Source: a virus. From it: a stretch of 52,559 nucleotides of DNA. The stretch lies in the IMG/VR virus record IMGVR_UViG_3300023099_000002, positions 1 to 52,559 of that record, one strand, 5' to 3'. A program made the position numbers and the translations under genes. The notes below the pieces were generated by a model. The model did not search any database. It was not told where the DNA came from and saw nothing but the letters and a program-made list of their open reading frames with translations. Shown here piece by piece: positions 1 through 52,559 of the stretch; the stretch's first letter is position 1; every line of letters begins with the position of its first letter.

Positions 1-127
1 TATAGACGCAGTGAACACTTTGCCGGGGGTGTCTATAAGCCATATACCTGATATTGAAACACCAACATTCCCGGCCTCCCCTGCTACTGTAGTAGATAGT
101 TGGGCTATCCTAATGCTTGAAGATACA
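1..127. repeat. terminal direct repeat copy 1 (identical to 52433..52559)
   Basis: Base-by-base identity over 127 nt. Confidence 0.95.
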
Positions 128-1669
128 GGGTGTGGTAGGGAACACCCCGCACCGCTGATACGTGATTACATTGACAATGTATGTACTAAATGCGGTGTGC
201 GTATTGACGCTACGACAGCAGATATATTCTATGCTCCATTTCTTACTATAACACACAGTGACGGATTGCTACATACAGATCCTAACCCTTTCTACAATGC
301 CTGCTATTTATTCCCACAGGTCAAAAGGGGAGTCCGGCGATTCAGAAATATAGACTTATTCATAGGTAATAGCAACCCGGATAACACAACATACTATCAG
401 CCCGAAAACGCACCGTTGTTGTCATTGGATATGTTTCTTGATGAGTTGGGACTTATATATAACACACGCTGGAAAGTTAAAACAGACGTTACAGGCACAC
501 CATATCTGTACATTAAGCGCAAAGATTGGTTTGAGAATGAGCCTCCCATATATGATTTCAGCTATGGCGGCACCGACAGATATAAGATAGTTGAGGGTAT
601 ATGCTATGAGCCACAAGAGTATACTGTACCTGCATCATGCGGAGTATTGTACAGTGATGATCCCGCCGATAAATGCGGTGTTGAGGCTGACGGATTCTAT
701 AATGGCACACAGAATGTTAGTTTCAATAACACCCTGATTAATCCATTATTTACCGGTATACTCGAAAAGAATAGCGGGTTCGGAGCTACGCACTTTAATT
801 GTGATGGATCGAGTACTAACTATATATACGATGCCTTTCAAATTGTAAGAGGTTCTCCTACCGATGTGGTTACTTTCTTTATCACTGCCCAACTCGGCAC
901 ATACATTGAGCGTTATACCAATTACAAAATACTCATGCAGACGGATACCTGCACGCTCCCTAAGATAATAATATGGGACGGAGATACCGCTAATCCCGGC
1001 AACCCAAACTACCTGAATGCTACAGCGGTAAGGGATAAGATAAACATAGCAGGCAGCGTTTTCGTTATTGGGCATAGCGGCTGGCCGGGGACGGTTCCGG
1101 GGATCAGCATCCCCGAAGTAAACCCCTTGTACCCTACGCTTGTTCCGGCTGACAGTGTGGTATTGCCAACACTTGCAGTGCCATCGGGAACGCCTCGCCC
1201 TGTGCCTTGGTCTGGACCGGATATATTAGCAGATGATATTTTTAACCATCAGCCTAATACTAATGTTATAGGAACCTCAGGTCCAATACCTGAAGGGGTA
1301 TACGCAGTGATAGGATTATCCGGCACCTTAGAAAACCCGGCAGCGGCGATACTGGTTAATTATCCTATGTATTTTGAGCCCCATTACAAGGGTACGCTAT
1401 GGGATTTATTTCATTGGATTGATGATCCATATAAAAACCCTAAATTGCACAAAACTTTCAGGCTCAAAATACCACTATGCTGTGATGATGTTACAAGGCT
1501 TAACCTTACAAATAATGTTAACGGACAAGCACTATTAGGGTCTATACTTTTGGATACTACATTCTATAATAAAGCAGTTATAACAAGCATTAAGGTAGGG
1601 TACGATACAGGGGAAAGCGATACAGAGCAGGGAACAGGGCAATATATTGAGCTTAAAGGAATAGTATAA
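1..1669 (+). CDS. C-terminal part of an ~806-aa virion/tail-region protein that starts at 51681 and crosses the circular junction
   Basis: Frame is open from the window edge (phase fixed by the 127-nt end overlap) to TAA 1667-1669. The track's GTG at 11 is internal. No family recognised. Confidence 0.7.
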   Translation, partial: IDAVNTLPGVSISHIPDIETPTFPASPATVVDSWAILMLEDTGCGREHPAPLIRDYIDNVCTKCGVRIDATTADIFYAPFLTITHSDGLLHTDPNPFYNACYLFPQVKRGVRRFRNIDLFIGNSNPDNTTYYQPENAPLLSLDMFLDELGLIYNTRWKVKTDVTGTPYLYIKRKDWFENEPPIYDFSYGGTDRYKIVEGICYEPQEYTVPASCGVLYSDDPADKCGVEADGFYNGTQNVSFNNTLINPLFTGILEKNSGFGATHFNCDGSSTNYIYDAFQIVRGSPTDVVTFFITAQLGTYIERYTNYKILMQTDTCTLPKIIIWDGDTANPGNPNYLNATAVRDKINIAGSVFVIGHSGWPGTVPGISIPEVNPLYPTLVPADSVVLPTLAVPSGTPRPVPWSGPDILADDIFNHQPNTNVIGTSGPIPEGVYAVIGLSGTLENPAAAILVNYPMYFEPHYKGTLWDLFHWIDDPYKNPKLHKTFRLKIPLCCDDVTRLNLTNNVNGQALLGSILLDTTFYNKAVITSIKVGYDTGESDTEQGTGQYIELKGIV

Positions 1670-1671
1670 CT

Positions 1672-3321
1672 ATGGTATTTGTAGACAACATTCAGCAATT
1701 AGAATATTACAGCCCAAATCCGCAATTCGGCTGTTATTCAGATCCTGTATTCCAGCCAAGTGATATACTATTACAAGCTAATGGCTTCAATGCTGATACA
1801 TACGGGATAGTTATTTATGTCTGCGATACTTCAGGGGCAGTACTTGAAGATGCTACCTCTTACTTTGATACATTCCTCGGACAGTTCGTCATAGCAGGTA
1901 ATACCTACAGCTATGTTAATATCAGGTGTAATACCTACAGCCCATTCATGCTCAGTAACAAATGCTTTGTGCTGCTGGTGCAGATTACAGACCCGTCAAC
2001 AGGTGAATTTTTATTTTCAAAGTATACTCAAAAGTATATAATTGCAAATTCAGGTTTAGTATATGCAGATAATGTTACAATGGATGATAGCCCATTACAG
2101 AACTGTGTAGTAGGCGCAAATGTTATAACCTGTGATACTAACTATGTGAAAATAGGGTGCAGTTTCAACTGCATAGATACTTATTCTGGTGACTACTATG
2201 GACCTGTTACAGCAATAGTGGGTGAAGGTGCGTATCCATTTGTATTCACCCGTTTTTCTTACATAGAGGGCAGATTTAGGGAAGTACCTAAGGAAATAAA
2301 GCGTGTAATATCTATTAATTGCAGGACACAGAAAACAGAAACAACCCCACAATATTTGCTTACTGGCGGCACTACATTCCCTGTATGGAAGATGCTTGAA
2401 TTAGAGCATATGCTTCTGGCAGATCATATTTACATAGACGGCAATGAATATCAGACACAGGGGGGGACACCATTTGAGCAATTCGGCAGGCCGTTTAACT
2501 GCCAATACAGATATAAGTTTACGCTTCAAATGCAGGGATGTTTCCAGTTCCAAACTTTTGGATGCAAGCCTAACTGTGATGATCTCGCAACCTACTATGC
2601 GTTCCCCCGTCCATTCAATAAATTGTATGACGATAGCCAGCGGCTGATAGCTACAGACAGCACAGAACTTGCTATATATTTCCAGTCACAACCGGGCTAT
2701 AAGTCAGTGCAGAACTTGCCATTTATATTGCCATGCCCTGTAAATACACTCATGGTTGTGCAATCTTCCGGAGTACTGCCTAAATTTATATACGTAGACA
2801 ATGTAGCAGCTTCATCACGAATTTTCCCAAAGCAACTACCAGTAAATACGCTTGATTTCACACCTCTTTGCAATGGTGTAAATTATGGTAATCAGGTGCC
2901 GGTGCCAGAGGTAGAAGGGTATGTATCTGAATCTGTGATTGTGCCTGTACCTGAAGTAACAGGATATGTAAGTCAGGATGCGAATAAGTATATATTATCC
3001 ATAATCCCGGCAGGATTAGGATGGGATGTTAATACCCATGTAACAAGTGCAGTAAATTACATGGGTGAAGTCATGCTGAATGTATCTGTAGGTACAGCTA
3101 CAAGGGTACCACCTTATGTAAATGAAACGCTTGGTATAATTAGCCAGCAAGGCATCCCGACATCTAAGGTGATAATATACGGCGATGATAATCCTAACCT
3201 AATGCCAGGATCAATGCTTGAAATAGGCACAGATGGGGCTATAGTATACACAGGTGACTATACTGATGGGATAGACCCTGATTATAAGATTGAATTTTTC
3301 GGAGTAAAATATAAAATATAA
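1672..3321 (+). CDS. virion/tail-region structural protein (unassigned)
   Basis: 549-aa ORF with ATG 3 nt after the previous stop. Internal near-duplicate VPVPEV(E/T)GYVS (nt ~2896-2973). Confidence 0.65.
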   Translation: MVFVDNIQQLEYYSPNPQFGCYSDPVFQPSDILLQANGFNADTYGIVIYVCDTSGAVLEDATSYFDTFLGQFVIAGNTYSYVNIRCNTYSPFMLSNKCFVLLVQITDPSTGEFLFSKYTQKYIIANSGLVYADNVTMDDSPLQNCVVGANVITCDTNYVKIGCSFNCIDTYSGDYYGPVTAIVGEGAYPFVFTRFSYIEGRFREVPKEIKRVISINCRTQKTETTPQYLLTGGTTFPVWKMLELEHMLLADHIYIDGNEYQTQGGTPFEQFGRPFNCQYRYKFTLQMQGCFQFQTFGCKPNCDDLATYYAFPRPFNKLYDDSQRLIATDSTELAIYFQSQPGYKSVQNLPFILPCPVNTLMVVQSSGVLPKFIYVDNVAASSRIFPKQLPVNTLDFTPLCNGVNYGNQVPVPEVEGYVSESVIVPVPEVTGYVSQDANKYILSIIPAGLGWDVNTHVTSAVNYMGEVMLNVSVGTATRVPPYVNETLGIISQQGIPTSKVIIYGDDNPNLMPGSMLEIGTDGAIVYTGDYTDGIDPDYKIEFFGVKYKI

Positions 3322-3632
3322 TGGCACAAAGAATACTTTTATTCGTACCAAGCGATGACGAACCTGTAAGCATGTCACCATTGACATACATAGATACGCT
3401 ATACTACGAATTGCAGTACCGGATAGTTGGAACTACCGGTTGGACACCGCATATAGAGTATAGCCCATTGCCATTATATACAAGCGTAAGCCCTGCGGGT
3501 GAAATACCGTATATCAGCATACCTCTATTGCCAGATAATACGGATTTTGAATACCAGTTGCGCCGATTCAATAGCGATAATCAGCCATCTGATTGGTTTA
3601 CAGGTACATTTACAACCGGCGTATCAGCATGA
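3321..3632 (+). CDS. small structural-module protein, fibronectin-III-like pattern (tentative)
   Basis: TAATG overlap with the upstream gene. Contains YELQYR..W and YEYQLRR...S.W strand-like motifs. Confidence 0.55.
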   Translation: MAQRILLFVPSDDEPVSMSPLTYIDTLYYELQYRIVGTTGWTPHIEYSPLPLYTSVSPAGEIPYISIPLLPDNTDFEYQLRRFNSDNQPSDWFTGTFTTGVSA

Positions 3633-4435
3633 TAACAATAGGCAGCCCATTAGGTGCAACATTTACGGTAGAGATTAAGAACCAGTACGGTGATACTGTA
3701 TATGGCCCTGTTTCACAGACTAATGCCCCATTTGATCCGGGGATAACTGATTCAGGAGATTATACCATGACTGTTAATAACAATGGTGCTATTAATGGGT
3801 GGTGCTTCAGTGTGGATGATACATGTGCGTGCCCTGTGTTTAACTCCGCAGAGATAGTAGTTACACCGGCAGGATTATACTATGCAGATATTAGTTTTGA
3901 TATGTCAGGTGGTTTCCTGTGCCCATTTTTAATTAATGCTTATAACGGTTTCGGCTCTCCAACTATAAACATAAACAGCCTTGCTGATTTCACAAGTCAC
4001 ACGGGCGATATATATACTAAGCGGATCCAGTTTTTACCATCACCTGATTTCTTTTATGAGGTAAGGCTTACCGATAATACTTTTTGCAGGAGCGAAACTA
4101 TACATTATAATTGTGATGGTCCACACCTGCAAACCGGATTGCTTGAGCAATTCCCTGCAAACTCTGGTAATTACAGGATAGCATTAACATTTAACCATTG
4201 CGGCGATACTTGCCACACAGTAACTGTAAATTACTTACAGTTAGCCCCCATAGGCGGCACGTTAGATGCAGGATCATTAGTACAAACTATTTCATGTCCT
4301 GCACCATATACGTTTTATATACCCGTAACACCTGCCAATACAGCACCTGGCGCTACGTTATCTTATAAGATAACCACCACTGACTGTTGTGGCACAAGGG
4401 ATCGCGTTACAGCATTTTATCAAATACCTAACTAA
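3629..4435 (+). CDS. structural-module protein, Cys-rich (unassigned)
   Basis: ATGA overlap with the previous stop (ATG 3629). The track start at 3593 lies inside the upstream gene. Confidence 0.6.
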   Translation: MITIGSPLGATFTVEIKNQYGDTVYGPVSQTNAPFDPGITDSGDYTMTVNNNGAINGWCFSVDDTCACPVFNSAEIVVTPAGLYYADISFDMSGGFLCPFLINAYNGFGSPTININSLADFTSHTGDIYTKRIQFLPSPDFFYEVRLTDNTFCRSETIHYNCDGPHLQTGLLEQFPANSGNYRIALTFNHCGDTCHTVTVNYLQLAPIGGTLDAGSLVQTISCPAPYTFYIPVTPANTAPGATLSYKITTTDCCGTRDRVTAFYQIPN

Positions 4436-4468
4436 TTATTTTTCTTTGCGCCATAATATAAAAAACAT

Positions 4469-4476
4469 TACTTTTA
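4469..4476 (+). promoter_or_regulatory. -7-like box TACTTTTA (A-variant)
   Basis: Lies in the gap upstream of ATG 4530. Extended sequence TTTACA. Confidence 0.35.
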
Positions 4477-4529
4477 CATTCATAATCCACCGGACATGGA
4501 TAATTTAAAACTACTAAAATTCATTTAAA

Positions 4530-5153
4530 ATGGCTACTGTAGCTCCATGTCCAACCAATTGCGCCAATCCTGATCTTTTGGCCTTACCAGCACAAAACTG
4601 CTTCACCGATTTTCGGAGAACCACACCAAGCAGGTTATTTATGCTTAACTGCGATGTCGTAGTCCCAACAGGTAGCCCATCTGTTGTAGGCGCAGCGGTT
4701 GCCGCGCTTTTTGAGGCCGGCCAGATAGTGTCCACCATGCCGCTTGCAAACCTTGTGTTTGAAGATCCGACATATGAAGAGTTGCAGTTGGATGATTGCA
4801 GCCCTGCTACTTCATTACTCGCTACCCGTGCCATGACTTTTGAGGATCGCTATGCCATAGACATCAGCAATCAGTCGCCTTTTGTTCTGAACAGCTACTA
4901 TGACTATGATCTGTGGGCTAATAAAATAGCCAACCAAAAGAACATACGCTACCATCTGGCATACTGTAATGGTGATGTAAAAGAGATACAGTTCGTAGCG
5001 TCTATTCGTGGATTTATAGACTACCTGAAAGCGCAGACCGCAGGCGGTAAATCAACAGAGACTAAAAAGATACGTCTGTTGTTTAATGGCGATCCTATAG
5101 GATTCGAGACAAAGCCTACATACAATTACATTACCTCAGGTATAGTACTCTAA
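4530..5153 (+). CDS. virion-module protein (unassigned)
   Basis: 207-aa ORF preceded by a 94-nt gap carrying a TACTTTTA -7-like box. Confidence 0.6.
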   Translation: MATVAPCPTNCANPDLLALPAQNCFTDFRRTTPSRLFMLNCDVVVPTGSPSVVGAAVAALFEAGQIVSTMPLANLVFEDPTYEELQLDDCSPATSLLATRAMTFEDRYAIDISNQSPFVLNSYYDYDLWANKIANQKNIRYHLAYCNGDVKEIQFVASIRGFIDYLKAQTAGGKSTETKKIRLLFNGDPIGFETKPTYNYITSGIVL

Positions 5154-5162
5154 TAAACACAT

Positions 5163-6971
5163 ATGCTGACACTACCCCGTGCCATTGAAATGCTCAACGG
5201 TATCAACTATAGTTGTTTACCAGCCATAGCAAAATGGCAAGAAATATACTACCGTACTTCAATACATACAACAGGGGTATGCCCCCGGTTCTATCCATTG
5301 AGGGACGGTGGTGTATTGGGGGATAGCTATATTGAGCCTACTGGATGGTTAGGTGCAAGAGATGGCGGATGGGGTGAGCGGTACGACTATATTTTTGACA
5401 CATTCCTGCTTAACAAGCACGCGCGTGAGCCTGAGGTTACAAGACAGTGGCGCAAGTCTGTTTACAGGCCGTACCAGATGGATCCATTACTTGAATGTAT
5501 AGGTGCCACATCTGCATGTATTTTTGGCGATAGTAAGTATACCCTAATAATTGAAGACAAAGACGACAGCGATTATATCAATGGAAACAACTTCGATGGT
5601 AAAACATTCATTGGCTATTTCCAGTGGATGTTTAAGGCGATATGTGAAGACCCGAACAGTATTTTTGTTGTCGTGCCGAAAGAGGCGGGTTATGCGACCA
5701 CTACGAAGAAGGTAGAGCCGCAGATAATACACATACCCAGCCGATATATTTACTACATAAGCGATACTGAAATTATTTACTACCAACCATACACTAATTA
5801 TGCGTGGCTGGTTAACGAGTTGGGTTATTTCCGGTTTGAAAAGCAGAATGACAAATGGTTCCCGATGGATGCCAATATAGGGTATTATGCTCACTTACTG
5901 ACGTATAAGCCCGCTCACTTTGCTGGTGGCATATGGAACACCCATAAATACTACGATAGCTATTTAAAGCCAGCACAGGCCTATTGTGACGACTTTGTTT
6001 CTGCGCACAGCGATGTACAGATGATTAACAAAGAAGCCTCACATCCATTCATACAGGCAGCAAGCAGCGATTGTCCTGCATGTAATGGATTAAGGCAAGA
6101 CAGACGGTGTACTACATGCGGAGGTAGCGATACATCATGTAGTTGTGATACCATAGATAATATACATCTCGTAGACTGCACAACATGTCGTGGATCTGGT
6201 AAGCAGACATATAACCCTGCTGATTGGATGATTGTGCCGCCCGACCAAATGGGTAACGACTTGATAAAGGTTGTGGAGTTCAATGTTTCTACAAATGAGT
6301 ATTTAGATAAGCATGCCGAGACTATCCTACTGGGCATAAAGAAGTCACTGCATCAGCACTATGTTGAAGAGGCGCAAAGTGGAGTAGCAAAAGAGATAGA
6401 CAGGAGTGGGCAATACTTGTTCCGTAGCATGGTGTGTGATGGTGTTTGGTCATTGATTGAGAAATGCCTTATAGACGTGTTAAGCATCCGTAATACTTCC
6501 GTAAGTAATGGTATACGCAAGCCTGAGCCGCCTAAATACATCTTGGTCAAGCCTACAGATTTTGACCTTAAAACAGAAAATGATCTGCTCGATGAATATA
6601 AAAATTCAACAGAGGCTAAAACACCTGAATGGGTGCGGCAAAAGCAGGTGGAGCAGTATGTCGATAAGATTTTTGGCGGTGACGATGCAATGAAACGCAA
6701 GGCAGCCCTGATTAATGAAATGGATGCATTCAGTGTAACCAGCATTACAGATAAGACCGCATTATTAGCTGCCAGCGGAATAAGCCCGAAAGATTTCCAA
6801 TTCAGTAATGTACTTCCTAAAATTTTGGATAAAATATTACGTGAAAGGGGTAAGCAATGGTTTGTAACGGCTGATTACGACCTTATAGAGACAGAAGTTA
6901 ATGCTATATTTGCAGCAATGCCGCCGCTCGAAATGCCGGTAGAAACAACAGAAGTAAAAGTAAATGCCTAA
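5163..6971 (+). CDS. putative portal protein (by position) with an internal DnaJ-type CxxCxGxG zinc-finger cluster
   Basis: 602 aa, located upstream of the scaffold-like and capsid-like genes. Carries CPACNG, CTTCGG and CTTCRGSG motifs at nt 6072-6203. The portal call rests on size and synteny only. Confidence 0.45.
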   Translation: MLTLPRAIEMLNGINYSCLPAIAKWQEIYYRTSIHTTGVCPRFYPLRDGGVLGDSYIEPTGWLGARDGGWGERYDYIFDTFLLNKHAREPEVTRQWRKSVYRPYQMDPLLECIGATSACIFGDSKYTLIIEDKDDSDYINGNNFDGKTFIGYFQWMFKAICEDPNSIFVVVPKEAGYATTTKKVEPQIIHIPSRYIYYISDTEIIYYQPYTNYAWLVNELGYFRFEKQNDKWFPMDANIGYYAHLLTYKPAHFAGGIWNTHKYYDSYLKPAQAYCDDFVSAHSDVQMINKEASHPFIQAASSDCPACNGLRQDRRCTTCGGSDTSCSCDTIDNIHLVDCTTCRGSGKQTYNPADWMIVPPDQMGNDLIKVVEFNVSTNEYLDKHAETILLGIKKSLHQHYVEEAQSGVAKEIDRSGQYLFRSMVCDGVWSLIEKCLIDVLSIRNTSVSNGIRKPEPPKYILVKPTDFDLKTENDLLDEYKNSTEAKTPEWVRQKQVEQYVDKIFGGDDAMKRKAALINEMDAFSVTSITDKTALLAASGISPKDFQFSNVLPKILDKILRERGKQWFVTADYDLIETEVNAIFAAMPPLEMPVETTEVKVNA

Positions 6972-6991
6972 CCAATTTAAAACTATACGTT

Positions 6992-7324
6992 ATGAATGCG
7001 AAAGACAAAAAAATAATCGAGGATAATCCTAACGCTACGCCTCATGAACTGCTAACAAAACACGGCCTGAGTGAAAAAGGTTTTGATGAACATGTATCGG
7101 CACAGGATGCAAAAGCTATGGCAGTATCTAATGCCAGTAAACCTAAGCTGATACCATCAGCAATACTACAACCATTGCAGCCTGATACTACACAATACCT
7201 TAACCATGCAGAAGAAGGTAAAGTTAGGATAGTCCCAAAATCTGGCGGCATGGGTACAGAAGTAAGCGCAGCCGTAGCGGCTAAAATGCTGGCTAAAAAT
7301 CCAAAACAATATAAACTCGGATAA
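6992..7324 (+). CDS. hypothetical head-module protein
   Basis: 110-aa ORF in the co-oriented operon. The antisense ORFs here were rejected. Confidence 0.6.
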   Translation: MNAKDKKIIEDNPNATPHELLTKHGLSEKGFDEHVSAQDAKAMAVSNASKPKLIPSAILQPLQPDTTQYLNHAEEGKVRIVPKSGGMGTEVSAAVAAKMLAKNPKQYKLG

Positions 7325-7325
7325 C

Positions 7326-7544
7326 ATGGCAACTAAAGATCCAATCAAGTCGCTAAAGCCGGTATTATCTCCGCAGCATATACCCATATCAGTGGTTGAA
7401 GTAGAAACAGGGGAGATAATAGTATGCCGGACTGATGCGACCGGCGAAGAAATACAAGGCTCTGAGTTCACTACCACACAAGCAATGTGGGATAAGTCAT
7501 GGAGCAAATCAACAGTGCATACCTTCAAAATAAAAAAAAAATAA
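7326..7544 (+). CDS. hypothetical small head-module protein
   Basis: 72-aa ORF with ATG 2 nt after the previous stop. Ends in an A10 run. Confidence 0.55.
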   Translation: MATKDPIKSLKPVLSPQHIPISVVEVETGEIIVCRTDATGEEIQGSEFTTTQAMWDKSWSKSTVHTFKIKKK

Positions 7545-7550
7545 CCGTTT

Positions 7551-8402
7551 ATGAAACTAACCAACCAAAACGCATTAGACCTGCTCAAAACATTAGGAAT
7601 ACAGGATGTGGAACTTGTGGCAGATGATGCCGCAAGTGACTATTCACAGGATGCCGCAATACAGCTTGTAGATGCGGCTCGAACACCTATTATATCTCAA
7701 AAGATACTTACCGAAGAAACAGGCAAGATACATGGCGAAGTAGCTGGGAAGATAAATAATGCAATACGTAATCAGCTGCATAAGCTAACCGGCGTGTCAA
7801 AATCAGATATAGAAGGTAAAAACAGTGACGAGGCTATGCAGTTGGCATTCGCTCATTGGGCGAAAACTACCGGCGGCGATAAAGAAGCATTTGCGGCGCA
7901 GCTTAACGAGGTAATGGCCTCAAAAGATGCCACTCTAACGCAGAAAGAAAAAGAATGGGCTGATAAGTACGGTGCACTTGAAAGCAAGTATACCCGTAAA
8001 GAAATCATGGACGGGCTTAATGGTATATATGCTACCGCAAAGGGAATCAAGCCTACGGCAAATAAAGCACTTTTAGCCGGAGACTTCCTTACATCCCTGG
8101 AAAGTGAGGCGATAGTTAAATACAACTCTGAGAGCAAAGAATTCGAACTTTATGACAAAACAAATCCTGCAATTCGCCTTTTGGATAAGTCAAAAAACGG
8201 CTTTGCCAAAGTGGAAGACCGCATTAAAGAATATCATTCGGCTCGTGATCAGTGGCATGAAGATGCAAGGCAGGAAAACGCCGTAGAGAAAATGAATACG
8301 CCTAAGGCTACAGATAATTACATAGAGAAGGATGGTAAAATTTCAAGCCCACTCAATCAACAGATGGACGTACTAAGCGCATGGGCTGCACAGCCTGCAT
8401 AA
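7551..8402 (+). CDS. putative scaffolding protein
   Basis: 283 aa, acidic, Lys/Glu/Ala-rich and helical-looking, immediately upstream of the capsid-like gene. Followed by a terminator. Confidence 0.45.
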   Translation: MKLTNQNALDLLKTLGIQDVELVADDAASDYSQDAAIQLVDAARTPIISQKILTEETGKIHGEVAGKINNAIRNQLHKLTGVSKSDIEGKNSDEAMQLAFAHWAKTTGGDKEAFAAQLNEVMASKDATLTQKEKEWADKYGALESKYTRKEIMDGLNGIYATAKGIKPTANKALLAGDFLTSLESEAIVKYNSESKEFELYDKTNPAIRLLDKSKNGFAKVEDRIKEYHSARDQWHEDARQENAVEKMNTPKATDNYIEKDGKISSPLNQQMDVLSAWAAQPA

Positions 8403-8427
8403 TGGTTAGTGTAAGTATAGGGTGAGG

Positions 8428-8455
8428 GGTGCGGTTAATTCCGCACCTTTTTTAT
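8428..8455 (+). terminator. intrinsic terminator after the scaffold-like gene
   Basis: GGTGCGG-TTAATT-CCGCACC followed by TTTTTTATTTTT. Confidence 0.75.
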
Positions 8456-8483
8456 TTTTATTTGGTATTATAAAAACAATTCG

Positions 8484-8491
8484 TATTTTTA
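8484..8491 (+). promoter_or_regulatory. -7-like box TATTTTTA, extended TTTACACCA (capsid unit)
   Basis: Lies just after the terminator. About 100-nt leader to ATG 8599. Confidence 0.45.
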
Positions 8492-8495
8492 CACC

Positions 8496-8558
8496 ATACA
8501 GGTACGCACACCTAACCCTAAAGTGCATTTATACAGGCTTCCTCGCCTAACCCAAAAG
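8496..8558 (+). repeat. two copies (period 35 nt) of ATACAGG-N8-CCTAACCC-N-AAAG in the capsid-gene leader
   Basis: Copies at 8496-8523 and 8531-8558. Confidence 0.7.
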
Positions 8559-8598
8559 AAGGTGAAACTAATATTTTCACTTTTAATCTTTAACATAA

Positions 8599-9969
8599 AT
8601 GTCATTTGTAAATGCAGGGCGTGAGATACAACGCTTCATAATCGACAAAAAGTACAACACGCCAACGCAGGAAATCATCATGGCGGTAATGGATGCGCGT
8701 AGGTTTAACTCAACAATCGTTGATACAGATGGTGAAAGCTCTGACTTCACATACGGACCCGGTAAACTGCGTGAGCTGAAAATCAGTTACTACCCAATCC
8801 GCTGCGATGTGGTAGCAGATAGCCGCCCCGCCAACTTATGCGTTGATGGTGTAGCCGCAGAGCCTAAACAGGAGCGTTTTGCGATCCGTGAAAACATATC
8901 AACAAGGCCGCAGAAGCTATATGTTAATGACCTGCGTCTTGTAGATGCCAACTATAACATCAGCCAGCACGCTAAAGCGCAGATAAATGCATCATTGGGC
9001 GCACTGGAAAAGCAGCTTGCCATTGATATTACATCTAAGATAGTAGCGCATAAGGGGCTGCATCTGGATGGTACTGAATACGGCAACAGGGTTACAATGA
9101 GCCAGACCACAAACGGCCTGCTTACCCCTATAGGGCTTTGGACAATACAGAAAGAGCAGAATGATGCAGCGTTTACCAATACATTCATAGTAGGTAGCAC
9201 GGAAGTATGGAACTGGCGCAAGGCTTATGGCATTGCATCAGAAAATACAACACTCGGTCAGGACTTCTCTAAGCTGGGCGTTCCGCATCTGTACTATGAC
9301 ATTAACCTTAACTCAGTTATGGGAGTTGTTGCAGGTCAGGCAGAATACATACTTACATTTGATCCTGAGGCTCTGAAGTTCGTAACATTCAGCCGTAATG
9401 CTGGTATGTTCGCTACCGATCTGAAAAGCGTGGAAGACTTCGACCGTGGCTTTAAGTCTGGCGGCCTGTACTCTATCCGTGGTACATTCACATCACCTCG
9501 CTATGGTCTTACCTTCGATTTCTATGCGAAGTTTAACGACTGCGATGGCGAAGATGGATCATGGTCATGGTTCCTGTCTCTGGACTGGGATATAGTATTC
9601 CCAACAATACAGGCATGTAACATACAGGGTGTTAATGGTATCATGCTTTATAAAACATGCCCTGTGGTTATACCAGACTGCCCAACAGGTACTACACCAT
9701 CCCCTGCCGCAGTTTCACGCAACTTTAACTGGGTTCCAAACCCTGCGATATTTACACCGGCATTGCTTATTGGCGACATGACCATAGGCGGTAATAACAC
9801 GCAGCCTAATGTTCTGGTCAATAACATTACTGAACTCGTAGCGGCTATGAATGAGAATTATCTCGGTCAGGCAACATTTACAGTAGCTGGTGCGGCAGTT
9901 CGCTATAATGGATATTCTGCCCTTACAGGTGAGATCAACAATGGTGCAATAACCATTACTTTCGCTTAA
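8599..9969 (+). CDS. putative major capsid protein
   Basis: 456-aa ORF with its own promoter-like box and long leader, bracketed by two strong intrinsic terminators (a high-expression unit). Follows the scaffold-like gene. Confidence 0.55.
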   Translation: MSFVNAGREIQRFIIDKKYNTPTQEIIMAVMDARRFNSTIVDTDGESSDFTYGPGKLRELKISYYPIRCDVVADSRPANLCVDGVAAEPKQERFAIRENISTRPQKLYVNDLRLVDANYNISQHAKAQINASLGALEKQLAIDITSKIVAHKGLHLDGTEYGNRVTMSQTTNGLLTPIGLWTIQKEQNDAAFTNTFIVGSTEVWNWRKAYGIASENTTLGQDFSKLGVPHLYYDINLNSVMGVVAGQAEYILTFDPEALKFVTFSRNAGMFATDLKSVEDFDRGFKSGGLYSIRGTFTSPRYGLTFDFYAKFNDCDGEDGSWSWFLSLDWDIVFPTIQACNIQGVNGIMLYKTCPVVIPDCPTGTTPSPAAVSRNFNWVPNPAIFTPALLIGDMTIGGNNTQPNVLVNNITELVAAMNENYLGQATFTVAGAAVRYNGYSALTGEINNGAITITFA

Positions 9970-9984
9970 TAATGACTAACTCAG

Positions 9985-10020
9985 GCGGGGTATGGGGTAT
10001 CCTATACCCCGCTTTTTTAT
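9985..10020 (+). terminator. intrinsic terminator after the capsid-like gene
   Basis: 12-bp stem GCGGGGTATGGG/CCTATACCCCGC (one G-U pair), GTAT loop, then TTTTTT. Confidence 0.85.
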
Positions 10021-10021
10021 T

Positions 10022-11002
10022 ATGGCTTGTATAGATAACATAGTATCCATTGGTTTGTGTGACGATGAAGTAAGCACTTCAGGATATACACTCATGTCAG
10101 CTGCCGGTATGTCGCCGTTAAACTCTGAAAAGGTTGCAACGGAACAGTACGGCAAGGGCATGACATTATTGCAGGTCAAAAAAACCTTAGCGATACGGAC
10201 TGTAAGAAATGACTTTATCGGTGTATTACAGGCCAACAACATAGCTTCAACCATTGTTGACCGGGTATATGATAGTTCTGTCTTCAATATAAATGTTGAT
10301 ATGGGTACATATGCGGGCTATAGAGGTGTAAAGATACATGGTGTGAATTCGGGTAGGCGTGGTGGATTGCGTAAACTTATTATCAGGACTATCCAGTGTT
10401 ATCCACTATCGAGCGGGGCGGGTGAATTGACCATTTTAGACTATGAAAGTGGTGTGCCCGTCACTACTTCAATTGCTGTAACCTTTGTTGCTGACAGGAT
10501 AAACACATTTACTCTACCTACACCATATGTTGCACTTAGCAAGGATATAGCCGTAGTGATTGATAATAGCGAAATTAACTTTGCATCGGCTCGAATAAGC
10601 TGCAAACGTGGCTGCAATGGAGTGAATAATCCCTGTGCATGGGCTGATGGCTTTAACGGTGTCAATGATGTGCGTGATGAGGGCTATGGTATCAATGTGC
10701 AGTTTGAATGTAGTTGTGATTATGAAAGTCTGATGTGCGATTTTTCAAAGGCTTTTATAGGCGAATTGATATGGCTTAAATGGCAGGAATATTTCTTTGA
10801 GGAACAGTATAAAACTAACCGTTTTAATGGATGGACTACATACAACCGAGATAACATATGGGACGATGTAATACCCGACTTGCGCAACAGGTACGCACAG
10901 AAATACAATGCAATGGTTAGTGGGGGCCTATTTGAAATGCTAAAGGCTTATGGTGATGAGTGCTTGAATTGCCGGGGAGTAAGAGTAGTAACGAATGTAT
11001 GA
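10022..11002 (+). CDS. structural protein (unassigned, Cys-rich C-terminal half)
   Basis: ATG 10022 lies just after the terminator T-run. The track start at 9992 lies inside the hairpin. Confidence 0.6.
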   Translation: MACIDNIVSIGLCDDEVSTSGYTLMSAAGMSPLNSEKVATEQYGKGMTLLQVKKTLAIRTVRNDFIGVLQANNIASTIVDRVYDSSVFNINVDMGTYAGYRGVKIHGVNSGRRGGLRKLIIRTIQCYPLSSGAGELTILDYESGVPVTTSIAVTFVADRINTFTLPTPYVALSKDIAVVIDNSEINFASARISCKRGCNGVNNPCAWADGFNGVNDVRDEGYGINVQFECSCDYESLMCDFSKAFIGELIWLKWQEYFFEEQYKTNRFNGWTTYNRDNIWDDVIPDLRNRYAQKYNAMVSGGLFEMLKAYGDECLNCRGVRVVTNV

Positions 11003-11694
11003 CCGACTTAGACACACATATCAGCAGGCTGGAAGAACTTAACGCCGCATTGGTAGGTGGTGACTTAGTAGACTTAGCAATAATGCCAGCGGCAGAGGAA
11101 TTGTTATTAGCGATAAAAAACAGGGTTGTTAATCAAGGGATAGGGACCGATGGCAATGCACTAAGGCAGTATTCAACACAGCCTATTTACGTTACAAAAA
11201 ATCAGTTCATAAAAGGTGGTTTTAATGCGCAGGGTAAGAACAATGTTTTTGGAAATACTTTGGGTGATAGGATAATACCGGCAGCAAGATTAAAATCGAA
11301 TGGCATTAAGAAAAACAAGCGTACAGCTATTTTGAACACGCTTGTTAAGCCTAACTATCAGGAACGCAAATCAATGTACCTGAAAGATGGATATAAGGAA
11401 TTAAGGGATATACAGGGGCTGCGTACTGACATTACCAATATGCGATACTCAGGGCAGATGCTGGAAGATTATCAGGCGCAAAAGATGGCGCAATCAGTCT
11501 TGCTGGGGATAGTAACAGAGCGAAGCGCAGAGATATACAACGGTCAGACGTACGGTACATCTAAAATGAGCGGTAGAGGTTTATTTTTCGTAGCAAACGA
11601 GCAAGAAAAACAGGAGTTTTTAAACAGGACATTAGTATCTTTAACACGTCTAACAAGAGGATATATATCAGGTGTTACAGCAACGGTTGAATAG
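10999..11694 (+). CDS. head-tail joining / virion-morphogenesis-like protein (tentative)
   Basis: ATGA overlap (ATG 10999). Position downstream of the capsid gene. Confidence 0.5.
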   Translation: MTDLDTHISRLEELNAALVGGDLVDLAIMPAAEELLLAIKNRVVNQGIGTDGNALRQYSTQPIYVTKNQFIKGGFNAQGKNNVFGNTLGDRIIPAARLKSNGIKKNKRTAILNTLVKPNYQERKSMYLKDGYKELRDIQGLRTDITNMRYSGQMLEDYQAQKMAQSVLLGIVTERSAEIYNGQTYGTSKMSGRGLFFVANEQEKQEFLNRTLVSLTRLTRGYISGVTATVE

Positions 11695-12208
11695 ATTAAG
11701 GGATTTCATTTTACAGCATAACACCTACTTTAATGAAGGTTATGCTAATGCTATTCAGGATGATACCACAGGCCAGATAAATAACGGGGATGATATTATA
11801 TTCCCAGCTGACGATAAAGGCCCTTATTTCTACCTTAGATTGCCAAATAGCCTACAATCTGACTATAACAGGGAATACATAATTGCAGACCCGGCACAGA
11901 GCATAGGTATCAAGTACGATATTATCCTTGTGGCTTGTATCCCTAATGGAGATAGTAGTTTATTGCTCGAAAACATTATTACCACAGTAGGACAGTATGA
12001 TGAGGAAACATTGAGGATTACCCGCATGCTGTTAAATCCTGATGATGTACTATTACAGGAGCTTAAAAAGATAAAGAAGGATAACATACAGGCCGCATTA
12101 CAGAAACTACCTGAAAATTCAGGGTTATGCTCGGTCCATTTTACTTTTACTATACCATTTGTTTTTCAATCACTTAAATGTATACAGTCGCCATGCTTGA
12201 ACTGCTAA
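11672..12208 (+). CDS. hypothetical structural-module protein
   Basis: 178-aa ORF. Start is uncertain (GTG 11672 or TTG 11687, with no early ATG). Confidence 0.5.
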   Translation: MLQQRLNRLRDFILQHNTYFNEGYANAIQDDTTGQINNGDDIIFPADDKGPYFYLRLPNSLQSDYNREYIIADPAQSIGIKYDIILVACIPNGDSSLLLENIITTVGQYDEETLRITRMLLNPDDVLLQELKKIKKDNIQAALQKLPENSGLCSVHFTFTIPFVFQSLKCIQSPCLNC

Positions 12209-12570
12209 CATTCTTATTTATAAGCATATTATTCATGATAGGCTACATGGGTGCTATAAAGGCTCTATGGGCCATGATGCAGGATGGTGGTGCGTTCGAT
12301 GTTGCTTTTCATTGGAGTGAGATGAGAGATAGGTTATATGGCAGCAATAAGCCTACACATCAGATGCTTGAAAAAATATTGGGCGGGTGTGAACAGTGCG
12401 CCTCATTCTGGTGGTCCATGCCGTGGATGGCTTTATATTTCTGTTTCTGCAAAAGCGTAGGTGTTTGGGTTCTTACCCCTATACAGTCTATAATGTGGCT
12501 AGTTGTATTTTGGTCTATATGCTCAATGTTTGGTCTATGGGTACTAACAAATAAAAACAAACATCAATGA
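12178..12570 (+). CDS. multi-pass membrane protein with a CEQC motif (DUF1360-like by recollection)
   Basis: Three or four hydrophobic helices. ATG 12178 or 12193. Confidence 0.55.
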   Translation: MYTVAMLELLTFLFISILFMIGYMGAIKALWAMMQDGGAFDVAFHWSEMRDRLYGSNKPTHQMLEKILGGCEQCASFWWSMPWMALYFCFCKSVGVWVLTPIQSIMWLVVFWSICSMFGLWVLTNKNKHQ

Positions 12571-13091
12571 GCTGCAATTGTACAGGGTCGTTAGTAGACT
12601 GCATTAAAACATACGTAGGCCCATGCGACTTAGGTATAAACACTGGCCTCGTGGCAGAGCAAACGGGCAATCATCTGGTTATGCTAATGTTTAATGGCGT
12701 ATCTACACAGTTTTTGTTGGCAGTCGCAGAGGGTCAAACAATCGTTTTACCTAACACTATCAATAACAATGCAGTATTTGATATGCAGGTTTACCATCCA
12801 GATGATACATTGCTTAATGACACTTGCTACCAATTACGTACTATTGTCACACTAAGTAATGCTAATGCACAGATAACGCCAAGTCCTGAGGGTAGTGATA
12901 AGAAATTTATAACAGTTACACAGGATGGTACAATACTTACAGATGCATTCTTTGGTTTACATTATATATCAGAAATAGACACAGATAATCAGGCATATTT
13001 ACGCAATGTGGGATTTACCCAAAATGGGGCAACAATTACCGCATTATCATTTGGTTTTTACGCAGGTCAGGTAATATTAGCTAAAGCATGA
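12567..13091 (+). CDS. hypothetical tail-module protein
   Basis: ATGA overlaps at both ends. Confidence 0.6.
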   Translation: MSCNCTGSLVDCIKTYVGPCDLGINTGLVAEQTGNHLVMLMFNGVSTQFLLAVAEGQTIVLPNTINNNAVFDMQVYHPDDTLLNDTCYQLRTIVTLSNANAQITPSPEGSDKKFITVTQDGTILTDAFFGLHYISEIDTDNQAYLRNVGFTQNGATITALSFGFYAGQVILAKA

Positions 13092-14728
13092 GAGGACTAA
13101 TAACAATATTGTTTTTACTGATGTGCTGCAACCTACAGGCGCAGAATTATACTCAATTCGGTGCCGCCCGTATTCAGGATACATCGAATACTAAAGGTAG
13201 CATTAAAGTAGCCGGACAGGTAATATTACCATATTATGCCACTTCCAGTACCGCAAATTTCCTTGCCGTGAATAGCGCAGGTTATCTATACCTTACGTCA
13301 GGTGGAGGGGGTGGTGGCACTACTGATAGTACGAGGTTCTCCACAGTCTACCGTAACGATACCGGCAATCAGGCAATACGGGCAAAGCAGCGCACAGACA
13401 GCCTTACATCGGCTGTGCGCTTCACCGACACTATCCAACGTGTAGATGCAGATATAGCCGCATTAGAAACGGCAGTGCTTGATACGGCATTTGACTTACG
13501 GGCAGCGATCAACACTAAGCAATCAGCATTAGGATATACCCCGGAAAATGTCGCCAATAAGGTTCAGAATATCAACAGCCCAAATGCAACCACATACCCG
13601 TCAACAGCGGCTGTAAACAATGCCTTATTGCCGTATGTTTTAAAGTCGGACAGCCTAATAATATTTGCTACCCCCAAAAATATTATGGATAGTGCAAATA
13701 GTGTGCGGTCTGCTATTCCTGTAGTTACAGGCAAGGTAAATTACAGTGATAGCCTTGTGACGTTCGCCACCCCTAAGCAGTTGAAAGACACGGCAGCAGC
13801 TATAAGATCATCATTCCCGGCAGGTACGGACACTACAGGACTAAGCAATAGGATCAATCAGAAACAGAACTACAGTGACACTACTACATATGATGGTACG
13901 AAATATAATATCAGTGTAGCGGCTGCGCCTAAGCAGAATTTTACCGATACCAATAGCTATGATGCTACGAAGTATAATTTAACTGTCGGACTGGCACCTA
14001 AGCTGAACAGCAGTGATACGGCGGGATTAAGTGGCAGGATTAATTTGAAACTGAATAGTTCGGATACAGCAAGTTTAAGTAATCGTATCAACCTGAAATT
14101 AAACATCACGGACACTGCAAGCCTATCAAACCGCATAAACTTAAAACTGAATTCATTCGACACAGCAGGGCTTAGTACGCGTATAAATCTTAAGCTGAAT
14201 GCGAATGATACCGCAAGCCTGAGCAATAGGATAAACTTAAAACTCACAAGCACAGATACCGCCGGTTTAAGTAACAGGATTAACCTTAAGCTCAATTCAA
14301 GCGACACAGCAGGGCTTAGCGGCCGCATCAACCTTAAACAAAATATCACAGACACCACCACCTATGATGGCACTAAGTATGATATAGTGGTACGCAGGCA
14401 AACAAACGCCACTATCACAACCACCACCACGCTTACAATAGCAGGTAATACAGGAGCGTCAACGATATACCAAGCCATTACCACACAGGTAGGCGCACTG
14501 ACCATCGCTAACCCTACTGGCACGTTCACAGAAGGCGAGTGTTTGGAGATATTGGTTAAGGGTGCATCTGCTATAGCCATAACTTTCGGGTCTGCATTTG
14601 AGGCCACTGGTACGGCATTGCCGACTACGACAACAGCGGGTAAGACGCTCATGATGTATTTCCAGTACAACAATTCAACATCATCTGCTAAATGGCAGAT
14701 AAGACAATCTGATCCACTTGTACCGTAA
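13088..14728 (+). CDS. tail fibre protein with 16-aa tandem repeats and a signal-peptide-like N-terminus
   Basis: N-terminus MRGLITILFLLMCCNLQAQ. Contains the fibre-type motif LGYTPENVANK...YPSTAAVNNAL, seven KLNSSDTAGLSNRINL-type units and a Thr-rich C-terminus. Confidence 0.75.
   Translation: MRGLITILFLLMCCNLQAQNYTQFGAARIQDTSNTKGSIKVAGQVILPYYATSSTANFLAVNSAGYLYLTSGGGGGGTTDSTRFSTVYRNDTGNQAIRAKQRTDSLTSAVRFTDTIQRVDADIAALETAVLDTAFDLRAAINTKQSALGYTPENVANKVQNINSPNATTYPSTAAVNNALLPYVLKSDSLIIFATPKNIMDSANSVRSAIPVVTGKVNYSDSLVTFATPKQLKDTAAAIRSSFPAGTDTTGLSNRINQKQNYSDTTTYDGTKYNISVAAAPKQNFTDTNSYDATKYNLTVGLAPKLNSSDTAGLSGRINLKLNSSDTASLSNRINLKLNITDTASLSNRINLKLNSFDTAGLSTRINLKLNANDTASLSNRINLKLTSTDTAGLSNRINLKLNSSDTAGLSGRINLKQNITDTTTYDGTKYDIVVRRQTNATITTTTTLTIAGNTGASTIYQAITTQVGALTIANPTGTFTEGECLEILVKGASAIAITFGSAFEATGTALPTTTTAGKTLMMYFQYNNSTSSAKWQIRQSDPLVP
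14000..14335 (+). repeat. 7 x 48-nt in-frame tandem repeat (16-aa units K-L-N-S-S-D-T-A-G-L-S-N-R-I-N-L). Degenerate units extend over 13823..14383.
   Basis: Read from the translation and the DNA. Peptide units are near-identical, while the codons differ. Confidence 0.9.
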
Positions 14729-15473
14729 CATACTACTCATATCAACCATGCTCTTTACCGTGCCTGCAATGGCACAGGTAACGGTATTGTCTACTACGGC
14801 TAATGCTCCATTAGTAGCTAATGCTATGACAGTATCCAGTACCGGATTTAATGATAGTGGGGCTACGCTGAATTTTATAGCCATAGTCGATTACTCATTG
14901 GTTGGGCCGGGCACACTGACCGACAACAAGGGTAATACTGTAACATTGGATACATCGTTTACTGATGCAGCAAGTGGGGGCAGGATGAGGGTATACAGGG
15001 TTGCTAATCCTACTTTCGGCACATCGGTAAGCCCACACATTTACACTTATACGACAGTCGGCACTTCCTACCCATCAATTTATACGGTGTCAGCAAAGGG
15101 CCAGTATGCGCCTGTGCGTGACAGGAGATCAGTTAAGAATAACGGATCAGCAGTAACAACAGGGGATGCGGGGAGTATAACTCCATCAGTGAACAATGAA
15201 CTGGTAATTGGCGTTATGATGCCTACAACTGGTACGAACGTTACTACACCAGTGGGTTATACACTTGTCGGCCGGTTCAGCTACCCTTCTATAGGCAATT
15301 TTGGGTCTTTAGCTTGTTACCAAGTGCAGACCACAGCAACAGCAACTAACCCTTCATACTCATGGACAGGTGCGAGTGCATACGGGGCGTACATAATTAG
15401 CTTCAACTTTGACAACCCGCCAGTAGGTGTAGTGTCGGGTAATTTCTCAATATATTATTCTCAAATGCAATGA
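14718..15473 (+). CDS. tail fibre / receptor-binding-like protein
   Basis: 251 aa, Ser/Thr/Gly-rich and beta-rich in appearance. A TTG start at 14718 gives a signal-like N-terminus (..ILLISTMLFTVPAMAQ). The first ATG is at 14748. Confidence 0.55.
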   Translation: MYRNILLISTMLFTVPAMAQVTVLSTTANAPLVANAMTVSSTGFNDSGATLNFIAIVDYSLVGPGTLTDNKGNTVTLDTSFTDAASGGRMRVYRVANPTFGTSVSPHIYTYTTVGTSYPSIYTVSAKGQYAPVRDRRSVKNNGSAVTTGDAGSITPSVNNELVIGVMMPTTGTNVTTPVGYTLVGRFSYPSIGNFGSLACYQVQTTATATNPSYSWTGASAYGAYIISFNFDNPPVGVVSGNFSIYYSQMQ

Positions 15474-15982
15474 AAGTACTAATACTCACAAGCGCATTCG
15501 TTACTGCTATGACCGGGCAAGCGTCAATAATTGGTGGGCCAAATGGATCTATAGAATATTTTAACGCATCGTATTATAATGGGAATGCGGTATGCCCTCT
15601 ATGGGAGGCGATATACTTCCCTACACAGTTCGCAGCTGCTGCGCCATTTGATACGCTTGATATACCTTTGCTCGATAGTCAGGTACAGCAAACAAACCTT
15701 GCCTATACAGTGCCCGTAACGAGCAGTAGTGATACTATTACCATAACTATACCGGCAGGAAGGCAGCTTAGCGGGTTCGATGTCAATCCAGCCACTGATA
15801 GCGCAAGGATAGCATTATACACAGCGGCGGGTGTCCAGTTCGTACCGGCAGACACTTATAAGCAAGGGAGAGTAACCCCGGTTACTCTGGATGAGGCATT
15901 CTCTAACACGGTAGCTACAACGGTTAAGGCTATACGCTCGGCAGGTACTGGTTCTGTAAGGATAAATTTTAAAATATGGTGA
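15470..15982 (+). CDS. tail-fibre-module protein with a signal-like N-terminus
   Basis: ATGA overlap. N-terminus MKVLILTSAFVTAMTGQAS. Confidence 0.55.
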   Translation: MKVLILTSAFVTAMTGQASIIGGPNGSIEYFNASYYNGNAVCPLWEAIYFPTQFAAAAPFDTLDIPLLDSQVQQTNLAYTVPVTSSSDTITITIPAGRQLSGFDVNPATDSARIALYTAAGVQFVPADTYKQGRVTPVTLDEAFSNTVATTVKAIRSAGTGSVRINFKIW

Positions 15983-15983
15983 T

Positions 15984-16820
15984 ATGGGAAGGATACTAAT
16001 GATTGTTTTAATGATGCTTAGCCACACGATTATGGCAAGCAATGGGCAGGTATCACCTAAGATACAGACCAGCGGTGTGATGCTGCCAACTGGAATGATA
16101 GATAAACCAACAGTTGCAGGGCCGGGTATTTTAGTAGATACATCTGGCAGGGTGTTAATTGACAGTGTAGTTACCATGACATGGGCAAGGTCGCTGGATA
16201 GCTTCAATACGCTCAAAGCTGCTATAGCGGCACGCATAACCACGGCATTGGCAGCAAGCACTTATACGCCAAGAGCACGCACAATTACTATCGCTGGTGT
16301 TACACAGGATCTGACAGCTAACAGAACATGGACACCAACCACGGCAAATATTGCGGAGAGCGGCAACCTGTATTATACTGACGCACGGGCACAAGCAGCA
16401 ATTACAGCCGGATCAGGAATAAGTATTACATCAGGAGTTGTAACTAATACTGCTCAATATACAGCACCTACGCTAAATGCCGCTACAAGGCCCATAAACA
16501 GCACTACATGGACTATCAGCAGCACCAAGCAGGCAAGTGTAGTATACTACATCACCATTAGCTGTACTGCTACCATATCAGGCCCTTCAAGTGGTCAGGT
16601 TGAGCTTCAGTATAGCACCAATGCGGGTAGTACATGGACTGCCTGCGGTATTGCAAAAAGCACCAATACTGTATCTTTGGCAGTAGTATTAAATAGTGTA
16701 GTTTCGCAGACCACGCCGATAGTAGCAATGGGAATACCCGCCAATGCGCTTATGCGTATGGTGTCTACTTCAAGTGGCACCACAACACTATCATACACCT
16801 ACGGATTTGAAACTTATTAA
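15984..16820 (+). CDS. tail fibre-like protein with a signal-like N-terminus
   Basis: N-terminus MGRILMIVLMMLSHTIMAS. Ala/Thr-rich shaft-like region and a Thr/Ser-rich beta C-terminus. Confidence 0.6.
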   Translation: MGRILMIVLMMLSHTIMASNGQVSPKIQTSGVMLPTGMIDKPTVAGPGILVDTSGRVLIDSVVTMTWARSLDSFNTLKAAIAARITTALAASTYTPRARTITIAGVTQDLTANRTWTPTTANIAESGNLYYTDARAQAAITAGSGISITSGVVTNTAQYTAPTLNAATRPINSTTWTISSTKQASVVYYITISCTATISGPSSGQVELQYSTNAGSTWTACGIAKSTNTVSLAVVLNSVVSQTTPIVAMGIPANALMRMVSTSSGTTTLSYTYGFETY

Positions 16821-16845
16821 TAAACCAAAATAAAAGACCAAGCAC

Positions 16846-17166
16846 ATGTGTACCGCAACAAGACTAATGAAGTTCAAGAATTTCAACCTATTTACAGACG
16901 ATGTAACGGGGATTAACTTCGATGGAATACCTGTAGGTAAGCTGCCATTTCTGCTTGCCGCATACCCTAAGAGGTTCGCAATACTGCCTGATATAGATGG
17001 ACAGTCAACGCTGTTCGCTGAAGTTCCGGTGGGTGAGGGTTTGACGCTCAATACTACCTCTATGGATCGTGTCGCTGAAGAAGTGCCGGTGATACAGACT
17101 AACGGATGTGAAATGCCATTATTTATACGCTTGTTCGGTGGGCGCAGACCGCACCTTAATAGCTAA
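16846..17166 (+). CDS. hypothetical protein (end of virion module)
   Basis: 106-aa ORF. Alternative ATG at 16867. Confidence 0.5.
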   Translation: MCTATRLMKFKNFNLFTDDVTGINFDGIPVGKLPFLLAAYPKRFAILPDIDGQSTLFAEVPVGEGLTLNTTSMDRVAEEVPVIQTNGCEMPLFIRLFGGRRPHLNS

Positions 17167-17168
17167 TC

Positions 17169-17516
17169 ATGAATAAGATCCCAGTAATTCTATTATACGT
17201 AATTTTAGGGCTTTGCTTTTCTTCCCTGTTTGTATCTGCTGATACGGACAAGGCAAGTATTGACGAATTTGCTACATTGCTGTTTTTCACAATGCTGTAT
17301 TTTTGCGTAAAATATGGGATTGATGGATTCTTTCCGTATCATAATAGAGTTGTAGGGTTCACGCTTTGGTTAGCGGTAGGCAAATTTTTTGATGGCGTTT
17401 CATCATGGCGTAATGATGTAATCAGCATTGCCGAAATATCATGGGATATGTTGGGTTTGTTTATCCTGTATTGTAATTTAAAATCCGACTATAAAACCAT
17501 TAACGGCAAAAAATGA
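17169..17516 (+). CDS. membrane protein, holin-like (class uncertain)
   Basis: Three or four predicted TM helices. First of three coupled membrane-protein genes upstream of the lysins. Confidence 0.5.
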   Translation: MNKIPVILLYVILGLCFSSLFVSADTDKASIDEFATLLFFTMLYFCVKYGIDGFFPYHNRVVGFTLWLAVGKFFDGVSSWRNDVISIAEISWDMLGLFILYCNLKSDYKTINGKK

Positions 17517-17860
17517 AACCTGAAATAGACCTGTTTGATTCCTTGTCCCAGTTTATTTATAGATACATAACCTATATAGGCCTTATTTTGATGGGGCTTA
17601 TGGGACGTTTTTCCTATGATCTTATACGTAACAAAAAAAGGAACTGGAGCTACATTGCAGGGTGCACAGGTATAGCGATATTAGGTGGGTATATGTCAAG
17701 CGTTTATTTTATGCAGAACTATCCCGCAAAGGCCCCGTTCATGGTGCCGTTAATCACGATGATCTCCAATAATCTTGTTTCGGCAGTAATGACAATAGAT
17801 TATAAGGCCTTGGCACAAAAAGACTGGAAGGGCGCATTCGAGATACTCTTTAAGAAATAA
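17513..17860 (+). CDS. membrane protein, holin-like
   Basis: ATGA overlap, about 3 TM helices, charged C-terminus. Confidence 0.5.
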   Translation: MKPEIDLFDSLSQFIYRYITYIGLILMGLMGRFSYDLIRNKKRNWSYIAGCTGIAILGGYMSSVYFMQNYPAKAPFMVPLITMISNNLVSAVMTIDYKALAQKDWKGAFEILFKK

Positions 17861-18118
17861 ATGTTGATACCACATAATTATCAAAGTAAAAACATCATAC
17901 CAATGAAATCATGGAGAAGTTTTGCCCTCGGACTTGCAGGTGCTATATTTAACGCCATCCTACCTATAATACAGACAGGCACATTTGATATACACAGGGA
18001 TTGGCCTAAGCTGCTGGAAAGTGCGGGTATAGTGTTCTTTTCCTATGTAGTAAAGGATGCAAAGGCAACTGGGTTACCGAATGAGCCTAACAAGAGTACG
18101 CCGGATGGACAGGGGTAA
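17861..18118 (+). CDS. small membrane protein, holin/antiholin-like
   Basis: The KSWRSFALGLAGAIFNAILPII motif resembles small phage holins. Alternative ATG at 17903. Confidence 0.5.
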   Translation: MLIPHNYQSKNIIPMKSWRSFALGLAGAIFNAILPIIQTGTFDIHRDWPKLLESAGIVFFSYVVKDAKATGLPNEPNKSTPDGQG

Positions 18119-18205
18119 AAATATATAGCCGCATACAATCAAGTACACGGCTGACATACCGATTCAGGACACCCGAATCCGATACAAATATAGGATAAAA
18201 TAAGT

Positions 18206-18230
18206 AAAGCCACTCAATCCGAGTGGCTTT
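18206..18230 (+). terminator. hairpin after the holin-like genes
   Basis: AAAGCCACTC-AATCC-GAGTGGCTTT. Only a short T tract. Confidence 0.5.
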
Positions 18231-18340
18231 ACTGCGTAAGAATAGTTTTACCTATCCGATATGTAAAAAGTGCCTTTGGCTGTCACAAACATACTTCGAA
18301 TTTATTTACCGTGCAAGTGAAATACTATTTTATTTATCAC

Positions 18341-18348
18341 TATATTTG
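18341..18348 (+). promoter_or_regulatory. -7 box TATATTTG (candidate sRNA promoter)
   Basis: Matches the Bacteroidota TAnnTTTG consensus, in a non-coding region. Confidence 0.4.
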
Positions 18349-18353
18349 TAACT

Positions 18354-18552
18354 GTCATTTCCCATAGGGGAAAGGACTTGGCGGCCCACATTGCCGTAAT
18401 TGTGGGATATCTCGGCAACCATGCGCAATATCAGTAAGCGTTGAAGGAGTATAGAAGTCGTATTGTTTTAGTGCGATTTCGGAAATTAGTTGACCACTCA
18501 AATGAATGGAACAAATCTTAAAATGCATACCATCGTGGGTATGCATTTTTTG
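18354..18552 (+). ncRNA. candidate small non-coding RNA (promoter-to-terminator unit without a credible ORF)
   Basis: TATATTTG box at 18341-18348. Local hairpins (TTTCCC/GGGAAA, CCCACA/TGTGGG). A 9-12 bp terminator hairpin plus T-run at 18520-18552. The longest ATG ORF that terminates inside the unit is 7 codons, and a 33-codon frame from ATG 18502 only continues by reading through the terminator. Confidence 0.35.
18520..18552 (+). terminator. intrinsic terminator of the candidate sRNA unit
   Basis: ATGCATACC-ATCGTG-GGTATGCAT followed by TTTTT. Confidence 0.7.
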
Positions 18553-18554
18553 CT

Positions 18555-18562
18555 TACATTTG
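18555..18562 (+). promoter_or_regulatory. -7 box TACATTTG
   Basis: Immediately after terminator 18520-18552 and upstream of ATG 18599. Confidence 0.35.
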
Positions 18563-18598
18563 TGCCGCCGCAATGGTGCGGTAAAAAACTTACACAAG

Positions 18599-18862
18599 AT
18601 GAATAAAATAAAATTTAGCATAAAGCGTTCTGGCGCTTTTTATGGTAAAATACAGGTAGTTGCACATCGTAATGGCTTAGGGCTGTTTGTGTTCAATCCT
18701 GAATTCGATGGATATGATGTAAACCACAAGCTATGTGTTTCCAAAATACAGGTGTTTTTATTTTGGTTTATACTTGAAATAGATTTGCCATTTGTAGATC
18801 AAGGCAGCAATGAACGCTATCAAATATATCACCCGAAAGATATGCGCAAAACATATCCGTAG
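18599..18862 (+). CDS. hypothetical 87-aa protein (weak)
   Basis: Internal ATG of track ORF 18506..18862. Preceded by a TACATTTG box (18555) and followed by a terminator. No family recognised. Confidence 0.35.
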   Translation: MNKIKFSIKRSGAFYGKIQVVAHRNGLGLFVFNPEFDGYDVNHKLCVSKIQVFLFWFILEIDLPFVDQGSNERYQIYHPKDMRKTYP

Positions 18863-18889
18863 TTTCCGTAAGTTTCTACGGACAACAGG

Positions 18890-18917
18890 CCGACACTATC
18901 ATGGTGTCGGTTTTTTT
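18890..18917 (+). terminator. intrinsic terminator
   Basis: CCGACAC-TATCAT-GTGTCGG followed by TTTTTTT. Confidence 0.75.
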
Positions 18918-18919
18918 AT

Positions 18920-18927
18920 TATCTTTA
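18920..18927 (+). promoter_or_regulatory. -7-like box TATCTTTA, leaderless spacing
   Basis: ATG 18932 lies 5 nt after the box. Follows a terminator. Confidence 0.5.
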
Positions 18928-18931
18928 CTCC

Positions 18932-19075
18932 ATGTCCGACTACCACAACCAAACAGACTACACCTACACGCCACCTGAGCGCAAAGCATCATATTTTGCT
19001 GTGATAATCACATTGGCAGGCGTGGTCGCTATGGGTGTTATTTATTTCATTCTAAACACACTAAGCAACACATGA
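18932..19075 (+). CDS. 47-aa tail-anchored membrane peptide, coupled to the cysteine peptidase
   Basis: Absent from the ORF track. ATG lies 5 nt after a TATCTTTA box. Its TGA overlaps ATG 19072 (ATGA). C-terminal TM segment YFAVIITLAGVVAMGVIYFIL. Confidence 0.5.
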   Translation: MSDYHNQTDYTYTPPERKASYFAVIITLAGVVAMGVIYFILNTLSNT

Positions 19076-19554
19076 ATACTAAAATTAAATACAAGCAGCC
19101 AACAGGGCATAACTGCGGATTGTACGCCATTTCTAATATATTCGATGACGACGGGATAATAAATGATGTGAGGTGTGAATACGGTAAAAACGGACATACA
19201 ATAAACGACCTAAATATATATTTAAGGGAAGACGGTAAAGATTACTACGTAGAAACATTGTACAAAAACATATTTAACACTCAACTGCCGGTTGAAGCTC
19301 ATGTTTGGCCTACAAGCAACATTGATACAATACCGCTACTTCTAACTGTAGCATTTGAATTAGGCGGCGTAAATCACATTGTCGGATTGCGGGTCATTAG
19401 TGACCGTACCGTGTATCTATACGATAGCCTAAGAGAATATGTAATAGAAACGGACTTTGCAAGTCTTCATGATTTTTACCCAATAATTTTTGGAGTTTTT
19501 GCGTTTAAAAGTTACGATCCCACAAATGAAGGATACGTATCATTTATTCAATAA
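19072..19554 (+). CDS. papain/C39-like cysteine peptidase
   Basis: Q9-x5-C15 (QPTGHNCGLYA) with downstream NHIVGL His and YLYDS Asp, matching the papain-fold catalytic pattern. Confidence 0.55.
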   Translation: MNTKIKYKQPTGHNCGLYAISNIFDDDGIINDVRCEYGKNGHTINDLNIYLREDGKDYYVETLYKNIFNTQLPVEAHVWPTSNIDTIPLLLTVAFELGGVNHIVGLRVISDRTVYLYDSLREYVIETDFASLHDFYPIIFGVFAFKSYDPTNEGYVSFIQ

Positions 19555-19569
19555 TAAAAACCATATCCC

Positions 19570-19923
19570 ATGCGTAAACTAATACTCCTCCTCGGTGGTA
19601 TACCGAAATCAATCCGCCGTATTATCTGCAAGATACTGCCTGTGACTACTAAGTTTCAAACAGCACTTGAAAGCGGTTATGCTGATGATCTCGTTAAGCT
19701 CATCCCTGGCACAACAGACGACACTATCCGAACAGCATTGGTACTGGCGCTAAGCGAGTTCAATGACATGCTTCGTAGGGCTAATGGTGCGCATGAGACT
19801 AAGGTAATCATGGGTGCTATAGCGACATCTGCAACTAAATGGGCCGATGGTCGTAAGCATGATACGCCGGAATACAGGGCCATGTTTGAGCGTGTTTATC
19901 AGGAAAGTAAAACAGCGGCATGA
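19570..19923 (+). CDS. hypothetical protein
   Basis: 117-aa ORF between the two peptidase genes. Confidence 0.55.
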   Translation: MRKLILLLGGIPKSIRRIICKILPVTTKFQTALESGYADDLVKLIPGTTDDTIRTALVLALSEFNDMLRRANGAHETKVIMGAIATSATKWADGRKHDTPEYRAMFERVYQESKTAA

Positions 19924-19973
19924 TCATTACAAAAATCGCTTGATACTTCGAAATTATCGCATTATTTACAATT

Positions 19974-20429
19974 ATGAAAGACAGAATAAGCATTGAGCGA
20001 ATATCAAAACTGCACCCAAAAGTACGGGATACATTTACGCGCTTCATAGATACCGCTGAGGCGGAACTGGGCATCACGCTAAGGGTAACGCAAGGCCTGC
20101 GAACTATAGCAGAACAGAACGCCTTATATGCGCAGGGGCGCACCGCACCCGGTAAGATAGTAACCAATGCAAGGGGAGGTAGTAGCTATCATAATTTTGG
20201 ACTCTCAATCGATGTTGCTGAATTGCAGGGAACCGCCATAAACTGGAACTTCGACTATAAGAAACTAGCACCGATAGCCGCAAGCATGGGTATTGAATGG
20301 GGCGGCCTGTTCCATAGCATAATCGATAAGCCTCATTTTCAGATAACATTCGGGTATAGTACGCAGAAACTGCTGCTGATGCCGAAAGATGCAAGCGGGT
20401 ATGTGGTAATGCCTAATGCAGTAGTATAA
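19974..20429 (+). CDS. endolysin, peptidase M15 (VanY / L-Ala-D-Glu peptidase-like)
   Basis: SYHNFGLSIDV (H-x6-D zinc motif), C-terminal DKPHFQ His, GRT.PG..VTNA motif. Confidence 0.85.
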   Translation: MKDRISIERISKLHPKVRDTFTRFIDTAEAELGITLRVTQGLRTIAEQNALYAQGRTAPGKIVTNARGGSSYHNFGLSIDVAELQGTAINWNFDYKKLAPIAASMGIEWGGLFHSIIDKPHFQITFGYSTQKLLLMPKDASGYVVMPNAVV

Positions 20430-20432
20430 ATA

Positions 20433-20461
20433 ACGGGGTGCAGTTGATAGCTGCACCCCGT
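20433..20461. terminator. bidirectional terminator between the convergent endolysin gene and the leftward operon
   Basis: 11-bp stem ACGGGGTGCAG/CTGCACCCCGT, A-rich on the 5' side and T-rich on the 3' side. Confidence 0.8.
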
Positions 20462-20468
20462 TTGTGTT

Positions 20469-20867
20469 TTAGTCTATTAGGTCGTGATTATCCGACTTAG
20501 ATTTATATAACATTTTACAGCTATTGGGCGTTTGGCCTCGTCCATTTTGCATCCAGTCTTTGAACTCCATGTTTTCTACAAAGTCCTGCACTGTTGGTAT
20601 AAATTTCATGCGATAATCTTCGAGTATATGCCGTTCACATATGTCTTTTACGGAAACTTTTTTGCCTCCTGAATTGGTTATATAAAGACCGAAAATAGGT
20701 TCCATGACTTCTTTAATCCAAAACATAGTATGCGTAAGTACCCTATGCCTATTGTCGGCTATTTGACCTTTGGAGCAATCCATTTTATTATGAATTGCTA
20801 AGTAGTCATCAAGACATCCGCCGAACATCTTAACCGAACTTTCCGAATGAATAATTGCGTTTGCCAT
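20469..20867 (-). CDS. conserved phage protein (DUF6915-like by recollection)
   Basis: 132 aa. The FGG..DDYL.IH...D.SK......RHR pattern is seen in many phages. Confidence 0.55.
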   Translation of the reverse strand: MANAIIHSESSVKMFGGCLDDYLAIHNKMDCSKGQIADNRHRVLTHTMFWIKEVMEPIFGLYITNSGGKKVSVKDICERHILEDYRMKFIPTVQDFVENMEFKDWMQNGRGQTPNSCKMLYKSKSDNHDLID

Positions 20868-20869
20868 AC

Positions 20870-21280
20870 TTAGTCGTTATCGTATTCTTCTGTTTCTATT
20901 TCACCGTTCCGTAATATTGTAACCTCAACATGGTCACCGAAAAGGTCTTTATAAAACTCTTCGGATATAGCCCCTAATGTATCTGCGAATTCATTAAACA
21001 TTTCTTTCTTTTCTGGCTTTTCGTAGTTTTCATCATTGTAGTAATCAACTCCATTAATATCTATACTATCGTAGCCGCCGTGCATTCCAAAAATACATTC
21101 ATCTCCGTCATTGAAATATGGCGTATACTGCCTCCATGACACCTTTTGCGCATCTGGGTATTTATCAAATACGGGCTTAAGTATCGGAAAGAAGTCTTTC
21201 CTGATTTCTTCGATCAATGCTTTACGCTGATTGTCGATGTCTTGAATTTTTGCTTTGATGTTATCAATCGCTGTGTTCAT
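20870..21280 (-). CDS. hypothetical protein
   Basis: 136-aa ORF in the leftward operon. Confidence 0.6.
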   Translation of the reverse strand: MNTAIDNIKAKIQDIDNQRKALIEEIRKDFFPILKPVFDKYPDAQKVSWRQYTPYFNDGDECIFGMHGGYDSIDINGVDYYNDENYEKPEKKEMFNEFADTLGAISEEFYKDLFGDHVEVTILRNGEIETEEYDND

Positions 21281-21317
21281 ATAATCCTCACCGGTTACGA
21301 TCCGAAACGTTTAGTTA

Positions 21318-21749
21318 TTATTTACCTGTACTTCCAAAACCACCAATGCCACGTTCACTATCTGGCAGCTGCTCTACCTCTACAAAAAGAGCCTGTTCGC
21401 ACTTAGCGAAAACCATCTGAGCGATGCGGTCGCCGTTGCTGATGTGATACGATTGAACGGAATGGTTAGTCATTATAACCTTTATTTCTCCCCTGTAGTC
21501 ACTGTCTATGGTGCCAGGCGAGTTAACAACCGTTATACCCATTACGGAAAGGCCGCTTCGGGGGCGTATCTGGGCTTCATATCCTTCTGGTATGGCGATA
21601 TGTATGCCGGTGGGTATTACCTTCACGCATCCGTGGTGTATGTATGTGCCCTGCTTAGGTATATTAGCCGTAAGATCCACCGCTGCGGCTCCTGATGTCT
21701 GGTATGCGGGGAGGTGGTGTGCGGACTTGTTTATTATTTTTATTTCCAT
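21318..21749 (-). CDS. dut: dUTP diphosphatase
   Basis: All five dUTPase motifs are present: AAAVDL, PRSGL, GTIDSDYRGE, RIAQMV and RGIGGFGSTG. Confidence 0.95.
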   Translation of the reverse strand: MEIKIINKSAHHLPAYQTSGAAAVDLTANIPKQGTYIHHGCVKVIPTGIHIAIPEGYEAQIRPRSGLSVMGITVVNSPGTIDSDYRGEIKVIMTNHSVQSYHISNGDRIAQMVFAKCEQALFVEVEQLPDSERGIGGFGSTGK

Positions 21750-21779
21750 GTTATTTTGCTGATTAAGGAGTATTTTTTG

Positions 21780-22151
21780 TTACTGGTTTTTAATACGTTT
21801 AAAATCTCTACAATCCCCCATCCTGTCAAGATATTTACTAAATGCATATTTCGCACTACAGCTATCATTGAACAATGCTATATCGCCTCCCATTTCTTCA
21901 TAAAAGCAGTATCCAAGATCATTAACACTTCTCATGATGCGAGTTCCTAGTTCCCCCCTGTATATAACTGCATATTTTCGCCTACATTCACTATATTCTA
22001 CTTGCGTTTCTACAGGCATTTTAAAATCACATGAATATATGCACTCATTGTTTTCTACGGTATCAACCGATTTTGCGGGTTCAATATTTTGATTTGTTCT
22101 GCATCCGCTCACCGTCACGGCAAGCAGTAGTAATGTTAGTGTGTATTTCAT
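21780..22151 (-). CDS. lipoprotein
   Basis: MKYTLTLLLLAVTVSGC: signal peptide plus lipobox Cys. Mature part is Cys-rich. Confidence 0.65.
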   Translation of the reverse strand: MKYTLTLLLLAVTVSGCRTNQNIEPAKSVDTVENNECIYSCDFKMPVETQVEYSECRRKYAVIYRGELGTRIMRSVNDLGYCFYEEMGGDIALFNDSCSAKYAFSKYLDRMGDCRDFKRIKNQ

Positions 22152-22522
22152 AGTTCTATGGTTAACGTCTTTCCAAGCGCAAATAAAAGGTTCTGTAATT
22201 GGTGCAGGTATTGAGGCGACCTATATAAATCAACTGTTTTGATCCACATCTGCCATTTGTCGCCCCACCATGCTATGGTGTAATTGTTCAACTTAAAACA
22301 TGGCATATTGCCTGCATTTTCTACTGTGGCACGGAATCCACACTTATCTAGTATCTCAGGCGATAACGGGATGGGATTATATTCATATAAATTTTCGGCT
22401 ATAGATATAGGAGCAGTCCTTATTTTATTGTCTAATATGCCAACAACCTTATGGGGCACCCATTCCTTTTCGGGTATATTCCAATAAACATAATTCCCGA
22501 TCATTAATTCGTTTGCGTTCAT
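22148..22522 (-). CDS. hypothetical protein
   Basis: ATGA-coupled 124-aa ORF. Confidence 0.6.
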   Translation of the reverse strand: MNANELMIGNYVYWNIPEKEWVPHKVVGILDNKIRTAPISIAENLYEYNPIPLSPEILDKCGFRATVENAGNMPCFKLNNYTIAWWGDKWQMWIKTVDLYRSPQYLHQLQNLLFALGKTLTIEL

Positions 22523-23001
22523 TTGTTCTGTTTTAATCGGCTTATCCGCCTGTTTAAATAAAATGCTGCTTTCTCAAGGTCTTGCAGCTCATTTTCTTTG
22601 CTCTTCTTACCGGCACGTAGGAAGTACTTCAATACATTCCCATCGCTGAAATTAAGCCCGTAATGCTCGATTATCTTGATTACCTCATATGGGTTATCAG
22701 CACCGCCGTAATGTGTGGGGTGGTTAACGTGGTCGGTAGTGGTGGATGCATATTCCACTGGCAGTAGTTCAAAATTATCAACAACAATATTTGCAGCTTT
22801 CCCTTGAGCTTCAATAAATGTGCCCCCTGCTACTGTTATATTGCATCCGTCCATATTGAAGGTGCATATAAACGTTTTTTTGTTTATTTCTTTTGTACGT
22901 ATCTGTATCATATGATTTGATTTAGTGTTTAGTATTCTATGCTCCGGAAACTGGCACACACCCATATCAGTACCGCATGTACACCTTGCTGCTATGCTCA
23001 T
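22519..23001 (-). CDS. DUF3310-domain protein
   Basis: C-terminal HPTHYGG....YEVIKIIEHYGLNF..GNVLKYFLRAGKK...DLEKAAFYL motif. Confidence 0.65.
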   Translation of the reverse strand: MSIAARCTCGTDMGVCQFPEHRILNTKSNHMIQIRTKEINKKTFICTFNMDGCNITVAGGTFIEAQGKAANIVVDNFELLPVEYASTTTDHVNHPTHYGGADNPYEVIKIIEHYGLNFSDGNVLKYFLRAGKKSKENELQDLEKAAFYLNRRISRLKQNK

Positions 23002-23009
23002 CTGCTTTA

Positions 23010-23210
23010 TTATTTTTGGTTAATAATTTTGTTTACTTCATTTACTGCTCTCTGCTGTTCGTCTTCTATCATAGCCGCTGATGCCATGTACTCACATATA
23101 TCGGCACAATCTGATATTCTTATTTCGCTATTCCAGTCCTTGCGACCATCATCGTACAGCATCCAGCGCTTAGCAAATATCAGCCGGTAAATGGCTTTTA
23201 GTTTTCTCAT
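23010..23210 (-). CDS. hypothetical protein
   Basis: 66-aa ORF, co-oriented. Confidence 0.5.
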   Translation of the reverse strand: MRKLKAIYRLIFAKRWMLYDDGRKDWNSEIRISDCADICEYMASAAMIEDEQQRAVNEVNKIINQK

Positions 23211-23262
23211 TTGCAGGTTTAGTTTTATTCGTGAAAGTAATCTTATCTGTGTCTTAGTTTAC

Positions 23263-23472
23263 TTAGCTAATCCATTGTTGATAATCTTCCTCTGTCAGTT
23301 CAATAATGTTGGTAATAACAGGATTCCTTAGACCCAGTTCGTCAGCCTCTATTATTTCAATTATTCGTTTCCTACTTGGATAATCCTTTGTATGGCTGAC
23401 TATCTGCATATTACCTGTAGCTTGTGCGCCTGAATTTACTAATGCCACATACATTACTATAAAGTATCTCAT
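23263..23472 (-). CDS. hypothetical protein
   Basis: 69-aa ORF. Confidence 0.5.
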   Translation of the reverse strand: MRYFIVMYVALVNSGAQATGNMQIVSHTKDYPSRKRIIEIIEADELGLRNPVITNIIELTEEDYQQWIS

Positions 23473-23729
23473 TGCTCACGGTTTAGGAACATGGTGAATA
23501 ATTCGGATGATGTGTATTCATCGCCGGCATCTCCAATATAGCAGTATTCCTCGTTATCATTTATGTGATAGTTTTGCCTTATCCAATCTGCGAATTCTAT
23601 CGCCAGTGATGCGCCTGCTTTGTAGTCCGCCATGCACAGATTGAATAGCTCTTTAGGTTCCCATTCGACAGTCCGTTTTATATTTACCTGTTGCTCTGCG
23701 TACTCCCGCGCCTTATCTTCTATTGTCAT
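23469..23729 (-). CDS. hypothetical protein
   Basis: 86-aa ORF, ATGA-coupled. Confidence 0.55.
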   Translation of the reverse strand: MTIEDKAREYAEQQVNIKRTVEWEPKELFNLCMADYKAGASLAIEFADWIRQNYHINDNEEYCYIGDAGDEYTSSELFTMFLNREQ

Positions 23730-23741
23730 TGGGGGTGGTTT

Positions 23742-23963
23742 TTAGTTAGTAATGAAGTGAAGATTATGCTTTTCAAAATGCGCCGAATACCAACCAACTT
23801 CATTATTGAATTCAACTTCAAACCATTCTACATTTTGGTTGTCCGTTTCTGAACCAATAACATTGACGTAATCACCTTCTTTTATACTTACTGATTCGCC
23901 AACCCATACGGTCGTAAGGGGTACTTTAAGTATTATCGCTTGCTGTATTATTTCTTTTTGCAT
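23742..23963 (-). CDS. hypothetical protein (SH3-like pattern, tentative)
   Basis: 73-aa ORF. Confidence 0.5.
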   Translation of the reverse strand: MQKEIIQQAIILKVPLTTVWVGESVSIKEGDYVNVIGSETDNQNVEWFEVEFNNEVGWYSAHFEKHNLHFITN

Positions 23964-24133
23964 TTTTGTTGTTTGTTTAAGTGTTTGCGAATAACATTCA
24001 TTGCGGCTTGATTGATTTTATTCTGGCAGATAGTGCATGTGTCATCGTAGAATGCTTTCTCTGCCTGTGATATGCGCAAGTTGCACCATCTGCACCTCAC
24101 GGCGTGTAGATACTTGTAGAATCGTGTAGTCAT
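23948..24133 (-). CDS. small zinc-ribbon protein
   Basis: CRWC...CTIC pairs. Confidence 0.5.
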   Translation of the reverse strand: MTTRFYKYLHAVRCRWCNLRISQAEKAFYDDTCTICQNKINQAAMNVIRKHLNKQQKCKKK

Positions 24134-24825
24134 TTCTCATCCAATTTACTAGTATAAAAAAATAACCACCCGTTTGCATCCCAGAAGGATTTGCATAGTT
24201 TGGCGGCGATGTAGGATTGCCAACTATCGGCTACATTTTCAAACCAAGTGCAACCATCTGCGTGATTAAGCCATAATATATTTCCGTGAATAGTATCATG
24301 AGAGTGTATAGCATGGTCAACCATTTGCGCCTTAGTTACGTCCCTGCACCTCACCACCTCGCACCCAACAGGCGTTATCCAAGTTCGGGCGGCTGAACGG
24401 GGCATATTGGCGGCGCTGCGGGTGGGTATCATTCGTTCGCTGCCGTCTTTGTTAAACACCTGCCATCCGTCAGCATCATACTCATTTATTGGCTCTGTAT
24501 TTTCCGAAATAAGTTCAATTATTTGCTTATCAAATTGAGTATAACCATTTGGGTCAACATAATAATATTTTCTCCACGGCTCACGCAGATATATCTTTTG
24601 TCCGATTTGATAAGGAGACTTATATAGATTTGTCACTTCGTAAACATCTTGGTCAGTTCTGGGATATTTAAATCGGGCTACGAAGTCATATCCCTTCCAT
24701 TGGGTAGACGGCACAATCTCCGTGGCTCTTGCGTCCATTCCGCCCTTCACTGGCACGACAAACGCAGTCTTACTCCCGTTCCTGAATGCTGCTGATTCTG
24801 CTGCTGTTACTATTAGGCTGTTCAT
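24130..24825 (-). CDS. hypothetical protein (ASCH-like pattern, tentative)
   Basis: 231-aa ORF with LREPW and MPRSAAR...V.V.R..DVT motifs. Confidence 0.5.
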   Translation of the reverse strand: MNSLIVTAAESAAFRNGSKTAFVVPVKGGMDARATEIVPSTQWKGYDFVARFKYPRTDQDVYEVTNLYKSPYQIGQKIYLREPWRKYYYVDPNGYTQFDKQIIELISENTEPINEYDADGWQVFNKDGSERMIPTRSAANMPRSAARTWITPVGCEVVRCRDVTKAQMVDHAIHSHDTIHGNILWLNHADGCTWFENVADSWQSYIAAKLCKSFWDANGWLFFYTSKLDEK

Positions 24826-25205
24826 GCTCTTTCTTTTAAAACGGTTAGTACAAATGTTATGGAAAATGAAAGTGCTGCATCATGATCTCCATGGTAAGCA
24901 AATTTCTCATACCCCATACCTTCTTCTGTTACTCTGGGATACCATTTAATAAAATCCGGGCATACCTCAACATGCACATGGAAACCCTTCTCCCGTAGCC
25001 ATTGGGCCGCAAGGGCGAGTGTGGGGGCAGAATAGTATTCTTCATTTACGTTCCAGTTGCATTCATCACGCTCTTCATCAATAATGAGAGCTCCGGAACT
25101 ATCTTCTGAGCAATCCCAGAAATATGAGTTAGTTTTCCAGTAAAACCCAAGTGATTTGAGTTTTGCCGCCTGCTCTGCGCTTACCTGCGCTAATTGTGTG
25201 TTCAT
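24822..25205 (-). CDS. hypothetical protein
   Basis: 127-aa ORF, ATGA-coupled. Confidence 0.6.
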   Translation of the reverse strand: MNTQLAQVSAEQAAKLKSLGFYWKTNSYFWDCSEDSSGALIIDEERDECNWNVNEEYYSAPTLALAAQWLREKGFHVHVEVCPDFIKWYPRVTEEGMGYEKFAYHGDHDAALSFSITFVLTVLKERA

Positions 25206-25408
25206 ATTATCTCATGGTCTTTTAAATGCTCAACAATATTCGGTACACGGTTACCTCGTGACTGATCAACACGACCCAGCTTATACGCCTGTTCGGCAGC
25301 TGATTTCATACGATCCTGTACTATGCGCAATATTTCTGCATGATGCACTTCTGGAATATCTAAGAATGCGCATTGCGATTTAACGATTTCGGTTTGTTCT
25401 GTGGTCAT
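25202..25408 (-). CDS. hypothetical protein
   Basis: 68-aa ORF. Confidence 0.55.
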   Translation of the reverse strand: MTTEQTEIVKSQCAFLDIPEVHHAEILRIVQDRMKSAAEQAYKLGRVDQSRGNRVPNIVEHLKDHEII

Positions 25409-25728
25409 TGCCTACTGTATTGTTTCAAGCTGTTATCTTCAGGCTTGAACTGTGAGTAATATTCGATGAATGTCGGGCCATCATGTACGGATCTTGAGTA
25501 TCTCGCCTGATCCCATATATCCTCTGCGAACTTCTCCTCATCTGGCAACAGGTCTGTGAGAATTTCTATGGCTGCATCTAATGCGTCATCATGCGTGTCT
25601 GAACGATCCATTCTGATGTCGTCCCATTTTTTAGCCTTTATCCGCTTAATGGCGATTTGTATGGGTGTTGTCATGTCTTTGTAGTTTATAATCATTAAAA
25701 ATATTACCTGATTTTTTAAAGAATTCAT
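25405..25728 (-). CDS. hypothetical protein
   Basis: Start is uncertain (ATG 25728 or 25674). Confidence 0.5.
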   Translation of the reverse strand: MNSLKNQVIFLMIINYKDMTTPIQIAIKRIKAKKWDDIRMDRSDTHDDALDAAIEILTDLLPDEEKFAEDIWDQARYSRSVHDGPTFIEYYSQFKPEDNSLKQYSRQ

Positions 25729-25903
25729 GATTTCTACGTATTCCCAAGAAGTCTGCGCAAAGTTTTAGAGACATAAAGTCAATAGATTCATCGCCTTTGC
25801 AAATAGTGCATCTAAGCCGAATTTGATAAACGCATTCTATCTCTTGTTTTCTGTGTTTTAGGAGTTTTGTCATAAGAAAAATGGCAACTAACGCATAGTT
25901 CAA
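25646..25903 (-). pseudogene. second-frame continuation of the HNH homing endonuclease (C-terminal DNA-binding-like segment)
   Basis: The +1 frame overlapping the HNH 3' end reads ...TICKGDESIDFMSLKLCADFLGIRRNH. This resembles the F.S...AA..LGI HTH tails of HNH/GIY-YIG homing enzymes. Confidence 0.4.
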
Positions 25904-26150
25904 TGAAATTCTCTATATTTCTTTCGTATAAATACCCATGACGTAGAGCCCAATGGTATCTTTTACTATTAGGTGTATGGCAAAAAGAGCATTTTTTAGC
26001 CTTTCCGTAATGGTATTTTATCCATTTATGAATAGCGGTACACTCAATCTTGCTTATTCCCTGTCTAGCGTGTGCGCTTTTCTTTTCTCCCGTTATCGGG
26101 TCTACAAGATTTTCTGGGTCTCTTATTGGGTCGTAGTCAACCTTGCTCAT
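25812..26150 (-). CDS. HNH endonuclease, N-terminal (catalytic) portion. It appears truncated by a frame change.
   Basis: HKWI..HYGK...CSFC........H......N..ELCVSCH..YD motif, followed by a NUMOD3-like TRDRMRLSNS segment and then a stop. Confidence 0.6.
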   Translation of the reverse strand: MSKVDYDPIRDPENLVDPITGEKKSAHARQGISKIECTAIHKWIKYHYGKAKKCSFCHTPNSKRYHWALRHGYLYERNIENFIELCVSCHFSYDKTPKTQKTRDRMRLSNSA

Positions 26151-26374
26151 ATCTCAACATTTAGCCCCTCAGTGGTTAACACATACACCCCATCTTTCAG
26201 CTCAACCAACTTGCGGGATATTAGCCCGTTGGCAGTGCCGGTGTGCTCAACCGTTCGGATACAATTACATAGCAACGTGTACGTATACGAAGGCGTACCC
26301 GTATACTTTAGCCTACCGTTCCACTTACGCATCTTGCGCAGCATGTCCTTCATGTTTTCGGTGGGGGGTGTCAT
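26147..26374 (-). CDS. hypothetical protein
   Basis: 75-aa ORF, ATGA-coupled. Confidence 0.55.
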   Translation of the reverse strand: MTPPTENMKDMLRKMRKWNGRLKYTGTPSYTYTLLCNCIRTVEHTGTANGLISRKLVELKDGVYVLTTEGLNVEI

Positions 26375-26553
26375 GGGCGAATGTTTTTAGCAGCGTTAAC
26401 CCATGCATTACTTTTTGTCTTACCTTCTGACAGCCGTATCTTATCTTGTCCGTAACTCGACCATACAAGATAATAAGCCTCTTGCATTCCTGATAAATAT
26501 CGTTCTGCATACGCTCGTGGATATTTCTGTCTAACTTTCTGTTCTGATGTCAT
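26371..26553 (-). CDS. hypothetical protein
   Basis: 60-aa ORF. Confidence 0.45.
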   Translation of the reverse strand: MTSEQKVRQKYPRAYAERYLSGMQEAYYLVWSSYGQDKIRLSEGKTKSNAWVNAAKNIRP

Positions 26554-26749
26554 TTTTTTGTTTTTCAGGTTTAGGCGTGTGTGATATTAGCGCAGCCCTT
26601 AATGCTTTCGATTGCTTTTTTTCGTACTTCTGAATTGCCGATATTTCTTTTGCTGTCAATACCGACCTTACGCCCCTGAAAAACTCTGCAATTTTCCAGT
26701 ATGGTACTTTTGTCTGTTCTGCAATAACCTTTCCTTTGAATATATCCAT
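26531..26749 (-). CDS. hypothetical small protein (possible HTH)
   Basis: 72-aa ORF near the head of the leftward operon. Confidence 0.5.
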   Translation of the reverse strand: MDIFKGKVIAEQTKVPYWKIAEFFRGVRSVLTAKEISAIQKYEKKQSKALRAALISHTPKPEKQKNDIRTES

Positions 26750-26764
26750 TTGTTTTACGTTGTT

Positions 26765-27073
26765 TTAGTACCAAAAATCTTCTATCAATAGTTCGCCACG
26801 GTAATAATAATCCATAACAGTATCTATAATGCTTTGTAATGTTGGGTAACTAGCTATTTGAATATTGCTGTCTGGATAGTAGATAGCCATAGATTCATCG
26901 AGCCGCCTACCCGCTATTTTTGAAACCTGCACAAACCATGTATCATTATCACCATCCTGATAAAAACTAAGCATATGAATAACACCGAAATAAGTTAAGT
27001 TATAACAGATGTTATTTTCATGTCCAACCGCCTTAGTTTTCTTTAGATCGATATGATTTACGTGGTGAGCCAT
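26765..27073 (-). CDS. hypothetical protein, first gene of the leftward operon
   Basis: ATG at 27073 (MAHHVNH...). The track's TTG at 27094 overlaps the -7 box. Confidence 0.55.
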   Translation of the reverse strand: MAHHVNHIDLKKTKAVGHENNICYNLTYFGVIHMLSFYQDGDNDTWFVQVSKIAGRRLDESMAIYYPDSNIQIASYPTLQSIIDTVMDYYYRGELLIEDFWY

Positions 27074-27091
27074 GTTTTTGCTTTTGTTACA

Positions 27092-27099
27092 CAAAGATA
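27092..27099 (-). promoter_or_regulatory. -7 box TATCTTTG (leftward early operon)
   Basis: Minus-strand match, 19 nt before ATG 27073. Confidence 0.5.
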
Positions 27100-27186
27100 C
27101 ATAACTAATCCAAACAACAAAATAAAATCCGAAATAAATTTCTTAATTATTTTCTTAATAAAATTTGCTATTCTCATTTCTTTATG

Positions 27187-27194
27187 TACTTTTA
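27187..27194 (+). promoter_or_regulatory. -7-like box TACTTTTA, extended TTTACACCA (rightward operon)
   Basis: Lies in the divergent intergenic region, 33 nt before ATG 27227. Confidence 0.5.
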
Positions 27195-27226
27195 CACCAC
27201 CGCAGGTAGCGGGGGAAATATAGAAA

Positions 27227-27463
27227 ATGGATATCAGAATATACGAAAATCAAGGATTCCCTCACGAAGTAGCGCGTGCCAATTCATGGAGGCAATTTGC
27301 AGACCTATCAACTGATTCATGGGATGAGGTTTATATAATAGCCAACAATGTACACATCACCGAGGATATGTTAATCAAAGAGATATATAATCTGAGTATA
27401 CCCGAAAATGAAAAGTCTGATATTGTAAATTCTATCCGGCTTGATACCATATCAGTTATTTAA
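27227..27463 (+). CDS. hypothetical protein, first gene of the rightward operon
   Basis: 78-aa ORF downstream of TACTTTTACACC. Confidence 0.55.
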   Translation: MDIRIYENQGFPHEVARANSWRQFADLSTDSWDEVYIIANNVHITEDMLIKEIYNLSIPENEKSDIVNSIRLDTISVI

Positions 27464-27666
27464 CACGCACACTTCATTGCCCACAATCAAAATAAATAAT
27501 AAAACATGAGAAGCCAAAAAGAAATAGCAGCCAAAATGACCAAAGGCGCTCTATGGGCTTGCGGTAGCGGAAGAAGTTACAGGAGGCTCAAGATTAATGG
27601 TCGAAATGTACGAGAAAAGAGCAAAGTATATATCTGCATTACTCACAAAGGCTAAAATACAGTAAA

Positions 27667-27921
27667 ATGATCGAAGATATGAGGCAGGATTTCATTAACG
27701 GAGAAATAGAAATGTCAGTGGATTTCAAGCCTAAACACAAGTTAATAGGCCGTAAACTTGCACTATTAAGCGCTATGGCAATAATAGGCGGCCATAGTAG
27801 TACCTCGCAATCAATACCGTTTCTTGATGGTACTTACATAGATGCCGATCCACTACCTAAAATACATTCACCAAAACGATTCGCCACTAACAGCGGTGAG
27901 TATAAAAAACGAAAGAAATGA
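27667..27921 (+). CDS. hypothetical protein
   Basis: 84-aa ORF. Confidence 0.5.
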   Translation: MIEDMRQDFINGEIEMSVDFKPKHKLIGRKLALLSAMAIIGGHSSTSQSIPFLDGTYIDADPLPKIHSPKRFATNSGEYKKRKK

Positions 27922-28313
27922 CACCAGAACAACTAATGATGCCGAGGGTGATAGTAACAAATTACTATCCTAACAGTAAATTTGAAATTGGTGATATACT
28001 TCAAAAGTCACCATTGAATTACTACTTCAAAGTAGGTGTGCTGACCAGTAAACACACTGTAGAAATGGTAGAAGAAGTCGATAAATCTACATCCATCTTC
28101 CTGCCCCTTACGTGGTCCGCAGATCGCAAGATTGAGGAATTGCCAGAATATATATCAACACTATGGACACATGGAGTGATTGTATACCATATTGAGCCTG
28201 CAAATTACTTAGATAAAAAATTCATGGAGTGGAAATTCGGCGGTAAAAGAATAAACGATTTTCTACCTGCAACCAAACAAGATTACGAAGCATACTTAAA
28301 AACTAAACAATGA
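27918..28313 (+). CDS. hypothetical protein
   Basis: 131-aa ORF, ATGA-coupled. Confidence 0.6.
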   Translation: MTPEQLMMPRVIVTNYYPNSKFEIGDILQKSPLNYYFKVGVLTSKHTVEMVEEVDKSTSIFLPLTWSADRKIEELPEYISTLWTHGVIVYHIEPANYLDKKFMEWKFGGKRINDFLPATKQDYEAYLKTKQ

Positions 28314-28504
28314 GAACAATAAATATATCTTTAATGTGCTTACTGGTAATATACATTGCATTCTCATTTTGCCTATGGAATATTAATCCAAAAATGTGGG
28401 ACACAGAAGTAAGAGTGTTTGCTGTAGCCATATCGGTGATTATCATTTTAATATGCCTTGCAATATTTATTGAAAAAGAAAATACTAAAAATACTAAACA
28501 ATGA
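28310..28504 (+). CDS. small two-TM membrane protein
   Basis: 64 aa with two hydrophobic helices. ATGA overlaps on both sides. Confidence 0.55.
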   Translation: MRTINISLMCLLVIYIAFSFCLWNINPKMWDTEVRVFAVAISVIIILICLAIFIEKENTKNTKQ

Positions 28505-28929
28505 ACACACTAACAAACGAACAGGAAGCGAAAGTATTCGGGATGTATGCGCCGTGCGAGGTAGAGCATACAGATTCCATGGGCGCTAAAGAAACTGCAA
28601 GGTTAATAGCCGTTGATTTCAGCAGTGGTGATTTGGTATGTACCGAGCCATCAGGCGGAATGTATGATTACAACATACAGAACTGCAAGATTATCGCTAA
28701 ACCTCTTTCAGAAATCAGCGATGAAGATGCGGTGGAGATGGCTTACATACATTGGCCTGATATGCGTGGGAAAGATGTAAATGTCGAATGGCTTAAAATG
28801 ACTCTCGGAACTATATGCAGGATGTCAGATATTACCGACTTTCTCCGCTCCAAATCATACGCACTCCCATACATGGGTATAGACTTATACGAAGCAGGAA
28901 TAGCAATAAAACCAACTGATATATTATGA
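28501..28929 (+). CDS. hypothetical protein
   Basis: 142-aa ORF. Confidence 0.6.
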   Translation: MNTLTNEQEAKVFGMYAPCEVEHTDSMGAKETARLIAVDFSSGDLVCTEPSGGMYDYNIQNCKIIAKPLSEISDEDAVEMAYIHWPDMRGKDVNVEWLKMTLGTICRMSDITDFLRSKSYALPYMGIDLYEAGIAIKPTDIL

Positions 28930-29306
28930 CCCCACTAACACACCTGCTCACAGCAGCAGACGAACTCGACAAGATGGATACGGCCCTCAAATGCATGACG
29001 GACTGTCAAAAACAAATAGACCTCGCACCAATGCAGAAGGGGTACACGACCTACGAAATAGGCCAGGTACTGGCAGAATACAGAGATCTGTACGATAGCA
29101 GCATGGTTGACTACGAAGCGGCACGAAGAGCGCAGAATAAGGCTATGTTAGCCGCTGCAATGCTATCACGGCCTGACTATGTATACAATGAGCAAGACAC
29201 AGCCATAACGCCCCGTAACTATGCCGTAAGCATGGTTGCAAGCGCAGGTGATGGTGCGATAATAATAGAACATCCGATTGATCACAGCGGCGGGGCGACC
29301 TGCTGA
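28926..29306 (+). CDS. hypothetical protein
   Basis: 126-aa ORF. Confidence 0.6.
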   Translation: MTPLTHLLTAADELDKMDTALKCMTDCQKQIDLAPMQKGYTTYEIGQVLAEYRDLYDSSMVDYEAARRAQNKAMLAAAMLSRPDYVYNEQDTAITPRNYAVSMVASAGDGAIIIEHPIDHSGGATC

Positions 29307-29321
29307 TAAAAAGAAATCGAT

Positions 29322-29552
29322 ATGAGAACAAACGCAAGGATAATAGAAGATTTAGTAGAGAATAGACCAACACAAATTCATAAGTCGTCCACTACATTTA
29401 CGGAAGATGATATAAAGATGCTCATGGAGGCGGCACAAAAAGAGGTGCTACTATGGTGTAAAATTAGGCATCTATTGATACCTGATATTACGCCGGATGC
29501 TGATGAATGGCTTTATCGTATGATTAACTCTAATCCTGATTTTCTGCCATGA
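29322..29552 (+). CDS. hypothetical protein
   Basis: 76-aa ORF. Confidence 0.55.
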   Translation: MRTNARIIEDLVENRPTQIHKSSTTFTEDDIKMLMEAAQKEVLLWCKIRHLLIPDITPDADEWLYRMINSNPDFLP

Positions 29553-29665
29553 GCCGCCGACACGCACGCCGCACCTATATGCTCACGGTGACATTCCTGC
29601 ATAACCTACGGGATCGGAGAAACAGAGCAATATTTTTGAGCATTTTAAAAATAAAGAGATTATGA
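29549..29665 (+). CDS. 38-aa basic peptide (weak)
   Basis: Absent from the track. ATGA overlaps at both its start (29549) and its stop (29662-29665). Confidence 0.3.
   Translation: MSRRHARRTYMLTVTFLHNLRDRRNRAIFLSILKIKRL
29631..29638 (+). promoter_or_regulatory. -7 box TATTTTTG
   Basis: Upstream of ATG 29662. Confidence 0.3.
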
Positions 29666-29907
29666 AACAAATAGAAATAGATAGCGCAAAAACTCAGGCA
29701 ATAAATTTCAGATCCCAACAATGGGTGCAAAGTAAAGATATACCAGAGATAGTAATATTAACCACAGGTGGTGTGCATGGTGATAGTTTTTCTGGGATGG
29801 CGATGCCTTGCAAGATGTACCCAAAAGGCGTATTCTCTGAAAATTGGACTAAAGAAAAATACCGGCTCCTTACGGATGAAATACCATTTATAATATCAAA
29901 TTCATAA
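29662..29907 (+). CDS. hypothetical protein
   Basis: 81-aa ORF. Confidence 0.55.
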   Translation: MKQIEIDSAKTQAINFRSQQWVQSKDIPEIVILTTGGVHGDSFSGMAMPCKMYPKGVFSENWTKEKYRLLTDEIPFIISNS

Positions 29908-29911
29908 ACAA

Positions 29912-30463
29912 ATGAGCAACACAACTCGCATTATCAAATTCCGAGGCATCACGGCAAAAGCACCGCATAGGTGGGTGTATGGTAGTCTATTAGTAACATT
30001 TACGGGAAATCAATTCATACTCGAAGGATCAGACGAAGATATTTATGATAGCTGCTACTCTCTATATGGTACATTTATGCGTACTGAATACCACCAAAAA
30101 GTCATTCCCGAAACTGTCGGGCAGTATACGGGGCTGAATGATATGAATGGGAAGGAGATATTCCAGCATGATAACCTAGCATTATGGCTGATGTTCTATA
30201 ATACGAGAGATAAGTATTTTGGCAATGTGGTTTATGCGAAATCTGATTTTATTATAGAAAATATTATTGACGAAAAATATAAATCACCTAAAGGCGAATA
30301 TCTTGAACACAGCAACATGTTACTTTCTGACAGCGAGATATACGAGCAGTTAAGCAGGGAATATAAATCCAACTATGGCGAGGTATTCACTTACTCTGAT
30401 GATGCAAAGTATGCTGAAGTAATCGGCACCCAATTCGATCACCTCTTAACCCCAACAACATAA
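29912..30463 (+). CDS. YopX-family protein
   Basis: IKFRG...WVYG and VIPETVGQYTGLNDMNGKEIFQHD motifs. Confidence 0.7.
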   Translation: MSNTTRIIKFRGITAKAPHRWVYGSLLVTFTGNQFILEGSDEDIYDSCYSLYGTFMRTEYHQKVIPETVGQYTGLNDMNGKEIFQHDNLALWLMFYNTRDKYFGNVVYAKSDFIIENIIDEKYKSPKGEYLEHSNMLLSDSEIYEQLSREYKSNYGEVFTYSDDAKYAEVIGTQFDHLLTPTT

Positions 30464-30579
30464 TGGAGCCACAATCATTTCAATACATCGTAAGTCACAT
30501 GCCGGTTACTGCATGGGTAGCATTGGGGTTGTTCGCAACTATCGCATTGGTTGCGAGAAGAATTGCGAAGGTTAAATAA
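30463..30579 (+). CDS. 38-aa single-TM peptide (weak)
   Basis: Absent from the track. TAATG overlap with the yopX-like stop. TM segment VTAWVALGLFATIALVA. Confidence 0.35.
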   Translation: MEPQSFQYIVSHMPVTAWVALGLFATIALVARRIAKVK

Positions 30580-30595
30580 ATTGGCAAACATCAAC

Positions 30596-30603
30596 TATAT
30601 TTG
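30596..30603 (+). promoter_or_regulatory. -7 box TATATTTG, leaderless spacing
   Basis: ATG 30608 lies 5 nt after the G. Confidence 0.5.
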
Positions 30604-30607
30604 CAAA

Positions 30608-30790
30608 ATGGAGTACATAAGCGCAACAGAATATTCGAAATTGTCAGGATTTAGCAGGGCATACATACTTAAATGCCTGAAAGACAGAAAAAAAGAATCC
30701 CTTAGTGGTGTGAAACACGCTAAAAAAGTCGGTGCTACGTGGGTTATTTCATGCCATATAGGTGAAGTAATTCACAAGGATAGAAGATAA
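30608..30790 (+). CDS. small HTH DNA-binding protein (excisionase/MerR-like fold, tentative)
   Basis: ATG lies 5 nt after TATATTTG. Sequence MEYISATEYSKLSGFSRAYILKCLK. Confidence 0.5.
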   Translation: MEYISATEYSKLSGFSRAYILKCLKDRKKESLSGVKHAKKVGATWVISCHIGEVIHKDRR

Positions 30791-30868
30791 TAACCAATAT
30801 AGTAGCGGGTTTCAGGTGTTTATTAAAAAACAATCTGCTTTTTATTTGTTTGTTGACAAATATCAACT

Positions 30869-30876
30869 TAACTTTG
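30869..30876 (+). promoter_or_regulatory. -7 box TAACTTTG with upstream TTTG (-33-like) at 30845-30852
   Basis: Both Bacteroidota promoter elements are present at plausible spacing. ATG is at 30915. Confidence 0.5.
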
Positions 30877-30914
30877 ACAGACCGTAATGAAGCGGTGATA
30901 AAAAACATAGGATT

Positions 30915-31121
30915 ATGGGTAAAAATATTGAATTCTATAACGAGGAAGAAGCTAATAGCGCAATGCAGTTAGCGGTAGGCAGAATTTTAAAATTAGGTAG
31001 TAGGCCCACGCAAGATGGAGATATTTTAGACTACGAAAAAGCTAAAAATGTATTCATGACCGGAATTGAATTTTTAGGGTTATACATTAATCCTGCTGGC
31101 GAAATGAAAAAAAATGATTAA
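30915..31121 (+). CDS. hypothetical protein
   Basis: 68-aa ORF after a TTTG/TAACTTTG promoter. Confidence 0.55.
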   Translation: MGKNIEFYNEEEANSAMQLAVGRILKLGSRPTQDGDILDYEKAKNVFMTGIEFLGLYINPAGEMKKND

Positions 31122-31162
31122 CTCCCACCCGTGCGCCGTAACGCACATAAAAACTAAACATT

Positions 31163-31381
31163 ATGACGCACGAAGAACACATGGAGGAGCTATATAAAGA
31201 TAAAATAGCGATACTCGAACTGCTTGTTAAGTCACAAGACGCAGAAATCACCCGCCTCAAAGCACTGGCGATAAGTGAGCGAAGGAAATATTATTTCACG
31301 CCACAATCTGGATATCAGCCATCTACGGCAAAATGTAATCAACTACTCGCCGATTTCATCACCGAACACAAACTTTCTTAA
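31163..31381 (+). CDS. hypothetical protein
   Basis: 72-aa ORF. Confidence 0.5.
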   Translation: MTHEEHMEELYKDKIAILELLVKSQDAEITRLKALAISERRKYYFTPQSGYQPSTAKCNQLLADFITEHKLS

Positions 31382-31383
31382 CT

Positions 31384-31399
31384 GATAAACTTACGAAAA
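31384..31399 (+). repeat. GATAAACTTACGAAAA, copy 1 (upstream of ATG 31402)
   Basis: Exact 16-mer, repeated at 31909-31924. Confidence 0.8.
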
Positions 31400-31401
31400 A
31401 C

Positions 31402-31896
31402 ATGACCAGCGCAGAAGAAAAACAAATAACATACCTGAATCAGACGCTTAGCGCAATCAGGGAAGAAAACAAGGCATTTAAAGACACCGTAACAGCACTT
31501 GTTGCATCAATAAGCGAAAAAGTTGATGCAAAGCACCTGCCAATAACTATGGAGCAAAGTATTGTTTCAAAAGTTCAATCTGCTATAGATACGGCCATAA
31601 GCGAAACTTTAAAGGGGTACAACAGCCCGCTATTGCCGCTTATAAAATCTGTAGTGGAAAGCAGGAATTCGCAATTGCGTGAAATAATAACTTCAAGTTT
31701 TGACGAGGTTATAAATCTGCCTGACTTCAAAAAGTCTATTGTTTCAGCGTTTTCGCACAAGGTTGCAAAAACAATCATAAGTAACAATGACGGGTTATTC
31801 GACAAGGTTAGCAATGACCTAAAGCAAGATGCTATATTCAAGTCTAAGATGTCTATAGCAGTTGCAAATGTTGTAAACGAGTGCATTAATTCTTAA
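31402..31896 (+). CDS. hypothetical protein
   Basis: 164-aa helical-looking ORF, preceded by the GATAAACTTACGAAAA motif. Confidence 0.6.
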   Translation: MTSAEEKQITYLNQTLSAIREENKAFKDTVTALVASISEKVDAKHLPITMEQSIVSKVQSAIDTAISETLKGYNSPLLPLIKSVVESRNSQLREIITSSFDEVINLPDFKKSIVSAFSHKVAKTIISNNDGLFDKVSNDLKQDAIFKSKMSIAVANVVNECINS

Positions 31897-31908
31897 CCCC
31901 CACAATCG

Positions 31909-31924
31909 GATAAACTTACGAAAA
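31909..31924 (+). repeat. GATAAACTTACGAAAA, copy 2 (abuts ATG 31924)
   Basis: Exact 16-mer. Confidence 0.8.
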
Positions 31925-32283
31925 TGAAAGAGATAATAGAAAGCCGGATTGCGCAATTAAAGAACTACAAGTACGTAAATGAAGGGAACAAAGATTTTTT
32001 AGACGCCGCTATACAGGAGCTCGAAATGTTGCTACAGCAAATCCCACCCACCACCACCCTAACCCAACTACACGCAGATCTAAAAGAAATCATGATCAGC
32101 GCAGGCTGCAACGACAAACTAACAATAGAGGCGAAAGTAAGAGACAGCGGAGATATGGAGTATTGGGCATCAATCAGGAGTGAATCATCAGAATTTAACT
32201 GCATGTGCGCATTTAATGTTGAATCTCTTGTTGCAAAAGTAAGGGCGCATTTCATTACAGGTAATACAATTATAACAGTATAA
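31924..32283 (+). CDS. hypothetical protein
   Basis: 119-aa ORF, preceded by the same 16-nt motif. Confidence 0.6.
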   Translation: MKEIIESRIAQLKNYKYVNEGNKDFLDAAIQELEMLLQQIPPTTTLTQLHADLKEIMISAGCNDKLTIEAKVRDSGDMEYWASIRSESSEFNCMCAFNVESLVAKVRAHFITGNTIITV

Positions 32284-32304
32284 ATTAACAAAAAAACAAA
32301 CACA

Positions 32305-32808
32305 ATGGAGCAAAAAACTCATTGGAAAAAACTGCAGAATCCCGACTACATTGGAGCATACTCGCTCATGGAAACAGGTGCACCACTTGATCTTACCGTA
32401 CAAATCAAGTCGGTAAATGTAAGAGAAGTTAAGGGTGCAGACGGCAAAAAAGACATGTGTACAGTCGCTGATTTGGTAGGCCAAAAGCCTTTCATTATAA
32501 ATGCTACCAACGCAAAAACCATAACAAAAATGTATGAAAGCCCGTTCATTGAGGACTGGATCGGCAAGCGGATAACCTTATTCGTAGCAAAGGTAAAGAT
32601 AGCTGGGGAAACAGTAGACGCGCTTCGTGTACGTCCATCCAGACCGGCGTTGCCGGAGCTTACACCATCTCATGAAAAATGGGCCGGTGCGTTGGTTGCG
32701 GTTCAGGCAGGCAATACTACTGTAGAGGCTATACGCAAAAACTATACCATATCCGTTGACAATGAAAAATTACTAACCGCCAAACCCGACACTAATGCAA
32801 CTACCTAA
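32305..32808 (+). CDS. conserved phage protein, possible ssDNA-binding/annealing partner of the exonuclease (speculative)
   Basis: 167 aa, overlapping the exonuclease gene by 14 nt. Confidence 0.4.
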   Translation: MEQKTHWKKLQNPDYIGAYSLMETGAPLDLTVQIKSVNVREVKGADGKKDMCTVADLVGQKPFIINATNAKTITKMYESPFIEDWIGKRITLFVAKVKIAGETVDALRVRPSRPALPELTPSHEKWAGALVAVQAGNTTVEAIRKNYTISVDNEKLLTAKPDTNATT

Positions 32809-33637
32809 ATTCAAGATACACGCCTCACAGATAGGCAAGATAATGGGGGGTGCGCTGAATAGGCCTACTGATAAGCAAATGCAGGAACTTGGTAGTTTGG
32901 AAGCTCAGAAGCTCGTAAAAGGGATAACTGAAAAGCAACAGGATACACTAACCGAACTTATAGCAAAGCGTGATGCACCACCTGCTTTGCAGGACGGGGC
33001 AAAAACGTTCTGCCGTGAATGGATAAAAGAGCAGGCGGCACTGTACAACAGGCGCAAAGGATTCAGCAACAGGTACACTATTAAAGGCAATGAATGCGAG
33101 CAGGCCGCAATCGACCTATCAGCCCGTATAATGGGTTACGGTATGGTAATTAAGAACATAGCATACCATGAAAATGAATGGATAATTGGGCAGTGCGATA
33201 TGCTGCTCCCACACATAGTAGAAGATACTAAGTGCAGCTACGATCAAACGACATTCCCGCTGTTTGCTACAGAAATACCTGATAAGGATTATGTAATGCA
33301 GGTGAATGGATATGCCGATATGCTTGGGAAAGAATTAATGGCTGTTAATTACTGCCTGATGGATACGCCGGATATCATTGTCGATAAAACCGCTTATTAT
33401 AGGGCTAAAGATTTAGGTATGGACGAAGTGCCTGCTGATCTTTGGGATGAGGTTAAGGAAGAAATGACATTCAGCAACCTGCCGGACTGGCTACGATTCA
33501 AACGCTTTGAATTCAAGCGGGATGATGTGCTTATAAAAGCAGTACACAAGCAAGTGGAACTATGCAGGGAGTACATAGGAACTCAGTTAGAATATCTCCA
33601 ATCAATTCAGAAACTACCTTACTTCAACCGACCATGA
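32795..33637 (+). CDS. YqaJ-like PD-(D/E)XK recombination exonuclease
   Basis: N-terminal HASQIGKIMGG, then GNECEQAA and CDML....VEDTKC (D...E.K) motifs. Confidence 0.65.
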   Translation: MQLPKFKIHASQIGKIMGGALNRPTDKQMQELGSLEAQKLVKGITEKQQDTLTELIAKRDAPPALQDGAKTFCREWIKEQAALYNRRKGFSNRYTIKGNECEQAAIDLSARIMGYGMVIKNIAYHENEWIIGQCDMLLPHIVEDTKCSYDQTTFPLFATEIPDKDYVMQVNGYADMLGKELMAVNYCLMDTPDIIVDKTAYYRAKDLGMDEVPADLWDEVKEEMTFSNLPDWLRFKRFEFKRDDVLIKAVHKQVELCREYIGTQLEYLQSIQKLPYFNRP

Positions 33638-33822
33638 GCCCCGAAACAATAGCAGACGAAAGGAGGCCAACTAAGCCACCCGCACCAGTACCCGACAGCT
33701 TCACCGAAATATTCGCAGCACAAGAGATAGCCAACATAAAACATAGCATGACACTTTACGCCATTGATCTCCATTACCCACCTAACCACGAATTGCGGAT
33801 AACATGCCTAAGATCGAGATAA
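33634..33822 (+). CDS. hypothetical protein
   Basis: ATGA overlap (ATG 33634). The track start at 33562 is internal to the upstream gene. Confidence 0.45.
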   Translation: MSPETIADERRPTKPPAPVPDSFTEIFAAQEIANIKHSMTLYAIDLHYPPNHELRITCLRSR

Positions 33823-34274
33823 TATGCAATCAGTGCGACAATATTCATTACAGATGGAAGTGCCTGGCTTATCGTTATGTCAACCAGTTCTGCAGCCGTA
33901 AATGCAGTGGAGAGCATCGCAGAGATACTACCAGTTTCACGCCGGAAGATATTGAGTACGTTCGGCTGAATTTCCTGAGCAAACCACTTGCAGATATAGC
34001 AGCCCACATAGGTAGTACCGCTGTATCACTGGAGCGGTACATAAGCAAGTGGAGAAAAGAAGGATATGATATTCCGAAAAAGACCACGCGCACACCGGTG
34101 CCGGTTAAGCCACGCAAGCAGCGCGCAAAGGTTAAAGTGCTCCCCCGCGCTGAAAAGAAACAATCAGCACTGCCCGTACATAAGCCTGAACCAGTATTAA
34201 AGACACCTAAACCGCTTACTGGCGGCAGATACGTAAGAATAGATTCACGCACTTTAATTTATCGTTATGACTGA
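33804..34274 (+). CDS. zinc-finger protein with a basic C-terminus (DNA-binding, tentative)
   Basis: CNQC...C....C..KC motif, and a Lys/Arg/Pro-rich tail. Confidence 0.5.
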   Translation: MPKIEIICNQCDNIHYRWKCLAYRYVNQFCSRKCSGEHRRDTTSFTPEDIEYVRLNFLSKPLADIAAHIGSTAVSLERYISKWRKEGYDIPKKTTRTPVPVKPRKQRAKVKVLPRAEKKQSALPVHKPEPVLKTPKPLTGGRYVRIDSRTLIYRYD

Positions 34275-34617
34275 TCCAAAACTAATAGACTTTACCAAAG
34301 ACCTACGCCGCCGGTTGTACCTGATGGAGATACTCGGATTTACTGACGATAGCCTGTTATATAACCCGATTACACCTGAATTCATGAAGCAGGCTATCCG
34401 TAACACCAAGAACAACTTCAAGCATCTTAAAGGCGAGCTTATGACCCGTGGCAGGTCTGATGCATGGGATACTATAAAGAGTGACCTTAACAAAGACCTG
34501 ATGCATGATATAGCTGTACATATTGACACCATAGCTGATGTCAAAAACATTGCTGAGATAACCGATATTGTTGAAAGGTTGAAGGTTGAGTATAGGGAGA
34601 AACACGGCATCGCATGA
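34267..34617 (+). CDS. hypothetical protein
   Basis: 116-aa ORF. Confidence 0.6.
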   Translation: MTDPKLIDFTKDLRRRLYLMEILGFTDDSLLYNPITPEFMKQAIRNTKNNFKHLKGELMTRGRSDAWDTIKSDLNKDLMHDIAVHIDTIADVKNIAEITDIVERLKVEYREKHGIA

Positions 34618-34787
34618 TACAAATAGGACAAACATACACGCTCAGTACAGCCGCTATATCAGGCCGCCGTATACAATACGCACCAGCGGGCGTACAGGTA
34701 AGAGTAATCAGCATTAGTGCACCCGCAGTGGTGGTCGAATGGAAGGGGGAAAGATTTCCGGTATTAATAACAGATTTAAAGCAGTAA
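34614..34787 (+). CDS. 57-aa hypothetical protein
   Basis: Absent from the track. ATGA overlap at its start, and its stop lies 1 nt before the next ATG. Confidence 0.45.
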   Translation: MIQIGQTYTLSTAAISGRRIQYAPAGVQVRVISISAPAVVVEWKGERFPVLITDLKQ

Positions 34788-34788
34788 T

Positions 34789-35358
34789 ATGAATAAGAAA
34801 TATAACGTTATTTACGCAGACCCGCCTTGGACATACGATAATACATCCGTTAAGTCTGAAGAATCAGGTAAAGAGATATCAATTGATGGCAGGTATGACT
34901 TAATGACTATGCAAAAACTTTTTGAAATGCCTATTAAGGAAATTACAGAAAAGGACTGCGTGTTGTTTATGTGGGCAACTAATCCGTTATTGCCTGAAGC
35001 ATTAGAGCTAATGAAAAAATGGGGCTTTAAATATAAGACTATGCTCACATGGAAGAAAACAAGCTGTTCTGGTTACTGGTTTATGGGGATAACAGAGCAT
35101 ATACTTTTCGGAGTAAAAGGAAATGTAAAGGCTTTTAGGTCAGGATTATTGAATTACCACGAATGTAAAAGTGGGCAGCACTCACAAAAGCCTCATTACT
35201 TTAGGGAATTGATATCCAAGGCGGTTAAAGACAGCATACCAGAGGCTAAAAAACTGGAATTATTTGCACGTTCACGGGAAGGAATGTTCCCTGACTATGA
35301 GTACGAAGGCTGGGACGTATACGGTAATCAAGTCAACAACTCAATAGTACTACCATAA
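34789..35358 (+). CDS. MT-A70-family N6-adenine DNA methyltransferase
   Basis: IYADPPWTY (DPPW), LFMWATN, WKK, HSQKP and ELFAR...GW..YGNQ motifs. Confidence 0.9.
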   Translation: MNKKYNVIYADPPWTYDNTSVKSEESGKEISIDGRYDLMTMQKLFEMPIKEITEKDCVLFMWATNPLLPEALELMKKWGFKYKTMLTWKKTSCSGYWFMGITEHILFGVKGNVKAFRSGLLNYHECKSGQHSQKPHYFRELISKAVKDSIPEAKKLELFARSREGMFPDYEYEGWDVYGNQVNNSIVLP

Positions 35359-35402
35359 CCACACACCCTTTTCTAATTCACAGCAACACAACAGTTAAAA
35401 GT

Positions 35403-35933
35403 ATGAATCAAAGCTACACAGGAAAACTTGAATGGCAGAGGCGTTACGCCGAAGCGCACTATAAGCACTACCAAGACACATTACCTGGCATTATCGCCGA
35501 TGGTCATTACTGCCTTCCGAAATACCCTGATATTAAGACCACCAACGGGATCACTAAGTTTATTATCGACTATACCGCATGGCATGGGGCATTATCAGAG
35601 CGGATCGGCGTAGAGGGTAGAACTATTAAGCAAAAGGATATAAAGACTGCGAATGGTGGTGTAATAGTGGGTAAGTCGGTGCGGATCAAGAGCAGTGGTA
35701 AGAAAGGTAGTGCCGACACGAGCGTCACCTTCAGGGGCTACAGTATAAAGATAGAAATAAAAAATATGTTAACTAAAGACCGTATGCGCCAGCCACAAGA
35801 GGAGTACAAACAAAAGGCACAGCAGGCAGGAGCATTACACTTTATCGCCCATGATGTTGAATCCTTTATAGCATGGTGGGATAAGGTACTTACTTTGCCG
35901 GCAGTAGGCATACCGCAAGGACTGTTTTATTAA
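35403..35933 (+). CDS. VRR-NUC domain nuclease
   Basis: GSADTSV...YSIKIEIKN....R..Q..Y......AG motif (D..E.K core). Confidence 0.55.
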   Translation: MNQSYTGKLEWQRRYAEAHYKHYQDTLPGIIADGHYCLPKYPDIKTTNGITKFIIDYTAWHGALSERIGVEGRTIKQKDIKTANGGVIVGKSVRIKSSGKKGSADTSVTFRGYSIKIEIKNMLTKDRMRQPQEEYKQKAQQAGALHFIAHDVESFIAWWDKVLTLPAVGIPQGLFY

Positions 35934-36040
35934 CGGTTAAATAACTATATTTAGTTGTAAATCACATAATTAAGTTGTAATTTAGCAGTGCTTATGATGA
36001 ATACAAAATTAACTGCATTTTACACCTCATTTAATTATAC

Positions 36041-36120
36041 GTCTTTTATCGTAGTGGGATATTCACACCTTAGAGTGTATTTATCATAAGCACCACTACG
36101 ATAAAAGACTATTTTTATTT
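36041..36120 (+). terminator. long hairpin (17-bp perfect stem, 35-nt loop) plus a T-rich tract
   Basis: GTCTTTTATCGTAGTGG (36041-36057) pairs with CCACTACGATAAAAGAC (36093-36109), followed by TATTTTTATTTTG. Confidence 0.5.
36110..36117 (+). promoter_or_regulatory. -7-like box TATTTTTA ahead of the HNH gene
   Basis: ATG 36124 lies 7 nt after the box. Overlaps the terminator T-tract. Confidence 0.3.
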
Positions 36121-36123
36121 TGT

Positions 36124-36654
36124 ATGAAAAGAAGTTCGCTGAGCCTTAAATTAAGGTTTGAGGTATTTAAACGTGATAACTTTACTTGCCAATATTGTGG
36201 TAATTCTATCCCAAAGGTAGTTTTAGAGGTTGACCACATTCACCCAGTAAGCAAAGGGGGTAAAAACAATTCTGACAACCTTATAACATCATGTTTTGAT
36301 TGCAATAGAGGCAAATCAAACAATGAACTTACTGAAATAATACCTTCATTATCCGAAAAAACATCTATAATAAAGGAAAAAGAGTTACAATATAAGCACT
36401 TTATTAAAGCGCAGCAGGAGGTTGAAGCAAGAATTGCCGAAGAAATAAATAATATTGATAATACTTTTACCAAATACTTTGCAGGATATCAGCTAAATGA
36501 ATTATTTAAAAATAGCTCACTTAAAAACTTTATATCAAAAATTGGGTACATACAAGTTAAAGAAAATTTATTGGAGGCAATTAGCCGAACTAATGAAAGT
36601 GAACACGCTATAAAGTATTTCTGTGCTATCTGTTGGAGACAAATTAAATCATAA
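36124..36654 (+). CDS. HNH endonuclease (free-standing)
   Basis: CQYCG....LEVDHIHPVSKGGKNNSDNLITSCFDCNRGK motif. Confidence 0.9.
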   Translation: MKRSSLSLKLRFEVFKRDNFTCQYCGNSIPKVVLEVDHIHPVSKGGKNNSDNLITSCFDCNRGKSNNELTEIIPSLSEKTSIIKEKELQYKHFIKAQQEVEARIAEEINNIDNTFTKYFAGYQLNELFKNSSLKNFISKIGYIQVKENLLEAISRTNESEHAIKYFCAICWRQIKS

Positions 36655-36671
36655 TAATACCTATAACCATA

Positions 36672-37364
36672 ATGGCAGATAACAATTTTGATGATAATAA
36701 AAACATGGGGTTTATTAGAATATTCCGTTCTATTAAAAATCACTGGTTATGGCAAGATGAGAAAAAATTGAAGTGGTGGTTTGATATACTTATATCTGCA
36801 AATTATTCAAGTCAAAAGGTTTTAATAAAGGGTTCTCTCATTGAGTGTGGCCGCGGTCAGTCTATTAAGAGTTTAGAAACTTGGGCGAAAGACTGGTTAA
36901 CAACTAAAAAAACCGTCCAAACTTTTTTTAAATTGCTATCATCAGATCGCATGATTTTAATTGAAAACCTAAAAGTTACTACACGGATAACTGTCTGTAA
37001 CTACGATAGTTATAACAATATGGTAAACGCTACTTACACCGCAGAGGAAACGGAGAGTAAACGCAGCCTACCCCCAAACAATAAGGGTAATAAGGATAAG
37101 AAGGTATATATTTTGCCTGACGGCGAACAAAAAAATTCTGAATTTCTTTCTTTTTGCTCATGGATAGAAAGGAACGCTCCATCACTTGGGCAAATGGAAA
37201 AACCAATAACACAAAAACAATACGAGGATTTAAAACACACATATACATTTACTCAAATAACTGATATGTGCCTTAAAATGGACAATAACAAGGCACTGAC
37301 CAAAAAATACAAATCAGCTCATTTTACCCTAACCAACTGGATAAAAAACTATGGCACTAAATAA
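36672..37364 (+). CDS. replication initiator / helicase-loader-like protein
   Basis: N-terminal winged-helix-like region (FIRIFRSI..HWLW...). Its end overlaps the dnaB start by 14 nt. Confidence 0.45.
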   Translation: MADNNFDDNKNMGFIRIFRSIKNHWLWQDEKKLKWWFDILISANYSSQKVLIKGSLIECGRGQSIKSLETWAKDWLTTKKTVQTFFKLLSSDRMILIENLKVTTRITVCNYDSYNNMVNATYTAEETESKRSLPPNNKGNKDKKVYILPDGEQKNSEFLSFCSWIERNAPSLGQMEKPITQKQYEDLKHTYTFTQITDMCLKMDNNKALTKKYKSAHFTLTNWIKNYGTK

Positions 37365-38808
37365 ACCAAAGCCCGCAATAAGCACCCTGTTATTGGGCAA
37401 AGTTCCACCGCAAGCAATAGAACTTGAAGCGGCAGTATTAGCTGCCTGTATGTTGGAGCGTGAAACATTCGATACGGTTATGCCCATCATACATAGTCCT
37501 GAATGCTTTTATATAGAGGCACACCAAAAGGTATATGAGGCCATGTTGTCTCTGAATAACAAGCATACCCCTATAGACCTGCTAACAATATCCGAGGAAT
37601 TACGGAAATTGAATACCATTGAAATAGTCGGCGGGCCGTATGAATTAACCCAGTTAAGCAGATCAGTAACAAGCACCGCACACGTTGAAGCACATGCAAG
37701 GATAGTGATCGAGAAATTCAATGCAAGGGAGCTTATCAGGATTTGTGGCAATGCCATATCTCAGGCTTACGATGAGAGCATAGACATTTTCGACCTTACC
37801 GAAGATACTGAACGCAGCGTAAGGAGCATAAGCGAAGGGTTATCGAGTGAAAGTTCAACACCAGTGGGTGAAACATACGAAGATATACTCATGGAAATTG
37901 AGGAAAGAAAGATTAACCCAACCCCTATAGCTGGGATAGATACCGGGTACGCCGAAATAAACGAGGTAACAAATGGTTGGCAAAAATCAGAACTGATAAT
38001 TTTAGCCGCAAGACCATCGCAGGGTAAAACGGCTTTTGCGCTTAATCTTGCCATGAATGCGGCGTTATCTACCACCAGCCCTTGCAATGTATTGGTGTTT
38101 TCGTTAGAGGCCAGTAAATCGGCATTGGTTAAAAGGTTGGCTGCAGCTAAAAACGAGGTCGCATTGACTGATATTCGCAAAGGCATACTTACCGACTATC
38201 AGGAAAGCAAAATGATGCAGGGGCTACCTGTATTCCGAAATATGAAATTCAGGATAGATGATAAGTCTCAAAACCTAATGAAGATAATAGGTGCTATCCG
38301 AAGGGAGAAAAAGAAACGACCAGACTTGCAGCTAATCATAATCGACTATTTACAGCTGATACGTGGCATAAAGGATAAAAATAGCAACAGGGAGCAGGAA
38401 GTAGCCAATATTACCCGTGAACTAAAACTATTGGCTACTGAATTGGAGATTGCCATTATCGCACTATCGCAGCTTAACCGAGAAACTATGAAGCAGGCAG
38501 GCGGTAAACCTGGACTTCATAACCTTCGTGAATCAGGGGCAATAGAGCAGGATGCAAATATTGTGATGTTTATTTGGCATGAGGAAATTGGTACAGACCC
38601 GCAGGGAAATGAAGAAATTAAAACATGGATATTGATTGAAAAAAACAGAGATGGTAAATGTGGGCCAGTGGAACTATACTTTGCAAAAGATATTCAGGCA
38701 TGGGTAAGCATGAGTAAGCGTGAAGATCAGCAAGCGTTCGCACCTAAGCCCAATGCGGGATTTCAACAGGCAATGCCAGACATTAAAAATTTCAATTGGG
38801 ACGACTAA
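37351..38808 (+). CDS. dnaB: replicative DNA helicase DnaB
   Basis: DnaB N-terminal domain (PPQAIELEAAVLAA), Walker A ARPSQGKTAF, IIDYLQL and SQLNR motifs. Normal length with no intein. Confidence 0.95.
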   Translation: MALNKPKPAISTLLLGKVPPQAIELEAAVLAACMLERETFDTVMPIIHSPECFYIEAHQKVYEAMLSLNNKHTPIDLLTISEELRKLNTIEIVGGPYELTQLSRSVTSTAHVEAHARIVIEKFNARELIRICGNAISQAYDESIDIFDLTEDTERSVRSISEGLSSESSTPVGETYEDILMEIEERKINPTPIAGIDTGYAEINEVTNGWQKSELIILAARPSQGKTAFALNLAMNAALSTTSPCNVLVFSLEASKSALVKRLAAAKNEVALTDIRKGILTDYQESKMMQGLPVFRNMKFRIDDKSQNLMKIIGAIRREKKKRPDLQLIIIDYLQLIRGIKDKNSNREQEVANITRELKLLATELEIAIIALSQLNRETMKQAGGKPGLHNLRESGAIEQDANIVMFIWHEEIGTDPQGNEEIKTWILIEKNRDGKCGPVELYFAKDIQAWVSMSKREDQQAFAPKPNAGFQQAMPDIKNFNWDD

Positions 38809-38844
38809 ACCCCTTTAACTCACACCTGAACTAAAAAAGAGAAA

Positions 38845-39027
38845 ATGAAATCTCGAACGCAAGTAATTATATCAATATTTATATTTTCAATCTGCCTGAT
38901 ATTATGGGGACTTATGTTTGCGTATCTATTGCATAGCTCGTGTAGAAGCTGGCCTATGTTCTTAGGGACCGGATTAATACTCGTATTAAATCTTATACAC
39001 TCAATAAGGCAAATAACAACCACATGA
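38845..39027 (+). CDS. small two-TM membrane protein
   Basis: 60 aa. ATGA overlap with the next gene. Confidence 0.5.
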   Translation: MKSRTQVIISIFIFSICLILWGLMFAYLLHSSCRSWPMFLGTGLILVLNLIHSIRQITTT

Positions 39028-39395
39028 GCCGCAATACCACACACCACACCAAATCGCCAAAGGAACACGGCAAGGAATCGCAGGAAACGGTATTGCAGCA
39101 CGGCGGCCTTTGCAAAGAATACGTATCTGAACTAAAAGAAGATTTGTATTATGACCTTTTGGATAAGTATGTACAGCTACAGGCAGATATGAGAAAGCAA
39201 AGCAGCCTTCATAAAAAGTTGTACGTTAAATTCATGTCTTTACGTGCTATTACGGATGAAGAATATTTAAAACAATTCGGTTTCCATAATGATTTTCTCA
39301 AAATGGTTATTAGTACAGTGTATAAGCACGGAGGCGATTTTAGTGCCTGCGCTAAAGAGTTTGAAAAAATGAAAATTAAAACCACCGCACCATGA
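39024..39395 (+). CDS. hypothetical protein
   Basis: 123-aa ORF. Confidence 0.55.
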   Translation: MSRNTTHHTKSPKEHGKESQETVLQHGGLCKEYVSELKEDLYYDLLDKYVQLQADMRKQSSLHKKLYVKFMSLRAITDEEYLKQFGFHNDFLKMVISTVYKHGGDFSACAKEFEKMKIKTTAP

Positions 39396-39571
39396 CCGAA
39401 AAAAAAATCAACCCCGATATATTTAAACCACGCAAGAAAGGATCAGGCGGAAAGCGTGAAGGCGCAGGTAGACCCAAAACAACCGCCTACGCTCAGCGAA
39501 TATGGGTAACACCTGAAGAAAAAGGAATTATATTAAATCTAAGAAATAATGTACAGGTAATCAAAAAGTAG
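39392..39571 (+). CDS. 59-aa basic protein (GAGRPK motif)
   Basis: Absent from the track. ATGA overlap at its start. Confidence 0.4.
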   Translation: MTEKKINPDIFKPRKKGSGGKREGAGRPKTTAYAQRIWVTPEEKGIILNLRNNVQVIKK

Positions 39572-39573
39572 TT

Positions 39574-39581
39574 TACCTTTA
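39574..39581 (+). promoter_or_regulatory. -7-like box TACCTTTA, extended TTTACACCA, leaderless spacing
   Basis: ATG 39586 lies 5 nt after the box. Confidence 0.5.
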
Positions 39582-39585
39582 CACC

Positions 39586-39897
39586 ATGATAAGCACATTC
39601 ACTTACAGCGCTGAGTATATAAAAAACAAAATATCAGAAATAAATGGTAAAAATCCTGATTTTTCTTTTGCTTCATATTCGGACACAAATGGACTTTCAA
39701 TATATTTCATTGACGAAACGGGGACAAAGCATAGGTATTCAGACCATCCATGCAGCGATAAGAAAGGCTATATTAATCACTCGCTGGTCACAAAAAAGGC
39801 GGAAAAACAAGTTAAAGTTAAAATAACATACAAAACAATATTCTTTACTACGCCAGAAGGAAAAAAGACAGCTTTTACTTTCGAGTGTATAAACTAA
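39586..39897 (+). CDS. hypothetical protein
   Basis: 103 aa. ATG abuts TACCTTTACACC (leaderless arrangement). Confidence 0.55.
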   Translation: MISTFTYSAEYIKNKISEINGKNPDFSFASYSDTNGLSIYFIDETGTKHRYSDHPCSDKKGYINHSLVTKKAEKQVKVKITYKTIFFTTPEGKKTAFTFECIN

Positions 39898-39987
39898 TAA
39901 ACCATGACAAATGGTACATGGCACTATTGCTCAAGCCCGTATTTATGGAAGCCACCGCCCGCAATTTGATAATCCGGATTATTTGCG

Positions 39988-39995
39988 TAATTTTG
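39988..39995 (+). promoter_or_regulatory. -7 box TAATTTTG, leaderless spacing (terS)
   Basis: ATG 40000 lies 5 nt after the G. Confidence 0.5.
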
Positions 39996-39999
39996 GGGC

Positions 40000-40470
40000 A
40001 TGGCTGCACCGGTACAAAATCAGTTTTGGAAACAAAGAAGTAAACATGGCCGTGATGTTCTTTTCGCTACTGCTGATTTACTTTGGGATTCAGCCTGTGA
40101 ATATTTTCAATACTGCGATGATAACCCAATACTAACTGTTGAGTTTAACGGAAAGGATGCAGTAGAGTGCATTGTACCTAAAATGAGAGCTTACACACTA
40201 TCAGGATTATGTTTATATCTTGATTGCGGTACTAATTATTTTAGGCAATTCAAAGAATCAGAATTAGGCAAGACTAAAGATTTTTCGTTTATCATATCAC
40301 GTATAGAGGAAACTTGTTATACTCAAAAGTTCGAAGGGGCTGCTGCTGGTGTGCTAAATGCTAACATAATTTCAAGAGATCTTGGGCTTGCTGACAAGCA
40401 AATAAATGAAAATACGCACACTGTAAGTGATGATATGCTCAGGAGTATTGCAGATAAACTTAATGCTTGA
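40000..40470 (+). CDS. terS: terminase small subunit
   Basis: N-terminal FWKQRSKHGRD.LF....LW..ACEYFQYCDDNP and AYTLSGLCLYL motifs typical of a phage TerS family. Immediately upstream of terL. Confidence 0.6.
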   Translation: MAAPVQNQFWKQRSKHGRDVLFATADLLWDSACEYFQYCDDNPILTVEFNGKDAVECIVPKMRAYTLSGLCLYLDCGTNYFRQFKESELGKTKDFSFIISRIEETCYTQKFEGAAAGVLNANIISRDLGLADKQINENTHTVSDDMLRSIADKLNA

Positions 40471-41861
40471 TTAACCCAGTACTTGCATCTAAATTCATGT
40501 CCCGCCTGACGCAATCAGAGCGGGATATTTTATTATCTACTGGTGGGATAGTGCCGGTTAATGATATATACATGCCTTATTGGGGACAATATCAACGTCA
40601 TAAAATATTCTATGGTGGTCGTGGTAGCGGTAAGTCTAAATATATTGCTCAGGATCTGGTGAATAAATGCGCCAACCATACATACTTTAAGTACCAATAT
40701 TCCCGAAAGCACCAGGTAGACATAAAAGAGAGCCAATATGAGCTACTGAAGCAGACAATCAGCGAGTATAAGCTATGGCGTGACTTCACATTCAATGCAT
40801 CTACGCTACGAATTACCCACAGATCTGGAAATTGTTTCATAGCGAAAGGAATGGATGACCCGGAAAAATCAAAGGGAACAGTAGATCTTAATGGTTTTTG
40901 GGGGGAGGAAATAACCGAGTTTGACCAAGAAGATATTGTGGGTATTAATCAGAACCTACGTACACTTAAAGGGCCAATAGAGGCCGTTTATAGCTTCAAT
41001 CCTATCCATGAGGAACATTGGGTGCGACATTATTTTTTCTCTCAACAGGATGCGCATAAACTGAAAGAGGATTTCGTTAACAGTGTAGCAATACGCAGCA
41101 CATTGTACCATAATCACTTCATAAATCAGGAACAATATGCCAATGAATTGATAATCGGTGCAAGCGGCAATCAGAATATCATAAAAGTGGTCTTAGAGGG
41201 CGATTGGGGTATAACAGAGAACGGCAACCCGTGGCTTCATGCATTCCGTGATATTGGTCTTAAAAATAGTCATATTGCATCGGTGCCATTCATGCAATCA
41301 TACCCGGTTTACCTCACATTCGACATTAACGCAGATCCGCTAAGCTGTACGGCATGGCAGATGACAGAGCGCAAGGGCGGCATCGGTTGTTTCCTTCATT
41401 GCATAAATGAGTTTGGTGGTCATATCAAGGTTGAGGACATATGTCAGCATATACGTGCGGCATACCCATCAAGCATATTTTACATCACCGGTGATAGATC
41501 AGGGCAGAATCAGGACGTAGGGCGTAACCAGACGATATACCAGATTATACAATCTCTTCTAAACCTGAGCGATAAGCAACTACTGCTAGAAACGCATAAC
41601 CTTGAGCACGCAGACAGCCGGTTGCTGTGTAATGCCATGTTTACACACTATCCTATACTGATAGACCCCAAGTGTAAGAACCTGATTAACGACTGCCGCA
41701 AAGCTACGGTAGACCCAGATAGCGTGAAAGGCTCACAACTACTCAAAGACCGTGGCAACTACAAAATGGATTACTTCGATGGCATGCGTTACCTGATGCA
41801 GCGCATGTTCAATAAGTACATAAAAGATCAATATCTTGCCGTTCTTAATAAAAATAAGTAA
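40467..41861 (+). CDS. terL: terminase large subunit
   Basis: Walker A FYGGRGSGKSK, a 464-aa ATPase plus nuclease layout (PBSX/Terminase_3-like by recollection). TTG at 40467 overlaps the terS stop. Alternative ATG at 40497. Confidence 0.9.
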   Translation: MINPVLASKFMSRLTQSERDILLSTGGIVPVNDIYMPYWGQYQRHKIFYGGRGSGKSKYIAQDLVNKCANHTYFKYQYSRKHQVDIKESQYELLKQTISEYKLWRDFTFNASTLRITHRSGNCFIAKGMDDPEKSKGTVDLNGFWGEEITEFDQEDIVGINQNLRTLKGPIEAVYSFNPIHEEHWVRHYFFSQQDAHKLKEDFVNSVAIRSTLYHNHFINQEQYANELIIGASGNQNIIKVVLEGDWGITENGNPWLHAFRDIGLKNSHIASVPFMQSYPVYLTFDINADPLSCTAWQMTERKGGIGCFLHCINEFGGHIKVEDICQHIRAAYPSSIFYITGDRSGQNQDVGRNQTIYQIIQSLLNLSDKQLLLETHNLEHADSRLLCNAMFTHYPILIDPKCKNLINDCRKATVDPDSVKGSQLLKDRGNYKMDYFDGMRYLMQRMFNKYIKDQYLAVLNKNK

Positions 41862-41869
41862 TATTGCTT

Positions 41870-42427
41870 ATGACTTACAAAGACAATCCGGATTTTGTCG
41901 CTGTATATACACACGAGCCAACCGGTACTATATTTTACTCACCAACAGAGATTTACGGGTATCACAAGAGCCGGGAAATGGCCATGCAGGAGCAAGACAC
42001 CTACAGCCGGTGCGGCATTTCTAAAGAAGTTCTACAGTCTTTCACTGATACCCTGCTGTCACACGCGAATAAGCAGCTGAATTCAGATACACTACGCACA
42101 GATATAGGCGTAATAGCCAATAACATAAAGTACCGAATGACTACCATAGTGGACCAGCAGTGCGCTATACGCATGGGCGCATTGGCATGTATGGTTGAAG
42201 GGGAACCGCATGACCGTGTTGTTGATGCGTGGACGCAGAAGAAAGTAAGAATGGCTAATGAACACCCTGATATTTATGATTTTTTTTTGCACTTGGGTAT
42301 CGCATTTACACCGGAATATGCAGCAGCCTTGCGTGGTTTAACGGCAAGGGAATATTTTCAACAGAGGGATCAGATACTAAGTGGTCTGACTGCAATATCC
42401 ACCCTCAAACAATCGCCAACGACATAA
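41870..42427 (+). CDS. hypothetical protein downstream of terL
   Basis: ATG 41870 (the track uses TTG 41864). 185 aa. Confidence 0.6.
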   Translation: MTYKDNPDFVAVYTHEPTGTIFYSPTEIYGYHKSREMAMQEQDTYSRCGISKEVLQSFTDTLLSHANKQLNSDTLRTDIGVIANNIKYRMTTIVDQQCAIRMGALACMVEGEPHDRVVDAWTQKKVRMANEHPDIYDFFLHLGIAFTPEYAAALRGLTAREYFQQRDQILSGLTAISTLKQSPTT

Positions 42428-42435
42428 GAGACGGC

Positions 42436-42591
42436 GTGCTGCAATCTGCACTTGCACGGAGCGAGGGCAACCAAAGGGATGCGGATTATCTTATTGACTG
42501 TGAATATTTCGAGTACTACCACAGATGCTACCAATACAAAAAGTACACTGATACAGTTAAAGAACAAATGAAAACCAATACAACTGCCTAA
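42436..42591 (+). CDS. 51-aa Cys/Tyr-rich peptide (weak, GTG start)
   Basis: Absent from the track. Fills an otherwise empty 166-nt gap and ends 2 nt before the next ATG. Confidence 0.25.
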   Translation: MLQSALARSEGNQRDADYLIDCEYFEYYHRCYQYKKYTDTVKEQMKTNTTA

Positions 42592-42593
42592 CC

Positions 42594-43094
42594 ATGATAA
42601 AAACAATTGAACACAACGGGAATTTATATCCCGCATTCCAGGCAGAAGGATTTGCCGCTAAGTTTGCTATCCCTTTTGCGCAGCAGGTATGTAAGGGTGT
42701 AGGTTATGATGTAGGGTGTAACCGTAAAGAATGGGCATTCCCGGGGGCATTGTGTATTGATCCTGCTATTAATCCTGAATACGATGCCTATAATTTACCC
42801 CATGGGGTAGCTGATTACATATTCAGTTCGCACTGTGCGGAACATTTGCAGGATTGGGTGTCAGTTTTAGACTATTGGCAGACCAAAATAAAGACAGGTG
42901 GTGTACTATTTCTATACCTACCCGACTACTCACAAACATACTGGCGGCCACAACATAACCGGAAGCATATACACAGTTTCACGCCTGAGATAATCAGAAA
43001 CTACCTGAAAGATCGTGGATGGCTGAATATATTCGTAAGCGGTGTTGACCTGAATAACAGTTTCATGGCGATGGCTCAAAACGGTGATATATGA
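42594..43094 (+). CDS. class I SAM-dependent methyltransferase-like protein
   Basis: VGYDVGCN (motif I-like), DYIFSSHCAEHL and GGVLFLYLP motifs. Confidence 0.55.
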   Translation: MIKTIEHNGNLYPAFQAEGFAAKFAIPFAQQVCKGVGYDVGCNRKEWAFPGALCIDPAINPEYDAYNLPHGVADYIFSSHCAEHLQDWVSVLDYWQTKIKTGGVLFLYLPDYSQTYWRPQHNRKHIHSFTPEIIRNYLKDRGWLNIFVSGVDLNNSFMAMAQNGDI

Positions 43095-44386
43095 AAACAG
43101 CCTTAGTAATACCCATGTTCAATAGGCCAAAGTACGTGGCACAATGCTTTGCATCACTCGAAAATGCTAACATACCCGATAATGTCCTGATAGTATTGGT
43201 TGACGATGGCAGCACCGAACAGATGCCGTTTTTGTCATTGCCTCATAAGTATATTAAGCAGACAAATACAGGCGTTAAGGGGGCATTGCTTGCTGGGTTA
43301 GAGTATGCCATCAAGCAGGGGTGCGGTATGTTTATTAATCTTGATAGTGATGCTATAGTAAAGCCTGATTTCATAGAGGAATTACTAAAGGTGCGAAAAG
43401 AATCAGGAGAAACATATATTGTTTCAGGATTTAATAATCCCAAAGAGCCAGTAACCGATCATTACGAAAGTTATTGCATTAAGGCGCGCGCCAATGGTAT
43501 TAATATGCTTTTTGACAAAAAGATATACACTGCATTTATTAAACCTGCACTTAAAGAAGCAGCAGGTAATTGGGACTTTTCGGCATCTACAAAGTGTTGT
43601 GGGGTAGCCATTACAATCCCATCAGTGGTACAGCACATAGGATTGCAATCCAGCATGGGGCATACAGGTGCAGACGTAGCCCAAGACTTCAAGCAGTTGT
43701 CATTGCCTAACGTCACCCTATTCGGTATAGATAGCCATGATGTAATGGGCATAGAACGAGCCGCAACCATAAGCCAGCGTGATATAGATTTTGGCGGCGT
43801 GAAGATCATTACTGAAGATCTATTTACTAAAGGCGGCAATAACGAGGTAAGGCGCAATGATTACAGCCGTTTCATGCTTAAAGAACTAACTAAGCAGTTT
43901 GATACCAGCCATGTGCTAACAATACATGCTGATGGGTATATAGTGAACTTTAACGCATGGGATAACGATTGGCTACAGTACGACTACATAGGTGCTACAT
44001 GGATTTATAAAGATGGCATGAATGTAGGTAATGGTGGCTTCAGCTTGCGAAGTAAAAAGCTATGCGATATACTAGCTGATAATCCATTAGAACACATGCA
44101 CCCTGAGGATCACTGTATATGCCGGATATACCGCAAGAGCTTAGAAAATGATTTCGGTATTAAATTCGCTCCTGCCGAGGTGGCCGATAAGTTCAGCATA
44201 GAGGCTTACGGTTCTAATGCTATCCGCGGAGCCAATATGTACTCCGGGCAATTCGGATTTCATAGCAGGCATGTTGATTTCTCTCATAGTGGCATACCTG
44301 CTGAAATGTTACTACCCGCCACATATCCGGTAAGCTCAAAATTGAGCGCACTAAATAAGAAAAATACTGTACATTTGACACGTTAA
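43091..44386 (+). CDS. two-domain glycosyltransferase: N-terminal GT-A/GT2 plus a C-terminal DUF5672-like domain
   Basis: ALVIPMFNRP...LVDDGS...NLDSDA (DxD) motifs, with C-terminal GNGGFSLRSKK. ATGA-coupled to the methyltransferase. Confidence 0.7.
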   Translation: MKTALVIPMFNRPKYVAQCFASLENANIPDNVLIVLVDDGSTEQMPFLSLPHKYIKQTNTGVKGALLAGLEYAIKQGCGMFINLDSDAIVKPDFIEELLKVRKESGETYIVSGFNNPKEPVTDHYESYCIKARANGINMLFDKKIYTAFIKPALKEAAGNWDFSASTKCCGVAITIPSVVQHIGLQSSMGHTGADVAQDFKQLSLPNVTLFGIDSHDVMGIERAATISQRDIDFGGVKIITEDLFTKGGNNEVRRNDYSRFMLKELTKQFDTSHVLTIHADGYIVNFNAWDNDWLQYDYIGATWIYKDGMNVGNGGFSLRSKKLCDILADNPLEHMHPEDHCICRIYRKSLENDFGIKFAPAEVADKFSIEAYGSNAIRGANMYSGQFGFHSRHVDFSHSGIPAEMLLPATYPVSSKLSALNKKNTVHLTR

Positions 44387-44415
44387 TCTATTTTCCGGTG
44401 GAGGAACACGAATAA

Positions 44416-44445
44416 AAAATGCCCGCAATAATATGCGGGCATTTT
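44416..44445. terminator. terminator hairpin between the GT gene and the HNH cassette
   Basis: AAAATGCCCGCA-ATAATA-TGCGGGCATTTT (12 bp including the A/T tracts). Confidence 0.75.
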
Positions 44446-44447
44446 CG

Positions 44448-44455
44448 TATCTTTG
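44448..44455 (+). promoter_or_regulatory. -7 box TATCTTTG (HNH cassette promoter)
   Basis: Directly after the terminator hairpin and 21 nt before ATG 44476. Confidence 0.5.
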
Positions 44456-44475
44456 AATTGCTAAAAACAAAAGAT

Positions 44476-45021
44476 ATGAACGAAGTTACGGAAATATTCC
44501 TACCCATTAAAGGCTACGAAGGTATTTATGAAATATCAAACCTCGGAAGAGTAAAATCTTTAGACAGACCTGTAAATACTGTATTAGGCAAGAAAAAGGT
44601 AAGCGCCACTAGAATAATCAAGGGACAAATAAAAAAACAATTTATAGACATCGGTGGATATAAGGTTGTGAGTTTATCTGTAAAATGCAAAACTGTAAGC
44701 CGAAAAGTACATTGTTTAGTTGCTCAGTCTTTTATACCTAATCCTAACCACATTGATTGTAATAAGCAGAACAACCATGTTACTAATTTAGAATGGTGTA
44801 CAGCTTCTGAAAACATGAGGCATGCATATTCTAATAATTTGGTTAGAATAAGTAAGGGTGAAAACAGGCATAATTCAAGATTTACTAATGAGCAAGCTAA
44901 AGCTATATATAGTAGTCCATTGTCAGCAGAAGCATTATCTTTAGAATACAACGTTCACATAAGAACCATATATTCCATAAAACAAGGAGTAAATTATTCA
45001 TCAATAACAAAAGGATTATAA
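44476..45021 (+). CDS. HNH homing endonuclease (NUMOD4 plus HNH_3 type)
   Basis: GYEGIYEISNLGRVKS (NUMOD4) and HIDCNKQNNHVTNLEWCTASENMRHA motifs. The track start at 44419 lies inside a terminator hairpin. Confidence 0.85.
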   Translation: MNEVTEIFLPIKGYEGIYEISNLGRVKSLDRPVNTVLGKKKVSATRIIKGQIKKQFIDIGGYKVVSLSVKCKTVSRKVHCLVAQSFIPNPNHIDCNKQNNHVTNLEWCTASENMRHAYSNNLVRISKGENRHNSRFTNEQAKAIYSSPLSAEALSLEYNVHIRTIYSIKQGVNYSSITKGL

Positions 45022-45022
45022 A

Positions 45023-45724
45023 ATGACAATAATACCAAACCAGCCATTTGGCCACGGCGATATTCATTTTACAATAACACTTGCAAAAATAATAGCAGAC
45101 GGCAGACCTATTTTATGGCCTATATTCCCACAATTTGTAGAGGGATTTAATAGGGCTTTCCCAGATATTACATTCGTTGATTGGAGAACATTACAGATAG
45201 ACTACAACAATACAAATCAATATGAATGTATAGTAGAAAACGTAGGTGTTTGCACTATTTTGCCTTTCAGGTTTGCAGGTGATTTGTTAAAGTTGCCTTA
45301 TAGATATGTGATGAAGGCAAAGTACCTACTTTATGGCTTAGACTGGCAGATATGGAAAGAGCAGGCGATGTGGGTAAGGGATACTAGCAAAGAGTACGAC
45401 ATTGCATTTGATAATTATATAGGCTCAAAAAATCCTAATATTCTCATTAATAATACCTTTGGTAGCGAAGGAAATTTAAGGATTAATATCCCAATAAAAG
45501 GAGTTGAAATGAAAATAACTAATGGGATCAGCCTGTTTGATTATTCCAAATTGATCGAAGATGCCACCGAAATACACACCGTATCCACCTCAATTATTTA
45601 CCTGCTTGAAATGCTCGATCTTACAGCAAAGGAGATCCACCTGTACCCAAGAGTTCCTATAGAAACTGATTTTAAAAACATTGATTATTTGCTTCAAAAG
45701 CATAAATATATACCGCATGCATAG
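45023..45724 (+). CDS. hypothetical protein, possibly a GT-B/heptosyltransferase-like sugar transferase (tentative)
   Basis: N-terminal G.GD pattern and C-terminal SLFDYSKLIEDATEIHTVSTSIIYL, resembling GT9 donor-site regions. Confidence 0.35.
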   Translation: MTIIPNQPFGHGDIHFTITLAKIIADGRPILWPIFPQFVEGFNRAFPDITFVDWRTLQIDYNNTNQYECIVENVGVCTILPFRFAGDLLKLPYRYVMKAKYLLYGLDWQIWKEQAMWVRDTSKEYDIAFDNYIGSKNPNILINNTFGSEGNLRINIPIKGVEMKITNGISLFDYSKLIEDATEIHTVSTSIIYLLEMLDLTAKEIHLYPRVPIETDFKNIDYLLQKHKYIPHA

Positions 45725-45953
45725 CCATTTACTAATAGTACCATATAGGCCGGTTACCTTCGTTCCGCATATTCAAAATGAAGATGCTCCAACTACCAAT
45801 AACGATTCATGCTATGCTGTTCAATATAATGGGTCATATAGAGACACTACTTTTTTGGCAACCGGCAAACCATTTGTATTTTTAGCCTTATTGATAGCAT
45901 TAGTGTTTATTTCTATCTATGTTTATACAACAATAAAAGAATCCTATGCATAA
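45717..45953 (+). CDS. 78-aa protein with a C-terminal TM helix
   Basis: ATG 45717 overlaps the upstream stop. Overlaps the next ATG by 8 nt. Confidence 0.4.
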   Translation: MHSHLLIVPYRPVTFVPHIQNEDAPTTNNDSCYAVQYNGSYRDTTFLATGKPFVFLALLIALVFISIYVYTTIKESYA

Positions 45954-46545
45954 GGTAAGTGTAATAATACCATCAACATTAGATAGATATGGAATGAATA
46001 TGCGAATAGCCGATATTTATGACAATCAAGACTATAAAAACAAACAGATAATATTGTTTACAGGGGATGGTAGCATAGGCGCAAAGCGTAACGGCTTATG
46101 TAATCTGGCTACTGGTGATATCATCCTGCACATGGATTCAGACGATCTGTACCAGCCAGATTGGATAACCCGAAGTGTTGAAGCGCTCATATCATCAGAC
46201 GCAAACATTACCGGCCTATCATCATGCTATTTCCATGATACAACCCGTAATAACGTGCATGAATACATCGCACCACAGGGGCAACTGTACTTGGTTGGTG
46301 CAACATTATGCTACTGGCGTAGACAATGGGAGAAAAAGCCGTTTAAAGACATACAGATGGGGGAAGACACGGACTTTATTACCAATTCAGGCAGATTATA
46401 TGCCCATGATTACAAGTCGGGATTTATGGCTACAATACACGGGAATAACACATGCAGCCATTTGGCACTACCGGCAATGAAAAGGCTGCACCAATATGAT
46501 GCAGCCCAAATAATTAATTCGTTTTACGCTTCGCCTACAGTCTGA
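45946..46545 (+). CDS. family-2 glycosyltransferase (short GT-A)
   Basis: VSVIIPS, GSIGAKRN and HMDSDD motifs. Confidence 0.75.
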   Translation: MHKVSVIIPSTLDRYGMNMRIADIYDNQDYKNKQIILFTGDGSIGAKRNGLCNLATGDIILHMDSDDLYQPDWITRSVEALISSDANITGLSSCYFHDTTRNNVHEYIAPQGQLYLVGATLCYWRRQWEKKPFKDIQMGEDTDFITNSGRLYAHDYKSGFMATIHGNNTCSHLALPAMKRLHQYDAAQIINSFYASPTV

Positions 46546-46970
46546 ATAAATGGGTTCTCATCATTTATGCGCTGCCTGTTCTCCGCCATAGCGGTAGACT
46601 GTGCACCCATCATTTTTTGTAGTTCGTCTTTAAATGCTATGTATTCTGCCATATCATGCATACCCATTTCTTTTGCTGGCGCAATACCCATTATCTGTAG
46701 TGTCATTTCTATCTGAGAATATGTGTACTGTTCAGCCTCGGCAATAGCCTTGTATGTTTCATAAGGTATCCTTAGCATGAAGTCGCTGAAGATCATCATA
46801 GCCTTACGGGTTTTATTCACAATGTCCGTTACCATAGGCCCGTCATAGATTGTTTCATCGGCCCATTTCTGTATCAACTTCAATACTTCATTCTCATGAT
46901 CATTCTTCATCTGCTGCATTATCTGCGCTGATGTTACGATTGTCCTTGTCTTGGGTGGTTGTTTTTTCAT
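46524..46970 (-). CDS. hypothetical protein
   Basis: 148-aa ORF. Its 3' end overlaps the convergent GT2 gene by 22 nt. Confidence 0.6.
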   Translation of the reverse strand: MKKQPPKTRTIVTSAQIMQQMKNDHENEVLKLIQKWADETIYDGPMVTDIVNKTRKAMMIFSDFMLRIPYETYKAIAEAEQYTYSQIEMTLQIMGIAPAKEMGMHDMAEYIAFKDELQKMMGAQSTAMAENRQRINDENPFIQTVGEA

Positions 46971-46976
46971 TTTTGG

Positions 46977-47219
46977 TTAGTTTTTACGTACATATTGATA
47001 AACATTCTTAATGTATGTGTTGTAGTAGCTGCCGGATGATGCAGCGCGCTTTAATTCCTGCCACATGCGGGATGGTATCTGCCGATATTCATATTCGGTA
47101 TGGTTGCGCAGGAATACTTTTAGTGTGCCTTTCTCCCCCTTTTTATCAGGCTCGTATGTCACATGAGTGAACATACTACTGGTATTGGTATAGAACGTTT
47201 CAAGTTTTCCGGCCTGCAT
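46977..47219 (-). CDS. KTSC-domain protein
   Basis: L.V.F.N...YEY..IP...W.ELK.A.S.GSYYN..IK..Y.Y pattern. ATG lies 5 nt after a minus-strand TATATTTG. Confidence 0.65.
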   Translation of the reverse strand: MQAGKLETFYTNTSSMFTHVTYEPDKKGEKGTLKVFLRNHTEYEYRQIPSRMWQELKRAASSGSYYNTYIKNVYQYVRKN

Positions 47220-47223
47220 ACGG

Positions 47224-47231
47224 CAAATATA
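47224..47231 (-). promoter_or_regulatory. -7 box TATATTTG (minus strand), leaderless spacing
   Basis: Minus-strand ATG at 47219 lies 5 nt after the G. Confidence 0.55.
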
Positions 47232-47233
47232 GT

Positions 47234-47241
47234 TAATTTTG
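47234..47241 (+). promoter_or_regulatory. -7 box TAATTTTG, leaderless spacing (tape-measure-like gene)
   Basis: ATG 47247 lies 6 nt after the G. Back-to-back with the minus-strand box 2 nt away. Confidence 0.55.
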
Positions 47242-47246
47242 TTTTT

Positions 47247-50228
47247 ATGGCATCAGAGGTATACGAAATAATACAGAAACTATCGCTTGAAGTTACAGGT
47301 AATGACAGCCTTAAGGTTCAGATTGACGCACTAAAAAAGCAAAGCGAAGCAATTGACGAACTGTCAAAGAAACGTGACCTGTTAAATAAGAACATACCTA
47401 AAGACCCTATACCAGAACGAGCCGAACGGGCAAAAAAGGCTGTAGTAGAGTTGACGGCCAAAATAGATGCACAGACAGCGGCGTTAACTAAGCAGGTGCA
47501 ACAGCAGCAGATAGTACAAAGATCGGCACAGCAGGAGTTAGGGTTGATACAGAAGCTGACAGATAAAATAACAGATTTACAGCATGCCAGGGAGCGGCAA
47601 ACAGATGCGGCGGGCGTAAGGCAAACCACATCAGAAATAGGTAAGCTACGCAGGGAATTGGCAGATCTGACAACTGAAGCTAAAGCTGCGCAGTCTGGTG
47701 GGTTATTAAGTTCGCTATTCGGCATAGGCAGTGGGTCGGGTGCTGGGAAACAGGTGTTACAGGGCTTGCTTGGAGGGCTTGGTATAGGTGTTGGGTTTAG
47801 TATAATTCCGGCACTTACAAGCTCACTGATTGAATTTGCATCCGCCGAACTTGATACTATCGGTAATAGCAAAAAACTTATAGATGCTAACAGGGCATTG
47901 GAATCAAGCTTCGATTCACTTGGCGGTGAACTGCAAAAACTTTTAGAACTGCAAAAAACAATATCGGTATTAGGGCAGGATTTTGCAGGTAGGCAAGGTC
48001 TTGAAAAATTTCTTTATGATCAAAGTACAGATGGACTTAAAAGGCAAGCAGATGCAGTAAAGGCATTAGGGGTTGTTAACGGGGAAGTGTATAACGCTGA
48101 ACAAAATCAGCTTGAGGCGGCACAAAAATTAAGGCGTGATGAACTTGCGAATATAAATGAGAAACAGCAAGGGTTAGAGCGAATCCTGTCAATACTTGGA
48201 CCTATACAAAAAGCATCATTACAGGCCGGGGATTTATTTACTGACATATCTAATGTATTCTCTTCTGATGCGCCTAACGGAAGTAATAGGGCTGAACGAG
48301 ACGCCGTAATAGAAAGATTGAGAAAATCCGGATTGCCATTCGATATACAGCAGGAATTAGTAGCATCAGCAAAAACAGCGCAGGAAAGCGGAGCTAATAT
48401 ATATGATGCACTGCTAAATGTTGTAAAGAAATATGAAAATGAGGTAATTAAGACAAAGCAAACAGGACTTGATAAGCAGGCGGAAATAGACAATGCAAAT
48501 GTACAAAGACAAAGCAAGATAGCTGAAGAGTTATTTGAGCTTAATAAATCCTTACAGGAGCGAATTACCGCTAATATCCTGTCTGCTAAGCAGCAGCAAA
48601 CAGCAATACAATCTAAGTACGAGGATAATGTAACTGCACTGATCAATCTTAATGAGGCTGAGCGATTGGCAGCCCGTAAAAGGATAGAAAAGGAAAGGCA
48701 GGACGCAATATTAAAAGACGGCGAATTAGGAGTAGAGGCTAATAATAAATTCAATCAATTAAAGTTACAATCTGACAGAGAATACTATCGCAAACAAGGA
48801 GAAATATTAGACGCTGCGAATACCAGGCGCATACAAGCGGAGAAAACAGCCCGTGATATTATTGTACAATCACAGGTATCTACAACCGGAAGTATAGTAT
48901 CTACCAGCGCAGACGATGGAATACCTAATATAGTAGCCATTCAGGCCAACAGGAATGCTATTAAACGTCAACAGGATATAGCACTTGCTGAGCAGCGAAA
49001 TGCCGCTGTAGATGCAGCAAGGAAAGAAGGTGTCGATGTACAAAATATAGAATTGCAATTTGATCAGGCGAGAGCAGCATTAAGAGATAGGCAGCGCAGG
49101 GATGATATAAATGCAGAGCTAAAATATTACAGCGACCTTGCGAGCATAGCAAGAGAGAGGAGCGAGCAGATATTAGCTGATTTCCTTGCTCAGGGGACAC
49201 GTAGGGATAAAGCAGCGCAAGATTTCCTTAATGGGGATATTAGCGGTAGTAGGTTCCGAAATAATGCACGGCGTAATTTCTTAGATGCGCTGGATATCAA
49301 TAATGTACAGTCAGGAGCTATTGACGGGCAGATACAACAAGCGCAGGATGCATTGAGTAGCATATCCGGTAAGCCAGGAGCATCACAGGCGGATATAGAT
49401 AGAGCAAAGAAATCACTGGATGATCTGATTATTAAGAAAAACCAGCTTACCAATACTAAAGCAGAGTTGATAAGCAGCGAGAATATCCGGCAGCTAAATC
49501 AGGCATTGGATCTATATAACCAGCTGGCACAGTCTGCTGTACAGGCATATAATACCATTGCTGACGCTCGAAATAAAGACTTAGACAGGGAAATATCAGT
49601 AAGGGAACAAAGGGTAAGCGTGGCACTTAAACTGGCAGAGCGAGGCAATACTGAGGTTTTGGGGCTGGAACAAAAAAGGCTTAAAGAGTTGCAGGCAGAA
49701 AGGCGGAAAGATGCACTACAGCAACAGGCTATTAATAGCGCATTAGCAATAAGTTATGCCGCCGTGGCGTTCGCAAAGGCATTGGCAAACCCAGTAAGTG
49801 CCCTCGCCACCATAGCAGCAGGGGTTGCATTAGGTGCCACTATTTTTGGTGCCGTAAAGAGCTTTGAAGCCAGTAGTAAAACAGGGTTTTTTGATGGGGG
49901 TTATACGGGCGATAAAGGAACAAAAGAAGTAGCGGGTGTAGTACACGGCAGGGAGTTCGTAAGTACGGCTGAAACAACTGCCAAATACAGGCCAATACTT
50001 GAAGCTATGCACGATGGTACATTCCCAACAATGATGCCGGTATCTTATGCGAGGCCGGGCAACTATGCTACAAAGCAAGAGTTCGCCTCGCTCGAAAGTG
50101 CAATATATTCTGTAGCGGATGAGGTCAGGAATAAAGAAACTAAAAACATACAGGTTATGGATCAAAAAGGGTTATATCAGGCATCAGTGCAATATTCACA
50201 AAGGGAAAGAAATAAATATAGAAATTAA
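47247..50228 (+). CDS. tape-measure-like protein
   Basis: 993 aa, coiled-coil-rich, with a Gly-rich hydrophobic segment (GLLGGLGIGVGFSIIPAL) and C-terminal GGYTGDKG....AGVVHGREFV. Start trimmed to ATG 47247, 6 nt after TAATTTTG. Confidence 0.7.
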   Translation: MASEVYEIIQKLSLEVTGNDSLKVQIDALKKQSEAIDELSKKRDLLNKNIPKDPIPERAERAKKAVVELTAKIDAQTAALTKQVQQQQIVQRSAQQELGLIQKLTDKITDLQHARERQTDAAGVRQTTSEIGKLRRELADLTTEAKAAQSGGLLSSLFGIGSGSGAGKQVLQGLLGGLGIGVGFSIIPALTSSLIEFASAELDTIGNSKKLIDANRALESSFDSLGGELQKLLELQKTISVLGQDFAGRQGLEKFLYDQSTDGLKRQADAVKALGVVNGEVYNAEQNQLEAAQKLRRDELANINEKQQGLERILSILGPIQKASLQAGDLFTDISNVFSSDAPNGSNRAERDAVIERLRKSGLPFDIQQELVASAKTAQESGANIYDALLNVVKKYENEVIKTKQTGLDKQAEIDNANVQRQSKIAEELFELNKSLQERITANILSAKQQQTAIQSKYEDNVTALINLNEAERLAARKRIEKERQDAILKDGELGVEANNKFNQLKLQSDREYYRKQGEILDAANTRRIQAEKTARDIIVQSQVSTTGSIVSTSADDGIPNIVAIQANRNAIKRQQDIALAEQRNAAVDAARKEGVDVQNIELQFDQARAALRDRQRRDDINAELKYYSDLASIARERSEQILADFLAQGTRRDKAAQDFLNGDISGSRFRNNARRNFLDALDINNVQSGAIDGQIQQAQDALSSISGKPGASQADIDRAKKSLDDLIIKKNQLTNTKAELISSENIRQLNQALDLYNQLAQSAVQAYNTIADARNKDLDREISVREQRVSVALKLAERGNTEVLGLEQKRLKELQAERRKDALQQQAINSALAISYAAVAFAKALANPVSALATIAAGVALGATIFGAVKSFEASSKTGFFDGGYTGDKGTKEVAGVVHGREFVSTAETTAKYRPILEAMHDGTFPTMMPVSYARPGNYATKQEFASLESAIYSVADEVRNKETKNIQVMDQKGLYQASVQYSQRERNKYRN

Positions 50229-50232
50229 TCAG

Positions 50233-50240
50233 TAGTTTTG
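50233..50240 (+). promoter_or_regulatory. -7 box TAGTTTTG
   Basis: Lies 5 nt after the tape-measure stop and upstream of ATG 50278. Confidence 0.35.
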
Positions 50241-50277
50241 GCAACTATATACGACTTGATAAGTTAAAACAGGCAAT

Positions 50278-50436
50278 ATGAAAATAGGCGATGTAGTTTC
50301 AACGAAAGAACACGGCCCCTTAATGACCATACATGGTATTTTAGGAGACATGGCAATATGTAGACGCTTCGATGATAAAGACGAACTTATCACCGAAGAG
50401 CATGACATTAATATCCTTGCGGTTGTTATATATTAG
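50278..50436 (+). CDS. DUF2158-like small protein
   Basis: Absent from the track. MKIGDVVSTKEHGPLMTIHG... matches the YodC/DUF2158 pattern as I recall it. Confidence 0.5.
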   Translation: MKIGDVVSTKEHGPLMTIHGILGDMAICRRFDDKDELITEEHDINILAVVIY

Positions 50437-50603
50437 TATAATTTAAAGTGTGTATAGGCATTTATATAAATGTAAATAATAAAAATAATTTCAAATCATG
50501 GATTAAGATAAAATATTTTGGGATTATCTAATAAACTGTTGCCCAACAGAGCCAGTAGAAAGCTTGGCTTGGAGACAATCGCTAACAAGTAAATAAGAGT
50601 ATC

Positions 50604-50858
50604 ATGGAATACATGGAGGAAGGTAAAATTGAGGATATAAAAATTGATTTTTCAGATCAGATTAACCGGCTTAAATGTAGGCAAACAGGGCTTTTGTCCG
50701 CTGACAGTATAGACATAGAAGAAGTTATAGAATCGCTTAGAAAAAAGCTAATTGAACTTAAAGGTGATTATACAAACCTATACTATATGGGATTTATTAT
50801 GGCAACGGTACAAGTTGATCCAACAATAAATATTGCAAAACCAATAAATAAAACATAA
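50604..50858 (+). CDS. hypothetical protein
   Basis: 84-aa ORF in the AT-rich island. Confidence 0.5.
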   Translation: MEYMEEGKIEDIKIDFSDQINRLKCRQTGLLSADSIDIEEVIESLRKKLIELKGDYTNLYYMGFIMATVQVDPTINIAKPINKT

Positions 50859-50860
50859 AC

Positions 50861-51046
50861 ATGAAAAGTTATCAAGAATGTCTACTTGAATGCGTATCGC
50901 TTGCAATACAGAGCGGTTCAATGGGGGAAGAAACTATTCCAAAGGCTACATTAATTTGGAAATTCGTTTATGGATCTGAAAATGTCGAATCAATGACCGT
51001 GGAGCAACATAGGAAATGGCAGGAAGAAAACAAAGTTCATGGATAA
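50861..51046 (+). CDS. hypothetical protein
   Basis: 61-aa ORF, 2 nt after the previous stop. Confidence 0.5.
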   Translation: MKSYQECLLECVSLAIQSGSMGEETIPKATLIWKFVYGSENVESMTVEQHRKWQEENKVHG

Positions 51047-51131
51047 TATAGGTTGGTTTTTTCTGGGGTGGCAGCAGGGGCTTTATTACTTTTGTTCTTA
51101 TTTAACGTAGTTAATTCAATATTTCGTAATT

Positions 51132-51164
51132 AAAGAAGCTGCACCATAACGATGCGGCTTCTTT
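51132..51164. terminator. hairpin between convergent genes in the accessory island
   Basis: 11-bp stem AAAGAAGCTGC/GCGGCTTCTTT with one G-U pair. Confidence 0.4.
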
Positions 51165-51217
51165 ATAATATCTATACGGAGAATGGTATTTATTCATTCA
51201 TTTAAATTTATCCTGTA

Positions 51218-51643
51218 TTAAATTCCGATATACCAATAATCACCAGTGTGTACTATTGCGGAGTGAATACCAGTAAGCGCGATTACCTGCTTGCCGGTAT
51301 GCCCTGCGTAGTGGTATGGCGTAAGATAGCATTTAGATACACAGTTTAATGTATCAAAGGGAACATAGGATATGTAGGCGGATAATGTGCTTTTTGTGGT
51401 ATCCTCTATTGAAAATACGTATAAAGTATCTTCCAAATGAAATATGCCCGAAGTGTCACCATGCTTGAACGCAAAAAAGGTATCATTGCCGTTAATTCGC
51501 AGATTGTTAATTAGGGTATCACCATGCCAAAAACGTATAAATGAATAAGGGTTACCCGCAATCATTGGTATTGCAGAAGGTTGTTTTTTGCAGGATAGTA
51601 GCGATATTAATAGTATTGATAGTAACAGTGCAGTTTTTTTCAT
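51218..51643 (-). CDS. lipoprotein (opposite strand, inside the tail module)
   Basis: MKKTALLLSILLISLLSC: signal peptide plus lipobox Cys. ATG lies 5 nt after a minus-strand TACCTTTG. Confidence 0.7.
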   Translation of the reverse strand: MKKTALLLSILLISLLSCKKQPSAIPMIAGNPYSFIRFWHGDTLINNLRINGNDTFFAFKHGDTSGIFHLEDTLYVFSIEDTTKSTLSAYISYVPFDTLNCVSKCYLTPYHYAGHTGKQVIALTGIHSAIVHTGDYWYIGI

Positions 51644-51647
51644 AATT

Positions 51648-51655
51648 CAAAGGTA
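51648..51655 (-). promoter_or_regulatory. -7 box TACCTTTG (minus strand), leaderless spacing (lipoprotein)
   Basis: Minus-strand ATG at 51643 lies 5 nt after the G. Confidence 0.55.
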
Positions 51656-51667
51656 CAAATAAAAACA

Positions 51668-51675
51668 TATCTTTA
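51668..51675 (+). promoter_or_regulatory. -7-like box TATCTTTA, leaderless spacing (806-aa protein)
   Basis: ATG 51681 lies 6 nt after the box. Divergent partner of 51648-51655. Confidence 0.5.
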
Positions 51676-51680
51676 CACAA

Positions 51681-52559
51681 ATGATCTACCCGCATCAGCT
51701 AACTATACAGGTACGGAAACGTCAGCTAAAGGATATATACGGAAATGATGTTATATTCACCGGCCCTAATCCGCTTTCTCTCACTGCTGTAATGGGCAGT
51801 GAAGATACATCATGGCACGACTTCACCGATTATGTTGAGGGGCTGCCAAAATTAGAGCTTGAATGGACAGTAGACCAAACCGCTACAGGGCCAACATCAG
51901 CCGGTAATTTTGCACCACAGATAGGCGTATCAGGTACATTATCATTCGAGCGTGACGCTTACGAATTCATTAAACAGCATTTAGTAGAATCGGTATCAGC
52001 CCCACTTAATCAGATTGAGGTACAGATAACAGATACCTCATGTGGCAGGTACGTAGGATATGTAATTAAATCGACACAGTTAGCATGGTGCGAATTCAAT
52101 ACAGCATGTGTATTTGATCTTAATTTAAAGCAGATAGAGGATTACACAAGCTGCATACAGCGCACTATAATATCCGATAACTGGCAGGGATGGTTTCAGA
52201 ATGAGCCGGTAGACGTTAATACCGGTTTGCCAAAAAAACACCCTCGTTTTGGGTACTGTGTAGAGAAGCGGCCCAACTGGTCATTGGTGATTACATGGTT
52301 TCTGACAGTTATAGCAGCTTTACTGTACACTGTTATTTACTCTGTTATATACGTAATACTCGTTGTCATTATAGCTACAATAACAGCATTAGTTACTATT
52401 TTAAATATAGTGATAGGCGTAATTAATCTAATTATAGACGCAGTGAACACTTTGCCGGGGGTGTCTATAAGCCATATACCTGATATTGAAACACCAACAT
52501 TCCCGGCCTCCCCTGCTACTGTAGTAGATAGTTGGGCTATCCTAATGCTTGAAGATACA
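51681..52559 (+). CDS. N-terminal part of the ~806-aa virion/tail-region protein (continues at 128 after the junction)
   Basis: ATG lies 6 nt after TATCTTTA. There is no stop before the window end, and it is in frame with 1..1669. Contains a ~53-aa hydrophobic stretch. Confidence 0.7.
   Translation, partial: MIYPHQLTIQVRKRQLKDIYGNDVIFTGPNPLSLTAVMGSEDTSWHDFTDYVEGLPKLELEWTVDQTATGPTSAGNFAPQIGVSGTLSFERDAYEFIKQHLVESVSAPLNQIEVQITDTSCGRYVGYVIKSTQLAWCEFNTACVFDLNLKQIEDYTSCIQRTIISDNWQGWFQNEPVDVNTGLPKKHPRFGYCVEKRPNWSLVITWFLTVIAALLYTVIYSVIYVILVVIIATITALVTILNIVIGVINLIIDAVNTLPGVSISHIPDIETPTFPASPATVVDSWAILMLEDT
52433..52559. repeat. terminal direct repeat copy 2 (circular-assembly overlap or genuine short terminal redundancy)
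   Basis: Identical to 1..127. An ORF reads through it in frame. Confidence 0.95.

Follow-up and report, generated by a model that had tools for sequence, protein, structure and literature searches.

The 52,559-nucleotide stretch of viral DNA analysed here in full (the window) comes from a phage of about 52.5 kb whose host is probably a member of the Bacteroidota, and carries a glyco-cassette of four enzymes with five catalytic domains, namely, a SAM methyltransferase, a GT2+DUF5672 fusion, a GT9-like GT-B protein, and a short GT2. The evidence supports a module for glycan synthesis whose folds are GT-A, GT-A-like, GT-B-like, and methyltransferase; during infection, its product is very probably a short, methylated chain of sugars. 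By analogy with a mycobacteriophage system, direct O-glycosylation of phage structural proteins in the cytoplasm is tentatively taken as the leading reading, with its acceptor inferred, and remodelling of a host lipid-linked glycan, though on the unlikely side, is its close rival.

Gene content and borders of the cassette

41864–42427, + strand: conserved 187-aa gene, function unassigned, between terL and the cassette; upstream insertion boundary
42594–43094, + strand: class I SAM-dependent methyltransferase, 166 aa; first cassette gene, its stop codon overlapping the following gene's start
43091–44386, + strand: tandem bifunctional glycosyltransferase, 431 aa; N-terminal GT2 (GT-A) and C-terminal DUF5672 (second GT-A-like domain)
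44416–44445, no strand assigned: perfect 12-bp stem with a 6-nt loop and A and T runs on either side; terminator-like on both strands
44419–45021, + strand: free-standing NUMOD4/HNH homing endonuclease, 200 aa (Pfam NUMOD4 3.3e-15, HNH_3 7e-7; phrog_59 2e-43)
45023–45724, + strand: compact GT-B-like glycosyltransferase, 233 aa (family F233)
45717–45953, + strand: 78-aa ORF with one hydrophobic segment, ATG at 45717; doubtful member of the system
45946–46545, + strand: short GT2 glycosyltransferase, 199 aa, with an HMDSDD motif; last cassette gene
46524–46970, − strand: conserved 148-aa gene, function unassigned, converging on the cassette end; downstream boundary
46977–47219, − strand: KTSC-domain small protein, 80 aa (Pfam KTSC 1e-13)

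The five open reading frames named in the original prediction are all present at their coordinates, and its gene list was incomplete, since it omitted the homing endonuclease that lies behind the fusion and ahead of the 233-aa gene. Moreover, the 730 nt that it had left between terL and the run are not empty, but are occupied by the 187-aa gene, whose homologues in 11 related loci always lie between terL and the methyltransferase and whose place is taken, in relatives without the cassette, by a gene of about 200 aa. Two minus-strand genes separate the run from the 1021-aa gene and thus break its continuity with the virion genes further downstream. Relatives carry minus-strand genes of 155–164 aa at the position of the 148-aa gene. 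Homologues of the KTSC protein occur in seven related loci and, in relatives such as L001, lie in + orientation, after the 233-aa gene and before the short GT2, a position that loosely ties this gene to the cassette.

The HNH homing endonuclease is a selfish insert in the cassette and stands outside the glycan pathway. Most relatives have nothing, or only small ORFs, between the fusion gene and the 233-aa gene, and in three loci (L012–L014) the HNH gene sits at another junction of the cassette. The hairpin marks the junction of the fusion gene and this insert and falls inside the 5' end of the HNH ORF as called by program, thus the true start codon is probably the ATG at 44476. As for the proposed membrane-anchored 78-aa peptide, its hydrophobic segment is real (top Kyte–Doolittle 19-residue hydropathy of 2.59), whereas tblastn found no homologue in 78 related viral loci; relatives have unrelated small ORFs at this position, often the KTSC-domain gene, and the ORF is non-conserved and doubtful.

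Catalytic domains

All four cassette enzymes are soluble and without a membrane anchor. The methyltransferase, recognized as such in the original prediction, matches Methyltransf_23 in Pfam at 4.1e-11 (43 bits versus a cutoff of 27), contains no membrane segment, and has homologues adjoining the 233-aa family in 55–61 of 78 viral loci. The proposed GT2 plus DUF5672-like fusion is likewise borne out, with Pfam matches to Glycos_transf_2 (PF00535, aa 5–115, 2.7e-16) and DUF5672 (PF18922, aa 255–391, 1e-18); it has 1239 homologues, and the LDSDA motif of its GT2 part and the GNGGFSLR motif of its DUF5672 part are invariant over 46 homologues. A PDB profile search matched GT2 enzymes with the N-terminal domain only, while Foldseek with the full-length model (pLDDT 90) retrieved tandem GT-A enzymes, including COLGALT1 at 1e-11 and K4 chondroitin polymerase. 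DUF5672 is likewise frequent in bacteria that lack LPS, namely, Patescibacteria, Saccharibacteria, and a Bifidobacteriaceae MAG. The second short GT2 is confirmed by its matches to PF00535 (Pfam, 4.6e-8) and phrog_14775 (PHROG, 5e-8) and is kept in the same place across the close clade.

The 233-aa protein, earlier regarded as a possible GT-B, has no match in Pfam or PHROG. Its AlphaFold model (pLDDT 95.2) is closest in Foldseek to the GT9 GT-B structure 3tov (E 4e-3, probability 0.98), followed by TibC and WaaC, with TM-scores of only about 0.5 and equally good fits to TibC and LPS heptosyltransferases. In addition, hhalign of the family against Pfam-verified GT9 proteins gave an E of 2.4e-4 over the N-terminal GxGD segment, in which G12-D13 is invariant in the family. 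On the strength of this modelled fold and motif, this family, previously unannotated, counts as a distant relative of the GT9 heptosyltransferases. The classical GT9 substrate is lipid A-Kdo of the LPS core, and TibC performs the cytoplasmic heptosylation of a protein. The 233-aa protein has 178 homologues, and the family comprises 1548 clusters at 50% identity, almost all in phages, in some of which it is fused to GT2, DUF5672, or methyltransferase domains; no domains besides GT and methyltransferase were found among its fusion partners.

Linkage and distribution

In all contexts examined, the fusion gene is a neighbour of the 233-aa gene, and in about 10 loci, plus many library proteins, the two are joined as one polypeptide; this conserved adjacency and these gene fusions show that the cassette genes are functionally linked. 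The cassette is common among environmental phages; candidate carriers among cultured phages are Synechococcus S-SM2, S-T4, and Sf-CH5/8 and Microcystis Mel-JY01. In the close clade (TerL 41–61% identical) it is always present, after terL, whereas relatives at 29–33% TerL identity keep terL and the genes of ~200, ~1000, ~650, and ~550 aa and lack it, which shows that the cassette is an accessory insertion into the packaging/head gene array, best explained as a mobile one. Of the 39 closer loci, which are not independent of each other, 27 have it at most nine genes from a terminase, portal, or capsid gene, in at least five arrangements; in L044–L047, it directly follows the portal, protease, and HK97 major capsid genes.

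Other settings are also found. In cyanophage S-SM2, the family is found at a distance from the structural genes, within a large island of sugar genes that include some for heptose activation; the 233-aa homologue shares this island with sugar epimerases, a carbohydrate kinase, and an HldE-like heptose kinase/adenylyltransferase. In a 144–199 kb phage it occurs among small non-structural genes, and L070-type islands hold Gmd/epimerase, PfkB kinase, GT11, GT25, and GT1-like genes. Moreover, six Flavobacteriaceae genomes have, in non-phage, housekeeping surroundings, a DUF5672+GT2 gene immediately preceded by a Pfam GT9 gene, a pairing that suggests envelope glycolipid synthesis.

Proteins with export signals

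13088–14728, + strand: candidate acceptor, 546-aa repeat protein, Ser/Thr-rich, with an N-terminal Sec-type signal peptide (LQA|QN)

The four ORFs at 13088–16820 begin with Sec-type signal peptides, two of which follow the Bacteroidetes Q-rule. In the 546-aa protein, D-(S/T)-(A/I/L/V/M/T) occurs 18 times versus 3.2 expected (z = 8.5), and this is the motif of the host periplasmic general O-glycosylation of Bacteroidota (PMC8550257, PMC12871550; for motif and Q-rule, also PMC5837995). Given these signal peptides and this motif, the proteins look, from their sequences, like exported substrates of host machinery, which weakens the earlier proposal of these fibres as obvious cytoplasmic acceptors.

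Proposed glycosylation of virion proteins

Since the cassette contains no genes for nucleotide-sugar synthesis, its enzymes must take their sugar nucleotides from the host cytoplasm. The glycosyltransferases could add up to about four sugars stepwise, the O-methyl group would probably cap the chain, and the head or other virion proteins may be O-glycosylated directly during their synthesis. In mycobacteriophage Corndog, the gene order is terS, terL, gp33, gp34, a methyltransferase, three GTs, two small genes, and the major head protein; the window cassette matches the gp35–gp38 cassette in position and make-up (methyltransferase plus three GTs), although no sequence homology was found between the enzymes of both phages. 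The gp35–gp38 products modify both the tail tube and the capsid (PMC11600133, PMC12363180, citing Freeman et al. 2023). Thus, from the proposal of a methylated glycan on virion proteins, the glycan module is supported and the virion acceptor is plausible, given the head/packaging position and the likeness to Corndog.

In favour of this reading are the occurrence of the cassette in head/packaging blocks of several unrelated arrangements, the presence of a protein heptosyltransferase, TibC, among the structures most like the 233-aa protein, the DUF5672-type multi-domain GTs of giant viruses of eukaryotes, and the solubility of the enzymes together with the lack of a priming transferase, flippase, or integrase. 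However, the genomic position is statistically weak, as accessory "moron" genes gather in late operons too, and the lipid substrate of classical GT9 enzymes, the Flavobacteriaceae gene pair, and the location of the family away from structural genes in S-SM2 and the 144–199 kb phage all argue against it, as does the fact that the sole strongly acceptor-like proteins of the window are exported and bear the host periplasmic motif. Profile searches identified no capsid protein of this phage.

Alternative targets

The cassette might instead alter a host lipid-linked glycan, either the LPS core or, in a Bacteroidota host, the undecaprenyl-linked outer glycan of general protein O-glycosylation, at the cytoplasmic face of the inner membrane, with host flippases and transferases exporting the product; this host-surface alternative, already raised in the original prediction, is strengthened by the likeness of the 233-aa protein to GT9 in fold and motif, the Flavobacteriaceae pairing, the S-SM2 sugar island with its epimerases, carbohydrate kinase, and HldE-like gene, and the L070-type islands, yet is still rather unlikely. 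Known surface-conversion GTs typically belong to temperate phages, whereas no recognizable integrase was found when every window ORF of at least 150 aa was scanned against Pfam. The same scan detected no GtrA, flippase, or priming phosphoglycosyltransferase, upholding the absences noted earlier, and classic Gtr-type seroconversion is unsupported, as the module lacks Gtr components. Remodelling would require no phage flippase or priming enzyme, because the host supplies both, and Bacteroidota O-glycans are assembled on Und-P by cytoplasmic GTs and are often O-methylated (PMC12871550); the enrichment of the O-glycosylation motif in the exported window proteins points the same way. Nevertheless, no enzyme has a membrane anchor, though peripheral association is possible, neither wzx nor wzy nor a gene for an ABC exporter was seen beside the module in any context examined, the cassette follows terL or the capsid gene rather than lying among early genes, and DUF5672 also occurs in the LPS-less bacteria and giant viruses.

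Enzymes of the TibC/AAH type act in the cytoplasm on repeat-rich passenger domains, which are exported afterwards. By a similar route, the 233-aa enzyme could place sugars on the Ser/Thr repeats of the 546-aa protein before Sec export and the other cassette enzymes could extend them, as TibC is among its best structural matches and the protein is repeat-rich, Ser/Thr-rich, and preceded by a signal peptide. This seems improbable, since LPS heptosyltransferases fit the model equally well at such TM-scores, many cassette-bearing phages have no such repeat protein linked to the cassette, bulky cytoplasmic glycans could obstruct Sec translocation, and the host periplasmic system already explains the repeat motif (PMC12871550).

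Glycosylation of phage DNA, in which hypermodified bases would shield it from restriction, is very improbable: phage GT-A and GT-B relatives of LPS and teichoic-acid enzymes do glycosylate 5hmC/5hmU, some of their clusters are close to structural or terminase genes, and the cassette includes a methyltransferase, but this chemistry depends on a 5-hydroxymethylpyrimidine precursor, supplied either by a ThyS homologue or by a TET/JBP-like dioxygenase, and in the post-replicative path also on a C5-DNA methyltransferase (bioRxiv 10.1101/2023.12.21.572611). None of these three enzymes, and no hydroxymethylase, was found in window ORFs of at least 150 aa, and the three were not found in the other annotated contexts either. 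The earlier rejection of sugar-modified bases for want of hydroxymethylase or thymidylate-synthase-like genes thus holds; in addition, the cassette methyltransferase is of the small Methyltransf_23 type, the 233-aa family is fused only to GT and methyltransferase domains, and the dUTPase and MT-A70 adenine methyltransferase encoded by the phage point to ordinary DNA with N6-methyladenine.

Implications for the phage

Direct cytoplasmic glycosylation of structural proteins would leave a glycan coat on the phage particle, as in mycobacteriophage Corndog. If, instead, a host glycan is altered, the cell surface would change, so that superinfection may be blocked or progeny kept off debris, and the glycan on exported proteins, the phage's own included, would change as well.

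Composition of the gene run

The reading of the run behind the terminase genes as a glycosylation module, that is, as a set of enzymes that build a glycan, is well supported and very probably correct. The window is essentially a complete phage genome of about 52.5 kb, and the ORF call recovered every ORF named in the original prediction at the same coordinates. The run and its surroundings are as follows:

40000-40470, terS, GP3_package
40467-41861, terL, Terminase_3 at 7e-31
41864-42427, conserved 187-aa gene
42436-42591 (+), 51-aa ORF
42594-43094, methyltransferase
43091-44386, GT2+DUF5672 fusion, 431 aa
44419-45021, NUMOD4/HNH homing endonuclease, 200 aa
45023-45724, 233-aa protein
45717 (ATG), 78-aa hydrophobic ORF
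45946-46545, short GT2, 199 aa
46524-47219 (-), minus-strand pair, which includes a KTSC-domain gene at 46977-47219 (-)
47163-50228, 1021-aa protein

The anticipated GT-A and methyltransferase folds were detected with Pfam, and a GT-B-like fold is predicted for the 233-aa protein (AlphaFold with Foldseek); the four cassette enzymes, namely the methyltransferase, the fusion, the 233-aa protein, and the short GT2, together contain five glycan-building catalytic domains. The methyltransferase belongs to the class I SAM-dependent enzymes, as it matches Methyltransf_23 at 4e-11 (43.3 bits against a cutoff of 27); it contains a GYDVGCN motif, and its Methyltransf_11 score of 20.8 bits lies slightly below the cutoff of 21.2. 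In the fusion, Pfam places Glycos_transf_2 over aa 5-115 (2.7e-16) and DUF5672 over aa 255-391 (1e-18), and the short GT2 also matches Glycos_transf_2 (4.6e-8). Scores against PF00535, 60.4 bits for the N-terminal domain of the fusion and 33.6 bits for the short GT2, exceed the cutoff of 23.3 and assign both to GT2. Moreover, D85-S-D87 in the LDSDA sequence of the fusion, a DxD-type motif, is invariant across 46 homologues, and the short GT2 carries an HMDSDD motif. All four enzymes are devoid of hydrophobic segments, with a maximum 19-residue hydropathy of at most 1.16. These enzymes would draw on host sugar nucleotides in the cytoplasm and add a few sugars stepwise onto a pre-existing acceptor, and the methyltransferase would O-methylate, and so cap, the product. 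Genes for nucleotide-sugar synthesis are absent from the window, and Pfam searches of the window ORFs of at least 150 aa found no priming phosphoglycosyltransferase, flippase, polymerase, or integrase.

The boundaries of the run needed some correction. The interval of about 730 nt that had been described downstream of terL is real but is not empty, since it contains the conserved 187-aa gene; the 51-aa ORF occupies the 166-nt space between that gene and the methyltransferase. Nor is the run continuous with the downstream virion genes, since the minus-strand pair intervenes before the 1021-aa gene. In relatives such as locus L001, the homologue of the KTSC-domain gene lies on the plus strand inside the cassette, in the interval between the 233-aa gene and the short GT2, and this difference in strand and position points to a local inversion or rearrangement. 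The 78-aa membrane peptide, previously counted as a member of the system, has no homologue in 78 related loci and is excluded because of this lack of conservation.

A database protein encoded on a 52,573-bp contig matches the fusion protein at 100% identity. Compared with GenBank phages at the nucleotide level, the 6.9-kb region gave only short HNH matches, and an IMG/VR scan with the single fusion protein gave no match. Neither sigma-70 promoters (32 against 28.8 in shuffled sequence) nor terminators (5 against 5.8) were in excess, and, at 60 against 58, the Bacteroidota -7 motif TAnnTTTG showed no enrichment. Such consensus scans give no ground for delimiting transcription units.

The 233-aa protein family

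The 233-aa protein has no Pfam match at E <= 0.1, PF01075 included, and no PHROG match. Its family is nevertheless sizeable, with 178 homologues in a 90%-clustered database and 1,548 clusters at 50% identity (E <= 1e-3), 322 of them at E <= 1e-30; in isolated phages, its members are annotated only as "hypothetical protein". The alignment-based AlphaFold model (pLDDT 95.2, pTM 0.90) finds its best PDB matches in Foldseek among GT9 enzymes of the GT-B fold, namely a Veillonella GT9 (E 4e-3, probability 0.98), the protein heptosyltransferase TibC, and WaaC and WaaF, which are heptosyltransferases of LPS, with a query-normalised TM-score of about 0.5.

Three independent lines support a distant relationship between this family and GT9. 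Firstly, in hhalign, the N-terminal beta1-GxGD region aligns over 56 columns with six GT9 proteins that had been verified by Pfam (E 2.4e-4, probability 43%). Secondly, the G12-D13 pair, which is invariant throughout the family, aligns with GD in GT9, and the catalytic base of E. coli HepI is the strictly conserved Asp13 (bioRxiv 10.1101/2021.06.16.448588). Thirdly, six Flavobacteriaceae genomes have a true GT9 gene (PF01075 at 7e-18) immediately upstream of a DUF5672+GT2 fusion gene, which is the placement of the 233-aa gene beside GT2+DUF5672 in phages. At the level of sequence, both the jackhmmer link to GT9 (7e-4) and the hhalign link are marginal, and the PDB profile search returned no GT9 chain at E <= 10. 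Since the protein does not match the GT9 profile and is some 100 residues shorter than GT9 heptosyltransferases (233 aa versus 320-390 aa), it is best described as GT9-like and not as a member of GT9. As contextual hints of an ADP-heptose donor, the family has HldE-like and PfkB-kinase neighbours in cyanophage S-SM2 and locus L070; the window contains no such genes. The modelled fold would give a sizeable unannotated protein family a testable assignment as a compact GT9-like transferase.

The GT2+DUF5672 fusion

In Foldseek, the entire model of the fusion (pLDDT 90) aligns with enzymes that consist of two GT-A domains in tandem, as seen with human COLGALT1 (1e-11), the E. coli K4 chondroitin polymerase, and the Pasteurella heparosan synthase; on the strength of these full-length matches, DUF5672 is, as judged from the model, a second GT-A-like domain. 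However, likeness in sequence to these enzymes is confined to the N-terminal GT2 domain, and in the PDB profile search this domain matches GT2 structures at 1e-14 whereas DUF5672 has no solved homologue by sequence. The model also matches multi-domain glycosyltransferases of phages and giant viruses, several of them annotated as DUF5672, and the lineage of locus L045 has an equivalent 624-aa enzyme whose second domain shows homology (7e-23) to heparosan synthase and KfiA. Nothing here points to a repeating (polymerase) activity of the fusion.

The domain itself scores 68 bits against the DUF5672 (PF18922) cutoff of 24.4, with G313-R320 (GNGGFSLR) invariant or nearly so. A genome scan with the fusion alignment retrieved mostly stand-alone DUF5672 genes, and the literature search returned a single passing mention, in work on effectors of type VII secretion (T7SS) in Streptococcus suis. 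The present work would assign DUF5672, from predicted structure, as a second GT-A-like domain.

Linkage, modularity, and accessory status

The cassette genes make up a single functional unit. In all contexts inspected, comprising phages of ~50 kb, a phage of 144-199 kb, and a Bacteroidetes chromosome, the fusion gene adjoins the 233-aa gene, and a small methyltransferase homologue adjoins the 233-aa family in 55-61 of the 78 IMG/VR loci retrieved by an alignment-based scan with this family. In ~10 loci, a single polypeptide joins the 233-aa domain to GT2 or to GT2+DUF5672, and about a quarter of the best 150 of the 1,548 library matches place it C-terminally in proteins of 410-830 aa, with GT2, DUF5672, or methyltransferase partner domains.

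The cassette is also modular. A separate FkbM-type methyltransferase takes the place of the DUF5672 domain in the close relatives L012-L015, as well as in L018 and L024-L027, and loci L060-L072 contain two 233-aa paralogues and a methyltransferase in a sugar island with GDP-mannose dehydratase/epimerase, PfkB kinase, GT11, GT25, and GT1-like genes.

Moreover, the cassette is an accessory insertion. All relatives with a TerL 41-61% identical to that of the window have terL, the 187-aa gene, methyltransferase, GT2/DUF5672, 233-aa gene, GT2, and a ~1000-aa gene in this order, whereas those with a TerL 29-33% identical (L170, L172-L175) lack the cassette and retain terL followed by genes of ~200, ~800-1100, ~650, and ~550 aa. 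This order, terL, ~200-aa, ~1000-aa coiled-coil, ~650-aa, and ~550-aa genes (the last three at 47163-50228, 11-1669, and 1672-3321 in the window), is kept in distant relatives. As the portal gene (5163-6971) comes only after this conserved block, the 1021-aa protein does not occupy the usual tape-measure position; none of the three proteins has a Pfam or PHROG match.

The HNH gene, which had not been listed among the genes of the run, is a secondary insertion into the cassette. Its product (phrog_59 at 2e-43) has the features of a homing endonuclease, namely NUMOD4 and HNH_3 domains, a free-standing position between conserved genes, and variable presence among relatives; in L012-L014, an HNH gene occupies another junction of the cassette. 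The 5' edge of the insert carries a perfect hairpin of 12 bp (44416-44445), bordered by runs of A and of T; a TATCTTTG motif (44448-44455) comes next, and then an ATG at 44476, which is probably the true start of the gene. Another HNH gene, unrelated to the first, is present at 36124-36654.

Occurrence in cyanophages and cellular genomes

In Synechococcus phage S-SM2 (L247, NC_015279.1, 143601-155681), SSM2_195, labelled "hypothetical", belongs to the 233-aa family and is part of a sugar island of ~14 genes (SSM2_191-204), among them genes for epimerases, transketolase, carbohydrate kinase, HldE-like heptose kinase/adenylyltransferase, and sugar pyrophosphorylase. Microcystis phage Mel-JY01 has a nearly identical run of GT-A, methyltransferase, 233-aa family, a further ORF, and GT2, and its cluster and that of S-SM2 contain true 233-aa homologues, as here. 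Nevertheless, the "LPS-like" cyanomyovirus islands are much larger, have their own nucleotide-sugar synthesis genes, and are located away from structural genes in myoviruses of 175-190 kb.

In the Bacteroidetes MAG GCA_018267965.1 (L002, JAFDXK010000001.1, 6822-12710), a tandem array of six RebB (R-body) genes precedes GT2/DUF5672, 233-aa family, and GT2 genes that lie on the same strand, with no methyltransferase; the surroundings are not prophage-like, with arginine biosynthesis genes downstream. DUF5672 genes of Mucilaginibacter and Parapedobacter lie beside LanC-like genes and further glycosyltransferases. LanC-like (lanthionine synthetase C-like) genes adjoin DUF5672 glycosyltransferase genes in two Sphingobacteriia genomes (L087, 2617-11962; L160, 5740-10669). 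This neighbourhood hints at a peptide-linked glycan, or may be a coincidence. Neither the RebB nor the LanC context is a classical polysaccharide export locus.

Comparison with known glycosylation systems

The closest likeness in layout is to gp35-gp38 of Corndog (mycobacteriophage cluster O), where an O-methyltransferase gene is followed by three tightly packed glycosyltransferase genes, as here. The run belongs to the head-morphogenesis block, in which it comes shortly after the terminase genes and ahead of the gene for the major head protein. In both phages, the enzymes are soluble and phage-encoded and recognisable lysogeny genes are missing, and, as in the mycobacteriophage type, phage glycosyltransferases with or without an O-methyltransferase are clustered in the structural gene region. 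Two reports describe the Corndog enzymes as modifying capsid and tail tube (PMC11600133, PMC12363180, citing Freeman et al. 2023); the acceptors are thus known for Corndog, whereas the window offers candidate acceptors. However, Corndog has an actinobacterial host and neither a DUF5672 domain nor a member of the 233-aa family, and none of the four cassette proteins gave a significant HMM or BLASTP match to gp35-gp38. Homology was accordingly rejected, and, since the proteins are non-homologous, the likeness is an analogy of layout and not of family membership. The cassette is therefore a phage glyco-cassette non-homologous to that of Corndog, with the same layout, whose core is an unannotated GT9-like family together with DUF5672.

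O-antigen seroconversion of the Gtr type, a system of temperate enterobacterial phages which the original prediction had already dismissed, finds no gene among the scanned ORFs. The GT2 domain of the fusion weakly matches a "GtrB-like O-antigen conversion" PHROG (3e-7, aa 1-105 only), but GtrA flippase, GtrC, the C-terminal membrane helices of GtrB, and an integrase were all not found in the window. GtrB membership was thus ruled out, since the match extends over no more than the core common to GT2 enzymes, and the GT2 domains are soluble. DNA-glycosylating clusters (5mYOX/ThyS + GT; Pyle et al.) also have LPS/teichoic-acid-like phage enzymes of the GT-A and GT-B types, encoded in some cases close to terminase genes, but are defined by precursor enzymes, none of which is found among window ORFs of at least 150 aa.

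The acceptor of the glycan

Virion proteins are the leading candidate for the acceptor, at a probability somewhat below even. The likeness in layout to Corndog, where the methyltransferase and the three glycosyltransferases are encoded between the terminase genes and the major head protein, speaks for them. In L044-L047, the genes for portal, prohead protease, and HK97 major capsid are followed directly by the cassette and then by a DUF6712 gene, and a terminase, portal, or capsid gene is found within 9 genes of the cassette in 27 of 39 closer loci, which show 5 or more arrangements. In the window, PHROG and Pfam gave no match for the structural proteins and picked out no major capsid protein. 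The Pro/Thr/Ser-linker protein (8599-9969) has a single retrieved relative, which bears the cassette.

Action of the cassette on a host lipid-linked glycan is a close rival, though in itself somewhat unlikely. The GT9 link of the 233-aa protein, the chromosomal pair of GT9 and DUF5672-GT2 genes among housekeeping genes in Flavobacteriaceae, and the heptose island of cyanophage S-SM2 speak in its favour. If true, it would be a new route of cell-surface remodelling in phages that lack recognisable lysogeny genes.

The exported proteins at 13088-16820, with the small lipoprotein-like ORFs, bear on two further readings:

13088-14728 (+), Sec-signal-like N-terminus
14718-15473 (+), Sec-signal-like N-terminus
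15470-15982 (+), Sec-signal-like N-terminus
15984-16820 (+), Sec-signal-like N-terminus
17169-17516 (+), lipoprotein-like, signal LGLC
21780-22151 (-), lipoprotein-like, signal VSGC
51218-51643 (-), lipoprotein-like, signal LLSC

The first four are consecutive, and two of them show Gln after the predicted cleavage site (LQA/QN and AMA/QV, with the slash at the site). Gln at +1 is the Bacteroidetes Q-rule (PMC5837995), also seen in Porphyromonas phage proteins (PMC10367356). The motif D-(S/T)-(A/I/L/V/M/T) occurs 18 times in the 13088-14728 protein against 3.2 expected (z = 8.5) and 4 times in the 51218-51643 protein against 0.5 expected (z = 5.3). It is the sequon of the general O-glycosylation system in Bacteroidota, a system that modifies non-cytoplasmic proteins once they have been exported (PMC8550257, PMC12871550). 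As judged from their sequences, the sequon-rich exported proteins would support a Bacteroidota host, and the sequon and export signals make the 13088-16820 proteins look like substrates of host periplasmic machinery. Exported proteins at the expected tail-fibre position, just upstream of the lysis genes, are unusual.

It is conceivable, yet improbable, that the phage takes over the general O-glycosylation of a Bacteroidota host, with the cassette rewriting a lipid-linked glycan that is later placed on exported phage proteins. The soluble enzymes would rewrite the outer part of the undecaprenyl-linked glycan in the cytoplasm by adding sugars and a methyl cap, and the host flippase and transferase would then place the phage-specified glycan on Sec-exported phage proteins, that is, on the 13088-14728 protein with its 18 sequons, its three signal-peptide neighbours, and the 51218-51643 lipoprotein, while host surface proteins would receive the same glycan. 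If true, this would be the first case in which a virus reprogrammes the general glycosylation system of a bacterium so as to have the virus's own exported proteins decorated.

Glycosylation of the 13088-14728 repeat protein before export is a shade more doubtful still. The 13088-16820 proteins had been proposed as obvious candidate acceptors for glycosylation in the cytoplasm, and both their export signals and their host sequon, which is used in the periplasm, argue against them as simple cytoplasmic acceptors.

Glycosylation of phage DNA, including the TET-type route that the original prediction had left out, is highly improbable and was set aside, since the precursor enzymes that it requires (bioRxiv 10.1101/2023.12.21.572611) were not found among window ORFs of at least 150 aa, where Pfam detected no ThyS-like, 5mYOX, TET/JBP, or C5-DNA-methyltransferase family, in line with the earlier view that sugar-modified bases are unsupported, and the phage has a dUTPase and an MT-A70 methyltransferase. 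The MT-A70 DNA adenine methyltransferase (34789-35358), the dUTPase (21318-21749, -), and the VanY/Peptidase_M15 endolysin (19974-20429) are ordinary phage functions, which help to exclude uracil- or hydroxymethyl-based DNA modification. A small share of the probability falls to acceptors other than those named here.

Biological significance

To our knowledge, phage-encoded virion glycosylation has been experimentally shown only in mycobacteriophages, where it shields particles from antibodies and is relevant to phage therapy. The 233-aa family also occurs in the cultured cyanophages S-SM2, S-T4, Sf-CH5/8, and Mel-JY01, in which the acceptor could be settled by mass spectrometry. The cassette is widespread in uncultured and environmental phages, with ~1,500 clusters of its marker family, the 233-aa family, at 50% identity and, thus, virus-directed glycan synthesis may be much commoner in phages of Gram-negative-type hosts than annotation suggests.
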